A model generated the notes under the pieces. That model did no database searches and was not told the origin of the DNA. It saw only the letters and a program-made list of their open reading frames with translations. This document shows positions 1-64,000 of a stretch of DNA of 64,000 nt, piece after piece; positions within the stretch are counted from its first letter, which is position 1, and every line of letters begins with the position of its first letter. The position numbers and the translations under genes are program-made. The stretch is from Hydrolagus colliei. Taxonomy: Eukaryota. The DNA lies in assembly GCA_035084275.1 (NCBI GenBank), contig CM068756.1, positions 6,324,001 through 6,388,000 of the forward strand. Direction: 5' to 3'.

Positions 1-75
1 TGTTGGAAGGAGAGAGGAGGTCAGAGAGGTGCAGAGGAGTGGAGGGATTTAAATGCAAACATGAGGATCTTGTAC
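1..75 (-). mobile_element. L2 fragment at the window edge
   Basis: Minus translation YKILMFAFKSLHSSAPL matches the L2 motif FKILVLTFKSLHGLAPP. Confidence 0.6.
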
Positions 76-2084
76 GAGCATGAGGATGAGAATAGCCGCC
101 AAACATATCGGCACATACATGGGCAACAGATGATACTACAGTCATTCAATACCCTTTGTTTCTTGCTCATTGTATGGATTAAAGGATGGTAAAGCGCGTT
201 TTGCACATGATCACTAGTTACAATTTCATATAGAGTTAAACTTCTAGACTGCATGCTTATGCAGGAATTGCGTGACAGTATTTTTTGAGTCCTGCACTTG
301 ATATCCAATCCAGCTGTAAAAATGGTACAGTGGGTTTTGGTTTGAGTTGGAAAATGTGGCACCTTCATTGGAGCCCTGATATCATCTACTCTGTTTGTCT
401 CTGTTTTGCAGCTGGGCTCTGCACCAGTAATTACATTAGAACTCCAATGCATGAGAAATGGCAGTTTTCTAACTACCTGTGTCCTTAAATTTTGTATTCC
501 ATTAAGGCGTAGAATTATGCAGGTGTTTGAAGAATGTCACTGGAACAGATCCAAATGCAGCTATCTACGGTCTACCTGATTTCCCTAAAAAATCATTCAA
601 TAACAAAGGCATATATTAGTGATCCCTAGTTAAATTAATTCTATTATTTTAGGATATTCCTTAATTGATGAAAATTCACAGGCCAATAACACTTTTTCTC
701 TTGCTAATTTTCTGCATTCAAATTAAAGGATAGAACTATAGGGCATCACAGGGTTCTTCTGCCTTGTAAATGAGGCTTCTATTTATTTACCAGGAAAGCA
801 TGGTAGGCGCTACTATGTTAGACTCTTTGAAGAAACAGTAGTGGGAAGATGGTAGGGTGAGTATCCTGGAAGGATCAAATTAAATGGCACAAAAGGTCTT
901 CTTCACATGAACCTCTCTTGTGATCAGAACAGTGAAACACACAAAGAGGAACTTTCCTGTTCTATATTAAAAAAAAGAGATATAACAGCAAACAAGCTAT
1001 TATTAGCATATTATTGTGTTCAATAAGACATATTATTGACCAAATTGAATAGGAATGACCAGACACTACAGTATGTAGCAGTACTGTGTATATAACTGGC
1101 CAGATTTAGCATTAAAGAAATGAAGGATTGTTAGTTTTCTCTAAAAAAAAGAACGCTGGGAGGTGCACATTAAGATACCAATCAATCTCACAGGTTTATA
1201 TAGCTTTGCTTGTAAATCTGCTACCGTACCACCAAATCTACTGTATTGAGTACATGTGGTGAATGAATAGCTAATAAAAGTCCACAGGTAGTTAAAGTTA
1301 AAGTCAGGAGGGTTGTGTAGATTTCCAAAATTGGGAGCTCAATTGAGCACATCAATTTTAGAAAAAAAATCATAGCTTAGCTACGTAGCAAAGAAAACGG
1401 ATCGAGACCGCCAGTGAAACAGTAATGTTTCAGGAAAACTTTGCTCCTCCGAAAGAGAAACATTAACTTTATATATTGTCTAGATCTAAAGGTTAAGAGG
1501 TTTGACTTTATAAAACCTCAAGGAGCAGGAGATTCAGGAATGCCGAAATTGCACACTTAAAGTTCATTGCTTGCTGGTAATTAACACTGCAGGCCACTGT
1601 GAGAGCAGGAAATGCTCCACATCAGAGAACAGAAGAATATGTGCACCATTCCACTTCCTTCAAAAATGTACCATATACTGTACATGCAAGAGCTTGTTAA
1701 AACATTAAGGTTGCACAGGTTCCACATTGCAATTCAAGATTCAATGATTTGGAATAATGTTATTCGTGTGTCTGATTGTAAGAATACAGCTACTCACCAG
1801 TGGCCCAGTATTGCAAGGTTGTCTTACTTCATTATAAGTACATTGCAGGTTTTACAAAATTAGATATTTTTGTATTTTTTTCAAAAAAACTAACATAAAG
1901 CAATATTCATCTTCTATAAATCTAATATTCAGTGAACTTGTATTACAAAGTATCTATTATATATTAAAGCATTCCCATTTCCCATTTCTGCCCTTTTCAG
2001 AAGCTAAATTATGTGCATTAGTACATAAATGAGCTAATGCCTGCCTGTATTTAGAAGACTGCATGGCATGAATATATTCTCTGC

Positions 2085-2240
2085 NNNNNNNNNNNNNNNN
2101 NNNNNNNNNNNNNNNNNNNNNNNNNNNNNNNNNNNNNNNNNNNNNNNNNNNNNNNNNNNNNNNNNNNNNNNNNNNNNNNNNNNNNNNNNNNNNNNNNNNN
2201 NNNNNNNNNNNNNNNNNNNNNNNNNNNNNNNNNNNNNNNN
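2085..2240. other. Assembly gap
   Basis: Run of N. Confidence 1.
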
Positions 2241-2716
2241 AACCTGTATCAATAGAAGAGACAGTTTAAAATTTGTTAACCATGGCTATTTACCACCCTC
2301 ATCAAAACAATTTAATATCAGGTACGATTGTTGTACAAATATCATCAGTTTTTATTTTATAAAACAATTTAATGAATTTGTATATATAATTTGAAAACAC
2401 ACAATAAAAGATATTTTACCCCAAAATGTTTAAACTTTTATCCTGCTCTTGTAATGAATACAGGCTGCAGTGAACACTATTGACCAAGGCAGCAGCCTTT
2501 GAGAAACTAAAGGAAAACTGATTTATTTTCAAACAATTGGCTGAATTAATGAAACTTCATTGAAATACCTCAAGCTTTAGCTCAACAAAATAATTGAAAA
2601 TGTTAAAAGTACAAGGTACAACAAATGCAAAAGATTAGCTGAAGCATTAACCTTAGATAAATCATATTATATATATATTTTTCCTATCATATTCATTACA
2701 ACTAGTAATCTGCAAA

Positions 2717-2942
2717 TAATAATAATCTTTGCATTTGATATAGTGCTTTTCATGTCTTCAAGACGTCTCAAAGAGCTTCACAGACTGTAAAATGAATTGA
2801 CTGTATATTTGTGGGTGAAACGTGGCAGCCAATTGCACACAGTAGTGCCCCACAAACAGTCGTGAATTGAGTGACCAATTTGTTTTTTAGGGATTATTAT
2901 CAGGCGTGTGGAGTAAGGAAACTTGCCCAAGGTTTCACCCTA
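2717..2942 (-). mobile_element. Same SINE family, 5'-truncated
   Basis: Colinear with 61925-62160, e.g. gtgtggagtaaggaaacttgccc and agacgtctcaaagagcttcacaga. Confidence 0.85.
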
Positions 2943-5900
2943 GTTAATCATAATCCTTGCACAATAATAAAGCGAAGTAAATACTTGGTTGAGTAAGAAA
3001 TACAAGCTTTTGATTATTATTAAACTATGTTTTTAATCCTACATTCAAATGGATTAAGTTTCTTTCTACTGTATAACCATAATTTTGTTGGCACTATTTT
3101 ATTGTGGAGCAGCATTAATTCATTAAATCATTCCCTCAAATTAAAATGCTACCTTGGATAACCCTAAAGCAACATTAGGCACCAGACTAATTTATTCTAG
3201 TTTATTCCTTTACATCAACCAAAAGTTAACATTAAGGTGTATTTGAATATTTGACTCTGATATTAAGTGACAAAGAAACATTTTTATCCACAAATGACTG
3301 CCGATTCACGTTATATCAGAGTTGAGACAACCTCAATTTTAATATTTTATTTTTGAATGTCTGTCAATCACCTCGGAAAAGGAGTGAAAGGCAATTCACA
3401 TGAATAATAATCCCCATTAATATGGAGTTATAATGTAATTAAATATCCACAAATTGTTTATAAATAATGTTTATGAATTAACTTGAGTGCTGTAAATAGA
3501 ATAATCCACGAGCAACCAATGGCATATGATTTGTCATCCAAGTGTGAACGGAATATTATACATGTTCACTAGTAGCTATTATCATTCAGTTTGTTAGCAT
3601 GCTTATGAAAAGAAGATGTATGTCCGTACATCCTCTGTTGATAGCAGCATTCATACCCTGTACATAAAACTTTATGATTATAAATATGATTTAAAAAGTG
3701 TAAGTTCACAAACGGGATTCAATAATAGTGACTGAGTCATTATCGGTGAACCTCGTTGCAAAGGACCGCTTTTTAAGGCTCTATGTTGGCAGTGTGTCCA
3801 CTGATAGATCATACGCCAAACTAGCTAATCGCCATCTCCGACACCATCTTCACATTGTCCATGATCACCTTGGTTCCCGATTATGATACTGTATCAAATA
3901 ACTCAGTACACTTTTAGCCACCACCTTACTTTGTTTCTTGCGGAATTCAGTGGACTGAACTTAGAGAGACCTTCAGAATCTAAAGAAGTTGATTTGATGT
4001 TGTGTCCTATCAACCTTTTCTTATGCTGCATGAGAGCAGAATTCACTCTACACCTGCAACAAACCCATTCACGTCATTTGTCATTGGCCTACGTTGCATC
4101 CTTTCCTTGAATATTTTATATAGTTTTAAAACAGTTACTTATTTATAAGTAAACACCCACTTTACAACCAAGTTCAAATCTGATGGTATCTGAAAAGTAG
4201 ATACTGGTTTCAGGATGAAGTAAGCTGCTTCAGCGGGTTATGCATTTTGCGCTGATCAGACTGTCAGTTTGAATATAATACCAATGAAAACAAAGGTAAG
4301 CAAGCAAAAATAATTTGAGTCATGTATTTAATGTCACTTTCCGTGCATTATGCTTTTATATTTTTAAACTGAAGATCTTTCTGAATGCAGTTTCAATTCA
4401 GCACCAATATGCTGCTATCATTTTGCTCTGGTTTTGTAAGATTGCGTGGCAGAGGTTTTATGAAACTACTTTGAAACGAAAGAATCCTTTTCCTTTTGGT
4501 CTACTGCCAACATCATTTATGGCAAGGCACATTGTGTGAAAATGATAACATGGCAATGAACTCCCAACAAAAAACACACAATTACAATAATTACAAAGAA
4601 AAAGAAGAAACAAAATCAATGGTAAGAAGGTTTTAAACATATAGCAAGTTTGATTTGTTATAATCTTTGGCCATTGCAAATATTTCTGCTGCTTCCAGTA
4701 GAGTCTATATTTTTATTACCACCCTGGCATGACATGTACTTTTCTATTCTGAAGTTATAAGTTTCTAGCTTGGTTTTGCCCCCACAAAATATGCAGTCAA
4801 TTCACTTTGAGACATCTCGAAGACATGGTAAGGCACTATATCAAATGCATTATTATTAAGCTTATTATTTATTATGGTTTGATGACAATGCTGGTTTCCA
4901 AAGAAGGCAACAGTATAGAGACTTCTACCATTTGTCATTCTATATATTCTATAGCTCAACTATATGTAACGCTGTAGATGTACAGAGTATCTCTTGAATT
5001 CCTGGCTCCTCAAACAAATTAATGATTCTCTTTGTGACTGTTTGTGAGTCAATGCTGTGCATAACGCTGTTTTTCTATAAAATATACAGTCACTTTACTT
5101 TATAGCAATTACCTATAAGTCATCTAATACATCTCTGTACAGTTGTGTGATTGATTGTGTGGATATGGGAGAATAGGCCAGGATTTTAGACTGATGAGCA
5201 ATAGAGATAATGTAGCTAGAAGCAGGCTATTCAACTAAGTTAAAATAGAGGTTTGCAGATGATGAATTAATATTCCAAAGTTTTGTTTCATTATCTATAA
5301 GGTTCAGAAATATTCTCAGAGTGTTTCCAGCAGGAGACGGGAGTGGTTGGGTGAGGTCGATTTTCCATGATTTGATGAGCCAAATAGCCCATTTCATTCC
5401 ATCCTTACTCATGATCTTAAATGAACAAATGTAGCAGCTGTATTTTGGATTATGGCAAAATGACACATTGTTCTGCCCTATCAATGTGCAATGCCATTAT
5501 TCAATACAATGATTTACTACATGTAACAGGGATACTCCGAGGTCTACATTACATCATAATGAATAGCAGATTGTTGCATACATAGAAAGAAATATAATTC
5601 ATACGGATATAAAATTACCAAATGCAAAGATTGGCCTAAATCTACAAATGGGAAAAAAAATGATGTAAGTCATTTATGGAGCATTTTATGGAAGTATTTT
5701 GTACCTACATTGTACATGTGGTTTTGTGACTTCCATTTCAAAGATCTTACTTGTGGCTACTTATTGCTGCATGATGTGATCCATCATAAATCTGGGCATA
5801 GATAAATTACCAATAAGATATTAAAACTTATACACAGAACTCTCATTACCTACATTTTCAAGTGCTCAAATTAAATGCTGCTGCAATATAAGAGCTTACT

Positions 5901-8339
5901 GTCCTTACAAGTTAGTTTTCCATGCAGATAGAACAGTAATTTTTTATTAAGAAAACATGTTTAATGTTGCGTTTGTATGACTGTACATTTAATGGAACCC
6001 TGCCATTAACTTTAACAGAAACATTCAATTACTGTGCTTATTTATGTTAAGGATTAACAAATTTGGATTCAAAAAAGACAGATAATGCAGTTTCATTGAA
6101 AGATTGGCCAATTCCAGCATCTTACTGATTTGTTCATTTTATTGTTCATACCAAAATGATTTATTTGCATTGGTTTTGCCTTTCGCCATGTAACTTAAGA
6201 AAATGGGCCTTGTTTCTGTATTGTACATTTCTTACATTCTCATTTGGTAATTTGACCAGCGAGAAAAAAAAAGTGTGCTTTCAACCTGAATGCTCGTTTA
6301 TACCGTTCCAGCCATTCCAGATAGCTCAGACGGTTATAGCTGAATTCTGGATTTGAAACCCAGTAAATCCACTCAACATTTTTGCTTCTAAAATGAGAAC
6401 TATCTTTGTACATTATCAGGATCATGACTGGGTAGTTGGCAGGCGGGGAGTGGGGGTGGGGGAAGAAAGAGGGAGACGAAGAGGGAGCTAAATACGGCCT
6501 CCGTGGACACTGACAGGTAAAACAAGAGCCCACAGCAATTCAAGGATTATTAATGGCTGATCACCAATAAGACTTGGAGATGCAGACATGTCCTTAACTC
6601 TGGACACCAAGACTCTAACTGGTAGGGTAGTTTTAGATGTGCAAGTATCATTAAACTTTCTTCTATTTTACAACTGAGTGAAATTGGCCTATATGCATAT
6701 AATTAGGAGCTGAATTTGATACAAGTTCAGTATATACGAAATATAATCCATTGAAAGGTTGTTTGTGTAACAATGAAACATCTGTGTTAAATAACTATCA
6801 GAGTCTGATAATTATTTCAAAGACAGACTTTTTTTCAAAATGACCTTAGTTTTACATGTGAACCATTTAAAAATCAAGATTATTGTTTCAGTATATTGTT
6901 ACTTTAAGACTGTATCTCCAACCTAATTCTTATGCTTTAATTTGCATGAATTGCTTTATGCGAGTGGTGCAGTATTTCTCTGATGCACCTTATGTAAAAA
7001 GACATCCAACAATCAGATATGAATCTAATTTTGTTCCCATTTCTAGACAATACCCAGCGATCCCAACAGAAAAGTTCAATGATGTGGACATCGGGAGAAA
7101 ACAGGACTGAGCTGAAGTGTAATGCCCATCACAGATGAGTAGACTATAACAACTCATTGTCCAGACTGATGGTCATGTATGAAGATTGGTCAGGAATCTT
7201 ATTACCAATCCCCATTTAAAGTCACTACCTTAACAAGAGGAGGGGGAGATGATGAGACAAAAAAGAGCGAAAATAGTTTTACAAAAAAAAGAACAGCACA
7301 AGATTTGGTGTATCGCAAACTGAGATGCTGTTTTCAAACAATGAGACATTGGCTTGATGTTTTTTTTCCACGTAGTCTCAAGCACATGATATGGTGTTGG
7401 CATGTGCTTTTATGGGTGTTATTATTTCTATATATACTGTGTATACTATATTTACTGTATATATACTATAGAAATGTAAATGACATATTGACTTGTTTTT
7501 GTTTTAGGCCATTTATTCTTCCATTTTGTTTTCTTTATCAATGGCCAACAACAACTTTGCATTTATATCGCACCCTTCACACTGGATAGCATCACAGAGC
7601 ACTCAATACCCAGGGATAGTCAGCTGCTCCTTGTATAGCACACAATTAAACTAGAAGATACATTGCTATTTCAGTTAGATAAGAATTTACGTGAGGATTT
7701 ACTTTAATGGATGATAGAAAGGAATGCCATAACTTTTCCATATTAATAAAGGGTCATGTGTCTGTTATATAAAAAGAGATTTATTGATGCTAACTATTGA
7801 TTTTATTCCTCATCTCTATCAACAGGATAGAAAAAATGTAACTGATCAGGACAAACGCATAACCCATGAGTAACAAAGTCACAATTTAATTGTGTAGGTC
7901 ACCTATATGAATAGATATGTCACGCTTAAGTCATTATATATTTAATTTGTCCTGCAGTGCTGACTTAAGGGATTTATCCAAAAGGACAATTTGTGACCTT
8001 GATTGGAATTTGCATTTGACAAATCTTTGGGTTGGCACTGCATATCAGTGAAGAACGCATGACCTGTATCCAAAGGTACTCTGTCAGGCTGCTGTTTGAT
8101 GCCCACCAACATTGAGTTGGCATAGATCCTGAAACGGGATCATGCAGATCCCATGGAAGATTCAATGGGTCTATTGAAGGGTTTCTTCTCATCCTCAAGA
8201 ATTGGAACAGGTATGACAGGGTATGCAGTGTATGCAGTGCGGGTATGCGGTGTTCTTTTACATTTCATTACACATTTTTCTCACTTTTAAGATATCTTAA
8301 ATGGCATCTGTATGCACATGTCCCTGGTCATACAAATAC

Positions 8340-8725
8340 AATGATTTGATGTCACATCATCAAGTTATCACAAAGCACTACATAAGACTTTACTATAAAG
8401 TATATTGACTGTGTATATGTAGGTGAATGTGGCAACATTCTACATTCTGCAAAGTTTCTCTCTGCCCCCAAATAGCCGCGAAATAAGGGATCAATTTCAC
8501 CTGAGTGTTGGCCAGAAAACTGGGAAAAACTCCCTTCGCAGATAGTGCTGTGGGATATTTAACGGCAACAGCATGATTAACTGGTAGGTGGGACTTTTAT
8601 TTTATGTCTCACCCAAAGGACTGCAACTAACAATGGAGCGAACTCCAGCACTACACTTCAAAGATTTGATGTGGGACCTGAATCTACAATCTTTTGACTC
8701 AGAGACAAGTGTGCTTCCAACTAAG
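8340..8725 (-). mobile_element. Degenerate SINE (related tail/body)
   Basis: ttgactgtgtatatgtaggtgaatgtggca body; head-like cttttgactcagagacaagtgtgcttccaactaag. Confidence 0.55.
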
Positions 8726-11700
8726 TCATATTATTACAATATGGTGATATAATAGTATGCACGTACATCAGAAATGGGGCACAGATCTTACACAAGCGTT
8801 TCCCTTTAATACCTTTTTACAGAAAGAGCAATCTGGCATTGTTACGAGTAACAGAGTAAATTTCAAGCAGGCTGTTACATTTTTAATGTTAAATAGAGAG
8901 TGTGTGGTTCTCTAATAACATTACAAAGCCTAAGGGCGCCAAGAACTTTCGATTTTAAAAAGTTTGTTGGGAATTGGCTGCATTGTAATCTGATTTACAA
9001 GGCAGCAAATGGCCTTGATTTGATCCATGTAGCAGTAGTTTGGGGGTTTGTTTGTTGGCGTTGCAGGGTGGCGAGGATTCGAACCAGTGCTATAAAAATA
9101 AAAACAGCAGAAATCTAATCGAATCAGCCCTAACTGTGCAGTATGAAAAGGACACAAGTTTTAATGAGTAGGTTATTTCAAGTGGCTTGAAATTGTACCC
9201 TCTTGACCCTTGAAAAAAATATTGGGAAGCTGGATGGATATGCAATTGGCCAATATGTAAATTTTAACAACAAGTACCAGAATGAGTTAAATTTTTTTCA
9301 ATGCCAAATCAAGAAGTACTTCATATGGAAGACACACTGAATTGGGTCAGGCTGTATCAAGAATGCTGTAATCTCCTGGATCACTGTTGTAATTGCATTC
9401 CATTAATGAATCAGTTTGGGGCATGACCAAAATGAACATACTGAGGTTGTTTCCACAAATCCAAGGCTTGTTCATCTTGAATTACATAAATGATTACTGA
9501 CATGGTGTCTCCAAACTGTCCATTTTATTATGCAGAGAAATGATTTACCCACCCTGCCTCTCATCAATTGTTTTGAACATTAATATTTATGAAGAATTTG
9601 TTATAATTTTATAGAAGACAGATAAAACAAAAAGGCAGATATAGACTGATAGCATCTAACTCAATATCAACTCCATCAGAACATCAAGACAATTAGCATG
9701 CAAGCTGTCAAACTTTCATAGCAGATTTTATTTCCAGTAAATAACATGCCTACTCGCAAATTAATCTCCACAGTATGCAATAGTTTTACGATGTAATTAG
9801 ATTTCAATATCATTAATATATAAAATGGGTGGATCATGGTAAGGTTCAAACAATTTAAGGTAGAGATATATATACTGTATATATTAAAGAATGGAGATAC
9901 CTGAAAGTTCACCTAGGAAAGTTTCCTGATTCCTTTATCTGCAATAAAATCAAAGAAATTTAAGTGTAGTCCTGTGTTTTCTGTGCACAACATAAAACTT
10001 GCAGACAACATTACTGCTGGGTAATCTTAGAGAAACACAAGATTTGAGTAAACAAGAATGTCAGGAAAATTAGTCAATGAACAAATCTTCTGCAGTTAGC
10101 ACCACTCTGACCATTCTTCCCCTTCAGAACAAAATTTGGTGAAAATAGAGGTAAAAGTCCAATTTAACTTGTTGCACCCTTGTTCAAGACCTCGAAGTAC
10201 CCCACCGTATACTGACGCTCAGGTTTTGTATCAAGTTCAACCAACATTAAGGAACCTGAGACCCTACATGTGTGAATGGACTCTGTATATATGCAAGTTG
10301 TTGTTGTAAGCAAAAACTCTATCAGCGATACGTTCAGACCCCAAATCACTGATGATACCAAATAGTGAGAAGTAGATATTGAGAATTCAGGGGGAAAAAG
10401 AAAGTGTTGGTCACTTTCTCTAAACAAAATTGCATTAGGAGTGGAAGGGTTCTGGTTTGTACTGTCTAATGCAGGTTTCCCTCTCTATTCAGAGAGGTGC
10501 AAGATCATCTCAGTTTGAATCTTGCACAAAATTTTTCCTCCCTTCCAGAGCCTCTGTTTATTGTCTCCCCTGATACTGTCCCCGAGGCCAGGAGATCATT
10601 TAGGGGCAATTATAGGTGTGAACCCACAGGCTACCATTTTGTGGCACAGCACCTTGGTTTGCCAATACGTTGTGGCACTGTGCCACTCCAGATGTGCATA
10701 TTTTTTACCATATGGCATCTGTAGGAATGATCAACTCGCACTGACTCTCATAATGCAGTGTTCGAGAAATGTACCAAGTTACAAGATATTTCCTTATTCT
10801 GTTGTTTTGTTGAACAAGTAAAATGACGCAATCTCGTTATTAATTATATTTTGTTCCAATGATCCTCAGCAGGTCGGTACATTGAAAAAAAATCCTACAA
10901 ACTGAACGATAAAAAAGTCAGTGGTTTGAACCATAGCCAGAAATCAGTATTATATGTTATTCAGATTTCTGGCCCTTTTTGAAAATAGCAGAATTCACTC
11001 ATTAAAATTTGCTGCGCTGGATACATTATAAAGTACATAAACATTTTATGTATAGAAACGTACAAGAGGTCAGGATATATTTGAGACGTGCCTCCTGAAA
11101 GAGTACAGTGATGATGTTTAATTGCTATATTGGCCAGATTGAAGGCTCCATGCAGAGACTAAATACTATAAAACAAGCATTTCAGTTCATTATCAAAGGT
11201 GCTGAGACTAGGGAAAATAAAAGCCAACTGTAGCTATGCAAATAGTTGAACCCTTGCTTTTTTACGGAATGATTTGCAATAAAAATGCAAATGCATCCAT
11301 TGGGGAATTTCATAACATGGTCACAACATAAAAATAATTTATTTAATGAAATCCATAATGTGATCTATGTTTTGTTCTGCCAGAATATTATAAAAATATA
11401 GAAATATAATTTTTAAAAGAAAAAAACAAATACAATATATATATTTTGATCTTAAATCAGATTTTCATCATCAGATCAGCTGGGGTCCATCAGTTATGAA
11501 ATGCACACGTTTCTCACAATACAAAAAGTTGCACGAGGCAAAGATGTATATGGTCTGGAGAAGAAATACCCCGCAGCTGTTTTAATTAGTGATTAAAAGG
11601 ATGTTAATCAGCTGTTTAGCTTTTCCCAGTTTGAAATATTTATGCAGTGATTAGAATTTATGCTATGCAGCTTTATGTAACTCAAAGCTCCTCCCAAACA

Positions 11701-12699
11701 GTGTGTCCTTGAAGGTGTAAGTTGAATTTGTGTGTCCTTAGGATTCATTCATTACAAGACTCGAGGGTCGCTGGCAACAGGAAGTACATTTTGTGTTTTT
11801 AATGTGGTTTTCGACCAGCATCAATCATTCTGTGCAATTAAGCAATTCTCTCACATTTCTGCTGCGACAAACTCCAGGATACAAAACACACTGACAGCTG
11901 TCTTAAATAGGCTGACACAAATTAGGTAGTGAGGGCACAGGCCTAAATGTCTTCATTGTAAGAATATCTGTCATTTATTCTAGACACATCTGCCTGATTT
12001 ATTAAACCCTTTGAAGCCTACAGTCTTCTTTATGATGCCGACATACTAGACAATTTTTTTAGAATGGAAACTACTAGGATAATCCTAAATGTAGCATATT
12101 TTCTGTTCTCAGAACGTTTAAGAACATAAACACTTCCATTGTGTGGAATATTGCAGCACTGTTTGTTTTACAAGGTTTAATTAAGAAAAAAAAATTATTC
12201 AAACAAATAGTTTCCAAAAAAAAGGACTGATTTCAACAAAGCTTCAGTGCAGAAATCCCATGGAACATGATAGTGTCTGGAGCAGTATAGCTGTCAGCCC
12301 ACAGGGTCACAGGTTCAAATCCTATCCTCAACCAGCATTCTAACCCACTTAACCTCGATGAGTAATCTTGCCAATTCTCAGCTGAGCAGTTACATGGACA
12401 CTATTTTGACTAGAAAGACGCCACAATGGTAGGTGGTGGTAGGAAGGGACTGGGAGTGTTTATCAGGAGGACCAATCTAGATTCATAGAAGTATAGCTAA
12501 ATGTGTCATTGATAATAGGCACAGAGCCACAGACAAGCTGCACTAATGTGGCAGTCACATGGTTGGATAACTGTATAGAGGAAAACAGTTATAAATTTTA
12601 TATGATAGTACATGAGATCATAGAAGTGTAAAGATATTTCATAAAAGGTAGACTAGGCATTTTAGAACCCCTGTTAATACATTAAAATGTTCCCCTGTG

Positions 12700-12826
12700 T
12701 GGAATTGACTGCCACATTTCGCCCACAGAATATACAGCCAATTCATTTTACAGTACAGTCTGTGAAGCGCTTAGAGATGTCTCAACAACACGATGAAAGC
12801 GCTATATCAAGCGCAAGAATTATTGT
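12700..12826 (+). mobile_element. SINE 3' part
   Basis: ttgactgccacatttcgcccacag...tgtgaagcgcttagagatgtctc...gcgctatatcaagcgcaagaattatt. Confidence 0.78.
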
Positions 12827-13980
12827 TAAATTCTACTGTTATTGATTTATGTTTGTATTTATTATAATTGGTACTGTACTTGTAAAGGGCCTCTAACATA
12901 AAAACAAATGTCTCAGTTCAAATGTACACAAAAAGGGCTAAAGTGGATCTGTCCATGTGTAATTTAAAAACGTTTTACCTCTGAATATTATCCAGTGGGT
13001 TTTTTGGCAGAGGTGAATTGCACATAAACAAATGTATATTCTCAATATAGCAAGGTAACTGAAGTGAATTTACAGTGGAAGTCAAGCCTATTCTGAATGG
13101 AAAGAGCACTTGCTATCAGCAATATTGACAATACTTTTTAAATTTCATCTAGTTTTGTTTGAATTCTGTGTAAGATGTTTAAACACATAAGGAATGACAA
13201 TGAACCAATATAGATCTTCAGTATTTTCCAAGGCTGCTGAACATATGAATTTATCACAAAAATGATTGAAATTCGTTGGCAGTGCTGTGTCTTTTCCATT
13301 AAGCCTTGTTATCAGACAATGACAATAAACCAAATTCTGTCCAAGGCTGTCTATATACTGCCTTTTGACAAAGAATGTAGATTATGTCAAGGAGGTTTAG
13401 AGAATGTTTGTATCTGTCAAAAAGGGCACATCTGTACAAAGAAAAGCCCAAGGGAGTAATATCAAAAATTGTCTTAAACTTTACTTTATTTTAACAATTA
13501 ATGGTTGTGCATCCTTACTGTACCACTGCATTATCAGTGAGTGGTTTGAGTTGAAGGCTTTAATCCGTTAAAAGTGAATGATTGTCCAACGTATGGAATA
13601 GACATCTCTTATGAGCATGGCTCTATTACTTGTGAGCTTCAGTGACAGGATATAGCGGAAATGTGCCATGTCCTGATAACAACCCGATTGTATTGCACAC
13701 AGATAATGTCATTTTACGCCTTGTGGACTGAACTTTCCTTTCCATTTAAAATTAGTTGCTCGCTGAAAGTCAAAAGCTTGCTGTTCCAAAAAGAAACCTT
13801 TATCACCACTTTCACTCGTGTTATGTATTGATTTGCATTGCATTATACAAATGAACATGTTGCTTAACTCTTTTCAATAACAAATTAATTTCCAATTATT
13901 CAGCAGTAGAATCCAGGTGCACTCAGACAACATGCCACAAGGAGACATAGTTCTATTTTGGACTCATATCTCAAACGTTA

Positions 13981-14110
13981 ATAACAACAACAACAGCATG
14001 AATTTGTATAGCGCCTTTCACGTTGGGAGGACGTCCTCAGGTGCTGCTGTGAGTAGAGGGGCGAAGAGGTGGAGCTGGGGTGTAAGGAGAGGGGCAAGGA
14101 TGAGGTTGAG
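13981..14110 (-). mobile_element. L2 3' tail fragment
   Basis: aacaacaac...tgtatagcgcctttcacgttgggaggacgtcc is the reverse complement of the L2 tail. Confidence 0.75.
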
Positions 14111-16214
14111 GGAGCAGGTGGTGGGTTTTATCTTGGTCATGAGCTTACAATTAACATTGCAAGTTTAGATATGTCGCAAAATGTTCAGCAAAATGGCAGC
14201 AACTGGTCAATTATTAATACAGTAATGCAGAGCTGTGATAGTAGTTCAATGTAACAACTCACACTGCCTGACCTCGCCAATGCCTGTATCTCTGATGCTC
14301 TAAATGTGCCATCCAGTTAGTGTAAACAATTGATGTAAATCGCATGTGGATTTCAACTGAAGATCCCAGACTCAGTACAAGAGTTGGTTAATGTAATCTC
14401 TGCCAACACATGAAGTGAGTCGAGGCAAGTCTCAGTAGAAATCTGGGGTGATGGTGGCAGGGAAATTATATTCATTTCAGGTCATCCTGACCCAAGCTGA
14501 ATGCAATCTCTATGCAGCTGAAAACATAAACAGGACTCGAGTGCACTTCGTATTTTCTTGTCATGTCATTTGCACTTTCATGAGACAGAGGAAATGGGCA
14601 GCTCTGGCAATAGAACGCTAAACAGTACTTGTGAACTCAAATGGAATAGTTTGACTGGGATTTGTACATAACAGTTCTCCTCTTTCCCTTTCCCAATTCT
14701 CAATTCATTTGTAAGGAGCCGCACCGACCTGTCGACTGATCACAGGGAAAGCATCGACACTGCCTTGTAGTGATTATTCTCTGGTATTTCAACTAAAGTA
14801 GGACAAATAAATGGGGGGGTGGGCAATAATGGAGGCTAATGTGTTATTCAATGGTTGTAACACCACACTGGAGGTCATTCCCTTAAACACGTAGTGATCC
14901 GTTTATATCTGCTGCTGAAAACTATATTTGCTGACTGTTTAACCTTTGGGCTTCAGCCATTTGTGTTTTACCTTCATATAAATGTGTGCATATCGGCAGA
15001 CAACATTATATTGTAAGCACATTCACCGGCATCAGTCTTAGCTACATGATGTCAGAAGGGAAACAGCGTATCCTTTTTATTGCTCTCTAAGGTCACTCAA
15101 AACTATTGCCCCCTGGATATGAGATACCAGGCAATGGTGAAAACTATTTTTAAGCATGTTTCTACTTTTTAGGTAGTCAAATCGAGATTCTAGCCTTAGG
15201 GTGTAATAATACCAAATGATGCTAATTAGAAAGGGGATTTTGTAATGTACTAGTGGTTATAGATTGATATGTGTGGGGATTTGTGACCACAGGAGGAATG
15301 AGTCCAAGGAAAGTCCTCCAGCGATGTGATTGATGTCAAAAAATTTCCCTTCTTTAAAGAGAATACTGAATGTTTCTTTTTAGTGTATTGCACACTAGGA
15401 CCTACAGTCACTTGCGGAGCAATGAGGATACAATATGGTGCATTAAATTAAAGCCATACAATTTCTAAGGCAGTGTTTAGAAACAAAGTTTAAGATAATA
15501 TTACAGATCCAAACTGTGTGTTCTAATTAAAGCGATTTAGGTTAAAAACGTAATAAATCCAGTTTTTTTTTCGCCTGTATTCCCAGTTTTCTTCTCTCCC
15601 CTCCCACAAAGTTAACTCTTCATCTATTGTTAGCTTTATTAACATGAAAAGTGTATTTGCAACTCAGCAACTCCTAGCTCCTAATGAAGACCCAAAGTTG
15701 TCCACCACTTCACTGTTGTTCTCATATCTAAGAAGGCTCTTCAAGGCCTTATCTTGCACTTTGACAAGATACAAGAAAACTGAATAGTCTGATACACTAT
15801 CTTCCCCAACCCTCTTACCTTCATCCTTTCTTTCTCTGACTTTTATCCTTACTACTCTAGTATTTGCTTCTCCGAACTTTCGTCTCTTTTTCCCCACTGA
15901 CACAGCATCAAACATGCTCTTTCTCCTCCATTCAATCTCACTGTGTTAGAACGATAGCTCATCGCATGGTTTTGTATTCCATATGTCCAGACTGTCAGAC
16001 TGTGGAACTCCATCTTCTTCAGTCACCCCTTTCTCATAAAATCCAGTTTATTTTAAATGCAAGCTTGGGCTCACCTAACCGTTTCCTTTCAATTAACTTA
16101 GCTACTCTTTTTAACCTTGGTGAATGTACAGCACTGCACAGACCTTAGCTATTCATCTCGGTTTGCAGCAATATATTTTTTAAAAGAGTCAGTCCAGTCA
16201 ATAATCACTTATAT

Positions 16215-16345
16215 TAATAAATAATAATAAACCTTGCATTTTGATATAGCACCTTATCATGTCAAGACATTCTCAAAGCAGCTCACATAATATACTGTAA
16301 AGTGAATTGACTGCACATTTTGTGGGTGAAAATAAAGCCACATAT
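16215..16345 (-). mobile_element. SINE 3' part
   Basis: (aat)n...ttgcattttgatatagcaccttatc...tgaattgactgcacattttgtgggtgaaa. Confidence 0.72.
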
Positions 16346-17179
16346 TCACAGCACTGATCACGAGTTTGAAAAGAAAGGAAGAAATTTCCAAACATCAACT
16401 GAATGACATATAATTCACATTGATTGGTAGATTTCAAACCATGGGCAAACACTTTATTGAGATGACAGCAGCACCAGACACAGAGAATGGAGTGTACCCT
16501 AAATTTAGGTGATCTATCAAAGCTCACAGTCCAACTTTTTAAGGGCTCGAATTAAATACTGAGGCATATTTCAATTTCAATGAGAATGAAATATGAAAGT
16601 AGATGTACTTTATAAAAATATTATTTAATCAAAACAATTTGTACTTTAAATAAATCGCATGGTCTTATTAATTTTCACTTCATGATATAAATTTTCCAGT
16701 TGTACTTTTTAAAAAAATTTGAGAGCGATGGCATCATTCCACTCCACACAGTTTACCTTCTTATGGCAAAATCAAACTACGTCCTCTCGACATGAAAGGC
16801 ACCATACAAATACTTCACCATATGTAATTTTGTTGTTGTGATTTAGAAAATGAGCGAATAGTCTCTATTGAGGACCCACACACCCTGTTAATATTTATCC
16901 CCTTTCATACATTTATGCTAAAATATATTTACTCCATGAAATTTTGTACAAATTGAAGGAATTTCTTAAAACTCCAGAAGAATTTAAGAATAAACCTGTG
17001 TATTAATCAAAATTTTACTGCACCCAACACTATTAGATTTCCATTGTCCACTTGAACTCAAATTGTATAATGTGCTTTCAAATTAAGAATGTACAATAGC
17101 TGCATTACTGTCTAACTTTTAGGTTGGTGATAATGAGGTGCCTAAATTGAACAATGGTGAGCTGACAAATTATATCATG

Positions 17180-17700
17180 GAACATTAAATTAGGAACAGA
17201 GGAGGCCATTGAGCTAGGGCCACTAGTTTATTAGATCTTGCCAGACCTTTTAATTCCAATGCCCCTCAACATACTGCTTGATACTCCCCAAAGTACCCAT
17301 CACTCTCTCTTTTAAATGTCCGTACTGATTCCACCTGTACAGCTTTCTGGTGCAGAGTATTCCACATCCTCACAACATTTTGTACTAACTGTACAGTAGA
17401 GTAGGTAATTCAGCCCAATAAGCCTGTACCACCATATTATTAGATCGTGGCTGCTCCATACCTCAACTCCAATTACCCGCCTTTGCCCCATAGTCCTTAA
17501 TACTTAACAAAAATCTACCCACCTCAGTCTTCAAAATTTGAATGGGTCCAGTAGCCGCAGCCTTTTGGGGGATATTTCTACAACATTTTGTGTGAAAAAA
17601 TGTTTCTTTATTTCAATCCTAAATGGCTTAACTCTAATTTTAAGATTATACCCCCTTGTTCTGGATTCCCCCACTGGAAGAAATCGTTTCTCTGTAGCTA
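17180..17700 (-). mobile_element. CR1-like LINE 3' remnants (probably two adjacent copies)
   Basis: ggaacagaggaggccatt... and gtaggtaattcagcccaataagcctgtaccaccatattattagatcgtggctg... resemble antisense CR1 3' ends of cartilaginous fishes; short relatives at ~55575-55625 and ~59000-59070. Confidence 0.6.
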
Positions 17701-20700
17701 TATGTGTAGGGCTCTTGCAGCCCCAATTCCAGCTCTAATTTAAAATCGGATACACAAGGTGTTAACTGTCTTTCAGATGCTGATTGAACGGCTGTGGGTT
17801 TCCAGTATCTTTATTTCCGATTCCTTAGCAATTCCGGATTTTCTGTTTTTTAAAAAACCACAAGCCATTTGCTAAGTCCATTTTAAACATTTGTGATAAG
17901 CAGGATATTGACCGTTTCCCAGTTTTATCAATAATGATTTTACACCGATGAGACTTGGATTTCACAGTGCAGGTCCCCCCAGAAAGTAATGAGCATTAGC
18001 AAGTCATTTTGGCTTTGTTTTTGAAGAAATCATTAATTTCCTGCTTCTTTTATAATTGTCTTTGTCTTTCAACAAGGAAAACAGGTCAGCATCCCTGATG
18101 GTAAAATATAACAATCATTTTACGTTTTTTTGACACACACATTTTATATGTGGGTAAAAAATATATGTGACATATTTTACATAAATACACACATTTTAAT
18201 TCCTCTGAAGAAATGCATTTTGTATTCTTTCATATAAAATGTGATTCTCTTCTGCATTCCATCCACACATAATTCATTTTCTAATGGAAATATTTATTTT
18301 GTAAATCAAATATGTACTATGCACAGAATGCAAAGCACAAACTACATTATGTTAATGAAATGGAAGAGATATGAAATGCATATTTCATGGAGAAAACAAA
18401 AACCTTAGCACACATGCTTTTCTTGATAGCATCTTTAAACAAAATCTCATTTGGTTGGTAACATATTGCAGAAGCAGACAGCACCTTATTAAAATAGTTT
18501 CCTTTAAGATTGCTGCATAGTATATAGAGGACTGTAAATAACCACCGAGGAGGAGGAAACAGTAATGAAATACTGTTCTATCTGAAGCTTGGCACTTATG
18601 TCAGCAGAAATTAGTAGTATTTGGTCATTGGAAAAGGGTGCACAAAAGCAAGGAAAAGACTATCAATGATTGCGCACTTTTATAGACAAAGCAAGCAGCT
18701 GACCGAGCAAAAGACGATAAGGATAACAGTTATAGGCAGGAAATTGTGCTAACCTTACAATAGGCTAGCAAGGCAATGCTTTTATATTATATCTCAGTTA
18801 CATTTAATGAATAATATATTCTGGAGGTGTTGTTTACCTGATCACCATGCTAATGAAATTGCATGTAGGTGCTTTCTACCTCACCATCTGATAAATTAAG
18901 CTTGCGTGTAGGTAGCTTTCAACTGACCTTTGTGTGCATATACCATTACAGTTTGTCAATTGATCAACTAACATTCTGCCAATAATTCTGAACTTGTGGT
19001 AAATACACAAACCAACTGAGACACTGAAAGGAAACCTTATTCTGTGAGCTTTTTTTAAAAAAATTAAGGCAGCACAATATTATCTGAATCTAAAACATAA
19101 TTTGGTCAGGATTTTCAGTTTTCTTGGAATGGTTGCTGATTTATGAGACTTCAGCGAGGTCAGCTTCATTTCACAAATTTGTGTTGAGAATAACAATCTG
19201 GTAAGCACAGCGAATTTCATTTAAATGAATGCTGATCAGCAATACTTTTAAACAAAACTAATCTGACTAGTGCAGTACCTCAAGCAGTTGAGCACTTAAG
19301 GTGCATTAATACTCATTCAGAACAGGTATGAATTGTACTCCACCAGAACCAACCTCCTCCAGGTGGTTTCAGGGGTAGCTCTGCAGCATCAATCTCAGTG
19401 CCTGAGTCCTATTCTTACTGCGGTAGTTCACCACCAAGAATAACATTAAGAACACGGAGTACAAATGACAATTTAACACTGATTTCATGGACAATCGTGC
19501 ATCCAAGAATTTTTCTTGGTCCTATGAGGAACTGGAATTGAATTGTATTTGCAATAAGATCTTAGGGCAGTCTGCTAACTCACTATGCTACTTGATCCCC
19601 TTAAGGTTTTACATTTCAAAGAAATATTCACTTCTGAACAGTGTTTTGCGTGCTGAATTCTTATGTAAAAATCAGTTGCGTGTTTTATTTTTAAAGCAGC
19701 ATATATTGAACTGGTTATGAAACAGAAACTTCCTTGCCTTGAGCTGTCAAACAATTGAATACTCGCAAGGCTCGAAAAAAAAGGAGTATGTGCATTAAAT
19801 ATTTTAAACAGGTACATTGCAATGCAATTTTAATTATATGTGTGATATCACAATCCGACAGATAAAAAAATTGCTGGATAAAGAAAAGCTCATTCCTGGA
19901 TGGAAATTCTGTGAGATATTTTTAAATGTCCCAGCAATTAAGGTGTCTGTAATATTGCCTGAACCAGAAATACCAGGCAATCTGTACGAGTTACATTAAA
20001 AGCTGAACAGTTTGCATCCATTCTACCGTCTGTTACTCTGCAGAAACTGTGCTCATTGTATGGATCTATGAAAGATTTTGTACCCGGACAGTGCAACCAT
20101 CAGGTCGAACAGATGCAGTACTAATTTCAGAGACATGGTGGAAATCAGCAGTGACTGTAGGGATTCAGTAGGTAACAGTCACAAGGAGAGGTAAACAATA
20201 GTGCCCTTTAATTAACTGAACCATCTAGAAGAGGTGCATTGCACTTTATACCTTTCAAAATACGTGCATCTTTTCTAGCTGTGCAAACATATTTTCTGTA
20301 AAAAATATATATTTTTTTGCCCTTTATTTTAACCCTCGGACTTCTGTGATCAGAGTGAAATGTGGGTTTCTAATCTATCGACTGGATAAAATTTTGCTTT
20401 TGAGATGTGAGTTTGGTGATTTGATTCCGAGACTCTGCCGATCTCCAAATAAGGGACAAAAGAGGATTTGAAGCAAATCGCAATCCTGATCTATTGCACT
20501 GCCTACCCCTGCAAGTGATCTATGTGACAACCCACACACAGTAATTAGTTTATTTGATGAACCTCACAGCTCTTTCCAGAAATGTGAAAAAAAAGTAAAT
20601 TACAGTACAGAAAACTTCTTTGATAGATTCTCTTCCCTCCACACAGTGCAACAGCGGAACACATGACTTGTGTTCCTTGTGACAGGGAGAGGTGGACAAT

Positions 20701-20954
20701 AACTCCCGTTCACAGGGCCTCAGCAATGTATGACAAGCTAAAGAATTAGCTATGCAAATGAAGATTCATTTACATTACACAAAACCTGACCTATAAGGGT
20801 ACTCTGGTGGGTTCATGTGCTGTGGCATTAAAACCGGATCCTCAGATCTCCAAACCAGCTATTTTAGTGTGAGAAAGCCCAGAGAAATATTCAAATGTTT
20901 CTAATAAAATGGGAGATAATGGGAAGGAGGATAATCTCTAAATATTCTCATTTT

Positions 20955-21020
20955 GCGCCTTGGGACATCCTCCTGACGTGAAAGGCGCTATACAAGTGTG
21001 ATTTTGTTGTTGTTTTTGTT
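20955..21020 (+). mobile_element. L2 3' tail fragment
   Basis: gcgccttgggacatcctcctgacgtgaaaggcgctatacaagtgtgattttgttgttg. Confidence 0.8.
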
Positions 21021-21569
21021 ATCTACCTCCTTGTGGCGAAGCTTGGATGCACTAGTGCATTGTTGGGGTTAAGTTTCTGTTTGTCAGTCTTGGTTGTCTT
21101 TCATGGATTGGACAAAGGAGCTCAAAAAAGGGAGAGAGAGAAAAAAATATAGGAGTCTCTTCCCTCGAACCAAAAATGTGATTCATGAAAGAGAAGCAAT
21201 GCTGATACAAAAAAGTGAGCATCTAAATGTACTCAATAGTCAATCTTGATGCATCTCAGCCATGTGGATTAGATTTCAAAGATCCACGTCATATAAAATG
21301 CTGGACTGGGATCCATTAGAAAGAGCCAGAGCCAGGCATTACAAGAGATCTGGTCTATGCTAGAATAAAAAATAGAAAAGGCACCTAAAATGCACCATTT
21401 ATTCATAGTTTTCCAGTTTTACACCATGTACCATTTTTCTGACAGGGTTTTGCTAAATTGCTTGGAAAGTGATGGATACACAAGCTGAGGTGCACAAGTG
21501 TAGTCTATCTGACAGTTTGACCTTGATCTTGGTGGGTTGAGTCCAGTAGTGCAGTTGACCATCACATTT

Positions 21570-21672
21570 CCCCCACAAAATCAAGAGTTAATTCACTTTA
21601 CAATATATTCTGTGAATCACTTTTGGACATCTCAACAATGTGATAAGGCGCTATATGAAATGCAAGGATTAT
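21570..21672 (+). mobile_element. SINE 3' part
   Basis: aattcactttacaatatattctgtgaatcacttttggacatctc...gataaggcgctatatgaaatgcaaggattatt. Confidence 0.72.
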
Positions 21673-24489
21673 TTTTACCTTGTTTTGCCCACATACATAT
21701 ACAGTCAATTCACTCTAAACCAGTTTTATAGAGTGAAGCCAAGACAGGTTTGTTGGAAGTAAGTGCCACTGTTATAATGTGACATCCAAATCATGCTGTG
21801 TGTAGGCTTTTTTTCTTTTTTAAATCATAACAGGTTCAAAATAGACAGAGCATTTGTGCACCTCCAAATATCAGTTCAATTGATATAAAAGTGATGTAGG
21901 GAAGGGTTTTACTGTAGTAAGTTCATGAATATTTATTTATGTTTTGTACTGCTGGTACAATATTCAAAACAACATCTCAAATTACTCTGCCTAATGTTTT
22001 GGCATGGGTGCCAATAATAATCAAAAATAATATTAAATCCTTTCCTTTAAAACAAAACCATTAAAACATACTGTTCAGCGTGTGCTGTTAAAATGAGAAG
22101 CTATAAATAGGACGGGCATTAAACAGTAGCAAGAGATGTATGCGGGGAATATGACCAACAGCATATTGTTGTCTGTTGGTATCATATGAAGGTCAATTTG
22201 AGATGTGATTGTTTGGCACAGCAGCAGTGAGTTATGCCACCAAGACAAGCTTTTAACCCTGTGCCTTTACACTCACACAGACCTACAGGGATCTGCACTC
22301 TTTAAACAGTTCTGCATTGAAGAAGATTCAATCATTCTAATGAATCAAAGACCAGCCAGCAATCTACTGCTGAAAGAATTTCAAAGAGATTATAGAATTT
22401 TTTATATAATATGTTCAACTCGTGGTGTAAATGCTTGTGTGGGTGAATCAATTATCCTAGAACTTTGTAGTCATAACATTTACAATATGTCATTTTCAGG
22501 TACAATAAAACTGGCTGTTTCTTTAAACTAGTCTAGTCTTTGAAAGCTTGGGTTGAAAACAGTACTTATTGTAACATATTAGCCTCGACATTCTATTCAA
22601 GCTGAAAGGCCTGAGTTTTTTTTCTCAAAACCAGATAAATTTAGCTCACTTTTACCAGTTATGATTCCAAGATACAGTTTGATCATCACAAATTCAGAAT
22701 ATATTATAATACATGACCTATTATAAAGATGAGTAAGCTCATTCTGTCTCATGCAACTGATAGAGAATGAAAGATGTTAAATACTTTGCTTCAATGAAAT
22801 CAAAGCTCTGTTAAAGAAAAACCTTTTTAATGTAACACAGGGGATATTAAAAATACATTAAAATCGGGAATTATCTTATCTCTCTAAAACTGTAATGTAA
22901 AAAATAGACTAAAACCTATATTAAACTTAGTCACGCAGAAGATATAGCAGCCGTATAATAGCAGTATTGTTTGCTCTGATAGGCTGAGGTACATTATGCA
23001 TGACTTACCCATCTTTCTGTATTTTATTCATTCTTTTCTCTTTACACCTTTGATATTTTAAGTAGTTTTCCCCACTCAGTAAAGATAAGTAAATGTGATA
23101 TAAGCTATTTCAAAAGTTTTAAAGGTCTACTAAGAAACCATGCAATCAATTATAAGGCTGTTTTTAAGTTCTTTATTTGGAAAAAAAAAGTATTATAGGA
23201 TGTCAGGAGATTATTTATCTTTCTTTCCTTTTCTTTTCTTTCCTCCCTAAATTGTTGTCAAGGGAAAATACAGTACAGCTAAATCCATACAGAATTGGTC
23301 TCTAACAACACTTATTTTCTTAAAAAACAAACTTGATTCGCCAATAGGTTAGCCAAACCAATACAACTATTTAACAAAACTGAGTTTTTTTCTAACAGTG
23401 ATTAAGATCATAGCCTTGATATTTTTAATCATGTTTCCAAGATCAGGAGCCTTGATCTTTACAATGTTACTTCTGGGAGCCCTGAACCAGCCCGCGCATT
23501 TATTCTGATAAAAGCTATTTGACACGGGACAGAAGCTATACCTCTTCGTAGAGCTTCAGCGTCCAGTTTCATTGAGCTCAAGAATAATTTGAAATGCAAC
23601 TTTTCCTTCCCATAGTATTCTGAGTTGCATTGTTTTTTTTCTACATGGAATGGGTTATTCCAGTTTAAAGCATTGCAAATACTGGCTGCTTTAGTATCCG
23701 TGAATAAATGTGAAAGGATACTTCTAATAGATTAATATATTTTTTAAATGGGATATTTGAGGGGAAAGCATTATGTGAAAATGTGAGATTATGAAGGGAT
23801 GAACTGCATACTGCAGCTTTAATACTGTTATTTTTAGCTTCCAGCTTCAATTTCATTGATTTTGTTTGTATCAAGCTGAAGAATCCTACTCAATAGATCA
23901 GAGACATCTTAACAGCCTCACTGCACTTTCAATATTTCCCATTTATGCCATAGCTTTCTCACATTCACTATATAAGTGAATCTAGGTTCACTATTAATCG
24001 GAGCAAGGGTTAACTAAAAACATACGCACAGAGAGTGGAAATGATCTTGCTGTGACTATATTTTACAAATTTGCTCCATATTTAACATTGTCAATGTAAA
24101 TGGCTAAAATGAAGTAACTGGACATAAAATATTCTCATTAAAAGCAATGGGGTGTGAAACTGGTACAGAGCAGTATATACAGGGTAGTGAATGCTCTGGT
24201 AACAGCCAGCAAAATAACCTTGTTAACATCCACATGATACTTTGTTTGGAAGGGGGAATTTTTGTGTTTGTCAAGGTGAGGAGAATGGAATATTTTCCTA
24301 TCCTGCCTTTGAACATTAGCAACAAGCAAACCTAGTCTAAGCATTGCAGAATCCTGATGCAAAGTAAAACTCCCTCAATTCTGCGCAATCAACATTCCTC
24401 TGTTTCAACCTCAACAAACTATTACTGCTATGATTCATGCACATTATTTTCCATTTCTCACACCAACCATCAATAAGCATATCTCAGTT

Positions 24490-25645
24490 TGAACTCACAG
24501 TCTAGGCTGACACCTTGGCTGGTTCAACTCTTACCTCTTTCACGGTCTCCACTTTGTCGCCAATAATGGCTTCTGCTCCAGTCCCCACTCTGTCACCTAT
24601 GTCAACCCACAGGGCTCTGTCCTTGGCCCCCTACTTTTCAATATCTATATGCTCTCCCTTGGTGACATCACCCACAGACATGGGGTCAACTTCCACTTGC
24701 ATGCGGATGACACCCAACTCTATCTTTCTGCCTCTACCCTCGATTTCAGGATCACTGCTGTCAGACATCAAGTCCTTCATGAGAGCTAACTTTCTACAGT
24801 TGAATGTCAACAAGACAGAGGTTTTCTTGATTGGCTCGCGCCAGCGCCTTCACAACTCAGGCGCTAGCAACATCAACCTCCATGGTTGCACACTCCACCT
24901 CACCAAGCCAGTCAGGAGCCTAGGTATCTTGTTCGATCCTCAACTTTTTTTCCCCCCCAAAACCAAGCCATGACCCGATGTGCGTTACCTCACCTCCGCA
25001 ATATTGCCCAACTCCGCTATTACTTCACCCCTCAGGCCAGTGAAACTCTTATTTATGCCTTCATCATGTCGAGGCTCGATTACATCAACGCCTTGCATAT
25101 CTGCCTTCCCAACTCCTCCCTCCATAGGCTGCAGATCATCCAGAACTCTGCAGCCCATGTCGTCTACCACACCAAGCTCCTTGACCCCATCTTATCCATT
25201 CTTGTCTTACTCCATTGGCTCCCCATCACCCAGAGGATTCAATTCAAGATCCTGGTCCTCACTTTTAAATCCCTCCATGGTCTTGCCCCACCCTACCTCT
25301 GTGACCTCCTAACCCCCTACCAACCTGCCCACATCCTCCGTTCAGTGGCCTCTGGCCTGCTCCTTGTCTGGCAAGCCACCCGCCCCATCAGCCTTCAGCC
25401 ACTCTACCCCTAACCTCTGGAATTCCATCCCGCGGTCCCTCCACCTCACCTCCTCCCTAGCCTCCTTCGTCCCACCTCAAGACCCTCCTCTTCGACGTTT
25501 CCATTGGTCACCCCTGACTCCCCTCCTTTCCCTCCACCCTCCCCACTCCTGACACCAGCTCAGGTTTGAAACACTGACTGTCCAGCGCCTTTGGATGTTC
25601 TCCCGATGTGAAAGGAGCCATACAAATGTTGTTTTGGTGGTGTTG
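24490..25645 (+). mobile_element. L2-clade LINE, 5'-truncated and frameshifted (RT C-terminal part plus 3' tail)
   Basis: Translates PQGSVLGPLLFNIYMLSLGDITHRHGVNFHLHADDTQLYLS, NFLQLNVNKTEV, SRLDYINAL, LHWLPITQRIQFKILVLTFKSLHGLAPPYL; ends in a (ttg)n-like tail. Confidence 0.93.
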
Positions 25646-25992
25646 TTGACACTCCAGTACAATGTTGGGGGTTTGCTGAAGTGTTAGAGGTCCCGCCTGC
25701 CTGTTCAGGTGGACATTAAAGATCCCACACCACTATTCAAAAAGAGAATGGATTTTCTCTCAGTGTCATGGCAAACAATCTTCTAAATTGTCATTCGCTT
25801 CATGATTCATAATCATTGCACTTTACAGTAAAACCTTATGAAGCGAGTTTGATATGTTCTCCCTACCTGCAAGAATATTATTATAAGTAGTAAGTGGACT
25901 GACACTGCCCAAAGGCATTTCACAGAGGACCTTTACAGCAAGCAGAGAGACTTCTATCCCATCAGCCTGGACTAAATTTGACAACTCTGTAC

Positions 25993-26481
25993 TAGGGTCC
26001 ATCAATATGGAAATTTTCCGATATCAATATATCGGTGGATTCATATCAATTATATACCGGTCTATCGATATCACCGGGTTTTTATCTTGTGCACATGCGC
26101 GGAAATGGTGTTTAGTGGGAGGAGGGGGAATGACCGGTCTGCGCATGTCTGATTGTGTTTGGTGGTGGGGGAAGGGAAGAAGATATGCGTGCTCTATACC
26201 CAGGAGGTTTGTGATGCCGGCGACAAAGTATGTTAAATGCTATCCATGTTTTTTTTGTTAGTTTAAGGGAGCGTAATGGGCATTTGAACAGTTGGTTGTA
26301 TATTTTCTGTATGCTATAACATGGCATTTGTTGACAATATACCGATATTTTGTGGATATACCGATATTTTATCTATACAGAATTTTTCGATATACCGATA
26401 TATTAAAATTTCCAATATCAGTATATCGATATGAAAAGTTATAACGATATAACCGATATATCGATATATCGACGGACACTA
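25993..26481. mobile_element. Non-autonomous hAT-type DNA transposon (MITE)
   Basis: 8 bp TSD ctctgtac (25985-25992, 26482-26489); imperfect TIR TAGGGTCCATCAATAT / TAGTGTCCGTCGATAT; many subterminal ccgatat repeats. Confidence 0.9.
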
Positions 26482-28155
26482 CTCTGTACTGAACCATACA
26501 TTATAACCCATCAATACCAATTGACAGGCATGGTGTTTTCTCTCCCATATCCACTACCAATGAGCACAACTTGAAAAAAGACTTTGTGTCTGGTATAACA
26601 GCCTCACAAAGTAATTGTAGCAAAAAACAAAACAATTATAATCCATTTAGTTTCGCAATGTGAACAACATCTAAAAGGAAATTTAATAATAGTACATTTT
26701 GAAACAATCAAGTTTTACTTCTCTGCCACTCACATTCGAGTTTGTTATTCAAAACTATCAGGTGATGAGAACCAGGATAGTTTGTATTTCATTTGAAATT
26801 AAAGGCAAGGTGCATTGCAGATGTCTCTGTGATAGTTATGTTCAATCATGGAAGGGAAACCATTTTGACCCAAAATAGACAAGGTATTACTGCAAAAGCC
26901 ATTTTTCTTTTCACAGTATGTTACTTTCATTTATCCTTGTGTTTTTCCTCCTTTGTCACCTTATATGAGTGGGTGGCAAGCAAAGCAAACTTGCAGGGAC
27001 AAAGAACTCCATTCAATATCCCAAATATGTAGTTGGCATAACGGCATTGCTATAGAGCAGAAGCCCACATACTTGAACAGTGACTAATATCTTCGAACGT
27101 TATCTTCCACCTATGTTTATTCTATTCCGCCTCCCTGAAACACATAACACTGGAATCTCTGACTGTTCTCTGATCTGCCTTTGTTTTTCTCCCAAACTTT
27201 CCATCAACAGCAGTTCATTAACTGTTAATAGTCAATCAACTGCCCCTCGAGTCCTTTTTTTATATAACTTCTTCCTTATGTCTCTTTCTTTCCTATTCAT
27301 TTCAGGTCTGATTAAGGAATGTATGCAAAATATAAACCTACTTTTTGCCTTTGCAGATGTTAGTTGAGCCTCTGTGAATTTCCAGCAGTTTTTGATTTTA
27401 TTTCAGATATTCAGCAATTTGCAAGTTTTTTCCTCTTTCTATTTTGAAAACAAATCTTCCAGTCACATGAGAGGTCTAGGCACTTTAATTTCCAGTAAAA
27501 TACTTGGTCCAGTGCCAATAACCTTGTAAAAATAAAATAAAAATCTCTTTATGATAAGAAACCACAGAGCAATACTTGGAAGTAATAAATGACAGTAACA
27601 TAATACTGTATACAAAATCAACCACCTACATTTAAAGGGGAAAAAGCTCAACATTTTAAAAATGGAGATATGTTGTGTATTCAAAAGAAACAGAATCAAG
27701 AAACTTTCGCAGTATGCATAGCTGCCCATAGTTCATTCTGGTGATTTATTACATCATTCAAACCCTTTGAATGTTACAGCTTCGCGAAATACCCAGAGTA
27801 ATCTTTTATTCGTTTTTATAAATCCTTTGATTGACTGGTTTTAAATCATGTCCAATAGAAAGTCTATTCTGGCTGGTGACCCTTTTAGTGAGAATCACCA
27901 ACTCACATGGATTGAAGTGTTAACAGTTTTAAGAAGGCACTTTTAAGGAACTACAAACTCGGAGTTCTTATTGCTACTAAATGTACCAAGGTTTGATGGC
28001 ACGCACTTAAAATTGGTTTTCGCACTATAAGCACACAGTACCTCGATGTCAGTGTACTTATTCTGCATTTGTAATAGTTGAAGAGGTTAGTGATATGCAG
28101 CTGGATTGCCTGATGTGTACCTCCAGTTCCATTTGATACCTAATAGGAGCCACAA

Positions 28156-28272
28156 AATAATAATAATCCTTTCACTTGATATAGCGCCTTATCACACCGG
28201 TGAGACGTTTCAAAGTGATTCACAGAGTATACAGAATTGTAAAGTGGAGTGACTGTGTATATGTGGATGAAA
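28156..28272 (-). mobile_element. SINE 3' part
   Basis: aataataataatcctttcacttgatatagcgccttatc...gagacgtttcaaagtgattcacaga. Confidence 0.75.
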
Positions 28273-29199
28273 TGAAAGAAATGCTAAAAAAGATGCCTAT
28301 ATATCCACATAAGGAATACCGTACACAACACTGAAATGAGGTGGTGATTTTTAAAGTGATTAAGGAACCAGTCATTTTATTGTGTAATAATGATTTTAAC
28401 AAGCTGTTAAAAGTTCTTTGATTGTTCAAACTGATGGCAAATCTACATAAAATGTACAGTTTAAATGATAGAAATAGCAGAAACAGAAAGAGAAATTCCC
28501 TCCACCCTCACCTAAGAGTTGTTCATAGTTATGGTGTAAATCTCATGAAGAACATAAGCAAAAATAATCTGTGTTTCTCTATCTCAATACTGTAATAATG
28601 CATACACTCTCTCATGCAGATATTGATTGCTAAAACTGATATCCAGCTGGCTCTGTCTCACTAGGTCAGTTTCTTTAGTGTTTCGATGTATTTGTAATAA
28701 GAAAGCAATCCTCCATGGCTAGCATCTGACCAGAAGAGAGATACACAACGTTCAAAGACATGGATTGAAAAACTGAACAAAAACGATTGCATTTACTGGC
28801 CTCTACGGTCTGACATTATTAGTGTACAGTAGTTTGAAGCCTCTTAGCCTCTTACAGTTGCATGTAGGTTTCCCTTAACTGATGAATTTGACCAATCTTA
28901 ACTTGAACTACTGTGCAAAGGTAGAGGTAGGAAACTGGTGAGGGTCATGCACTCACTGTTATCTCATGAATAAACCAAGACAATATCTTGACAGCACCCA
29001 TGGAGATGTCTGTGAGCTGCCCCACCCCCTGCCCTTGATGGTAGTAAGTATAGAGTGAGCATGTAAGTGATTACCTTTGAAGAGTAAGGATAATGCTAAT
29101 GAACATATGGGACTGTTTTAAAAATAAGTGAGTCTATTGTGACAAAAGCCAGTTTTGGTAGTGGTGCGGTGCAGTAAATTGTCATTTTAAAAATTCCAG

Positions 29200-29400
29200 A
29201 ATACACACACACGCACAGGTGGTGAAGTGGGGAGTACGCAGTTTGAAGAGATAAGGAGGTGCCCGGCTGTGAATGAATTTGTAGACAAGTATGAGGAACT
29301 TGAAGTCTATCTGTTCTATGATTAGCAGCCGGGGAAGTCTACTGAGTACTGTTTTGATGGGGATACAGTGCTTAGAGCGGATGGACTGGATACGCAGGCA
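29200..29400 (-). mobile_element. Older L2 fragment
   Basis: Minus ORF contains IEQIDFKFLILVYKFIHSRAPPYL, homologous to the L2 C-terminal motif at ~25230. Confidence 0.7.
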
Positions 29401-32400
29401 GAGGAGTTCAGGATTAGTTGGATTTTGTGGAGTTATCCTTACTCTTTTATTATTAATCTCATTGATCAAAATACATGCTCTCCATTCCAGAACGCCTATC
29501 ATCATTGTACTGACAAAGTTTGCTTTTCAAAAATATTTTATCTTGAATGGTGTCATTTGTTTCTATTTCATATTTACTCAAAACATGCTGCAATAAATTG
29601 GCTGTTGGAACATTGTAAAGATGACTTCTTATTTGGGCATAGCTCGATGTATTGTGCCACACAGTGGGAGAGTGTGGATTTGCAGCCATAATCCCGTGAG
29701 TTCCTGATCTCAGGAGTGCTGAATGTGGAGCAAATGATTCCACAGAAAGCAGAAGGAAATATCAGACTATGAGTAACTTTTGCTGTTTTTTGTGCACCCA
29801 ATAGAGCAAAAAACTAGATGCTTCTCTGCTTCTAGGCTAAGGAATGATAAATTGTACTGATTGAATAGATGAATTAGCATTTATTTATTTTTAAAATTCC
29901 TTATTTCTGCAACCGAAATAGAAATTCTGATCCAGGCATAAAATGGTCTTCTCAAATTATGCATTCATGTATTAGGGATTCAGTTCTAGTTCCAAAATCC
30001 CAATTTACTTTCATATTAAGTATAAGAATTAATCACATTTTAGTAAATGTGTTAGTCGAGATATATGAATTCAATATGTCTCATTATTGAAAGCAAAATA
30101 CAAGGCGCAGCAAAATGGCTACACTGTTACATTATGAAAACAGTGCAGCCACAAAATGCAGAAATTGTCTCAACAGGTGTATCAACCCAGCTTTAAACAC
30201 TCAAATGCTTAATCACCCTTGCTTATTATATCTTACATTTATATATAATTGTTTTATAAAATAATAAAGTGAATGTTGTTATATAGGCAAATGTGACAAC
30301 TAATCCGCACCAGCAAAGTCCCATAGCAGTTAGGCGAGTAACCAATTAAATTGAATATAACGGTAAATTTGAATTAAGAAGAGAATATGAACCAGGTTAA
30401 CCAGGACAAATATTCTACGCTTCTTTGAAATAGCAATGACAGATTGGTCCCTCTCTTTCCGACTGAATCACAAAGCAAATGGAACCTAAATTAACACAAT
30501 CAAAAATGATAACTTATGTACTTGTAAAATGTCAAGTATTTTGTTTTATTCTAGTGCAAAGACTATTTATGGTATCTACAAATATTTTATTTTGAAAAGG
30601 TCAGTTGAATGATACACTAACAAGGTACTGAATTTTGACAAGCCAACCCGGACCAATGTTGTACTGGGCTCCATTAGATCAGCCTTGCTTGCAAATGCTA
30701 ACACAATATACAGACCCAAAACAGTTGTATAATGTGGGGCAAGTTTTAAAATGTGGAAGCACATGTGGAAGCATTCATGCATCATTACACCATGCTGTAA
30801 GTTATTTCTCATCAGTTAACTCAAGTTGCTGGGCTGGGATCACTAATACAAATAAATCTAGATTAGGATACATTGCTTCAACAACTAATGCCTAAAGGGA
30901 GAATCCAAACAATGTCAAATTGGTCCCAATGAGAATGGATCCACTTTTTCTGTTGCCTAACAGTTCAATATACTATAGTGTGTTACTGACTTCACAGACA
31001 TTTAGCCACACACACACACACGCCAGCATATACTCCGATTAATGCTAAATAAATTACTTGTCCCCAAAAATGCAGAGCTGAGTTAAAATTGCAAATATTC
31101 AGACTGCAGCAATGTTTAACCTTTTGCAAACTATAACATAAGATTGAATTTCACAAAACGCATTAAAAATGTTCAATTTTGAAGATATTTCAAAAGTTTT
31201 CTTTTGCAACTGCAGAGATCATCACTCGAAAACACTAAAAAGTTATGAAGTCGTGTAGATAATAAGCACATAATAATACATGGTCTATGTTGGCTATTAA
31301 AATCAGTGTGTCATATCACGGATCTAATTTCATCCTACACGATTATATGGAAATATTATGAATACAAACATATTCCTTTGTTTGGCTTACAGATTTGAAC
31401 CTTTTTAATAAACTTGACTTCCGAATAAAAAAAATAAAAATTTATATTCTCCATTTTTAAATTTAAGATGCAGATCTGTAGATATTTACTAAATATAATT
31501 GTTAAAACAGACTTGGATTACAGTTGAAATGTGGAGAGATTATTGATTGGTGGTGTCAATATGTGCTTTTTATCCCAGCTGATCCTTTTCTGGTTGATAA
31601 CACCCAAAGATGCTGTCTATAAACCTCAAATCGCAGGCAGCAAGGCAAGCAAACCTGAGAATATTATGGTGTACAGGAGCATGGATGAGGCCAAAAAAAA
31701 ATGTTGCCTAGGGAACAACTCAAGACTACATAATTGCACTAACCAAATCCATACACCCTGTCTAAACTGGAAATGGACAATGAATTGTGATACTAACTTG
31801 GCATCTGTCGATGTTGCACTTACCTACTGCTGCCACCTAGCAATAAAATGGGCCAACTGCAGTAGAAAACGACACTTTTCAACGTAAATACTATTTCTGC
31901 AAAGGATGCTCAAATTGTGTTAATATAACAGTGCATTTTAGTATGGAAAATTAAGAATAAAACAGGACATCCTACAGAACACTGCTGGTAACACAATGAG
32001 GATTTGATTTCCGTCAATATCATAAAAGCTTAAGATCAAAGCATAAGTTTCATCAACTTTAACCTAACCCTGAGATCAGAGTTATGCACAACTTTTAGAT
32101 AGTCAAACAGCTCCCACAATTACTGCACAAGTTGAGATATTGTATGACATACCTGTGGAATCTTAATAGTTCCCTTTGTTTAGGAGATCATCATATCTTT
32201 CAAGAATCCAGACATTTTGTGAAGCCTTTCTAACAAATAGTTTCTTTTTAACTATGTGAAAAAGGACAACTATGTAAAATGCACTGTTATATTAACACAA
32301 TTGAATGTAGCTTGAGGGATGCCATGTCAAACTCAACAAACCAAACCTGCATAAGGAAAGCCACAGCAGAGTAGCTGAGAAGGCACAGCATTCGTGTCTA

Positions 32401-32710
32401 ACACAAACAGACCTAACAACAGAAATTGAGGGAAATTATTCAATAAAAGAATTGTAATGAATGCAAATCATATTGGCCAGCAGTTACACCTCTCATGTAA
32501 ATTTACCAATACTTTTGTAGAAATTAATAGAAAAAGTACAAAATTAGAAATAATACCTCAAATGCTGGGAAGCCACAATATGTGAATCAGCAGCTGAAAG
32601 ACAAAACCATGTTAATTGTTTCAGGCATGACCCTTCATCAAGATTGAAACAATAGGTGTGAGTGGGAAATTGTATATGGGCACTGGTATTTCTTAAAATT
32701 GAGCAAGTGC

Positions 32711-34093
32711 TTTTTTTTAATATAAAATATATATTTATTATTTTGAAACTTATATTTCCATCCCCGTGACAACACACGCCAAAAAATATACAATCCCCAC
32801 TGTGACAAGTGTGCAACGGCCCTGTCTTTATACACTCGTAAACAAAAACGCCCAAACCAAAACTTCCACCTGTTTTGTGGAAACAAAATTCTGTTCACGT
32901 TACAAACATAGATGCCTTTTACTCAATTTCCAAACGCCTTTTCCATTGGAAATTGGTTCCGGACATTACCTTCCCCCCATTCCCCTTTTAGAACCAGGGC
33001 CTCCTCGCTTCTCGACGCTGCTGCCTTTATTTACAGGGAGCGGTTAAAACCGGGCTAATCCCAGCTCTGCCAAGCTTCACTTACCGGATGGCAGGCCAAA
33101 TGAACCCCCACTCCGATGCTCTCCCCTTTATGGGGGGAGACTTTCCCCCACAAACAACACCACAAAGCATTGCGGGACGCTCTCTGGTTACAGGTTGAGC
33201 GTCGCTTTACAAACACTGAGCATAGGTACCCTGCTGCATTGCGTGTTGCGCGGTGCCATTACCCTACTTACACATCACGGAGCTGCCCTGGCCGGGGTCA
33301 GTCCCCATCTGACCTCGGCCGAGCCTAACTCTGGCACATCTCTGGTGATGTACTCCCTGACTCTTGCCATCACCAGTCTGTAGCAGGCATTCACCGAGCT
33401 ATCTCCACGCCTGAAGACCTCCTGGTTCCGGAAGACCCAAAAGCCTTCTTTTACCACATTGATGACTCTCCAGGCGCATTGGATGTCAGTGACCTTGTGC
33501 GCCCCAGCACAAGGCCGTACAGCACAGCGTGCCCGTCACAGCGGGACTCCCGGGATGAAGCGTGATATTAGCCACTCCGTCCTTTTCCACACCTCATTCA
33601 GATGACCCTAAGCCTCTATGATGCATAAAGGCCCGGAGAGACAAAACTCATTTAACTGCCATCCAAGCAACACCCTGGTGTTTGTTAGTCAGAACTGGGG
33701 ATGATACATTCTCCCAGATGTGACTGATGGTCGCCAAGGGATACCCCACCAATGGTTCCCTCACCTCTCTTTCTCAGATGGTGTCTACCACCGTCCTCGC
33801 GGACCACCTGGGAATCCGAGAGAGATCCACCCTGTTCTTATCCAGAATTTTTTCTATTTCTTTCAAACACCCAGGGGCACTCTAACCCAGAGGGGTGTTC
33901 CGTGGTAGTTCCACTATCCCTGTCCTTCTTAGCACTGGGTACAGATAAGATAGAAGCCAAGCATATATCTGCACACAGTGCCCTCATATCGGAGTTCCTG
34001 GCATACTCCCATGCAACCACGCACAAAGGTGGCCGCGAGAGTCCTGGCTACATAAGGGACAGCCTTCCCTCCATTTTCTGGAGCCTTATGCAT
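32711..34093 (-). mobile_element. L1/Tx1-like LINE, 5'-truncated 3' end (ORF2 C-terminus, 3' UTR, poly-A)
   Basis: Minus translations DTMHKAPENGGKAVPYVARTLAATFVRGC and WRVINVVKEGFWVFRNQEVFRRG...ARVREYITRD resemble the post-RT region of Tx1-like ORF2 (from memory of the family); ends AATAAA...A8 at 32711. Confidence 0.75.
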
Positions 34094-34970
34094 CGTGTCT
34101 TGTCACAGGGATGAAAATATATGTTTTAAAATAATAAATATATATTTCATATATGAAAAAAAAGGGCACAATCCATCATAGAACTTTAGTTACAAGACTG
34201 CTTTGCTGCTCATTTTTGTTGTATCTGTAAAGATCCTGTCTTGTCTATGTATGGCTCTGCAATTTACCCTACCCTTCACATGCATAACTACCAATCTGCA
34301 CACGGTAATGCCACTTAGATACCAGTTGATCTTTTTGGGACTTTTTGCTCATAGTCTATCTGATATTCCAATAGCCTCAGGAATACTGCATCGATGGAGG
34401 TGTCATCCTTTCGACACGGTGTTGAATGGGGGTCCTGCCTGCTTGTTCAGGTAAACATTAAAGATCTCGTAGCACTATTCTAAAAAAGAAATATATTTCT
34501 CCCAGGGTCATGCCCAACAATTAGCCAGATAAAATTGGCTGTTCATATCATGGTTGCTTGTGGGACACTACTGTGTGCAAATCAGTTGCTGAATTCACCT
34601 AGAGATGCACAGTTACACTTTATAGTGAATCCTGGGTCTCAGGACTATTGTATTTCACAATAGACTTATAATCCATTTATATCTCATTAGAAATATAATC
34701 AATGTGTAGCTTATCCAAAGCATCTGACAACTGATAAACTATTTGGACTAATTGCCTCTTGAACCCATTTATGTTGTCTGCTTCAATGGTCTTGCCTGGC
34801 AATTTATTCCACAAGTCTATTACGCTTGATGAAACTGATGAAAGTTACACTTGACTTCCCTTTTTACACCTAACTTCCTAATTTTTAATGTTTATCCCCT
34901 GCTGTTTGAAACCTTCCTTATATTGAATAATTTGTCTGGATCAATCTTGTCAATCGTTCTGAAAACTTTT

Positions 34971-35610
34971 AACAACAAAATTACTTTTATAGAGCTCCTT
35001 TCATGTCGGGAGGACGTCCCAAAGTGCTGAACAGTCAGGGTTCGGGACCCGAGCATGGGAGAGGGGCAGAGTTGGGTGGAGGGGAGGGGAGGGAGAGAGC
35101 CAGATGGCATGATCAAAAAGGAGTCTTGAGACTGGCCTTGAAGGAGACAAGGGAGGAAGCAAGGCAAAAGGACTGTGGGATGGGGTTCCAGAGTGTGAGG
35201 CTGAAAGCCTGGCTACTGGTGGCAGAGTGGATCAGGTGGGAGACATGGAAGACTGCAGCCCGCTGAATGGAGAGGGCGGACAGGTTGGTAGGGAGTCAGC
35301 AGGTCGGAGAGATAGGATGGAGCAAGGCTATGGATGGTCTTGAAAGGACAGAGATCTTGAATTCGATCATCTGGGGGATGGGGAACCAATGGTGCCGGGA
35401 AAGGGTGGAAGTGATGGGGTTGCGGAGCCTGGTGCGAGAGAGGACATGAGCTGCAGAGTTTTGGATGATCCGCAGATTGTGGAGGGAAGAGCTGGGAAGG
35501 CCGACAAGAAGGGAGTTTCCGTAGTCAAGCCTTGATGTGACAAATACATGGGTGAGAGTTTCGGCAGCCTGATAGGTGAGGCAGTGGCGAACTCTGGCAA
35601 TGTTACAGAG
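34971..35610 (-). mobile_element. L2-clade LINE 3' fragment
   Basis: Reverse complement resembles 25000-25640, including the tail (aacaacaaaattac...gtcgggaggacgtcccaa). Confidence 0.88.
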
Positions 35611-37296
35611 GTAATGGAATCAAGTTTTAAAAAGTTGCCTCGCTGTCTCCTCTTTCCCAAAGAAGGAAAGTCCCTTTTCCTTAGTGCAACCTCAGAATGT
35701 AAATTTTCCCAAGTATAATTTGCAACTGCTAAATGGCAAGAATGTACTTCAAAGCCAACAACTGCACACAATAGACCAGATGGGGTCTGTCAATCTAGTA
35801 TATTATAAGTCCTTGTGGCTACAATTAGAACACTTTTGGACAGGCAACTTTGTTCTTACAAAGATATCCAAGATATAAATATACTATTATACACTACAGC
35901 CCACTGATGTGCTCCAGCCATTTGGTGATAGTGCCAAAATACTGTAAATACAAATTTTGGGGGGAACAAAATCATTAGGTTTAAATGTTAGCACAAAATG
36001 CATGAAACACCAGTTTTGTTTCATTCTGTTCTTTTAAAGTTGTGGACTGGCGATTTTGTGAAGAACATTCGCAAAAGGTAATGGTTTTATAATTCATGTC
36101 AAATTTGTAATTAAGAAGCCCTAATCCACCGAATAATAATGTTCTGATTGCAGCAGTTCATTTGGAATGGAGATTAATTAAGCAACACCATCACTTCAGA
36201 TTTAAAAATATTTAATCAATAATGATTTTCAGTTATTTGGAATGTATTTTAGAAATATTTTTTAAAATGTGAAACAATGGTGCTGAAACTCACCCATCCA
36301 CATGAAAAATGAATGCTCCTGCAACCTAGGTATAAATAGATATGGTGTATAATCTAGAGAAAATCCTGTGGTTACTGCAGGTGTATCAAGAATAATATGG
36401 AGTCAATTGCATCACAATTCTCCAGTGCAAACATCACTGTGCAACATGGACACTGAATGCACTGACAGCTGGTATCCTCTTACAACATCTGCCACTGTAG
36501 AAAACACAGACCCCCTACATATAATTGTGAACATGAACATTGTATTATAAACAACAGCTATGAGGGAGCGTTTTCAAAGTTGTAATCGAATTCAAAATTT
36601 CAACAACAAAAAAACTGTTCTAAGATGCTCAGGGCTTGTTCTTTGAAGTTCATCAAGTCATTAAAATTCGTAAATTAGACCTGTATTGTGAAATCTCTCC
36701 CAGGTATCCATTATTCTTTTTGAATTAATGTACCTTGGGCACTACCTGGTGTAGGATCAGGCCGTACAAGACCAGAAGATTCCTGGTTCAAATCTGATAA
36801 ATCTCAGCTGGGGCAGCAGTGGCCTCAGTGTCCCCTGCCCTATCTAAATGAAGTGGAGAGGGATTTAAAGTAACTTTCCAATCCCAATTGCTATCTACTA
36901 GACACACAAAGTGTGCTTATTGTGGATATATGGCGAGGACAGAGTCAACCTTGGCTGATATAAAAATTAATCATTGCTTTAGATAAAGCATCCTTCACGT
37001 CCAGAGGCTGTCTCAAACCACTTCACATGATTGCAGATGGAATATTCGTTTATGGCCTCACCCAGAGGATATTTCCCCAACGCTGCATAGACTGGAGTTC
37101 AAAATCCCAACAATGGGGCATGAACTTACAATCTTTTTGCTCAGTATGAGGGTGACGAGCTGGGCCAGGCTGACACCCACATTAGAGAAAACCACCAAAA
37201 CAAATTACTGTACGAAATCGCTGCAAACTACCACACTCAAGAGATATCCACATAGGAAAATACCTACTCATACAGTTATGCTTTGTCATGCAAAAG

Positions 37297-37302
37297 TTTA
37301 TT
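37297..37302 (-). terminator. Candidate URI1 polyadenylation signal AATAAA
   Basis: AATAAA on the minus strand ~520 nt after the stop, with a GT-rich stretch downstream (gtatgagtaggtattttcctatgtg). Confidence 0.55.
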
Positions 37303-37822
37303 AGAAATGCACAACTTTACACTGTTTTGTCAATTTCCAGTGAACATTTTTACAACAATTGAAAATGTAATCAAAACTGGATGAGTTTGGTTTGAAAATG
37401 GAAAGATGTAAAAGTTTGGATTTATGTGCTGAATCAATAGAATAAACACAGCTAAGTTGAATGACTGCACTATAAATCATTAATCTTAAAGAGACTGAAT
37501 CTGACAATTTATAATGAAAACAAAGGAGCACTCGTGAAAATGTGCTTTATGGCTCAACTATCGGAACTTAAATAGGGCTGGGAAATACTGCATAGTGTAA
37601 CCATTCAAGTTCCAAGGTTTTTTTCTACATTTTTTTCTTAATTGACCAAAGATTAACATGAAGATTCAACTAAATGCACTGGATAAAATGTGTTGTGAAA
37701 TGCTTTTTAACCAGATAATTGTAAAGGGCTTCGTCTATGGTAATCTGAAATTTGTAGACATCATGTCCATCCATTTTTAATATAATCACAAAAACTTGAA
37801 ACAAACCGTTCCAAAGGATAGT

Positions 37823-38017
37823 TCACATTCCCTGCTGCATCCTGGCAGCTTTAAATTTTGAAACTCTTTTTGGAGGCTCCAGTGGAGTTTCAGGTGCACT
37901 GTCTTCTTCAGACACTTTCTTCTCAGGTATTGTGGGTAGGATGGGATGAGCAATAGTAGCATGTGGAATAAATGAAGGCGAGAGCAGTTCCTTTTCCACC
38001 ACAGTGCCTGAAAATGC
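37823..38017 (-). CDS. URI1: URI1 exon 11, terminal (AFSGTVVEKE...KRVSKFKAARMQQGM*)
   Basis: atag|GCATTT; 64 codons then TGA at 37825-37823. Confidence 0.96.
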   Translation of the reverse strand, partial: AFSGTVVEKELLSPSFIPHATIAHPILPTIPEKKVSEEDSAPETPLEPPKRVSKFKAARMQQGM

Positions 38018-41000
38018 CTATTAAAATGAGAAACATTTAGATTTACAAACAAAGAATGAAGTGCTTTCTCAACCCAGGTATAAATATGCTGTACACGTTT
38101 TATTCGCAGCACATTGCAATCCACTTTTTTTTTAGTAAAATTTATAGAAAACTATAGCCGGTTTTGTGGAGTGCTAAACAGCTAGTACTAAAAGTAGCTA
38201 ACAGCTAGTACTAAAGGTAGCTAAACAGCTAGCTAAACAGTACTAGTGATCTATGCAATTTAGGTGAGTGTTTATACACCAACACTTTTACTGTACAATA
38301 CCTACAAAATAATCAAATAAATAGCAAGCCTGTGGCTGAAATTTTACAGTGAACAAGAAGCCAGTATCTCTCGAGAAAGACCAGCCAGGTTTTATCTTTT
38401 GTACAACAAATGGATTTTATACGTCATGCATCTAGGTAAATAGCTATCGCATGATGGCTATCACTGTTCACAAATATTATTTTATAGTTGATGGTAATCT
38501 CAGACCGTTGATGAGATAGGAACAGTACACACTCTTCAAACAAACATATTTTTGCAGGTTTTGAGCTATAAGCAGATATTTAGTAAACAAGTTCTCAAAG
38601 AAGTAAAAAGGAACAAGCAGAATCATCTCACCTCAAATAAACCAGGACAAGGATGAGGTTTACTTGCAAGGTTTTCCTCATCCAAAATGCTGCATTCGCT
38701 AGCATCGCTGTATGTTGCTTCCTCGTAACTCAGTGATCGTAAGGTGCACCGTCTATCTTCAAACTCAGCTGTGCTGCTCTCACTTGTGTCACTGCAGACG
38801 CTGTTCTCCCGGCTGCGTGACTTCAGAATAGATTTACGAGGAATGTATTCTCCGTTTACAACGTCGACAAACATTCTACAGGAAAACAACGCAACTGTCA
38901 ACAACTGAGAACCATTGAAAGTTGCATAACTTATTTGCATGAACTGATTTGATAATATTGTGAAGAAGTGACATTTAGAAAAGGTAGAAATACCGATAAA
39001 TATCTGTAGGCGATTTGATATTTGGCAGTTCCAGATTTGAGTTTCCATTGCCATTGCTATCGCTGTTTCTCCTCTTGCGTTTGGCCACTTCCTTCTTCTC
39101 ACTGAATTTCAGTGTTGTGTTCCTGCCTGTGTTTATTCTTACCTGAAAATATCAATTTCCAAAGACAGATTGAGCAACAAATAATCTAGCGTTCAGCATC
39201 AACAAAACATGCTGTAGCCTAAGTGAGAAGCTATTACAATTAGAACCTCTGAGTAAAATGTTAACCTTTCTTTGCTCAGACAAGTACATGGAATATTTCT
39301 GAATATCGCTGTTTCTATGTTGGTTATTAAGAAAGGAAAATGTAGAAATGTACTCTGAATTACAATTATTTTAAAGCAAAGTCTTCACAGCATTCAACTA
39401 CTTAAATCAATGGAATTTAGTAGCTAGTCTTGGAATATTACAAACAACATTAGCACAAAATAGTTTTTTTGCTCTTTCTTTCCTGCCTATGGAGTAAGTT
39501 TCCTGGAGTAAGGTTACACAGCTAAAATAAACTAGTGAAAAATACCAAAGAAGATTATTATGGTTAATAATAACAGTAAATATATGAACTAATTCAGATT
39601 CAATCTGAATTAACATCATACATTATCAAAAAGTGAATTGGCATCAGCTTTCATTTAATTCCAGCTGTATAATCAGAATTTTCAGAATTTTAGAAATGGA
39701 AATAAAGCTTCTATGGTAATTTACAGTATTACAATGAACTAGAAAACTCTTTTGGCTAAAAATAAATCTCTGTTAAATTAAAACCAAAAGATCACTGGGT
39801 GGTTATTTCTTAATAATTGAATAAATAAAGCAGTATAGCTCCTCCAATGTTGTGCTCAAGGGACCATTACTAAATTTTTATTAAATAACATTAAAGTAAC
39901 AGCACCCAATATGGCCGTGTCATATATGTACAGAATTCTACTCAGCTCCATCCACTAAAATTAAGTGTGCAAACCAAGCTTTCCCTGCAACATTCTTTTA
40001 CTATTAAGTAATAATATTATTCTAGATTCCAAACTGTATAATCAATGTGTAATACTTGGGAGAAAATTTGGGGAGAAAATAAAAATGACGAATTATAAAT
40101 ACTTACCCTTTTGGGTTCCATTGTATGTGTGAAGAGTATTGTTGGCACATCATCATCATCATTATCATCCCCAGTGGCTTCACTGACATTTGCCTCTTGA
40201 CTGAGTCTGTGTTCTAAGCCATTCTGCTGGGTGGGAAGCAAACTTAATGTTGCAGTTTCTTCTTGATCAATATTTTCATGTTTAATCGGAAGATTGTTCA
40301 CATTAAGTACGCAATCCTTCTTGGGCTTTACAATTGTCACCTGTTCATCCTCAGAAGAGCTATTTTCTCCACTATTTCCATCAACTGTGTCAGACGTTCT
40401 GATTCAAAAATCAAAGATTACAATGCTGTTATCTTGGTGGTCTTGTTGAGGTTTCCTCAAGCCAATCGTTTCTATGAATGTAGCTACCAAAACTATTCAG
40501 TTAACCTTGGCTTCTAAGTACAGTACCTTTAAACCATGTCAGAGAGTCAAATATATAACTAGCCCAAAATAACATCATAATCAGACGTCAATGCAATAAG
40601 CAAGTCTGCAGCCGTTTTACTCAATGTGCCATTGAAACAAATATAATTGTAATACAGTAAAAGTCAGTATATCCGTGACCCGATCAACTGGATTGCTCAA
40701 CCCCCCTCCCTCACCCCCGGGGCAATTCCCCATTCCAGCAATCGCGAGTATGCTCACTTTGCACATGCGTGCAATGTGTGTGCGCATTGCACACATTAAA
40801 TTTATTAAAATTTACAAACTCTGGGTTTTCACCGATCGGTAAGAAATGCTTTTTTACTGATCATTTTACCGAGTGTGTTGGAATCTTTATTGGTAAGTAT
40901 CCATACAATATTCTATTACTATTTAGTATACTATTAATATGGTATGTTTTAAAATAAGTACATTTTTTGTGTTGGGTTTTCAGCAAACTGCCGCCCGATT

Positions 41001-44000
41001 ATCCGGCACAGTCAATTAGTCGACCCTCCCCTGGAGGGTGCCGGATAAACGGTTTTTACTGTACAAAGTTTCTGGGCTTCAATCTTAGTAGACTAGACTA
41101 ATCAGCAAAAGACCTGTTTTTAACTAAAGGAAAACAATTGTTTTCCATTTTACAAACTACCAAGCAAATGTGCCCATTTCAAATAGAGATTGGGAGAAAA
41201 AAACACGCCATAATTGTATCTCATCTTTCAAAACCCAAAGTTTCCAACTTCTTTTTGACTTAGATAGAATAGAATCACAGACAAATTGTATATTTTTTAT
41301 AGCAATGTCAGCATTAGCAAACAGTAATGTGTATTGTAAACATAACGTTGTATTCAACCTGTTCACTAGCCTTTTATTACTGCAATATTAAGACACTGTA
41401 TGCGCATTCTTTTCTGTATCAAACTAATACAGGTTTCAGTTAATATCTAACAGGAGCTTGTGTGCAATTATTTTATCTCCATCCATTGCGGTTATTTAGA
41501 TTTATCCTGAAATTCCATGCTGTGGAGCAATTTTATTGTCACATTCAATTCAAAGCTCAAACCAAGCAGGAATTGGCACTTCACGTTTTTCAAAATAGTC
41601 AAGTTGATTTATAATGCATTTAAAATATATATATTATATATAAGTATTTTTTCTTGCAGCAACTGATCTTTGAATCTTGTGGAAATTTTGGTAACAGGAA
41701 ATTGAATGTAGTTGTAAATGTCTGCATTTGACTTTACAAGCAGTAGAGTACCTGAACAGAAAAACAGATATAAACTTGCATATGAATACGTACTCAAATT
41801 GTACATTTTTTAATCAATTACTGACTGATCAGCTCTACAAGGGAAACTGGAGTTTGCATTGGCTTAAAATTTACATATGGATTTGAAAATAAACTCTGAA
41901 CTGAAAAACAATCCCATTCAAGCTTTGAAAAACCTTAATTGACAATTTGACATTGCCAGCTCAAAATTATTTTGGAGGAATGGGATGGAAAATGTCAGAA
42001 AGTAATAAAGATTTGACAGGTTGGTTCTAGTTTGATTATAAAGTCTTGTAAACGTAGAGCAACAGTAAACATAGACCAACAGATAAATGTCAGTTCAAAG
42101 GCTGTAATTCAATCAAGGCATTCAGATGACGTCATAAATCACAACAGCAAAAGCTCAAGTGATTTGTGATCTGAAATATGAACCCACTGATATGATTAAA
42201 ACCTTTAATTCATCCCTTAGTATTTTACTTAGTACAGTCTATGCCTAATTTTTTAAAAGGGAGTTTCTTTACTGATGGCCCTTGGGGTAGTGAAGTGTGG
42301 CTGATGGCTGTGACAGCACAACAAATCTGGTATTCATCTGCTGAAGAATAGCTGTGTAGTGTGCTGGCTTTAATAGTACTGCAATTTCTCTGGAAGTTTA
42401 TGCTGTACAAAATACAACTTTGAAAACATTGAGCGTACACATAGGTGTTGATTTCTTCAGTTACTGATCCATGAATTAACATCCACAATTCCCCACTCAC
42501 TGAGCCACCAATGAGCCACCGAGTGACTCAGGAGTTTACTATGGGGAGATCAAACCTCATTCAATTCTAATGCACCTCTGTGGCAAAAGCCTCAGAGCAT
42601 TTAGTGCATGGTATGAGAGTCTCAAATGCTGAAGGGAGCAGAAATTATATTTACTGTGGGTCCTTAGAGAGTTTTGACAAACATATGCTCACAGGTTTCA
42701 CATTACTAAACAAATTAAAGACGGAACCTGAAATAGTAAGGATAAAGAAGAATACTGATTACTAAAAAAAAGCTCAGGACACAGGAACATTCCACACTGC
42801 TCTCAGATATTACTTAACCAGATATCAGCACAGGAATTTTAGAAACTAGATAATCTAGCAGAAAGTGGGGACAGTAAGTATTTTATGTCGCAACCTCCAT
42901 TACAGCACAACACGGTTCCTTTGATCAAGCCAAAAATCTCTATGGAGGTTTATTCCTTAAGGTTAGACATTCTTCAGCCACTTTGGAATATGCCTGTTTT
43001 AGCAGAACTCAAAACTTAAACCCATTCACATTATATTACCTAAGCATAGAATTTTCCCAACTTTATTCCAAACAGTGGCTTTTAAAAGCACCGCTGCTAA
43101 AATCAGTTAATGAAACTACAGTAAAAGCCCGTTTATACGGCACCCGCGGAACCTGGCCAATGCCGGTTAAAGCGCCTGCCGCATATTCGTGCAGCCCGCG
43201 GCCAAAAACCCACCACAAAAAAATTTAAGTTCTTTTAACACACACCATACACACCAGACTAAATAATAACAGAATATTGTATTGGTACTTATTGTTAAAA
43301 CTATTCTCTTGTGCTTCTCACCTTTACTGATTGAGGTTTACAGTCCAGCGATTCTTTTTAAAATGGAGCACGCCAAAAGGGTGAAAAAAACAGAGCGTGA
43401 CTTTAAAGCCTTACTAGCGGCAAACTGATAACCCTATACTCTACTAGCGGCAAACCGAAATACTGCACCAGCGTGACAGTGTGGGTTACCAACGAGCGTT
43501 ATCGGCTTGCCGCTAGTAAGGATTTAAAACTGCACTCCGTTTTTTTCACCCGCTTGGTGTGTCCTCCATTTTAAAAATAATCGCTGGACTATAAACCTCA
43601 ACCGCAGCATCATGGCTTCAAGCGCAGCATCTACTAGTAAAGGTGAGAATCGCAAGAGAGTAGTTTTAACAATAACAATATTCTGTTACTATCTGTTATT
43701 ATTTATGCATCTACAAATGCTCCACTGCTATTGTTCCAGCTAAGTTCCGGTTTATCGAATGGGGACTTTTTGTTGACGTGCCGGTTATAAAGTGTCGATT
43801 CATCAAGTCACGGATAAACAGGCTTCTACTGTATATGGACCCAAATCTACAGTACCAATATGAATCATTTCAAGTCCTTCACAACTATTATATAACAAGA
43901 TCAACCAGATTAAAAGAGAAACTCGAACAGGGAATATGGATGTGCAGTGAATTCCACCTTGGGGTCTCAATTCAAATCCAACCTCGTGTGAAATAATAGG

Positions 44001-47000
44001 AGTTTCTGTAATTACTGTGAAAGAGTTACACTGAATGCCTTATACTGTCACTGTCTGCAGAAGGTAGAAAAGTGTTCATTCCCTTGGATGGACATTCCTT
44101 ACTTTCATAAGTACAAAAAGCTTTCACAACTTAAAACACTTCCACAATACCTCCTTTGTACAGGCATTTTCACCAGTGTCCCAGGAGAACATAAATATAT
44201 TCTAAAAGCCCTGGGAGATTGACCTACAATGACAAGGAATTTGAGGAGGGGAGGGAGGAGAGTAATGCTCAGAAGCTGGCATATGTAGATGTAACATTTA
44301 ATAAAATGAAAGGAACGTAATTTTTTTTAATACTGAAGTTACCTCCTCTTCATTTCAGACATTTAGTACACGAAGGTATGGGCTGACAGTGCTTGCTCAA
44401 TGAGACTAATTCAGACAGGGAAACATGCAGCAGTCATTTTCGAGACAGCCTTGAATGGTATATCTATCATTGAAGTTTAGATCAATTGTGTAAAAAAAGT
44501 TAATTAAAAGACCTTATTGTCTTTATGATAGTATGTTTCATAACCATCATTTTAAACATTGACATTTACCTGTCGATTTCATCCTGTATCTTCTCCTGTG
44601 TTTCTAGTTCATCTAACCTGGCCCACAATTCCTCTTCAGTAAGCACACTTGGTTTTGTCTTGGAATCATCTTTGCTATCTTCCAGTTCTGCTACAAAAAT
44701 ATCTTTCGGCTTAAGGTTTTCTGTTATCTTATGAGCTTTTCTGCATTTTCCTGCAAGATCAGATTTTAAAAACACAACGGGTGAATTATAATTCAATTTT
44801 TTCCAAATGTCAAATACTTAATCTTTTTCTTTTACAATTTGGAAAATAATGTTTTCTCACTGTAACAATGAACAAACAGTTCATTTTAGACATCATAAAT
44901 GCTTCAGCAATTTTCAAACCTAAAATGTTAACTCTTTGAAGTCAGTATTCAAATGAGCTTTTAAAAACTTAATTATGTGGGGGGTGGGGTGGGGAGGAAG
45001 GTGGGGGGAAATAAACACACAAAAAGAAAGAAGTAATTTTGTTTGACCAATTGTTCTAAATCGGTTACAGATTGCTGGGTTGAAGAGTTTGGCTTTGGGG
45101 AAAGTATAATTATTATTTGTAATTGCACTTATTTCTAACTGAAATAATAAAAGAATTAATAATTTTATGCAACACTGAAAGATACACATTTTGAACCGGA
45201 ACAATGCCAAATTATTCACTGAATGATCTTTATTATAAAGCCCTCCACGGCCTCACCACACCCTACTGTTGCCACCTCCTATCCCCAACCAACCTGCCTG
45301 CTCCCTCCGCTCAGTGGGCTCTAGCCTCCTCCATGTCCCCCAACCCACCCGTCCCACCCTTGGCGGACGATCCTTCAGCCACTCTGCTCCTAACCTCTGG
45401 AATTCCATCCTACACTCCCTCCAATTTCCCCCCTCCCTAGCCTCTTGTCCCGCCTCAACTCAAGACCCTCCTCTTTGACAGTCCCATCGATCACCCAAAA
45501 TCCCCTCCTTTCTCTACACCCTCCCCGATCCCGTCCGCAGCTTGGGTCTGAAACATTGACGGTACAGCGCCTTGGGACATCCTCCCGATATGAAAAGCGC
45601 TATACAAGTGTAATTTTGCTGTTGTTGTTTATTGCTTCAAAATCCAAACTCTTTTATTAGAGCATTTTTTAAAAATGTTTTCCCAAACAATTTAGGAGTC
45701 CAGTTAAAAAAAATGCTGTAATAAAAGGTCCCCAAACATTTTAATGTTAAGATGGTTATACTATTCAACAAGAAGTAATCACCAATTCCAATTCACGCAA
45801 CCACAAGATTAAGGCAATGAATAAAGAAAACACAACCTAAACACAAATATGAAACAGGATATGCATTATCTTTTGTCCCTCTCAAAGTACTTTACGCCCT
45901 AGGTGTGGTTCAGAATTCAAATTGGTAATAATTGTTTTTATTTTTAAATTAAATTTAAAAACATTTAAATGAGAGCCACACATCTCTTTCAATCTTGCTT
46001 GAGTTTATGCAGTTTAAAATAAACAGAACAGAAAACAGATTTTCAATACCTTGTGAACTGAGGTCTTCAGGTTTAAGATCTTCATTCTGAATTTCCTCAT
46101 GTATTTCTACAATTTCTTTACTTTTCTATATTTGAAAATAAATAGTATTTAATAATAGTTTTAAATAAATCATTTTCTTTGGTAGCAGCTTGATAACCAT
46201 CTACAAAATGTCACACAAAATATCCTGTCAATCCACTTTACATTATATCTTGTGAAGAGCCTTGAGATGTCTCAGCGACATGATAAGGCGTTATATCAAA
46301 TGCAGAGATTATTATTATCATCATCCTCAACCACCTCCAGAATGGTGGAGTCACCTTTACAGGGGAGCTCATGACTTATTGTCTTCAGAAATTATGAGGT
46401 AAGGTTGCAGGCTCGCTGATTAAATGGAAAAAAAACTATAAAATCTGAAGAATCGACAGAAATATATGTAGAAAACAAGCAGTTTTAAAACTTCCTAAAC
46501 ATCAGATCATGAGATGTTAATAAAGTTATGAACAAATAGTAAAACTACATAATAAAAGATGTCCCATTAGCCTTCAAATAAATTCATTTGTAGCTTTCAA
46601 TGTATACACTTGTTTTGATTAGGTATATTAACGCTTCAACATAAGATCCTTAAAAATTAAAAGGACAACAAACCATAGCATTCCTAAAAGAGCCAAATAC
46701 TAGTTTTAAATTAATCTGTTCCATTTGTGAATCTTTTCCATCACACCAAATGGAACGTAAGGGAGCAAGAATCACAAAAGGTCATTCAGCTTTAACAGTA
46801 AATCTATGTTAGCTGAGCCTAATAAAATTGTAATAACTGCACATGAAAATTACCACATACATCAGCCACATTTTGCAGATCTTCAATGAACTTGACCCTA
46901 GATTCAAAGTTCTTCACTACTTTATGCAAATCATCTAGTGCTTTTTGTACATCTGAAAGGAACAACATTGATTTAGCAATATAAAGAAATATATATATTA

Positions 47001-50000
47001 CATTAACTAAGAGAAAATGAATAGTTTAAATATATGACAAATTTAAAATAAGGTAATCCTGAAGTGACGACCAACAATGATTTATGATAAAATGCTACCC
47101 AAGCAAAACGAATGACACCTAAGTTGTAGACCCACATCGTACAAAGTCTACATTCTCAAAGGGATTTTTTATGACACACTTTATTAATCTAATATGACAT
47201 CACTGCCTTTTAAAAGGACACAACAATGCAAGCTGTAATTTCAGATGGAGGGATGGTTTGGGAAAAGAAGGGTATTATTTAATGTACAACTTTGCACCCA
47301 CACATTTTCAGATAGTTGATGCTCTTATTTAGCACAGGGTTATTTGGCAATGTTATAGGGGGTTTGAGGTAATCTGTTTCATCCATGAAAAGCAGTCAAT
47401 GCTAATCATCGTGTAGATATGATGTTCTCTGTGTTTAAACACCTTGCCAAAAGGGCCTGCCCAGGGTTACATCTGAAAAATTATCTGTGGAACTATACCC
47501 TTGCTTTTAGAAGAGGAATTTAAGACTGGAATATTTGCATCACTGCTACAAAACAGCACAATTGAAACAGAACTTACTAATTCTCCTTTAAGAAGTCAAA
47601 ATGTTCAAAATGATCCAAGATCAAATATAGGTACAGCGGAACTTGGTTTATTTATTGGAGCTATGTAAATGCAATGCATCAAAACTGTAACAAAAATAAT
47701 ACTGATAAGAAATATCTACACATTATGCAGGGAAGAAGAAGGTGGCCATATACAGTAATGAGATGAAGCAATGTGCCTTTCAAGCTTCCTTAAAACCTAG
47801 CCAGCATATTTGGATTACTACACCTAATATATGGAGAATAGAGAATGAGGGATGATTTTTGAATAGAAAATGAAGGATGATTTAGAAGTAAAAATACATT
47901 TTGGTGGATGATATTGCATTTCTTGAATTCATTCATCAAAATTATGGTCTACCTGCTATACATCATTGCTCATTGTAATATCCATAATACCCATAGTATA
48001 ATTAGCAAGAAAACCTAATATAAGAAGGGTAATCAAACCATGTAACAGGATAATAAAGGTTATGTTATTTAAACAGGGGAGAATCTAATTCCCACTTTTC
48101 AGCCTCAGAGAAGAAACTCCTAGTGCACTAAAGGAAAATAAGATTTCATTAACAAGCAGGAAATTGAAAATGCATGCATTAAAATGACTGCATAAACAAA
48201 GGGAAATGATGGTGTAAACAATTCATAAAATTATAAAGCCTTGAAGTTTGATCTAGATCAAATTTCTGCAACAATTAGGCTTTTTACACAGCAGCAAATT
48301 GGTATGGTTGCCATAGCAAGGCTAAGCCCTGAAGCCATATATCTTTGATTCTGGAAAGGTCAGACTTAGACAGCCTAATAACTCAAGAACTGTTTGACAG
48401 ATTTCAACCAAGCATGGTCAAATAATAATATAAAACCATGTCTGTGGTTGTTAAATGCTGGAGGTCGGCAAAAAGGTTAAGGTTATGGAATGTTTTTGCT
48501 TAACTCAGAAAGATAATATGAATAATTATGTCTGGATCTAAGGCACAATTTAGGTGAGAGGTTAAGATACCGCATTTTTCAATAACTTTAATAAATGTTA
48601 AGCAGCCAGCCAAATCACTGGCATAATAAACTATATTAAAGTGAATCTGAAAGTGAGCAAACATTACACAAAGACGGTGGACTAAACAAATCCCATTTCA
48701 AAGATACAAAATACGGTGTGCGCTAGTTGGGCCGATTGGCCTGTTTCTGTGCTGTAATAGTCTATGTAATTCTATGTACAGTAAACTCTTCCAATACCTC
48801 AATGAATTCATCCAGTGAGAATTTGGTTCATACAGACCATTAATGTTGGTCTGATCAGAATGTTACAATTCTGATCTGCAATGAATTAGTTGATTTTAGT
48901 CAAGTAGTCAGGATACTTCAAGTGCCCTATGCTAGTGTAGTGACTGCTTTTGCAAGCAAACTCATCAACAATTTACGCAAGCAAGTTCCTAACCAACCAT
49001 GAGGCAAATGATCAATTTAGTACAGGCGTTTGTGTCAGAATTAAATAATGTCAATACAAATATTAAGCTTTCACTAAGTTGCATTGTTTACCTATAAAGC
49101 AGCTCAATGTGGATTTATTCCCTGTGTACAGATTACTCACAGTTGCCTTGAAAAACAGTTTTTTTTAAATGTGCTCAGCTCCGTTTTCCATGAGTGAAAC
49201 ATGTCTCAAGCATTGTTCCAAAATAACTCATCAATGAAATCAATTATTTGTCAACAGAATGAACAAAGCCACTCTCTGTGCAAAGTGTGAAACTACAAGC
49301 ACTTTGCTTCACCAGATAGTGAATGTGAAAGTTATACTTGATCAAAACCATTGCTATTATTGCGACATTTTACAATACAAACACTGGTCAAAACATTTAA
49401 GCAATCATTGTCTACAAACTGAGGTTCAGCAAGTTTTTGCCCAAAATGATTCAATCAATTCATTGAGGTAATTAAGTAACTGATTTTATACCACGTACTG
49501 TAACAATAGATAGCATAGAAAATTTAATTGGTGAATGTCAGATGATAAATGGAAAGAATCCCTTGAAGTGAAGCCTGAAATCACACGATTTCACCATTGG
49601 TTTCCCCATCATTCAGAGGATTCAAGACGTCGTCACCTTTAAAATCCTCCATGGCCTTGCCCAACCCTACCTCTGTGACCTCTTAACCCCCTATCAACCT
49701 GTCCCAGTCCCTCCGCTCAGCGGGCTCCGGCCTGCTCCATGTCTCCCAACCCACCATCAGCGGGCGAGCATTCAACCACTCTGTCCCCAACCTTCGGAAT
49801 TCTCTCCCGCAGTTCTCCGCCTGCCCCCTCCCTAAACTTCTTCAAGTCCCACCTGAAGACCCTCCTCTTCGACCAAGCCATCAGTCAGCCCCATTCCCCT
49901 CGCATTCCTCCACGCTCACTGATCCCGACCCAGCTCGGGTCTAAAACATTGACTGCCCAATGCCTTGGGACATCCTACCGACATGAAAGGCGCTACACAA

Positions 50001-53000
50001 TGTAATTTTGTTGTTGAAACAGAGATCACACTCATAATTTTTTTTGCTGCAGTTTTTGATCTCCAGTAATGTGCGGACAATGTGAAATAAGGTAAACTAG
50101 CAGAGCTTATTTAAAAAAGACAATTTGAAAACACATTTAGAAAAATAATTATTTTTAATACACATTAAATTCAAGCTGAAAAGGAATGCAGGTATAGAGG
50201 AATAACTTACGCTTTTTCCTGTGCTCTACCAAGTCTGCAGCTTGCTTTGCAGAACACTTTGCAAACCAGTTGTCACCCAGTAACACAGTGACTTCATTTG
50301 TATGCACTAGCTGTCCAGGCATAAATGCAAGTGGGCCAAATGGCACCTATCATAAAAACAAATTAAAACATTTACATCAGGAATTCTATGAGCTCTGCAT
50401 AGATTTAATTACATTTTGAAAATGTGCACATTGTTTTTTTAACTAGGCTTCAATATGAATACTTAATTACAGTAATAATCTGATAAAAGGGTCTCGTTTC
50501 AGTTAATACATCTACCCCACTCCCATATCTGGCTAGGTAGAAAAAGCAAACAAACTTTGATGTTGAATGCCTCAAAATGCTTCACCGGCATTTACTGTAG
50601 TGACCGTCTTTGTGGGCAAACACAACAACTGGTGAGGTGAATAACTAATTTATCCAGATGATTGTTGGCCATGGGAAAACCTCCCATCTTTTCAAACATG
50701 CCCTGGAATATTTAATGTCCATTTGGAAACATGAATGGAACCTCAGTTTAATAACTCCAAAGCAATATACGGTTATAGAGTACCTTTCACATCAGGAGGA
50801 GATCTCATAGAGGAAGGGCTTAAACTCACTACCTTCCAACTCAGAAGCCAAAGTACAACCAACTGAACTAGCCACTTTCATCCTCATATTCTGAACGCAA
50901 GAAATGCCCATTATCTTATGGGTGATTCTTCCCTCAAGTCTGGCCTCCATCCACACTGAAACAACCATTCCTGTTTTTCTCCACATTATAAAGGTCATTG
51001 TTGCTTTGAACTTTCCCCTTCTCATCCATTCCAGATTCCATTTGTGGGGTACCAATGTTTTTTGATCAAAGGATGAACAGATCATATAAATAAACAATGT
51101 TGCTGTACATTTTCAGTCCTGATAGTTTTTCTACAGATGGTGGTTGACTTGTGATCCAGCTAAAATTAATTTAAACCTCAACGGTTCCATTGAGGTTCCT
51201 CATACCTTATATCCAGGTTAAGTTACCATTGAGGTAAAAAAAACCTCTGAACATCCGAAAGCAACCACAGTTAATCTAATGACATCAAAATACCATAAAG
51301 TGTTTTAGTTTAATATCCAGAAGTGTTACATCAATAAAAATGGAAAACAAAAATTGGCAGTTGGAATGAGATATTATAGTTTAAATTGTTAATAACTACT
51401 GTAAATACCCGCGTATAGGGCGCACTCGCGTATAAGGCGCACCCCCCACTTTTGACCTTTTCTTGGTGAAAAAAAACGGAAGCATTTTCGATGATATTGC
51501 CGGCAGAAGGGAGGGAGGCANNNNNNNNNNNNNNNNNNNNNNNNNNNNNNNNNNNNNNNNNNNNNNNNNNNNNNNNNNNNNNNNNNNNNNNNNNNNNNNN
51601 NNNNNNNNNNNNNNNNNNNNNNNNNNNNNNNNNNNNNNNNNNNNNNNNNNNNNNNNNNNNNNNNNNNNNNNNNNNNNNNNNNNNNNNNNNNNNNNNNNNN
51701 NNNNNNNNNNNNNNNNNNNNNNNNNNNNNNNNNNNNNNNNNNNNNNNNNNNNNNNNNNNNNNNNNNNNNNNNNNNNNNNNNNNNNNNNNNNNNNNNNNNN
51801 NNNNNNNNNNNNNNNNNNNNNNNNNNNNNNNNNNNNNNNNNNNNNNNNNNNNNNNNNNNNNNNNNNNNNNNNNNNNNNNNNNNNNNNNNNNNNNNNNNNN
51901 NNNNNNNNGGCAGCAAGCACAGCACTGAAGTCCTCTGCTGCTGCCGCTGCCCGGGCGGCCGAGGCCAAAGCCGCATCACCTGCTCCCCCCAACCGCCGCC
52001 GGACAGTGACCAAAGCCCGGCTGACAGCGCACGGGCCGCCCCTCCTGTTTACTGTATTTCCTAGGCTAAAAATTTATTGTACCTGCGTATAGGGCGCACC
52101 CACAACTTTCGAGATCTTCCGACGTGAAAAAAAGTGCGCCTTATACGCGGGTATTTACGGTAAACAAATACAATTAAAAACACTTGCATAGACATCCACA
52201 TTTTGTGAAACAGTTCGAAATCAAATGCTTTAAAATAACTAATAAAAAATGACAGTCACTTGAAAGGATGAATGGACACTAATGCTTTCCTGATCCTGCA
52301 AGAGAAATCTGCTGTTATTGGAAATATTAAAGCCAGCTAGAATATACTCAACAATGTCAATCATTAAAATGAATAAGCCACTTGTCTGTATTTTTACTTT
52401 GTAATATTACAGTAAAAGCCTGTTTATCCGTGACCTGATCAACCGCAACTTCCGTATAACCAGCACCTCAAAAAAAGGTCCTCATTCGATTAACCGTAAT
52501 TTATCCGGCACAATGCATTTTTTTAAAAAAACTTTTGTGTGTGTGTTTTCGGCCAAATATCCGGCATGCGCTTTAACCGGCATTGGCCAGGTCCTGAGGG
52601 TGCCAGATAAACGGGCTTTTACTGTACTATCAATATGTTCCCAAAAGTCATGAAATAGACTCGCCTCCAAGAGAAAATTTATGGTGAGTTTGCAAGCAAG
52701 ACGCTGTGTAATCTATATTCTCAGTTCCTATAAACATAAAAGGTGTTAAAAGAAAGTCTGACTATATCCTTCAAACTAAAAGGGTACACACTCACAGAGA
52801 ATCAACCTCAAGACAAGCAATCTAGTCAGAAAACAGGCAATTCTTTTTTATCTAAAATATGAAGCCATTATTGTTACAGAACAAAACATTTTTTATATCA
52901 GTAACCAATGAGGCATGAGTCAAATGAATTACTGCTTCAATTGGTGATAAAAGTATTGCTGATTTCACCTTTAATTTGGAATTTCATATAGACTATTCTA

Positions 53001-56000
53001 AGCTTTTCAGATTGCTTGTGAGCAACTTTGATGAGGGAGATATGAGGTAATTCTGCAATATTATGCATCTACACCTATTATGCATGCAATTACAAGGGCA
53101 CGTAATTGGATAATTCCCTAGGGTGTAACTTAAACACATAAAGAAAGGCCATTTAGGCAAAGTACCAGTGGGGACCTGTGGAACCAAGCTGCCAGCATGT
53201 CACCACATTTGCACATAGAAACACTCAAGCGATAAGATGCAGGAAACTCATGCTACATCATTTCCCAATCCAACATGGGAGGAGGGGAAGAGGTTAAAAC
53301 AAAAATGACAAAATTTGCACCTACCATAACATCATAGGACAGTTTGTCAGGCAAAGTCTTTAGTCTTTCTTGAAGTGCTTCATAGTCACTTTGCACCTTA
53401 TTCCTAAGCAAAGAATAGTTTGTTAAATGTTTGGGATTTCATTTTTAATTGTTTAAACATTTCACAAAATGCACACAAATAAATTAACTGTGCAATTTTT
53501 CTATTATTTGTTTTCAAGGAACACTCAACACTTACCAATCATAAATAAGACCAGCTAACTAATGTGCTGGTTCATCTGCTTTACAGAATGTAACTGTAAT
53601 TGAAGAAATACTCATACTACTTTAATCGAGCCTCAAGAGCCTAGGCAACTAATATACCTTAGTCAACACTGTTATGTTTGGACAAATGTCCATTGAATGA
53701 TCTACCTCTCAGAAAAGCAAAAAACAATAAAATTCCATTAAAAAATTTACACGAACACTCTAGCAATCAAACAGATTGCATTTTAGAAATTAATCAAATT
53801 AGAATTTCAACTTACTATCACTGTCAAAATTAATTCATAAAAATTTGTTTTAAAATTTATGGTTGACAGTGATGATGCCAACCTGACACAACTGAATGCA
53901 ATCTGGGAACAAAGGAAGATTTTTATTGCTTAATTCCTTAATTGCATAAAGGAAGCTATTCCCAAGAAAATCATAGGTTGTATGCAGGTAGTTATCTGTT
54001 AAATAGAAGAGATGATGCTTTTCCTGCCACATTTTAAATGATGGATATATATGGGGAAATAAACAATGATTATGGATTTTCAGTAGAACAAAAAACGTAT
54101 AACAGAAGGGAAAGTTTGGTTATAACCCAGGCTCATGTATTTGCTTTGCAGCAATAAGGGCCTACAATGTAAGTATGATTTGAACAATATTTTAAATTAA
54201 GGAGGAGATATTCCACAAATTATGCTTTCAATTCAATTCACCCAAAAAGATGCTTTTGGGATGATGTTTGCAATTCGGCCATTCTTTATTTGTGAAATAT
54301 GTAGCATGAAGCAGGCTAGATTATTCAGGAAGGGCAGATGTGAACTATATAAATGAGACTTATTTATCCTTATCAGATAACCATCCATGACTTGGAACTG
54401 GGACATGGACACAGGCTGATTTTCCCCTTTACCCACACTAAAATGCTGTCCATAATCAAGTTTGAAACTGTGACTTCCCTGTAGGATGTGAATAATTGAT
54501 ACTAATACTTATATTAATTTTTCTGTGATTTTTTTTAAAAAGTAGCAAAAATATTAAAGAACTTTTGTTTAATCTACTGTAAACAAGATTAAACTACTTT
54601 TTTTCTGAACACAAATGTTTTTATTGGCTTCACTATTCCCAAAACAAGAAAACAGTGATCAGCAATTACTCACTCAGCCCCACTTATTTCAAGTCCTCAG
54701 TAAAATTAGTTTAGACTCTGCTATTTTGTGATATTTCATAGCTAGTTCAAAAGATGGTTACTGCACGAAATGAGGTACAGACAACTAATGGAACTGTGCT
54801 TCTTATTTCAGCCTGTCGCTAGAATACATGGCTAAGATGGAAAATAAATGTACTCTATATCTAGCTTGACAATTATTTTTCAGTTGAAGGCAAATCATTT
54901 ATTTACCATAAAGCCTGCATTACCAATTGTCAAATAGAACTAATCATATTTCTTCAATAAACCAATAGGAAATAGAATTCGGTAGAGTGAGTGAGCAATT
55001 TACGCAAGATTTGTTTTTCAAAAATCACTGTTGACTTAGGTTAGTTATTCATTTTGTTTATTGGATAAGTGATATCACACAATTTACACAAAAGATAAAT
55101 GTTACCAAATTGTTGCTGCTGAACTTTAAAAACATTATTAATTCCAATATTTATAGTTGGAAGATTTATTGGAACATTTGGACTTACCAATGCTGAATTT
55201 TTTCCGTGCAGCTTGAAACTACCTGTTATTAAAATAGACAACTGCTCATAAAAAGCAATGTCGAGAATTCCAAGTACTGTAAACATGAGTGCAACATACA
55301 ACAATAGTAAAATAAATTTATCAGAATAACAAAGGCATTTGGAAACAAAAGTTACTGTTATATGGAACATATTTTGCTTGGTGATATAAAACACTACACC
55401 ATACGTGAAGGCAAGGTAAAAGTACACAACAAAATTCCCCTTTAACATCAGTTTACATCCTTCACTCGGCTTATAAAAAGGGGAGAATGGGAACTACGAA
55501 ATACTCGTTCAATCTATAGAAACATCTCTATTCACAGAATCTATAATCTGCTTTGCCAAAATAACCTGTTTTTCATAAGAATACAGAGTAGGAGCAGGCC
55601 ATTCAGCCCCTCGAGCCTGCCCCTTTATATTGCATTTTATAAATAGGTCATGGAAAATACTAAAATACAAACATTTATTAATCTAAAATATAATCTGAAA
55701 TCTTCAAATGTTTGGGGTCAACCAAGTGTCTGACTGATGCATGCAGATACCAATTACCATACTTCAAAAAATATATAAACCAGAGTTTTACGTGTGCATC
55801 CCATCTATGTATGGAAATTGCTATACAGTGCACTATTGTTGTAAATCTTTGTTGAGGAAATCAAAGATATACACTTGCAATATGGTAGGATAAGTACACA
55901 ATATTCCTGATGAGTCATTTGACTTATCAAAATAATACAATGCCTTGGGACGTCTTCCCGACGTGAAAGGCACACTATAAATGTAATTTTGTTGTTTTGT

Positions 56001-57974
56001 TGTTATTGTATCAATAGATTTTTTTAAACTAGATTGTCATTGATTGATACAATATCTCGTATGTGTAAAGGCCTAAAGTACAATATGCACATTTGCAAAT
56101 GTTCCATAAATATCCAGCCAGAGGGGCCACAATGATCTTTTCTGGTGTTGTCCATCCCCTTCAATCATACAAATTTGGAAATTATTAAACTTTGTTCATA
56201 AACAAAAGCTTTTTTGAAACTGAATAATCTTTTCATTTTCAAATTACTGTACTATACTGCTTGCACATGTGATTTAAATTGATTTCTCATTGTTCTGAAA
56301 CAGTTACATGAAAGGAAACCTTTTATCACACCTAAAGTTTTTTTCCTGAATGGATTTTATTATTTCCTCCAGTCCCAGTGACATGTCTGTCTCATATTTC
56401 TGCCAATACCTCCAGGAGCACTGGAAGAACCACCAGAAACAGTTCATCTGTTCTCCCTACCTTGCTATGATGAAGTGGCTATCCAAATACCTTCAGGTTA
56501 GTCCAATAGTATAATAGGCTCAGTCTGATATCATATTGACATTCAATCTGAATAGGACTACTGCAATTTCTCAGATTATTTCGGGGGAAAGGGGAAGAGC
56601 TCTATGACATTAAAAGTATGGTAACACATATGGTAAATCGGAACATTAGACTGAAAACAAAATGTTGTTGAGCTTTTATCTTCAGAATTAAATGCAATTT
56701 TAATCTGAAGATTTCAATTTTGTATTTCTATTAAAGTCCCACCATCAGCCTCTAGGGAGCGCCAATGCACAGTGTTGAACCATCGTGGTATTCTTAACAA
56801 TGTCCTGATGGTTACTGTAAACCCCATTGATAAGAAAACCGACAATAGTATGAAGGTAGAGTTCATAATCTCCCAATGCCTTGGTTTAATGCTGTTTTCC
56901 TTTCATAGCAACTCTTTAAGTACAAGAAACACGATGGTCAGCTAAAACCAGTTTTATCTAGGCAACATTTAAAGTTTGCACGATTTTGGATCTCATGAAA
57001 AATGTTCTCCTTGCTGTGCAAATATGATAACGCACAATCTGCTCTACTAGTTGGGCATTCACTAGTTAAATTGAAGAAGAAATGCAATGTTAATAACAGA
57101 TAACACAGAGGAATTTAACTCAGGTTTTAAATTGCAATACTAACACGCTTCATAGACTCCTAGCCAAAGATAACTGAAAAAAAGTCAAAAATGTATTTTT
57201 TATTTTTAAGTTTACGTGATTCTTCACAATTTCCCTTGCAAGTTTAAGTGTTTTAATCCGCGTTTACGATATTGAACAAAAAAGGTCTCTGTTGAATTAT
57301 TGTTAAAACTCATTAACTTTGAACTATTAATGCGGATTTTTAACACTAGTAATTGTTTAGATGTTCTGATTTGTTTGGGGGTAAAACATTGTTGTGTTAC
57401 TCGCTGGGTGGGTGGGGGGGGGTCTATCCAATGACTGAAGGGAAGTACTAAAACCATTTTAAACAGAACGGCCCCGCGGTGTGGGAAGTTTACTGTTTCA
57501 CCTACAATTCGGAACCTCGCAAAACGTTTAACGTCAGACTCTCCACTCTTTGTACATTTGTTTGTGTGTGTGTGTGTGGGGGGGGGTGGGGGGGGGGGGA
57601 CTGACGACGATGGAAAGTTTAAAGAATTTAAGGATTGGACAAGTCCTTGAGTACAAGGAAGGAGCATATACTCGACTGTGTTTGGTGGGGGGGGGGATAA
57701 TTCCAGACAGTAAAGAGACATTAATTAGAACTGGTTCACGGCGTCGCGTTTCCGTTTAAAGCGCCACTGCTCCAACTCCAGGCGTTTGCTTTGAACTCAG
57801 GGTCCCCCGGGTGCAACGGCTCCATTCGTTCCTTCTTCCAACCCTCGGCCTGCCAGACCAGACCGCCTGTTAACTGACTCGCTTTACCTTGCCGTGCTCT
57901 TCCCCGAGTCGGGCCACTTGATGCGAGCGAAGCGCGTTGCCGGCGAGGGGCTGCTGCTTCTGCGAGTCCGCCAT
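37823..57974 (-). CDS. URI1: URI1, unconventional prefoldin RPB5 interactor 1 (11 coding exons, 521 aa; whole-gene span)
   Basis: Manual splice reconstruction: exon lengths 87+35+79+136+92+76+181+292+149+244+195 = 1566 nt, all GT-AG, open frame. Recognisable alpha-prefoldin domain (MVPFGPLAFMPGQLVHTNEVTVLLGDNWF), EELWARLDELE segment, acidic tract, RKSILKSRSRENSVCSDTSES and C-terminal KRVSKFKAAR (URI box). Confidence 0.97.
38172..38246. repeat. Short imperfect tandem repeat (gctaaacagctagtactaaaRgta, ~3 copies) in URI1 intron 10
   Basis: Directly visible repeated ~23-24 bp unit. Confidence 0.75.
38632..38875 (-). CDS. URI1: URI1 exon 10 (MFVDVVNGEYIPRKSILKSRSRENSVCSDTSESS...PGLFE)
   Basis: 244 nt, gtag|AATGTT...TTGAG|gtgaga; follows a 118 nt intron. 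Confidence 0.96.
38994..39142 (-). CDS. URI1: URI1 exon 9 (VRINTGRNTTLKFSEKKEVAKRKRRNS...LPNIKSPTDIYR)
   Basis: 149 nt, tcag|GTAAGA...TATCG|gtattt; basic NLS-like KRKRR. Confidence 0.95.
40107..40398 (-). CDS. URI1: URI1 exon 8 (TSDTVDGNSGENSSSEDEQ...DDNDDDDVPTILFTHTMEPKR)
   Basis: 292 nt, tcag|AACGTC...AAAAGG|gtaagt; acidic tract followed by PTILFTHTMEPKR. Confidence 0.92.
40655..41061. mobile_element. Tc1/mariner (pogo/Tigger-like) MITE
   Basis: TA-flanked; ends CAGTAAAAGTCAGTATATCCG ... CGGATAAACGGTTTTTACTG. Confidence 0.85.
43119..43831. mobile_element. Tc1/mariner (pogo/Tigger-like) MITE with long internal inverted repeat
   Basis: TA-flanked; ends CAGTAAAAGCCCGTTTAT ... ATAAACAGGCTTCTACTG. 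Confidence 0.9.
44570..44750 (-). CDS. URI1: URI1 exon 7 (GKCRKAHK...EEELWARLDELETQEKIQDEIDR)
   Basis: 181 nt, gcag|GAAAAT...GACAG|gtaaat; matches ORF-track 44566..44796. Confidence 0.94.
45233..45630 (+). mobile_element. L2-clade LINE 3' fragment in URI1 intron 6
   Basis: KALHGL motif, then cagcgccttgggacatcctcccgatatgaaaagcgctatacaagtgtaattttgctgttgtt tail. Confidence 0.88.
46050..46125 (-). CDS. URI1: URI1 exon 6 (KSKEIVEIHEEIQNEDLKPEDLSSQ)
   Basis: 76 nt, atag|AAAAGT...ACAAG|gtattg; IVEIHEEI resembles IVDIREEI; phases fit both neighbours. Confidence 0.88.
46225..46322 (+). mobile_element. SINE 3' part in URI1 intron 5
   Basis: tgtgaagagccttgagatgtctcagcgacatgataaggcgttatatcaaatgcagagattattatt. 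Confidence 0.75.
46861..46952 (-). CDS. URI1: URI1 exon 5 (HVQKALDDLHKVVKNFESRVKFIEDLQNVAD)
   Basis: 92 nt, tcag|ATGTAC...GCTGAT|gtatgt. Confidence 0.95.
49595..50016 (+). mobile_element. L2-clade LINE 3' fragment in URI1 intron 4
   Basis: cattggtttccccatcattcagaggattcaa...ctccatggccttgcccaaccctacctctgtgacctc is near-identical to 25214-25310; same tail. Confidence 0.88.
50211..50346 (-). CDS. URI1: URI1 exon 4 (VPFGPLAFMPGQLVHTNEVTVLLGDNWFAKCSAKQAADLVEHRKK)
   Basis: 136 nt, atag|GTGCCA...AAGC|gtaagt; alpha-prefoldin beta-hairpin signature. Confidence 0.97.
51399..52160. mobile_element. Tc1/mariner (Tc2-like) non-autonomous element spanning an assembly gap
   Basis: TA-flanked; TIR CYGTAAATACCCGCGTATARGGCGCAC at both ends; subterminal repeat of GCGTATARGGCGCAC; GC-rich interior partly N. 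Confidence 0.88.
51521..51908. other. Assembly gap
   Basis: Run of N. Confidence 1.
52410..52624. mobile_element. Short copy of the same MITE family (opposite orientation to 43119-43831)
   Basis: TA-flanked; CAGTAAAAGCCTGTTTATC ... GATAAACGGGCTTTTACTG; shares acctggccaatgccggttaaagcgc (reverse complement) with the 43119 copy. Confidence 0.9.
53325..53403 (-). CDS. URI1: URI1 exon 3 (NKVQSDYEALQERLKTLPDKLSYDVM)
   Basis: 79 nt, ttag|GAAT...TTATG|gtaggt; prefoldin helix. Confidence 0.95.
55188..55222 (-). CDS. URI1: URI1 exon 2 (VVSSCTEKIQHW)
   Basis: 35 nt, acag|GTAGTT...CATTG|gtaagt. Confidence 0.93.
55940..56005 (+). mobile_element. L2 3' tail fragment
   Basis: tgccttgggacgtcttcccgacgtgaaaggcacactataaatgtaattttgttgtt. 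Confidence 0.78.
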
Positions 57975-58400
57975 CTCCTCGCAAGCGGCGTGTGTCTGTC
58001 TGTGACTGACTGACTGTGTCTCCCTCTCTCTCTCTCTCTCTCCCCGCGAGGGGCGGAGGGGGGGAGACACACACCAAAGAAAAAATCACCTCAACAACTG
58101 CGAGTCCTAAAGAAATGTTTATGGAGGTGATCACTGCAGCCCCGGAGCTCCTGACTCCTCGTACACATAGAGGGAGCAATTGACGTTGTCATCCAGGCGG
58201 TCGGGGCGGAACACATTTCACACTCGCATTATTCCCGCTTCAGCCCCAACGGTTCGAACCAAAGCTCCGCTCGCTCTCAGCACCGCCAGCAGCTCGGCGC
58301 CATCTTGCTCTCTCTCGCTGAGCATTCTGGGAGGGCAACACAAGGCACCACAACAAGCGGCCAGACAGACAGCAGCAGCTCCAGCCTCACTCAGCCACAG
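57450..58400 (-). promoter_or_regulatory. CpG-rich promoter/first-exon region of URI1
   Basis: CpG-dense against an AT-rich background; GC box GGGGCGG (~58203), TGACGT (~58181), YY1-like AAGATGGCG (~58298-58306, minus), (GA)n tract upstream of the ATG. Confidence 0.7.
57888..57974 (-). CDS. URI1: URI1 coding exon 1 (MADSQKQQPLAGNALRSHQVARLGEEHGK)
   Basis: ATG in gagATGG context; ends AAG|gtaaag, phase 0; VARLGEEHGK resembles the VARLREEQEK end of mammalian URI1 exon 1; CpG-rich setting. Confidence 0.9.
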
Positions 58401-58537
58401 CACAGGCAACCAACACACTAGCCACAGGCAACCAGCACACTAGCCACAGGCAAACAACACACTAGCCACAGGCAACCAACACACTAGCCACAGGCAACCA
58501 ACACACTAGCCACAGGCAACCAACACAGTAGTCACAG
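58401..58537. repeat. 22 bp minisatellite, ~6 units (left arm)
   Basis: Unit gcaaccaRcacactagccacag; ctag at 58418, 58440, 58462, 58484, 58506, then a degenerate sixth unit. Confidence 0.95.
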
Positions 58538-58630
58538 TGTATTTCCCCCCTATTACAATGAGCAACAATTGGCAAGCTAAGGATCTTCAGTATTTAGAGA
58601 AGCACAACTCAGATGTAACCTTATAGATGT

Positions 58631-58750
58631 ACAACAACAACAAAATTACATTTATAGAGCGCCATGTCGGGAGGATGTCCCAAGGCGCTGAACAGCTAGG
58701 TCGGGGCCGAGCAGGGACGGATGGGTTGGGGTAGCAGCAGGGGGAAGGAG
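58631..58750 (-). mobile_element. L2 3' tail fragment in the inverted-repeat spacer
   Basis: acaacaacaacaaaattacatttatagagcgccatgtcgggaggatgtcccaaggcgctg. Confidence 0.78.
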
Positions 58751-58866
58751 AGTAGGAAACATTTTGAATGGAGCTGAAAAGCCAAATTCAGAACAATGCT
58801 TTAGAAGCGTTTCTCAAACAAGTGATAAGGCGCAAAGGATGCAAAGGATTCATATTATGTATCACT

Positions 58867-58950
58867 AAATAATAATAATCCTTGCATTTGATATAGCGCT
58901 TTTCACATCTTCTAGACGTCTCAAAGGATTTAGGATTCACAACTGTAAAA
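58867..58950 (-). mobile_element. SINE 3' tail in the inverted-repeat spacer
   Basis: aataataataatccttgcatttgatatagcgcttttcacatcttctagacgtctcaaag. Confidence 0.75.
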
Positions 58951-59254
58951 CAAGAGGCAATAATTGGTTTAAAGTGGCAAAGGACAGACACCACAAATCA
59001 CAGAATGATACAGCACTGAAGGAGGCCATTCGGCACATCATGTCTGTGCCAGCTCTTTGAAAAGAGCTATTGAAAGTCAATGAAGTTTTTCTTTAGCAGA
59101 AGAGCAAATAATTAATGACTCGGGTGGGGCGAAGGGGGGGGACAGACAGATTCCTAGGAAGAGTGCCAGAGGCAAGGACAACTGGACACTTAGTTTTAAA
59201 AATATATATATACCAGTATTTAAAAAGTTTGAGTGACAAGAGGCTGGTGTTGTG

Positions 59255-59457
59255 CTGTGGCTAGTGTGCTGGTTGCCTGTGGCTAGTGTGCTGGTTGCCT
59301 GTGGCTAGTGTGCTGGTTGCCTGTGGCTAGTGTGTTGGTTGCCTGTGGCTAGTGTGCTGGTTGCCTGTGGCTAGTGTGTTGGTTGCCTGTGGCTAGTGTG
59401 TTGGTTGCCTGTGGCTAGTGTGCTGGTTGCCTGTGGCTAGTGTGTTGGTTGCCTGTG
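59255..59457. repeat. 22 bp minisatellite, 9 units (right arm, reverse complement of the left array)
   Basis: Unit ctgtggctagtgtgYtggttgc; ctag every 22 nt from 59261 to 59437. Confidence 0.96.
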
Positions 59458-60260
59458 CTGTGGCTGAGTGAGGCTGGAGCTGCTGCTGTCTGTCTGGCCG
59501 CTTGTTGTGGTGCCTTGTGTTGCCCTCCCAGAATGCTCAGCGAGAGAGAGCAAGATGGCGCCGAGCTGCTGGCGGTGCTGAGAGCGAGCGGAGCTTTGGT
59601 TCGAACCGTTGGGGCTGAAGCGGGAATAATGCGAGTGTGAAATGTGTTCCGCCCCGACCGCCTGGATGACAACGTCAATTGCTCCCTCTATGTGTACGAG
59701 GAGTCAGGAGCTCCGGGGCTGCAGTGATCACCTCCATAAACATTTCTTTAGGACTCGCAGTTGTTGAGGTGATTTTTTCTTTGGTGTGTGTCTCCCCCCC
59801 TCCGCCCCTCGCGGGGAGAGAGAGAGAGAGAGAGGGAGACACAGTCAGTGAGTCACAGACAGACACACGCCGCTTGCGAGGAGATGGCGGACTCGCAGAA
59901 GCAGCAGCCCCTCGCCGGCAACGCGCTTCGCTCGCATCAAGTGGCCCGACTCGGGGAAGAGCACGGCAAGGTAAAAGTGGTCCCTCGCTCGAGTCCGAAT
60001 TGGTACTCGTTGCCTTCCAACATTTTGGCCTTGTGCAAACAAAACCCGTGTAAAGAGTGAGACGGTCGCCCGACATTTGAAAGTTTTGCATCGAGTTTTA
60101 CGAGGTTCCGATTTGCAGATCCTATCAAAATATCGTAGCCGCGAATTAATTCCCCAGTCCCTTTAAAGCGTTGACGTGAAATCTATTGGTTGAGCGGCTT
60201 CTAGCCATTGAGCAGTGGCGTTTGGGTGTGTCCAGAGTTCAGAGAAAGTACGAGAAGGCG
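59458..60260 (+). promoter_or_regulatory. Mirror-image CpG-rich promoter region of the duplicated exon 1
   Basis: Same motifs in the opposite orientation; CpGs continue past the donor to ~60260. Confidence 0.6.
59884..59970 (+). other. Second, inverted copy of URI1 coding exon 1 (identical 29 codons, intact AAG|gtaaaa donor); function unknown
   Basis: Same translation as 57974-57888; no URI1 exon-2-like sequence found on + up to 64000. Confidence 0.85.
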
Positions 60261-61924
60261 GTTCGTTATCCAGGCAACTCCCAGACATTTTCACAAACCT
60301 TCCCCTTGTATAGAGAGGGAAGGGAAAATAAATTAAAACAGAGGGGTTACATGTCAGAATTTGATCATCTTTCTCCTCCCATCCCCTAGGCTACCACCCC
60401 CAACTCGGTTCTCCTAGTTGAAAAGTGTAAATGTAAATTTGTATTCAACTTTTCGTAATTACAGCTTTGTAATTTTTTCTAAAGTGAAATCTGAACCTAA
60501 TCCATTCACTAATTACTTGCCAAGTCTTTTTAGATTGGCACTGGATTTAATCAGACAGATATACATATGTGTCTGATACGTGTAAATTGGAGCTATGTTT
60601 GTGCTTTCAAATACAAAGCAACAAGCAACATAAATCTGATTTAAACCAGATTCAAATGGCTTCTGCTTGTTAAACAGTTTCGTGTTTTCACAAATGTGGT
60701 GGGCATTTTCTGAATACTCATACTAACTCCCAAAACAAATTGGTGAGATGGGTGGGGTGGGGGGTTGTTTGACATTTCCAGTTATGAACAAGACAAATTA
60801 ATCATTGCATATAGTTCTTCAGCCATACATTGGCCCTGCATGAGTGTGCGTGTGTGTATGTATATATATATATATATATATATCCACACACATACACTGT
60901 CTATCAATTGGAATTATGATGCCATATGGAGTGTAGAATTTTTACCAGGAATAGAATCTGCTGTTGGAACAGGTGTTCATTGTGAATGAGTGGATGGTCA
61001 ATGGTGATCATTAGGATTTATGCTTGTACATAAATCAGTTATGTTGCCAAGTGCCACATTAAATTTTGTGTTGCTGCCACTAAGTTTCTGTGCTCTATCA
61101 TCTGACATGAGGCTTTAAAACCAGATCAAAAGTGGCTCTTTGTATGACACCCCATTTAATCAAGGCTTCTAGCATCTGCTTAAAACTATCGTGTAATCCC
61201 AAATTTGTCCCGACTTTAGATTCTGCATAGTGTGCATTCTACAATGATCTTCACCAACTTTGGGTGCCATATTTTAATTTAAGAATCAAAGAGCTGGCCC
61301 TTTCCCTGAATTCCCAACTTGTATATTTTACCAGTGACTTGTACTTTACTGTACTCTATCCCTTACCAATAATTCAGTTCCACAATGCATGTCAAAAAAG
61401 CTGTAAAATATACTTAAATTCCATACAATTTCCAATGTTTAATTTGAATGATTCTTTCACCATGTGTTGGAAATTGTTGTTTCTGATGCATATTGAATCA
61501 AACATAATCTCAATACTTGTTCACAAAAAATATTCAAGCTTACCAAAATGTTCAGGCTTCAAATCTCAGTTTGTAATAAAAAATATACATTTCTTCATGA
61601 AGTAAATAGAATGGCCATTTGATCTTAAAGATTCCAACACTAGTTGTTCAGTATCAATTTACTGTACTGAGCATAAATTATTACTTGCGAGGGTTTTTAA
61701 AAAATGCATTTACTTCTCTATTTTGACTATTTTCATGCATGTTTGCCAGGTAAACTTAAGTTGTGGTGGCCAAGTTATGCCTAAATAGCGCCTGCTGCTG
61801 TCAACAGAAGTATTTAACATAACAAAAGCCTTATTGAAAGAACAGCTGCTGGTGCAGTTTAAGTTGGAAGCCTACATCAGTGTGCCTATGGGGAGGAGCT
61901 TTCTCCAAAACTGATGATTTGATG

Positions 61925-62227
61925 ATAATAATAATCTTACATTTGATAAGTGTTTTTCATGTCTTTTAGATGTCTCAAAGCGCTTCACAGAATATACTGT
62001 AAAGTTAATTGACTGTATGTGGGCGAAACGCGGAAACCAATTGTGCACAGCAGTGTCCTGCAAAATCATGGATTGAAATGACCAATTTATTATTGTGGGT
62101 TTTTTTTGGAAGTTTATTAGGTGTGTGGAGTAAGGAAACTTGCCCCAAGTTTCGCCCTGACCTGCTTAGATTCGAACACAGGTCTAACACTTGCAAGGCA
62201 ACTGCTCTAACCACTGAGCTATAGGCC
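61925..62227 (-). mobile_element. Near full-length tRNA-derived SINE with L2-like 3' tail (DeuSINE-like)
   Basis: Minus strand begins ggcctaTAGCTCAGTGGttagagca (A box) ... GTTCGAATC (B box); body ctgtgcacaattggtttccgcgtttcgccc; tail tgtgaagcgctttgagacatct...(att)n. Confidence 0.85.
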
Positions 62228-64000
62228 TCCATAAACATTAGTACTGTACTATTAAAGTACTGTTTAGAAGCTGAGATGTGGTCATCACATTTACCTAACA
62301 AGCAGAAATGAGCAAATATGGTGAATTACAAACCATATCAATTTGGATTCCCTTCTCTTACCCCTATATTGTGATATTTTAATGCCAACCTGGATCAGTT
62401 GGCAGTACTCTCACCTGAGTTAGCTTATGCACCATGTCAGGACTTTGAACTCAGTCTAGGCTTATAATACAGTGCTGGGAAGCACTTCTCTTCCCTCCTC
62501 GCACTTGGTAGACTTCCCAATTTACTTCTGAGCCCAATTGGCTGCCATGTTTTGCACACATATTAGTGAATTTACTTCTCAGTATATTCTGTGAAGCATT
62601 TTGAGACCCCTCGAAGATGTGATACAAATGCAAGCATTATTCATGGAATGAATTCCTGAAGTAGGCCAAGCATCTTCAAACTGGGACAAAATCCTGCTGA
62701 ACCTTCATGTGGCCCATTTATCTCCTCTTTCTCACATACACACACATATATATATAATATGTAAAATCTAAAAAGCACGATTCAAAGTAATCAAGACTAA
62801 CATCCAACATGTTGGTTAAATCTAATAGAAATATTGCACTTATATTGACATCATATTGACTTGATCAACTGTCCATCTTATTTTTTCAAAAATCCAATTC
62901 AAAGCTGTCCTTCCTTTTATTGTTCCTCCTCAAAACAATTCATAATATAATTGAAGTTACAAAAATCTTTATTTCCTACTTCCATATTCTGAAGTAGTCA
63001 AAAAGACATCTATTAACTAGGAAAGAAAGTTCACAACACTCAAATCCTATGGGGAAAAATGCCTAATTATATCACATGTTCCAGCTTAGCAACTGCACAA
63101 ATCCAGTTACTTGATCTCTTCTACACAGATGGAGTCCAAGAGGCATGCATAAATTGAGTAAGAATTAAATTTTAACAGCTGCTATAGTGCAATCTGTTTT
63201 CAGTACAAGGTTGAATGGAATGTTCGCAAGATGCAAGTATTTATTGCAAGGAGTGAATGTGAAAGACTTCATATATTGAGCAACAAGATGCTTCATTTAC
63301 AGTAGTTTGAAACTTGTCAGAAAGACTTGTTTAGAATTAAAGGCAAGGGCAAATGTTATAATTCCAACTATATAAATAAGAGCACTGGAAGTACAGGAAT
63401 CATAAATTCAGGTATATGAAATTGAAATCAGATGTTTTATCACAAATGAAAGTAAAGCTCGGTTTCACTTTCTGAGAGACAATCTTGACTTGAATATGCT
63501 TAAAGCAGAGCAATTTAAGATAACCCAATCAAAGATTAACCAGGTCAGCATTTCCTCAAAAACAAGTATAAAGCTACTTGTGTGAAAATTGATTGAACAG
63601 TTGGTAAGAGTATTATCTTCATTTATAGTTTGTCAGTTTTTAAATGAGAAACAAGCTTCAAATAGTGATTTCATATCACTGAACCATCAAGGTGAGGTTT
63701 TACTGTACTTTCAGGCAACATCCAGTGCACAGGAGCATCACTCATGATTGCTCACTGTGGTATATATGCCTGCTGATATCAAATCTTTAAAAAAAATGCT
63801 GAGGTGATAGATGATTGTACCTCAAATAGAACTTCGAATTGTCCTTCAGAACATATTATGGTCACTCCATTTTCTATGAGAGAACCAGTTATAGCCATTA
63901 ATTTATGATAACAGTATGTAGAATTTCCAATTTAGCACTCTGAACCATCTTCAAAGATGTGTGGCATCAAGTAATTGCTCAATTGAAACTTTATCTACAA

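Follow-up and report, generated by a model that had tools for sequence, protein, structure and literature searches.

An inverted, nearly identical copy of the URI1 promoter and first exon in a holocephalan genome: a probable old duplication kept matched by gene conversion

The 5′ end of URI1 (unconventional prefoldin RPB5 interactor 1) is present twice in a 64,000-nt stretch of holocephalan DNA from Hydrolagus colliei (hereafter, the window), as two inverted arms arranged head to head. We consider it probable, with moderate confidence, that the pair stems from an old partial duplication whose 5′ ends have undergone repeated homogenisation through conversion between the arms, in the manner of SIGLEC11/SIGLEC16. 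Events of this kind are known.

The window contains an intact URI1 gene on its minus strand (37823–57974; 11 exons, 521 aa), with a single open frame throughout and GT-AG boundaries at all ten introns. Exon 4 matches the Pfam Prefoldin domain above the cut-off (E 1e-7) and the last exon matches DUF3835 below it; the protein is 90.6% identical to that of Callorhinchus milii (P0001) and 66–74% identical to those of elasmobranchs. With its Prefoldin domain, conserved C-terminal motif, intact frame and top matches named URI1, this is a standard vertebrate URI1 orthologue, nearest that of C. milii. Coding exon 1 (57888–57974, minus strand; 29 codons) splices to exon 2 at 55222, and the flank to the left of the duplicated segment is genuine URI1 intron 1. 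URI1 is a housekeeping gene of the essential type. No description of a duplicated URI1 first exon was found in the literature searched, and protein records cannot reveal one.

The left arm (57883–58537, minus strand; inverted repeat I1) comprises the URI1 promoter, the 5′ UTR, coding exon 1, the first 5 nt of intron 1 and 6.2 units of a 22-nt minisatellite. The right arm (59321–59975, plus strand) is an inverted copy of this promoter–exon 1 segment, giving the divergent arrangement of duplicated 5′ ends typical of SIGLEC11/16-type pairs. The arms agree at 650 of 655 positions (with a single mismatch across the 518 nt left when the minisatellite is excluded), and their homology stops sharply 5 nt inside intron 1, at donor position +5. 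The duplicate coding exon 1 (59884–59970, plus strand) is identical to that of URI1 and retains the GT donor, which scores 7.1, compared with 6.2–11.0 for the ten URI1 donors on which the scoring matrix was trained; read without splicing, it continues to a stop at 60060, for a product of 58 aa. The minisatellite marks the inner boundary of each arm, with 6.2 copies in the left array (58401–58537) and 9.2 in the right (59255–59457), and a variant map shows that the proximal variant order of the right array is largely common to the left one. The arms are separated by a unique, CpG-poorer spacer of 717 nt (58538–59254; observed/expected 0.43) that includes two short dispersed-repeat tails.

Within the left arm (58298–58334, minus strand), a ZNF143/Staf-like site at 58334 is followed by a YY1-like site at 58306, and the right arm mirrors the two at 59524 and 59552 (plus strand); identified by their motif consensuses, these sites are presumably functional. 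The arms and the shared blocks described below gave no Rfam or tRNA match, and their fold z-scores were 0.06, 1.96 and −0.01; a B-box-like palindrome in the arm had raised the suspicion of an RNA gene or a tRNA-like element, for which these tests give no support. A 35-aa upstream open reading frame in the arm has no Pfam or Atlas match.

Inverted arms of this kind might be produced by the assembly itself, through a fold-back chimera, through false duplication of a haplotype or by misjoining across the minisatellite. Sized N gaps at 2085–2240 and 51521–51908 suggest a draft scaffold, the right minisatellite array (about 200 nt) could be mis-spanned, and the 445-nt arm interior is perfectly identical, all five differences lying no more than 125 nt from one or other end of the arm. 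However, there is no gap from 51908 to 64000, and each of the four arm junctions leads into unique sequence of its own; as both spacer ends adjoin the arm, the head-to-head order would be forced in the assembly graph. A fold-back should continue symmetrically and alleles should have alignable introns, neither of which is observed, and exon 1, which lies within 92 nt of unique flank, is the same in both copies. A pure assembly artefact is thus quite unlikely, and the earlier argument of the sequence-only reading against a simple artefact holds. A milder one, in which real copies have had their interior identity inflated by a collapsed consensus, could be present; it is compatible with our preferred explanation, and part of the arm identity could then be assembler consensus. 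The microsatellite lengths, which are equal in the two arms, fit a very recent origin or such a consensus equally well.

The sequence-only reading had described diverged homology in both intron-1 regions and taken it as the trace of an old duplication. The left region is true intron 1, whereas the right one can only be presumed so, no exon 2 having been found up to 64000. The intron strings on which that reading relied are present: block A at 57564–57540 (minus strand) and 60036–60062 (plus strand), and block B at 57525–57500 (minus strand) and 60095–60120 (plus strand), the latter matching at 22 of 26 positions, as claimed. We found a further collinear but weak block, C, with 18 of 21 positions matching (57253–57273, minus strand; 60129–60149, plus strand). 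Spacing differs between the flanks, amounting to 318 nt on the left versus 60 nt on the right up to block A, and to about 230 versus 10 nt between B and C.

The flanks were compared by best local alignment (500 × 500 nt) under seven scoring schemes, against shuffled and real-sequence nulls. Block B proved modestly significant, with p about 0.001–0.02 depending on scheme and null (only about 0.01–0.02 in three of the seven schemes), and the other shared blocks yielded little or nothing. Under the seven schemes the flank score was reached by 0, 2, 0, 0, 19, 43 and 30 per 2000 global dinucleotide shuffles and by 1, 5, 2, 7, 28, 39 and 20 per 2000 local 50-nt shuffles. Real pieces of the window reached it in 0–13 of 430 cases; among random real 500-nt pairs, 37 per 4000 did so raw and 3 per 4000 after repeat masking, the masking being partly circular. 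In a pair-HMM analysis the null reached the observed value in 1/400 and 0/400 trials, and the signal dropped to 81/400 and 73/400 when the 26 nt of block B were shuffled; when block B was fixed and the remainder shuffled, 80 of 500 trials attained the observed score. These two controls indicate that one block of 24–26 nt carries the evidence for intron homology. Flanks placed in the wrong orientation scored at null level in both the local alignment and the pair-HMM, but in one chain scheme 79 of 700 shuffles reached the score and the wrong orientation outscored the right one. No signal was obtained from 300-nt flanks, which cut off block B, or from two very-cheap-gap schemes, and nothing but block B emerged at E < 0.1 when the whole left intron was compared with the right 4 kb.

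The weight once given to the accompanying matches is correspondingly reduced. Blocks A and B do occur in the same order, but the collinearity adds little, since A contributes little once B is fixed. Block A fails as independent evidence (27/600 in one scheme and 203–600/600 in four others), and for block C alone the counts were 12/600 and 97/600 in two schemes, with none in three others. The 11-mer gagcagtggcg is indeed shared (57772–57762, one base from its earlier placement, and 60210–60220), but it is out of order and attributable to chance, 11 or more matches arising in 155 of 2000 shuffles.

The copies of block B are each other's best match in the 64-kb window (E 0.003–0.004; next 0.14). 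They might derive from a dispersed repeat, such as a MITE end, that landed separately in each flank, given that fragments of SINEs, LINEs and MITEs are numerous in the window and that one of three inspected chance pairs attaining the score was a MITE end. Yet the block B consensus is matched, at three or fewer mismatches in 64 kb, by just its two copies, and its 11-nt core has no excess of near-matches there (5 versus 3.3 expected). We regard this origin, which the sequence-only reading had named as a possible refutation, as very improbable.

A separate line of evidence is provided by the base composition of the right flank. Immediately beyond the arm, 315 nt (59976–60290, plus strand; end chosen by eye) contain 21 CpG (observed/expected 1.16), compared with a maximum of 17 and a mean of 3.7 among 527 intervals of this size in 1–56500. 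This CpG-island-like state of a sequence that, apart from the blocks, cannot be aligned with the left intron independently supports an old duplication. A young inverted duplication of the 655-nt promoter–exon segment alone, made for example through a template switch or an inversion with staggered breaks next to DNA that was already CpG-rich, would make block B a coincidence or a common binding site and render conversion unnecessary. The near-identity of the arms, microsatellite lengths included, is as such an event predicts, as are spacer halves with no inverted homology (23/150 and 12/150 shuffles reach the score), flank evidence that comes down to one block with p up to 0.01–0.02 under some nulls, and the finding of no gene downstream of the copy. 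It demands three coincidences, however: that the best match in 64 kb be well placed and oriented, that the landing site be richer in CpG than all 527 other intervals, and that the breakpoint fall 5 nt past the donor. We hold a young duplication to be possible but not probable. The oriented block B, the absence of a third copy from the window and the CpG content of the right flank favour the earlier proposal of an old duplication reaching intron 1, although the homology involved is about 25 nt.

Simulation placed the flank divergence at about 0.4–0.6 substitutions per site, versus about 0.002 in the arms. Given an old duplication, this contrast requires later homogenisation. We hypothesise that an inverted duplication, beginning at the 22-nt minisatellite, ran through the URI1 promoter and exon 1 and continued for a few hundred bases or more into intron 1. 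Repeated non-allelic, probably intrachromatid, gene conversion between arms less than 0.8 kb apart would have kept the 655-nt core almost identical; large intron indels would have broken pairing and ended conversion in the flanks, which would then have drifted until one recognisable block was left. In duplicates described elsewhere, conversion likewise ends once large indels disrupt pairing (PMC3924837). More speculatively, selection on the splice donor of each copy may be what places the conversion boundary there. Alternatively, the duplication is old and its identity dates from a single recent overwrite, by one long conversion or a re-duplication. Uniform identity and sharp edges suit a single tract, and one genome cannot tell one event from many, but arms that had diverged as far as the flanks would hardly permit an overwrite that depends on homology, and conversion is described as ceasing with accumulating divergence (PMC3924837). 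The flank divergence appears too great for a single late conversion unless the arms had been maintained before it, and we judge a single overwrite rather unlikely. At the epaulette shark substitution rate of 7e-10 per generation (PMC10587355), the duplication would be more than 3e8 generations old, which is implausible, and we therefore offer no date for it.

Repeated conversion of an old pair would place the URI1 arms beside several known systems. SIGLEC11 and SIGLEC16 of primates are also head-to-head duplicates, with a tract of upstream DNA and 5′ exons 96.9–99.3% identical that adjoins more diverged homologous sequence and has a tandem-repeat tract, (GAAT)n, at its 5′ boundary. There, both copies are multi-exon genes separated by about 9 kb, identity in the flank is still 88–93% and species trees demonstrate conversion (PMC5701461). 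In contrast, the URI1 pair concerns a housekeeping gene in the sequence of one species, with arms of 655 nt less than 0.8 kb apart, a nearly unalignable flank and a second copy whose gene body is not visible. Palindromes of the primate X and Y chromosomes, among them the FLNA-EMD inverted repeats, share inverted arms whose very high identity is credited to arm-to-arm conversion, and an age of more than 100 My has been suggested for FLNA-EMD; palindrome arms measure 8–140 kb, mostly contain whole genes and lie on sex chromosomes (PMC8327919, PMC3308322). The URI1 arms, sub-kilobase and limited to one promoter and exon, do not belong to that large class. Duplicates under concerted evolution similarly show low divergence while pairing lasts and clock-like divergence after large indels or substitutions halt conversion, but in the opsin and RNase examples of the same source the introns are homogenised and the exons diverged, the reverse of the URI1 pattern (PMC3924837).

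Gene conversion between duplicates is an established mechanism, and the URI1 pair would be one more case of it unless the right copy is functional. If confirmed, it would be an unusually small and apparently very old instance of concerted evolution, in which promoter and first exon stayed matched while the adjoining intron decayed, and would bear on what sets conversion boundaries and on the selective upkeep of orphan first exons. Arm identity would then misdate duplicates of this kind, and reads from URI1 exon 1 would align to both copies.

The right promoter may be active, judging from its identical sequence and retained CpG content. A more tentative and somewhat doubtful extension is that the right arm serves as a functional second first exon: locked by conversion to URI1 from a time before the divergence of the holocephalan families, about 187 My ago (PMC12952989), its promoter and exon 1 would drive a different transcript and be spliced into it. 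Equally tentatively, this transcript might be a lncRNA, or might belong to a chimeric gene or to a URI1 paralogue lying outside the window, with donor selection pinning the boundary at +5. The boundary at the donor, the retained CpG island and a T-over-A skew hint at such a role; the skew is +0.064 ± 0.032 over 60300–62000, an interval picked after looking, and similar in size to that of URI1 introns, and is absent over the whole of 60300–64000 (+0.015 ± 0.022). The window ends 4 kb past the duplicate exon, and no second-copy gene body is visible in 59976–64000. A motif search, a 35-nt exon scan and tblastn with 16 chondrichthyan proteins found no URI1 exon 2 or later exon up to 64000; no Pfam domain occurred in any of the 46 frames scanned out of 79 or in five further overlapping ones, and no RNA family was found to the right of the copy. 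These results reveal no function that would explain long retention. A crude splice scan of the right flank gave 17 acceptor–donor pairs, mostly with stops and none convincing. Proteins opening with exon 1 but continuing otherwise were not found at 31–102 aa or 168–2000 aa, a weak result, as the exon 1 query missed URI1 itself. A representative-protein search with the exon 1 read-through returned five weak matches, with 6–9 repeated stretches, mostly on the intron-derived part.

An inverted copy of the promoter and first exon of URI1 is a real feature of this locus. The window is vertebrate DNA of 37% G+C with numerous LINE, SINE and MITE fragments and two N gaps (2085–2240 and 51521–51908). 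It carries an intact URI1 gene on the minus strand (57974 to 37823), with 11 exons, 521 codons and GT-AG boundaries at every intron. Exon 4 scores above the Pfam cut-off for Prefoldin, and exon 10 as a query matched 485 proteins, with Callorhinchus milii URI1 the closest among the best 120 of 485. Whole-protein identity is 90.6% with C. milii, 66–74% with elasmobranchs and 58–62% with bony vertebrates, which points to a holocephalan source other than C. milii. The C. milii protein model (P0001) begins within exon 3 and lacks exons 1 and 2, a hint that the 5′ region could be hard to assemble there too. The position of the 35-nt exon 2 (55222–55188, minus strand) bounds intron 1 here (55223–57887, minus strand).

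The geometry, arm identity and boundary of the inverted repeat are directly observed. The left arm (57883–58537, minus strand) and right arm (59321–59975, plus strand) are identical at 650 of 655 positions. Each comprises a 22-nt minisatellite, a CpG-rich promoter, the 5′ UTR, coding exon 1 in full and the opening five bases of the intron, after which identity breaks off abruptly. Four differences fall within the minisatellite (6.2 versus 9.2 copies); outside it the arms differ at one position in 518 nt. Both exon-1 donors are GT and score inside the range of URI1's own donors, and each promoter contains predicted ZNF143-like and YY1-like sites. About 330 nt 5′ of the URI1 start, the arm also holds an upstream ORF of 35 codons together with a B-box-like palindrome (58220–58324, minus; 59533–59637, plus), which found no support in Pfam, Atlas, Rfam or tRNA searches. 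The spacer of 717 nt is unique, and no inverted homology was seen between its halves (score reached in 23 and 12 of 150 shuffles). An imperfect 50-nt palindrome (76%; 58839–58887), partly within a SINE tail, lies close to its centre.

The sequence-only reading had argued against a simple assembly artefact, and this argument stands. An artefact is very improbable because the region is gap-free, the four junctions are all distinct and each spacer end adjoins an arm. However, the arm interior is perfectly identical over 445 nt, with every difference within 125 nt of an arm end, so a collapsed consensus may inflate arm identity and the assembled orientation of the spacer may be arbitrary.

Beyond the arms, diverged homology in two blocks had been proposed between URI1 intron 1 and the DNA to the right of the copied exon. 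The quoted intron strings do occur at these places, and the last (block B; 57500–57525, minus; 60095–60120, plus) matches at 22 of 26 positions. When 500 × 500 nt of the flanks were aligned under seven scoring schemes, the score was reached by 0–43 of 2000 global shuffles, 1–39 of 2000 local shuffles and 0–13 of 430 real window pieces; flanks cut at 300 nt, short of block B, or gaps so cheap that the alignment turned global gave no signal. Random real 500-nt pairs reached it in 37 of 4000 cases (3 of 4000 with repeats masked) and, in a smaller set, in 3 of 140, of which two were AT-rich and the third was a MITE end. With a pair-HMM anchored on the arm end, 1 and 0 of 400 shuffles reached the observed score; four real pieces scored close to it or higher when paired with the left flank, all through C-rich low-complexity matches. 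Shuffling block B removed this signal (81 and 73 of 400). With block B fixed and the remainder shuffled, 80 of 500 reached the observed score, so block A (57540–57564, minus; 60036–60062, plus) is not independent evidence. A third collinear block (57253–57273, minus; 60129–60149, plus; 18/21) was found in addition; chain tests gave 10, 0, 1 and 79 of 700 under four gap settings, and this block alone gave 12 of 600 at best. A shared 11-mer, noted as out of order, arises in 155 of 2000 shuffles and is attributed to chance. Of the proposed homology, block B thus exceeds chance in most nulls and the rest is not significant. The flank match is probably real homology, resting on ~25 nt with p roughly 0.001–0.02. 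That block B represents independent insertions of one repeat is barely credible, as no third copy occurs in the 64-kb window.

The right flank (59976–60290) contains 21 CpG in 315 nt (o/e 1.16), compared with a mean of 3.7 and a peak of 17 in 527 windows within 1–56500 and a whole-window o/e of 0.38. Methylated vertebrate DNA loses CpG, so this flank must have been unmethylated for a long time, in keeping with the downstream side of a long-standing promoter, and a recent copy would be unlikely to have landed there; an unrelated older promoter at the site is a possible explanation of its CpG richness. In neutral simulation, the observed flank score fits ~0.4–0.6 substitutions per site, assuming block B to be unconstrained. 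Arm divergence is 0.002 substitutions per site (95% upper limit 0.011), and flank divergence exceeds it at least ~35-fold. No date is given, since the sole direct shark mutation rate, taken from PMC10587355, yields an implausible generation count. A recent duplication in which block B matches by chance is unlikely: it fits the equal microsatellite lengths of the arms but demands three coincidences.

Block B, CpG content and simulation thus suggest that the duplication is old, although the evidence is thinner than the sequence-only reading had implied, and the copy is probably both old and homogenised. We moderately favor an old inverted partial duplication that would have started at the minisatellite and taken in several hundred bases of intron 1. 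The nearby inverted arms would pair and convert each other until large indels in the intron stopped pairing there, and the flanks would then decay; indels ending gene conversion are described in PMC3924837. Conversion was presumably repeated, because even one overwrite would hardly be feasible between arms diverged like the flanks. A single late overwrite after an old duplication is accordingly quite unlikely, though one overwrite and many are indistinguishable from one genome. The stop at donor +5, a single observation, hints at selection on both donors, as a neutral right copy would let indels erode the tract into the exon. Both exon-1 copies (57888–57974 and 59884–59970) encode Gly at an L-R-E-E motif position occupied by Arg in all other compared URI1 proteins with a homologous exon-1 peptide. 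This reads as a derived change common to both arms, which fits conversion and young duplication alike and discriminates neither.

The locus is probably a further case of an already known kind of event. SIGLEC11/SIGLEC16 (PMC5701461) shares with it a head-to-head arrangement, a near-identical tract of upstream and 5′ exon sequence, a tandem-repeat tract bordering it on the 5′ side and, probably, more diverged homologous sequence beyond. The SIGLEC11/SIGLEC16 converted tract covers upstream sequence and 5′ exons, and that type is defined by a species-tree test, so the locus, seen in one genome, is a candidate member. Unlike in SIGLEC11/SIGLEC16, the second gene copy here has no visible body. Nor does the locus belong with the large X/Y palindromes of primates (PMC8327919). 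No URI1 duplication of such kind was reported among the matches listed in a URI1-aimed literature search covering few subscription journals. The case would gain importance if splicing of the right exon, and its conservation among holocephalans, were established.

To the right of the copy, a search of 59976–64000 recovered neither URI1 exon 2 nor any later exon. There was also no Pfam domain in 46 of 79 listed frames, no RNA family, and no protein starting with exon 1 but diverging after it; this last blank is weak, the word search covering 31–102 and 168–2000 aa. Plus-strand skew is −0.074 ± 0.011 across URI1 introns 2–10, about zero left of URI1 and just −0.028 ± 0.028 in URI1 intron 1. It is +0.064 ± 0.032 in 60300–62000, an interval split post hoc, with the sign of rightward transcription, and +0.015 ± 0.022 over 60300–64000. 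Given the missing exons and domains and this weak, post hoc skew, the right-hand "intron 1" is presumed and its transcript hypothetical. The two plus-strand AATAAA motifs in 57000–64000 (60327 and 61575) are candidate ends of a rightward transcript; six lie on the minus strand, a count that is not significant.

Among repeats elsewhere, a tRNA-headed SINE (61921–62228, minus strand; Rfam tRNA match at 62157–62228) has a relative at 2716–2941. Decayed LINE copies, ~70–75% alike, which we take to be L2-type, lie at 24511–25647, 34967–35619, 45233–45629 and 49592–50019, the first containing a reverse transcriptase match (24511–24786). A GC-richer 1.45-kb segment (32710–34164), flanked by AT-rich inverted repeats (68–71 nt, 87–89%), is possibly an insertion; its five ORFs have no Pfam match. 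CpG-rich MITE-like elements with a common terminal sequence occur at 43108–43833, 40894–41008 and 52408–52635, one holding a 430-nt internal palindrome (43263–43692), and an element at the 51521–51908 gap resembles them in being CpG-rich.

What the first reader, a model, noticed from the sequence alone, without database searches (positions are those of the whole stretch)
57883..59975. URI1 promoter and first coding exon duplicated head-to-head as a near-perfect palindrome
Seen: 518 bp of unique sequence (promoter motifs, 5' UTR, ATG, all 29 codons of exon 1, donor) occurs twice in inverted orientation with no indel, even across a (GA)n tract. I found one substitution (gtcagtCagtcac vs gtcagtGagtcac). 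The arms flank two VNTR arrays and a ~720 bp non-palindromic spacer. Identity ends 5 nt into the intron (AAG|gtaaa). Inference: this is a mirror-image twin promoter, one arm driving URI1 leftward and the other driving a transcript rightward with an identical first exon. I know of no such arrangement described for URI1.
Basis: partly seen in the sequence, partly recalled or inferred. Interest (0 to 1): 0.9.

Follow-up and report, generated by a model that had tools for sequence, protein, structure and literature searches.

The report
Mirror-duplicated start of URI1 gene
In a chimaera-type fish the promoter and first coding exon of the housekeeping gene URI1 really exist twice, back to back as mirror images, and are probably kept identical by copying between the copies; whether the spare copy is transcribed is not known.

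Summary
Arms 57883-58400 and 59458-59975 are 518 nt of mirror-image sequence with one mismatch and no indel. They continue inward into 22-bp tandem arrays of unequal length around a 707-bp unique spacer.

In contigs from two independent samples of the same organism, both outer junctions are present at equal depth. The arm sequence has twice the depth of the flanks and spacer.

The left arm is the true 5' end of a complete 11-exon URI1 gene on the minus strand. Its exon 1 matches 24 of 29 residues of the Callorhinchus milii URI1 N-terminus.

The right arm is an orphan copy. No exon 2, Pfam domain or curated RNA was found in the 4 kb to its right.

A related organism also carries the right junction, about 2% diverged and with a frameshift in its exon-1 copy. 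The duplication is therefore probably old, and the arms in this genome were probably homogenised by gene conversion.

Rightward transcription could not be tested, because no RNA run was listed. This is a new member of a known kind, small palindromes or partial gene duplicates. The scan had already noted this same stretch (s1-903741, s1-903790).

The parts
57883..58400 (-). Left arm, unique part: URI1 promoter region, 5' UTR, exon 1 and the first 5 nt of intron 1
   Evidence: One mismatch and no indel against 59458-59975. Contigs of X1 and X4 cross the outer junction at 57607-57912.
57888..57974 (-). URI1 exon 1 coding part (29 codons, ATG at 57974-57972); the donor GT follows at 57887-57886
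   Evidence: Translation MADSQKQQPLAGNALRSHQVARLGEEHGK has 24 of 29 residues identical to the N-terminus of Callorhinchus milii URI1, P0156.
55188..55222 (-). URI1 exon 2 (VVSSCTEKIQHW), with an acceptor AG before it and a GTAAGT donor after it
   Evidence: tblastn hit with P0027, sequence context, location. C. milii has VVSSCNEKIQHW at the same place.
37826..53402 (-). URI1 exons 3 to 11, at about 53322-53402, 50212-50346, 46861-46950, 46063-46119, 44569-44769, 40100-40400, 38990-39142, 38632-38874 and 37826-38017. These are context showing that the gene body lies to the left.
   Evidence: Exon-by-exon tblastn with P0001, P0023 and P0027; ORF listing. Exon ends are approximate and the exons were not joined.
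58401..58537 (.). Left 22-bp tandem array, 6.2 copies; inner part of the left arm
   Evidence: Tandem Repeats Finder; family D2.
58538..59244 (.). Non-palindromic spacer of 707 nt, holding two interspersed-repeat fragments (about 58631-58716 and 58860-58950)
   Evidence: No mirror matching. blastn finds other copies of both fragments in the window. Contig depth in the millions at these places; the unique part 58899-59047 is at single-copy depth 38.3 in X4.
59255..59457 (.). Right 22-bp tandem array, 9.2 copies (partial units start at about 59245); inner part of the right arm
   Evidence: Tandem Repeats Finder; family D1.
59458..59975 (+). Right arm, unique part: second copy of the promoter region, 5' UTR, exon 1 and the first 5 nt of the intron
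   Evidence: Contigs of X1 and X4 cross the outer junction at 59946-60836; the arm-end contig 59869-59975 has twice the flank depth.
59884..59970 (+). Orphan copy of URI1 exon 1 coding part; donor GT at 59971-59972. If unspliced, the frame runs on for 29 more codons to a stop at 60058-60060.
59850..59850 (.). The only difference between the unique arms (pairs with 58008)
   Evidence: The reads tool skipped this place as a repeat, so whether the difference is fixed or allelic is unknown.
59976..60400 (+). CpG-rich unique sequence beyond the right arm (CpG observed/expected 0.89, GC 0.47)
   Evidence: It is unique in the window apart from one 24-nt match.

Best explanation
This is a real, fixed, small genomic palindrome. 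A segment holding the URI1 CpG-island promoter, the 5' UTR, the whole first coding exon and its splice donor was duplicated in inverted orientation next to itself. The two copies are separated by 22-bp tandem arrays and a 707-bp unique spacer.

Shown: both copies and both outer junctions exist in the DNA of two independent samples, with two arm copies for each copy of flank. The left copy is the working start of a complete URI1 gene. The right copy has no URI1 exon 2 behind it.

Inferred: the duplication is older than the split from a related organism, which also has the right junction. The arms in this genome have been made identical again by gene conversion between the inverted copies, as in the larger sex-chromosome palindromes.

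Inferred and untested: the right copy keeps every promoter and donor signal of URI1 and lies in CpG-rich, probably unmethylated DNA, so it most likely fires rightward. The product would be a short or non-coding transcript that begins with the URI1 first exon, not a second URI1 protein.
For: - Structure.
- Reads, sample X1: the left-junction contig 57607-57912 has depth 25.6 and the right-junction contig 59946-60836 has depth 27.2. The arm-end contig 59869-59975 has depth 49.7 and the arm interior 51.9.
- Reads, sample X4 (another sample and study): the same contigs have depths 34.7, 34.2 and 63.7. The arm interior bin is 72.5 and the unique spacer piece is 38.3.
- Gene model.
- Orphan status of the right copy: no exon-2-like sequence with up to 8 mismatches and no tblastn hit to the right. 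0 of 5 ORFs have a Pfam match.
- Age: in organism B (X6) a contig of depth 122.1 runs from inside the arm (differences at 59900, 59937 and 59959) across 59975 to beyond 60312.
- Divergence between A and B in six unique flank pieces is 32 substitutions in 1630 nt. That predicts about 10 differences between arms that evolved independently, against 1 seen; Poisson P = 4e-4.
- CpG observed/expected is 0.75 in the left flank, 0.78 in the arms and 0.89 in the right flank, against 0.33-0.44 in the spacer and further out.
Against: - No RNA data were available, so activity of the right arm is pure inference.
- The left junction was not seen in X6; the 57701-57900 bin has depth 0. The tool warns that a hole proves nothing. 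It was seen in X7, a low-coverage run that shares about half of B's differences. Coexistence of both junctions outside organism A is therefore not shown in a single run.
- If the slower A-B rate of the arm itself is used (4 substitutions in 450 nt), the Poisson test is only P = 0.056. With indel events added it is P = 0.001.
- The X6 arm-interior contig has depth 92.2, not twice the depth of its neighbours, so homogenisation is not seen in B.
- No clear homology remains beyond the arms. The best mirror match is 24 nt at 21/24, and the control orientation scores about as well. This fits a young duplication as well as an old one with a fixed boundary.
Confidence: 0.65

Rival explanations
1. The duplication is young and specific to this lineage. 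The arms are nearly identical simply because there has been no time to diverge, and no gene conversion is involved.
For: One difference in 518 nt with no indel. Sharp outer boundary and no convincing flank homology. Both junctions were not seen together in one run of another organism.
Against: Organism B (X6) has a contig crossing the right junction, with about 2% divergence in the flank and three differences inside the exon-1 copy. The junction therefore seems to predate the A-B split. The arrays differ by three units (6.2 against 9.2 copies).
Confidence: 0.17
2. It is an assembly artefact: a fold-back chimera, or a second haplotype joined in the wrong orientation, with only one exon 1 in the real genome.
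For: Near-perfect palindromes are a known kind of long-read assembly error (recalled, not from a call). X1 may be the sample the window was assembled from.
Against: X4 is another sample and another study of the same organism. It has both junction contigs at equal depth (34.7 and 34.2), the arm at 63.7-72.5 and the spacer at 38.3. X1 shows the same pattern. The unique 707-nt spacer, the unequal arrays and one substitution do not fit a fold-back.
Confidence: 0.03
3. The right arm is the first exon of a separate protein-coding gene. That gene would reuse the first 29 URI1 codons and splice to exons beyond the window.
For: An intact ATG, an open 29-codon exon and a GT donor are identical to the working copy. 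The right flank is CpG-rich. Only 4 kb to the right can be seen.
Against: In organism B the copy joined to this flank has a 1-nt insertion behind 59959, which shifts the frame 12 nt before the donor. There is no Pfam match in 5 ORFs and no exon-like hit to the right. In organism A the open frame can be explained by conversion from the working copy.
Confidence: 0.08
4. It is a fold-back or long-terminal-inverted-repeat transposon that happens to sit at URI1.
For: The overall shape: 0.65-kb inverted ends around a 0.7-kb middle.
Against: The arm occurs only twice in the window and has a depth of two copies in reads. It encodes the conserved URI1 N-terminus. I saw no direct repeat of the flanking bases at the two ends when reading.
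Confidence: 0.01

Closest known systems
Sex-chromosome palindromes with arm-to-arm gene conversion (human and ape X and Y). I saw only the start of the abstracts of PMC6790999 and PMC10705393 in search listings; the rest is recalled.
   Same: Two inverted arms of more than 99% identity around a unique spacer. The arms carry gene sequence. Identity is explained by conversion between the arms, and the structure appears older than the arm divergence suggests.
   Different: Those arms are about 10 kb to Mb long and hold whole, mostly testis-expressed gene families. Here each arm is 0.5-0.7 kb and holds only the promoter and first exon of a single-copy housekeeping gene. Whether this locus is sex-linked is unknown.
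Partial (5'-end) gene duplicates that carry a promoter and first exon and seed new or chimeric transcripts, for example HYDIN2 (PMC5345166) and NPEPPS/TBC1D3 (PMC12871316). I saw the listing and the start of the abstract only.
   Same: A promoter plus first exon is copied without the rest of the gene, giving a possible new transcription start.
   Different: Those copies are large, usually dispersed segmental duplications with documented transcripts. Here the copy is tiny, adjacent and inverted, and no transcript is documented.
Bidirectional (head-to-head) promoters and promoter directionality set by splice donors and poly(A) signals. I saw the starts of the abstracts of PMC11230626, PMC4859611 and PMC3583895; the U1-PAS axis is recalled.
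   Same: Two divergent transcription units come from one CpG-rich region. The right side has a donor site close to the presumed start, the feature said to favour productive elongation.
   Different: A classical bidirectional promoter is one shared region with starts less than 1 kb apart and two different first exons. Here there are two full promoter copies, with ATGs 1910 nt apart and identical first exons.
Inverted duplications made by fold-back priming or template switching. I saw the starts of the abstracts of PMC10622511 and 10.1101/2023.09.19.558550.
   Same: An inverted copy lies next to the original with a short unique spacer. This is a plausible way the structure arose.
   Different: Those are described mostly in cancer, yeast and human copy-number variants. 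Here it is a fixed germline structure. No microhomology or other mechanistic mark was identified.

Membership tests
Genomic palindrome maintained by gene conversion | Two inverted arms of near-identical sequence around a non-repeated spacer | tested here: met
   518 nt with 1 mismatch, continuing into the arrays; 707-nt spacer.
Genomic palindrome maintained by gene conversion | The structure is real in DNA, with two arm copies per flank copy | tested here: met
   Arm depth is 49.7-51.9 against flanks of 25.6/27.2 in X1, and 63.7-72.5 against 34.7/34.2 in X4. Both junction contigs are present.
Genomic palindrome maintained by gene conversion | The arms are more alike within a species than expected from the age of the duplication (concerted evolution) | tested here: inconclusive
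   The right junction is present in organism B. Poisson P is 4e-4 at the flank rate and 0.056 at the arm substitution rate. Both arms of B were not recovered.
Partial 5' gene duplicate (orphan promoter plus first exon) | The copy holds the promoter and exon 1 but lacks the downstream exons | tested here: met
   Identity ends 5 nt into the intron. There is no exon-2-like sequence or URI1 tblastn hit in 59976-64000. Sequence beyond 64000 was not seen.
Partial 5' gene duplicate (orphan promoter plus first exon) | The copy is transcribed | not testable with these tools
Classical bidirectional promoter | Two divergent transcription starts less than 1 kb apart in one shared region | tested here: not met
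   The two ATGs are 1910 nt apart (57974 and 59884). Upstream ATGs at 59533-59690 suggest starts within about 190 nt of each ATG, so the starts would be about 1.5-1.9 kb apart. The starts themselves were not mapped.
URI1 (unconventional prefoldin RPB5 interactor 1) gene | Exons encoding the prefoldin-like region and the C-terminal URI box, in order on one strand | tested here: met
   tblastn with C. milii P0001 covers residues 1-457 in 9 collinear minus-strand blocks at 76-100% identity. The hits are named URI1 and carry PF02996. Exon 1 matches 24 of 29 residues of P0156.
Assembly fold-back artefact | One junction is missing from independent reads, or arm depth equals or is below flank depth | tested here: not met
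   Both junctions and a two-fold arm depth are seen in X4, an independent sample and study.
Fold-back or TIR transposon | Many copies in the genome and a target-site duplication | tested here: not met
   The arm occurs twice in the window and has two-copy depth. I saw no direct repeat at the ends when reading.

The most novel reading that the evidence does not exclude
The right arm is not a passive by-product but a selected second promoter-exon module. In this reading the palindrome has been kept through speciation by gene conversion because the rightward transcript matters. That transcript would be made stable by the copied splice donor. It might be a lineage-specific RNA or short peptide, or a mirror start site that balances or insulates URI1 expression. 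The locus would then be a natural experiment on what makes a promoter directional.
Probability: 0.18. Interest if true: 0.65.

Novelty: new member of a known kind. Interest (0 to 1): 0.42.

Why it matters
It shows, with read support, that a very small palindrome can hold exactly the promoter, first exon and splice donor of an essential single-copy gene and persist, apparently through a speciation event. If the spare copy is transcribed, the locus offers a natural test of how a splice donor near the start site turns upstream antisense transcription into a stable RNA. It would also show how partial duplicates seed new transcripts. For annotation, gene finders and read mappers will find URI1 exon 1 ambiguous here, and expression or variant calls over it need care. 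If the spare copy is silent, this is an ordinary though neat structural curiosity.

Tried and rejected
- **Diverged homology beyond the arms** (the idea of note s1-903741). Local alignment of the two flanks gives only a 24-nt 21/24 match, score 33 against shuffles with mean 20-23 and maximum 27-34. There are two short, non-collinear k-mer clusters. A relaxed blastn of the whole 2.66-kb intron 1 against the right flank scores no better than the control orientation, apart from an interspersed repeat. I rejected this as evidence. I reached the 'old duplication' conclusion from reads instead.
- **PAS and donor counts.** Counts in the right flank and in the true intron 1 are alike: 5 and 6 hexamers in 2665 nt. 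This is not informative.
- **Rfam.** There are only sub-threshold miRNA-like hits on a microsatellite at 60829-60906, and a tRNA-like SINE head at 62157-62228.
- **Pfam.** 0 of 5 right-side ORFs have a match.
- **Protein search across the left junction.** A search with the 147-aa mechanical ORF, meant to fish out relatives' contigs, gave 330 candidates and none at E <= 0.001.
- **Earlier-findings look-up** for a cyclin E neighbour gave nothing relevant.
- **Papers.** None of the 10 and 12 papers listed holds URI1 together with the palindrome or duplication terms. This covers the held library only. Supplementary files were not consulted.
- Searches used exon-1 coordinates shifted by one base, so the frame was wrong and one search found no alignment. 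One search corrected this.
- **Limits of the gene model.** The spliced URI1 model was searched exon by exon.
- **Limits on masked and human-like sequence.** The N runs 2085-2240 and 51521-51908 were left alone.


Full report
**1.
- The repeat finder reports one long inverted pair, 57883-58537 against 59321-59975: 655 nt, 99% complementary.
- Pairing each base i with base 117858-i shows a single mismatch in 57883-58400 (58008 against 59850) and no indel. This holds even across the (GA)n tract. Matching is random outside 57883 and inside about 58538.
- blastn finds the 518-nt arm exactly twice in the 64-kb window.
- The inner ends of the arms are 22-bp tandem arrays of unequal length: 58401-58537 with 6.2 copies and 59255-59457 with 9.2 copies.
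- Between the arrays lies a 707-nt non-palindromic spacer, 58538-59244. It holds two fragments of interspersed repeats that also occur elsewhere in the window.
- A match of this length cannot arise by chance.

**2. It is not an assembly artefact.**
- The look-up of sequencing runs listed 15 runs, none recorded as RNA.
- I laid contigs of four runs on 56701-62700: X1 and X4 (the same organism A, but different samples and studies), X6 (organism B) and X7 (unnamed, low coverage).
- In X1 and X4 the contigs break exactly as a k-mer graph must break at a two-copy inverted repeat.
  - One contig runs from the left intron 30 nt into the arm (57607-57912), at depth 25.6 in X1 and 34.7 in X4.
  - One contig runs from 30 nt inside the right arm out to 60836 (59946-60836), at depth 27.2 and 34.2.
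  - The arm-end contig 59869-59975 has depth 49.7 and 63.7.
- The arm interior is also at double depth: 51.9 in X1, and a 72.5 bin in X4. A unique spacer piece, 58899-59047, has single-copy depth 38.3 in X4.
- Both junctions therefore exist at equal dosage in two independent individuals, and each arm is present once per flank copy.
- X1 may be the sample the assembly came from, so X4 is the independent support.

**3. What the arms are.**
- A URI-box exon of the window (38632-38874, minus strand) found URI1 proteins. The best hit was P0001 at 96% identity over 81 residues. P0001 is named URI1 of Callorhinchus milii, and its cluster mate P0156 is the full-length XP_042196422.1.
- Exon-by-exon tblastn places URI1 on the minus strand from 57974 down to 37826.
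- Both arms translate to the same 29 residues, MADSQKQQPLAGNALRSHQVARLGEEHGK. 24 of the 29 are identical to the N-terminus of P0156.
- Exon 2 (55188-55222, VVSSCTEKIQHW) follows in phase 0, with AG and GTAAGT splice sites.
- The left arm is therefore the real 5' end of a complete URI1 gene in a holocephalan (chimaera-type) fish. Earlier notes of the scan use the same label.
- To the right of the right arm I found nothing gene-like:
  - no URI1-like tblastn hit and no exon-2-like stretch with up to 8 mismatches;
  - no Pfam match in 5 ORFs;
  - no curated RNA except a tRNA-like SINE head.
- Only 4 kb to the right is visible.

**4. Age and homogenisation.**
- In organism B (X6) a contig of depth 122.1 carries differences both inside the exon-1 copy and beyond the arm.
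  - Inside the copy: 3 nt missing at 59900, T>C at 59937, and an extra A behind 59959.
  - Beyond the arm: 60049, 60086, 60151 and further sites up to 60312.
- That contig therefore crosses the right junction without a break.
- Six unique flank pieces of X6 differ from the window by 32 substitutions in 1630 nt (sum).
- If the two arms had evolved independently since before the A-B split, about 10 differences would be expected in 518 nt. One is seen, giving Poisson P = 4e-4.
- Using the slower A-B rate of the arm itself gives P = 0.056 for substitutions alone, or 0.001 with indel events.
- The extra A shifts the reading frame 12 nt before the donor, so this copy cannot be B's working URI1 exon 1. 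I infer that B has another, intact copy.
- My reading is an old inverted duplication whose arms were recently made identical in organism A by gene conversion.
- Several observations count against this reading or leave it open:
  - No contig of X6 lay on 57701-57900. The tool warns that a hole proves nothing.
  - The left junction outside A was seen only in X7, in a 753-nt contig covering 57786-57986 and 58080-58422. X7 is low coverage and shares about half of B's differences.
  - The X6 arm-interior contig (depth 92.2) is not at double depth.
  - No convincing homology survives beyond the arms.
- For these reasons a young duplication keeps about 0.17.

**5. How it probably works.**
- Shown: the left arm supplies the URI1 promoter, the ATG and the donor.
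- Inferred: the right arm has the identical signals. No upstream ATG lies in the last 190 nt before its ATG, while six lie further up. This suggests starts close to the ATG.
- CpG observed/expected stays high for about 400-480 nt beyond both arms: 0.75 on the left and 0.89 on the right. It is 0.33-0.44 in the spacer and further out.
- That pattern is expected if both ends lie in germline-unmethylated, promoter-like DNA.
- A rightward transcript would carry the URI1 first exon and a donor near its start. If unspliced, it would read 29 further codons to a stop at 60058-60060 and meet its first AATAAA at 60327.
- From what I recall of the U1-PAS model, and from the abstract starts listed, a donor near the start should favour elongation over early termination.
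- None of this was tested, because no RNA run was listed.
- The frameshift in B argues against a conserved protein that reuses the 29 codons.

**6. Comparison and novelty.**
- The structure works like the sex-chromosome palindromes kept by arm-to-arm conversion, but it is a hundred to a thousand times smaller and holds only a gene's start.
- It is also a partial 5' duplicate of the kind that seeds new transcripts. It does not meet the usual definition of a bidirectional promoter, because the ATGs are 1910 nt apart.
- How it arose was not determined. Fold-back priming or template switching is plausible.
- The outer breakpoint lies 5 nt past the donor. I have no explanation for that beyond coincidence or later selection.
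- None of the listed papers in two searches linked URI1 with such an arrangement. Those searches cover only the held library.
- I file this as a new member of a known kind. The same stretch was already noted by the scan (s1-903741, s1-903790).

**7. Limits.**
- Read laying skipped 57987-58074 and 59784-59868 as repeats. The single arm difference at 58008/59850 therefore could not be classed as fixed or allelic.
- Only contigs, not raw reads, were available, so no single molecule spanning both arms was seen.
- The N runs were not touched. Paper supplements were not consulted.

Noticed in passing
window 58401-58537 and 59255-59457: The 22-bp unit (CACAGGCAACCAACACACTAGC on the plus strand of the left array) forms arrays of 6.2 and 9.2 copies on the two sides. 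The arrays have changed length independently although the unique arms are identical. Whether the unit binds a factor was not examined.
   Followed up: partly
window 58631-58716, 58860-58950, 61920-62230: Fragments of two very high-copy interspersed repeats; contig depth in all four runs is in the millions. One has a tRNA-like head at 62157-62228 (minus strand, Rfam tRNA 32.8 bits). They sit in the spacer and in the right flank.
   Followed up: partly
window 57502-57525 and 60095-60118: A 24-nt mirror match (21 of 24) between URI1 intron 1 and the right flank, at different distances from the arms (357 and 119 nt). Its significance is borderline (E about 0.02-0.03) and it is not collinear with the second short match at 57770/60212.
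   Followed up: yes
window 51521-51908 and 2085-2240: Two runs of N (388 and 156 letters). The first lies inside a URI1 intron between exons 3 and 4.
   Followed up: no
window 40074-40400: The large acidic URI1 exon is the least conserved against Callorhinchus milii (76% over 112 aligned positions, with a 3-residue insertion in the D-rich run). The other exons are 89-100% identical, except 44569-44769 at 78%.
   Followed up: no
window 59900, in run X6: Organism B lacks one CAG in the short CAG run of exon 1, as does the C. milii protein at the same place (MADSQK-RP). Organism A may therefore have gained a glutamine codon by slippage.
   Followed up: no

Follow-up and report, generated by a model that had tools for sequence, protein, structure and literature searches.

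An inverted, gene-less copy of the URI1 promoter and first exon beside cyclin E in Hydrolagus colliei

In the DNA of Hydrolagus colliei that was analyzed here (the window: 64,000 nt of contig CM068756.1), the 5' end of URI1 is found twice, once at the head of the gene and once as a nearby mirror copy that carries no gene body. This inverted duplication is real. Judged from the sequence, the copy looks old and homogenized. That gene conversion maintains it as a second URI1 promoter, from which a short non-coding RNA is fired, is the best explanation, and we give it about an even chance.

The inverted repeat and the copied exon

The intact URI1 gene is located on the minus strand (37826-57974) and its 11 coding exons are matched by the URI1 of Callorhinchus. 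The real promoter region and exon 1 make up the left arm (57883-58537, minus strand) of a 655-nt inverted repeat. The right arm (59321-59975, plus strand) is the inverted copy and comprises the region upstream of URI1, its exon 1 and 5 bases of the intron. The two arms are separated by 783 nt and differ at 5 positions, 4 of which fall within a 22-nt minisatellite; outside this minisatellite, the arms mismatch at 1/518 bases, and the base that sets the right arm apart is at 59850. The minisatellite comprises 6.2 copies in the left arm (58401-58537) and 9.2 copies at the right-arm side (59255-59457, plus strand), where it reaches left beyond the start of the arm, to about 59255. The spacer (58538-59254) contains short pieces of high-copy repeats, and a homology search of its inner flanks found none. 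Among the 10 pairs present in 664 kb (at least 95% identity over 150 nt), the URI1 pair is the sole one with its arms less than 26 kb apart.

An assembly artefact can be dismissed because the arm is covered at double depth in the reads of two samples. In run X1 the arm contigs have a depth of 51.9 and 49.7, compared to 24.8-31.1 in the unique pieces, and in run X4 the corresponding values are 66.4 and 63.7 compared to 34.2-39.5. The read contigs end at the arm boundary and both junctions are present in the two samples; a fold-back of the assembly was rejected on these grounds.

In the copy, the coding portion of URI1 exon 1 (59884-59970, plus strand) is 29 codons long, and a GT donor in phase 0 comes directly after it. 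When left unspliced, the ORF runs on to 60060 (59884-60060, plus strand) and encodes 58 amino acids before its stop. The ATG, the donor and this ORF had all been described in an earlier note on this DNA and are borne out by the sequence; so is the claim that over its first 29 codons the ORF is the same as URI1 exon 1 (57974-57888, minus strand). The match even extends to residue 31, since the next two residues agree too. The copied donor after 59970 shares 8 of its 9 positions with the donor of URI1 itself. Each of the two agrees with the U1 consensus at 6 of 9 positions, and splice-site strength was gauged solely by this match.

The 58-aa ORF was assigned to no Pfam family, and no credible homologue of its tail was found among longer proteins, proteins of similar length or a protein collection. 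Five phmmer matches were obtained, but these were rejected as chance because each is made up of multiple short stretches (6-9, on residues 18-50) and because P0123, the one of the five that was aligned, is built of tandem repeats and gives seven weak matches of 20 residues to the ORF. Three further long frames over the arm gave no credible Pfam match (one weak match at E 0.054), and the folding of the putative leader (59530-59970) is not stronger than that of its shuffles (z 0.93). An Rfam search over 57000-64000 returned 14 matches, none at the gathering score bar one tRNA-like piece. The latter is located at 62157-62228 and sits in a repeat.

The putative intron-1 remnant, CpG retention and the probable age of the copy

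Beyond the right arm, a putative decayed homologue of URI1 intron 1 could be detected (60036-60120, plus strand, against 57564-57500, minus strand), with 49/63 aligned bases identical. It is found in the expected place and orientation. Its score of 2101 was reached by 0/2624 genomic 500-mers, the best control scoring 2100, and after the removal of simple repeats a score of 2107 was reached by 0/3000 Markov shuffles. The signal does depend on how it is assessed: the first test gave a z of about 2, it was absent under one of five scoring schemes (501/1000 shuffles), the left-side genomic control without masking gave 58/542, and with 4.4-kb targets the homology was beaten by 2/36 controls. Deeper in intron 1, 17 tiles were checked and none was outstanding except for a shared repeat and the known block. 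The two intron copies differ in length by approximately 260 nt, and this difference adjoins the point where the homogenized tract stops.

Outside the homogenized tract, the 300 nt following the arm (59976-60275, plus strand) retain 21 CpG, with an observed/expected ratio of 1.21; in 60576-64000 this ratio is 0.18. At least 21 CpG are found in 12/2205 tiles in 664 kb, mostly at gene starts. This retention of CpG hints at an unmethylated promoter, but it can also result from adjacency to a CpG island, without transcription.

A relative (organism B) possesses a contig that is colinear with the window from 59874 to 60121 and spans the right arm's outer junction. The organism B evidence consists of this one contig from one run of very uneven depth, in which the left exon 1 is uncovered. 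The unique flanking bases of organism B differ from the window at 33/1184 positions (2.8%), and those of a second sample of the window's own organism at 8/2002 (0.4%). In the right flank the differences to organism B amount to 6/249 and 9/290, which is about the neutral rate, and in promoter-level sequence to 3/347. If the right arm alone had drifted neutrally, an arm difference of 1/518 would be improbable (Poisson P(<=1) = 0.006). If both arms were under promoter-level constraint, the probability without conversion would be 0.06, which is not significant.

In organism B the copy contains a 1-nt insertion at 59959 (depth 122, one contig) that shifts the frame of the ORF, while its donor is intact despite the broken frame. 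In addition, both arms of the window encode K-Q-Q-P, compared to K-R-P in Callorhinchus, and the extra Gln codon is absent from the right copy of organism B. A later insertion that was copied to both arms would fit this pattern; a loss in the organism B copy explains it equally. The run of organism B looks like a restriction-ligation library. An apparent inversion (60118-60366) and a 4-nt insertion at 58128 were read as ligation products and not as variants, because both occur at GATC sites. A further organism (C, run X12) has zero depth over exon 1 of both arms, a gap that carries no weight.

Overall, the features to be looked for in a repeat under conversion are near-identical inverted arms around a unique spacer, and these are real in the reads. 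The structure predates the species split, as judged from the single organism B contig over the outer junction. The arms are more alike within the species than orthologous DNA is between the species (1/518 versus 33/1184). Diverged homology follows an abrupt boundary, though it is absent under some tests.

Neighboring genes and coding potential

The earlier note had proposed that a URI1 paralogue might continue beyond the window. This is refuted: exon 4 of URI1 has 1 match genome-wide, and a tblastn search with the full-length Callorhinchus protein retrieved no exon but exon 1 on the plus strand of 664 kb. A URI1 profile likewise found nothing but exon 1 on that strand. Accordingly, the exon 1 homologue with its ATG and donor is present, but exons 2-11 (prefoldin domain onward) do not follow on the same strand within 404 kb downstream of the copy. 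The distance of about 2.7 kb between exons 1 and 2 of URI1 could be confirmed, with exon 2 at 55222-55188 and an intron 1 of 2665 nt. The reported lack of exon-2-like sequence on the plus strand near the copy held when the search was extended to 27 kb past the window. In this search, exons 2, 3 and 4 scored 1278, 1326 and 1522, versus 1215, 1363 and 1504 for the opposite-strand control, and these margins are not meaningful.

The guess that synteny with mammals would place cyclin E in the path of the putative transcript proved right. Cyclin E is encoded on the minus strand, its poly(A) signal is found about 4.4 kb beyond the copied donor, and 6 kb separate URI1 and cyclin E in this genome. The next plus-strand genes are a BtpA-family gene and two C19orf12 genes, all with their own start codons. 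From 116 plus-strand open frames, 3 clearly match Pfam and all belong to the one BtpA-family gene, which has its own ATG exon; the scan took frames of at least 48 aa, so small exons could escape it.

A coding chimera, as also suggested in the earlier note, is unlikely because these next genes carry their own starts. It would be expected to contain downstream in-frame exons without a start, and a borrowed frame that is conserved in the relative. Instead, the BtpA-family and C19orf12 genes have ATGs, the first coding acceptors of both C19orf12 genes, which are located 10 and 20 nt ahead of the ATG, have the wrong phase, and the organism B copy is frameshifted. Two coding uses can still be imagined: the 58-aa peptide itself, or an in-frame splice that passes over the cyclin E gene and joins exon 1 to the third exon of the BtpA-family gene. 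The ATG context and donor are intact, and the acceptor of this third exon, 13.5 kb away across the cyclin E gene, is in phase 0. However, the fusion would lose the first 51 residues of the BtpA-family protein and no such protein was found in the protein searches. Together with the frameshift and the phases given above, this makes any coding use highly improbable.

Past the copied donor, the first poly(A)-signal hexamers occur at 60327-60337 (plus strand; canonical at 60327, a common variant at 60332) and form the candidate end of an unspliced RNA. Three canonical hexamers (60327, 61575 and 64169) are present before the 3' end of cyclin E.

Explanations and known systems

In the best explanation, an inverted duplication would have taken the 5' end of URI1 together with some 380 nt or more of intron 1, after which the intron part decayed. 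The close arms are proposed to overwrite each other, so that whatever sequence selection maintains in the left arm would be imposed on the right one as well. Conversion would halt 5 nt past the donor, beside the length difference between the intron copies. The identical promoter in its CpG-retaining setting would then bind the same factors and load Pol II rightwards. As no partner exon is nearby, the predicted RNA most likely ends at the hexamers of 60327-60337 and would subsequently be turned over. Short unstable RNAs that leave a promoter away from the gene and end at an early poly(A) signal are known as PROMPTs or uaRNAs; unlike in these, the putative outward start would here be a complete duplicate of the sense promoter that brings along a first exon and a 5' splice site. 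A selected function is unnecessary for the pattern. The end of the tract just past the donor could reflect selection on the copy, but this is not required by the explanation.

Conversion alone would account for the identity of the arms. An old, converted copy may be silent, with too little RNA to be worth measuring, either because it is repressed or because it depends on elements beyond the arm. The organism B copy, frameshifted and seemingly drifting from exon 1, and the nearly neutral divergence of the right flank agree with such a passenger. Against it, 518 nt of promoter and exon are identical bar one base and the unconverted 300 nt past the arm have kept their CpG. We consider silence possible but on balance unlikely. 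A copy that is kept since its rightward transcription or its RNA controls the neighborhood is rather unlikely as well. It might act as a shield, meeting polymerases that overrun the poly(A) site of cyclin E and protecting the promoter of URI1, which lies 6 kb downstream. Alternatively, it might be an enhancer-like twin promoter or the source of a lncRNA that is spliced and runs antisense to the 3' end of cyclin E. The homogenized tract spares the donor by stopping 5 nt past it, organism B keeps the donor though the frame is lost, and the long persistence, CpG retention and geometry relative to cyclin E would all fit. However, the same boundary can arise passively if the left copy is under purifying selection and a large indel is nearby, the three canonical poly(A) hexamers precede the cyclin E 3' end, and the flank has no extra conservation compared to organism B. 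In human tandem genes less than 2 kb apart, moreover, avoidance of interference was not found to be the main shaping force (PMC8972054).

A recent duplication without conversion would require the likeness past the arm to be chance and the organism B contig to reflect shared or very young ancestry. The arms are indeed 99% identical and the intron homology is short and scoring-dependent. Nevertheless, the very same junction is present in organism B, with flanks that have diverged by 2.8%, the arms resemble each other as closely as alleles do, and the intron homology lies where and as it should (0/2624 controls), so that this history is improbable. The identity of exon 1 is the only point in favor of a URI1 paralogue beyond the window or a folded-back assembly. 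Given the single-copy exon 4, the 404 kb without a further plus-strand exon, and the reads of two samples, which have doubled depth and contain both junctions, their chance is practically negligible. At the bolder end, a gene-less mirror twin preserved through chimaera evolution exactly to the 5' splice site could be a self-updating regulatory device. It would be tuned by conversion to URI1's factors and fire whenever URI1 does, with convergent transcription blocking cyclin E read-through or with a spliced antisense RNA trimming cyclin E output. This we regard as doubtful.

The pattern itself is already known. NBR2, the neighbor of BRCA1, is non-coding. The human BRCA1 5' duplication (BRCA1 pseudogene, NBR2; PMC8268747) is likewise a partial copy of promoter and first exons adjoining its parent gene. 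However, its copies are tens of kb apart, described as more than 80% identical and a deletion hot spot, whereas the URI1 copy is inverted, less than 1 kb away and 99% identical. Mammalian X/Y palindromes (bioRxiv 10.1101/800185, PMC3723533, PMC8327919) also have arms of more than 99% identity that are kept by conversion around a unique spacer. These exceed 10 kb and hold complete, often testis-expressed genes, in contrast to 0.65 kb at a housekeeping promoter. Gene conversion was also proposed for inverted repeats between divergent paralogues in Caenorhabditis (PMC1803023). The repeats are similarly back-to-back with a short spacer, shared between species and more alike within a species than across species, but both arms carry whole paralogous genes; the second URI1 arm stops 5 nt past exon 1 and has no gene body. 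No paper on the URI1-cyclin E inverted repeat was found in the mostly non-subscription literature that was searched, and no look-alike turned up in the other genomes scanned.

If the copy is functional, it would represent a route to a co-regulated non-coding promoter between the growth genes URI1 and cyclin E. Should the copy be passive, it offers a small and clean case of concerted evolution in which one arm is gene-less, useful for determining the shortest repeat that conversion can maintain and where its tracts stop. For annotation, it should be kept in mind that URI1 exon 1 has two mapping positions here, both for short reads and for 5' ends.

The inverted repeat at the URI1 promoter

The intact URI1 gene is located on the minus strand (57974 to 37826), where its 11 coding exons are matched by full-length Callorhinchus milii URI1. 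Exon 4 is 96-98% identical to that protein, and several residues of exon 1 differ from it; the N-terminus has the L-G-E-E-H of holocephalans, against L-R-E-E-H in the sharks and rays among the matches listed. The organism would therefore be a chimaera distinct from C. milii. A URI1 intron also contains an imperfect hairpin-like inverted repeat (43263-43692, ~66% over 430 nt), which is probably a non-autonomous DNA transposon.

The 58-aa plus-strand ORF described in the earlier note (59884-60060) was confirmed, its first 29 codons being those of URI1 exon 1. It is part of the right arm (59321-59975) of an inverted repeat whose left arm (57883-58537) holds the genuine URI1 promoter region and exon 1. 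The arms span 655 nt with 5 differences, four of which lie where the inner arm ends carry a 22-nt minisatellite (6.2 and 9.2 copies); outside it, a single base in 518 is mismatched (0.2%). Identity between the arms ends 5 nt past the copied donor, the phase-0 GT after 59970. In the whole 1.0-Gb genome just the two copies of the arm were found (43 of the 45 matches are short and to a GA repeat), and the right flank (59976-60800) is unique except for one 53-nt match.

The repeat is real. Reads of four runs were compared over 57000-61000, and the arm contigs have depths of 51.9 and 49.7 in run X1, versus 24.8-31.1 for unique pieces, and of 66.4 and 63.7 versus 34.2-39.5 in X4. The contigs break at the arm boundary, and the unique flanks on both sides extend into the arm. 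X1, whose listed pieces all match the window without difference, is possibly the source sample itself; X4, from another sample and another study of the same organism, therefore serves as the independent witness.

The sole arm difference outside the minisatellite (59850 / 58008), known from the assembled sequence, permits arm-specific read assignment. The right-arm base at 59850 completes a perfect AP-1 consensus heptamer ~34 nt 5' of the ATG. A 35-aa upstream ORF (59533-59640 on plus, 58218-58325 on minus) is in frame with the URI1 ATG, stops short of it and adjoins a YY1-type motif. As the arm holds six upstream ATGs, the position of the start site matters for URI1 translation.

Age of the duplication

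A contig of organism B, a related species, is colinear with the window from 59874 to 60121 and spans the outer junction. The B evidence is a single contig of one run, in which depth was uneven and artefacts occurred at GATC sites, and it covers the right copy, not the left exon 1. Over six unique pieces among those listed, the differences from the window number 33 of 1184 bases in B (2.8%, leaving out two pieces containing arm sequence) and 8 of 2002 in X4 (0.4%). Were the duplication older than the split, with drift confined to the right arm, ~7 arm differences would be expected (P(<=1) = 0.006); with both arms changing at the promoter-piece rate (3/347), P = 0.06.

Beyond the arm, 60036-60120 aligns to URI1 intron 1 (57564-57500) in the expected orientation, with 49 of 63 aligned bases matching. 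The homology score of 2101 was reached by none of 2624 genomic 500-mers (best control 2100) and, with simple repeats removed, by none of 3000 shuffles. The first test gave z ~2, no signal was obtained under one of five scoring schemes, 58 of 542 unmasked left-side controls scored equal or higher, and with 4.4-kb targets 2 of 36 controls were higher. Compared with C. milii, both arms have one additional Gln codon, which the right copy of B lacks; this is consistent with an insertion that spread to both arms once the species had split, and also with a loss in B. Taken together, the B junction and divergence, the intron-1 homology and the Gln codon speak for an old duplication whose arms convert each other. 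A recent duplication appears very improbable.

Coding potential to the right of the copy

The suggestion that a URI1 paralogue continues past the window is refuted, as exon 4 has a single match genome-wide and the plus strand is devoid of later exons in a 664-kb tblastn search. There, C. milii URI1 (200 kb upstream, 400 kb downstream) matched on plus only exon 1 and a chance-level upstream sequence (E 3.9). Over the window plus 200 kb, three chondrichthyan URI1 proteins (tblastn) found nothing on plus except exon 1, and a URI1 profile built from homologues >400 aa gave no plus-strand match. When exons 2-4 were aligned as DNA with the plus strand, the scores resembled those of the opposite-strand control.

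A minus-strand cyclin gene lies in the adjoining DNA (L011:750-7560); its sequence and its position beside URI1 identify it as cyclin E, and synteny as E1. Its poly(A) hexamer (L011:343-338) is on the minus strand ~4.4 kb past the copied donor, so that any RNA made rightward would meet cyclin E convergently, at its 3' end. The earlier note was thus right in guessing that, by synteny, such a transcript would run antisense towards CCNE1. Head to head with cyclin E, and sharing its CpG island, is a plus-strand BtpA-family gene (PF03437, L011:8301 to L012:4743) with its own ATG exon and at least six coding exons. Their promoter contains three tandem copies of a ~30-nt unit (L011:7830-7930) with an NRF1-like motif.

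Clear Pfam matches were obtained for 3 of 116 plus-strand open frames (at least 48 aa, to 27 kb past the window), all BtpA, and no gene lacking a first exon was found among them. The BtpA-family acceptors are phase 1 (exon 2) and phase 0 (exon 3), and fusion into exon 3 would lose the first 51 residues. Next come two tandem C19orf12-like genes on the plus strand, of two coding exons each (L013:7417-8933 and L014:1726-3570). Their first coding acceptors precede the gene's own ATG by 10 and 20 nt, neither being in frame with the phase-0 donor. Frames in L015, L019 and L027 resemble PLEKHF1, POP4-region exons and UQCRFS1, in the order of the mammalian 19q12 block. A chimeric gene with a borrowed exon 1, as once proposed, is unlikely, given the separate ATG exon of the BtpA-family gene and the out-of-frame C19orf12-like acceptors. 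In B the copy has gained one nucleotide at 59959 (depth 122), which gives the unspliced ORF a different tail and shifts the donor phase. The 58-aa ORF belongs to no Pfam family and is absent from the protein collection searched, with no credible homologue. Judged from sequence, coding use of the copy is unlikely, and as an account of the locus it is scarcely credible.

Possible activity of the copy

The right arm carries the same YY1-type, GC-box and CRE-type motifs as the URI1 side. The 300 nt past the arm contain 21 CpG (o/e 1.21, versus 0.18 further right), and at least 21 CpG occur in only 12 of 2205 tiles over 664 kb, mostly at gene starts. This tail lies outside the converted tract, so its CpG were kept independently, which suggests a long-standing absence of germline methylation. 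Motifs and tail are indirect points favouring transcription of the copy.

The most likely reading, with about an even chance, is a passive promoter copy, maintained by conversion, that would fire a non-coding RNA of short length and low stability. On this account erosion would be slowed by selection acting on the left exon, and the ~260-nt difference in length of the intron copies between donor and homologous block could passively explain where the tract ends. A silent copy, despite the indirect points for transcription, is conceivable but unlikely. Less probable still is a regulatory unit under selection, or an antisense lncRNA produced by splicing. The main hint for selection is that the identical tract stops just past the donor and that B retains the donor though the frame is lost; the passive account works too, by left-exon selection and the intron length difference. 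Against a version in which the copy acts as a shield, one study of human tandem genes <2 kb apart reported that avoidance of interference was not the main force (PMC8972054).

Inverted repeats of Caenorhabditis show greater likeness within than between species (PMC1803023), and the URI1 repeat matches this pattern and that of mammalian sex-chromosome palindromes. Unlike in both, the second arm lacks a gene body. A looser parallel is the duplicated human BRCA1 5' region (PMC8268747). No paper on the URI1/cyclin E inverted-repeat locus was found in the literature searched.

On the plus strand, the earliest poly(A) hexamers lie 356 and 361 nt past the copied donor, compared to 630 and 683 nt in URI1 intron 1, and two further canonical ones precede the cyclin E 3' end. 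The minus strand also holds, at 62157-62228, a tRNA-like sequence (Rfam RF00005, 32.8 bits) that forms the head of a short interspersed repeat.
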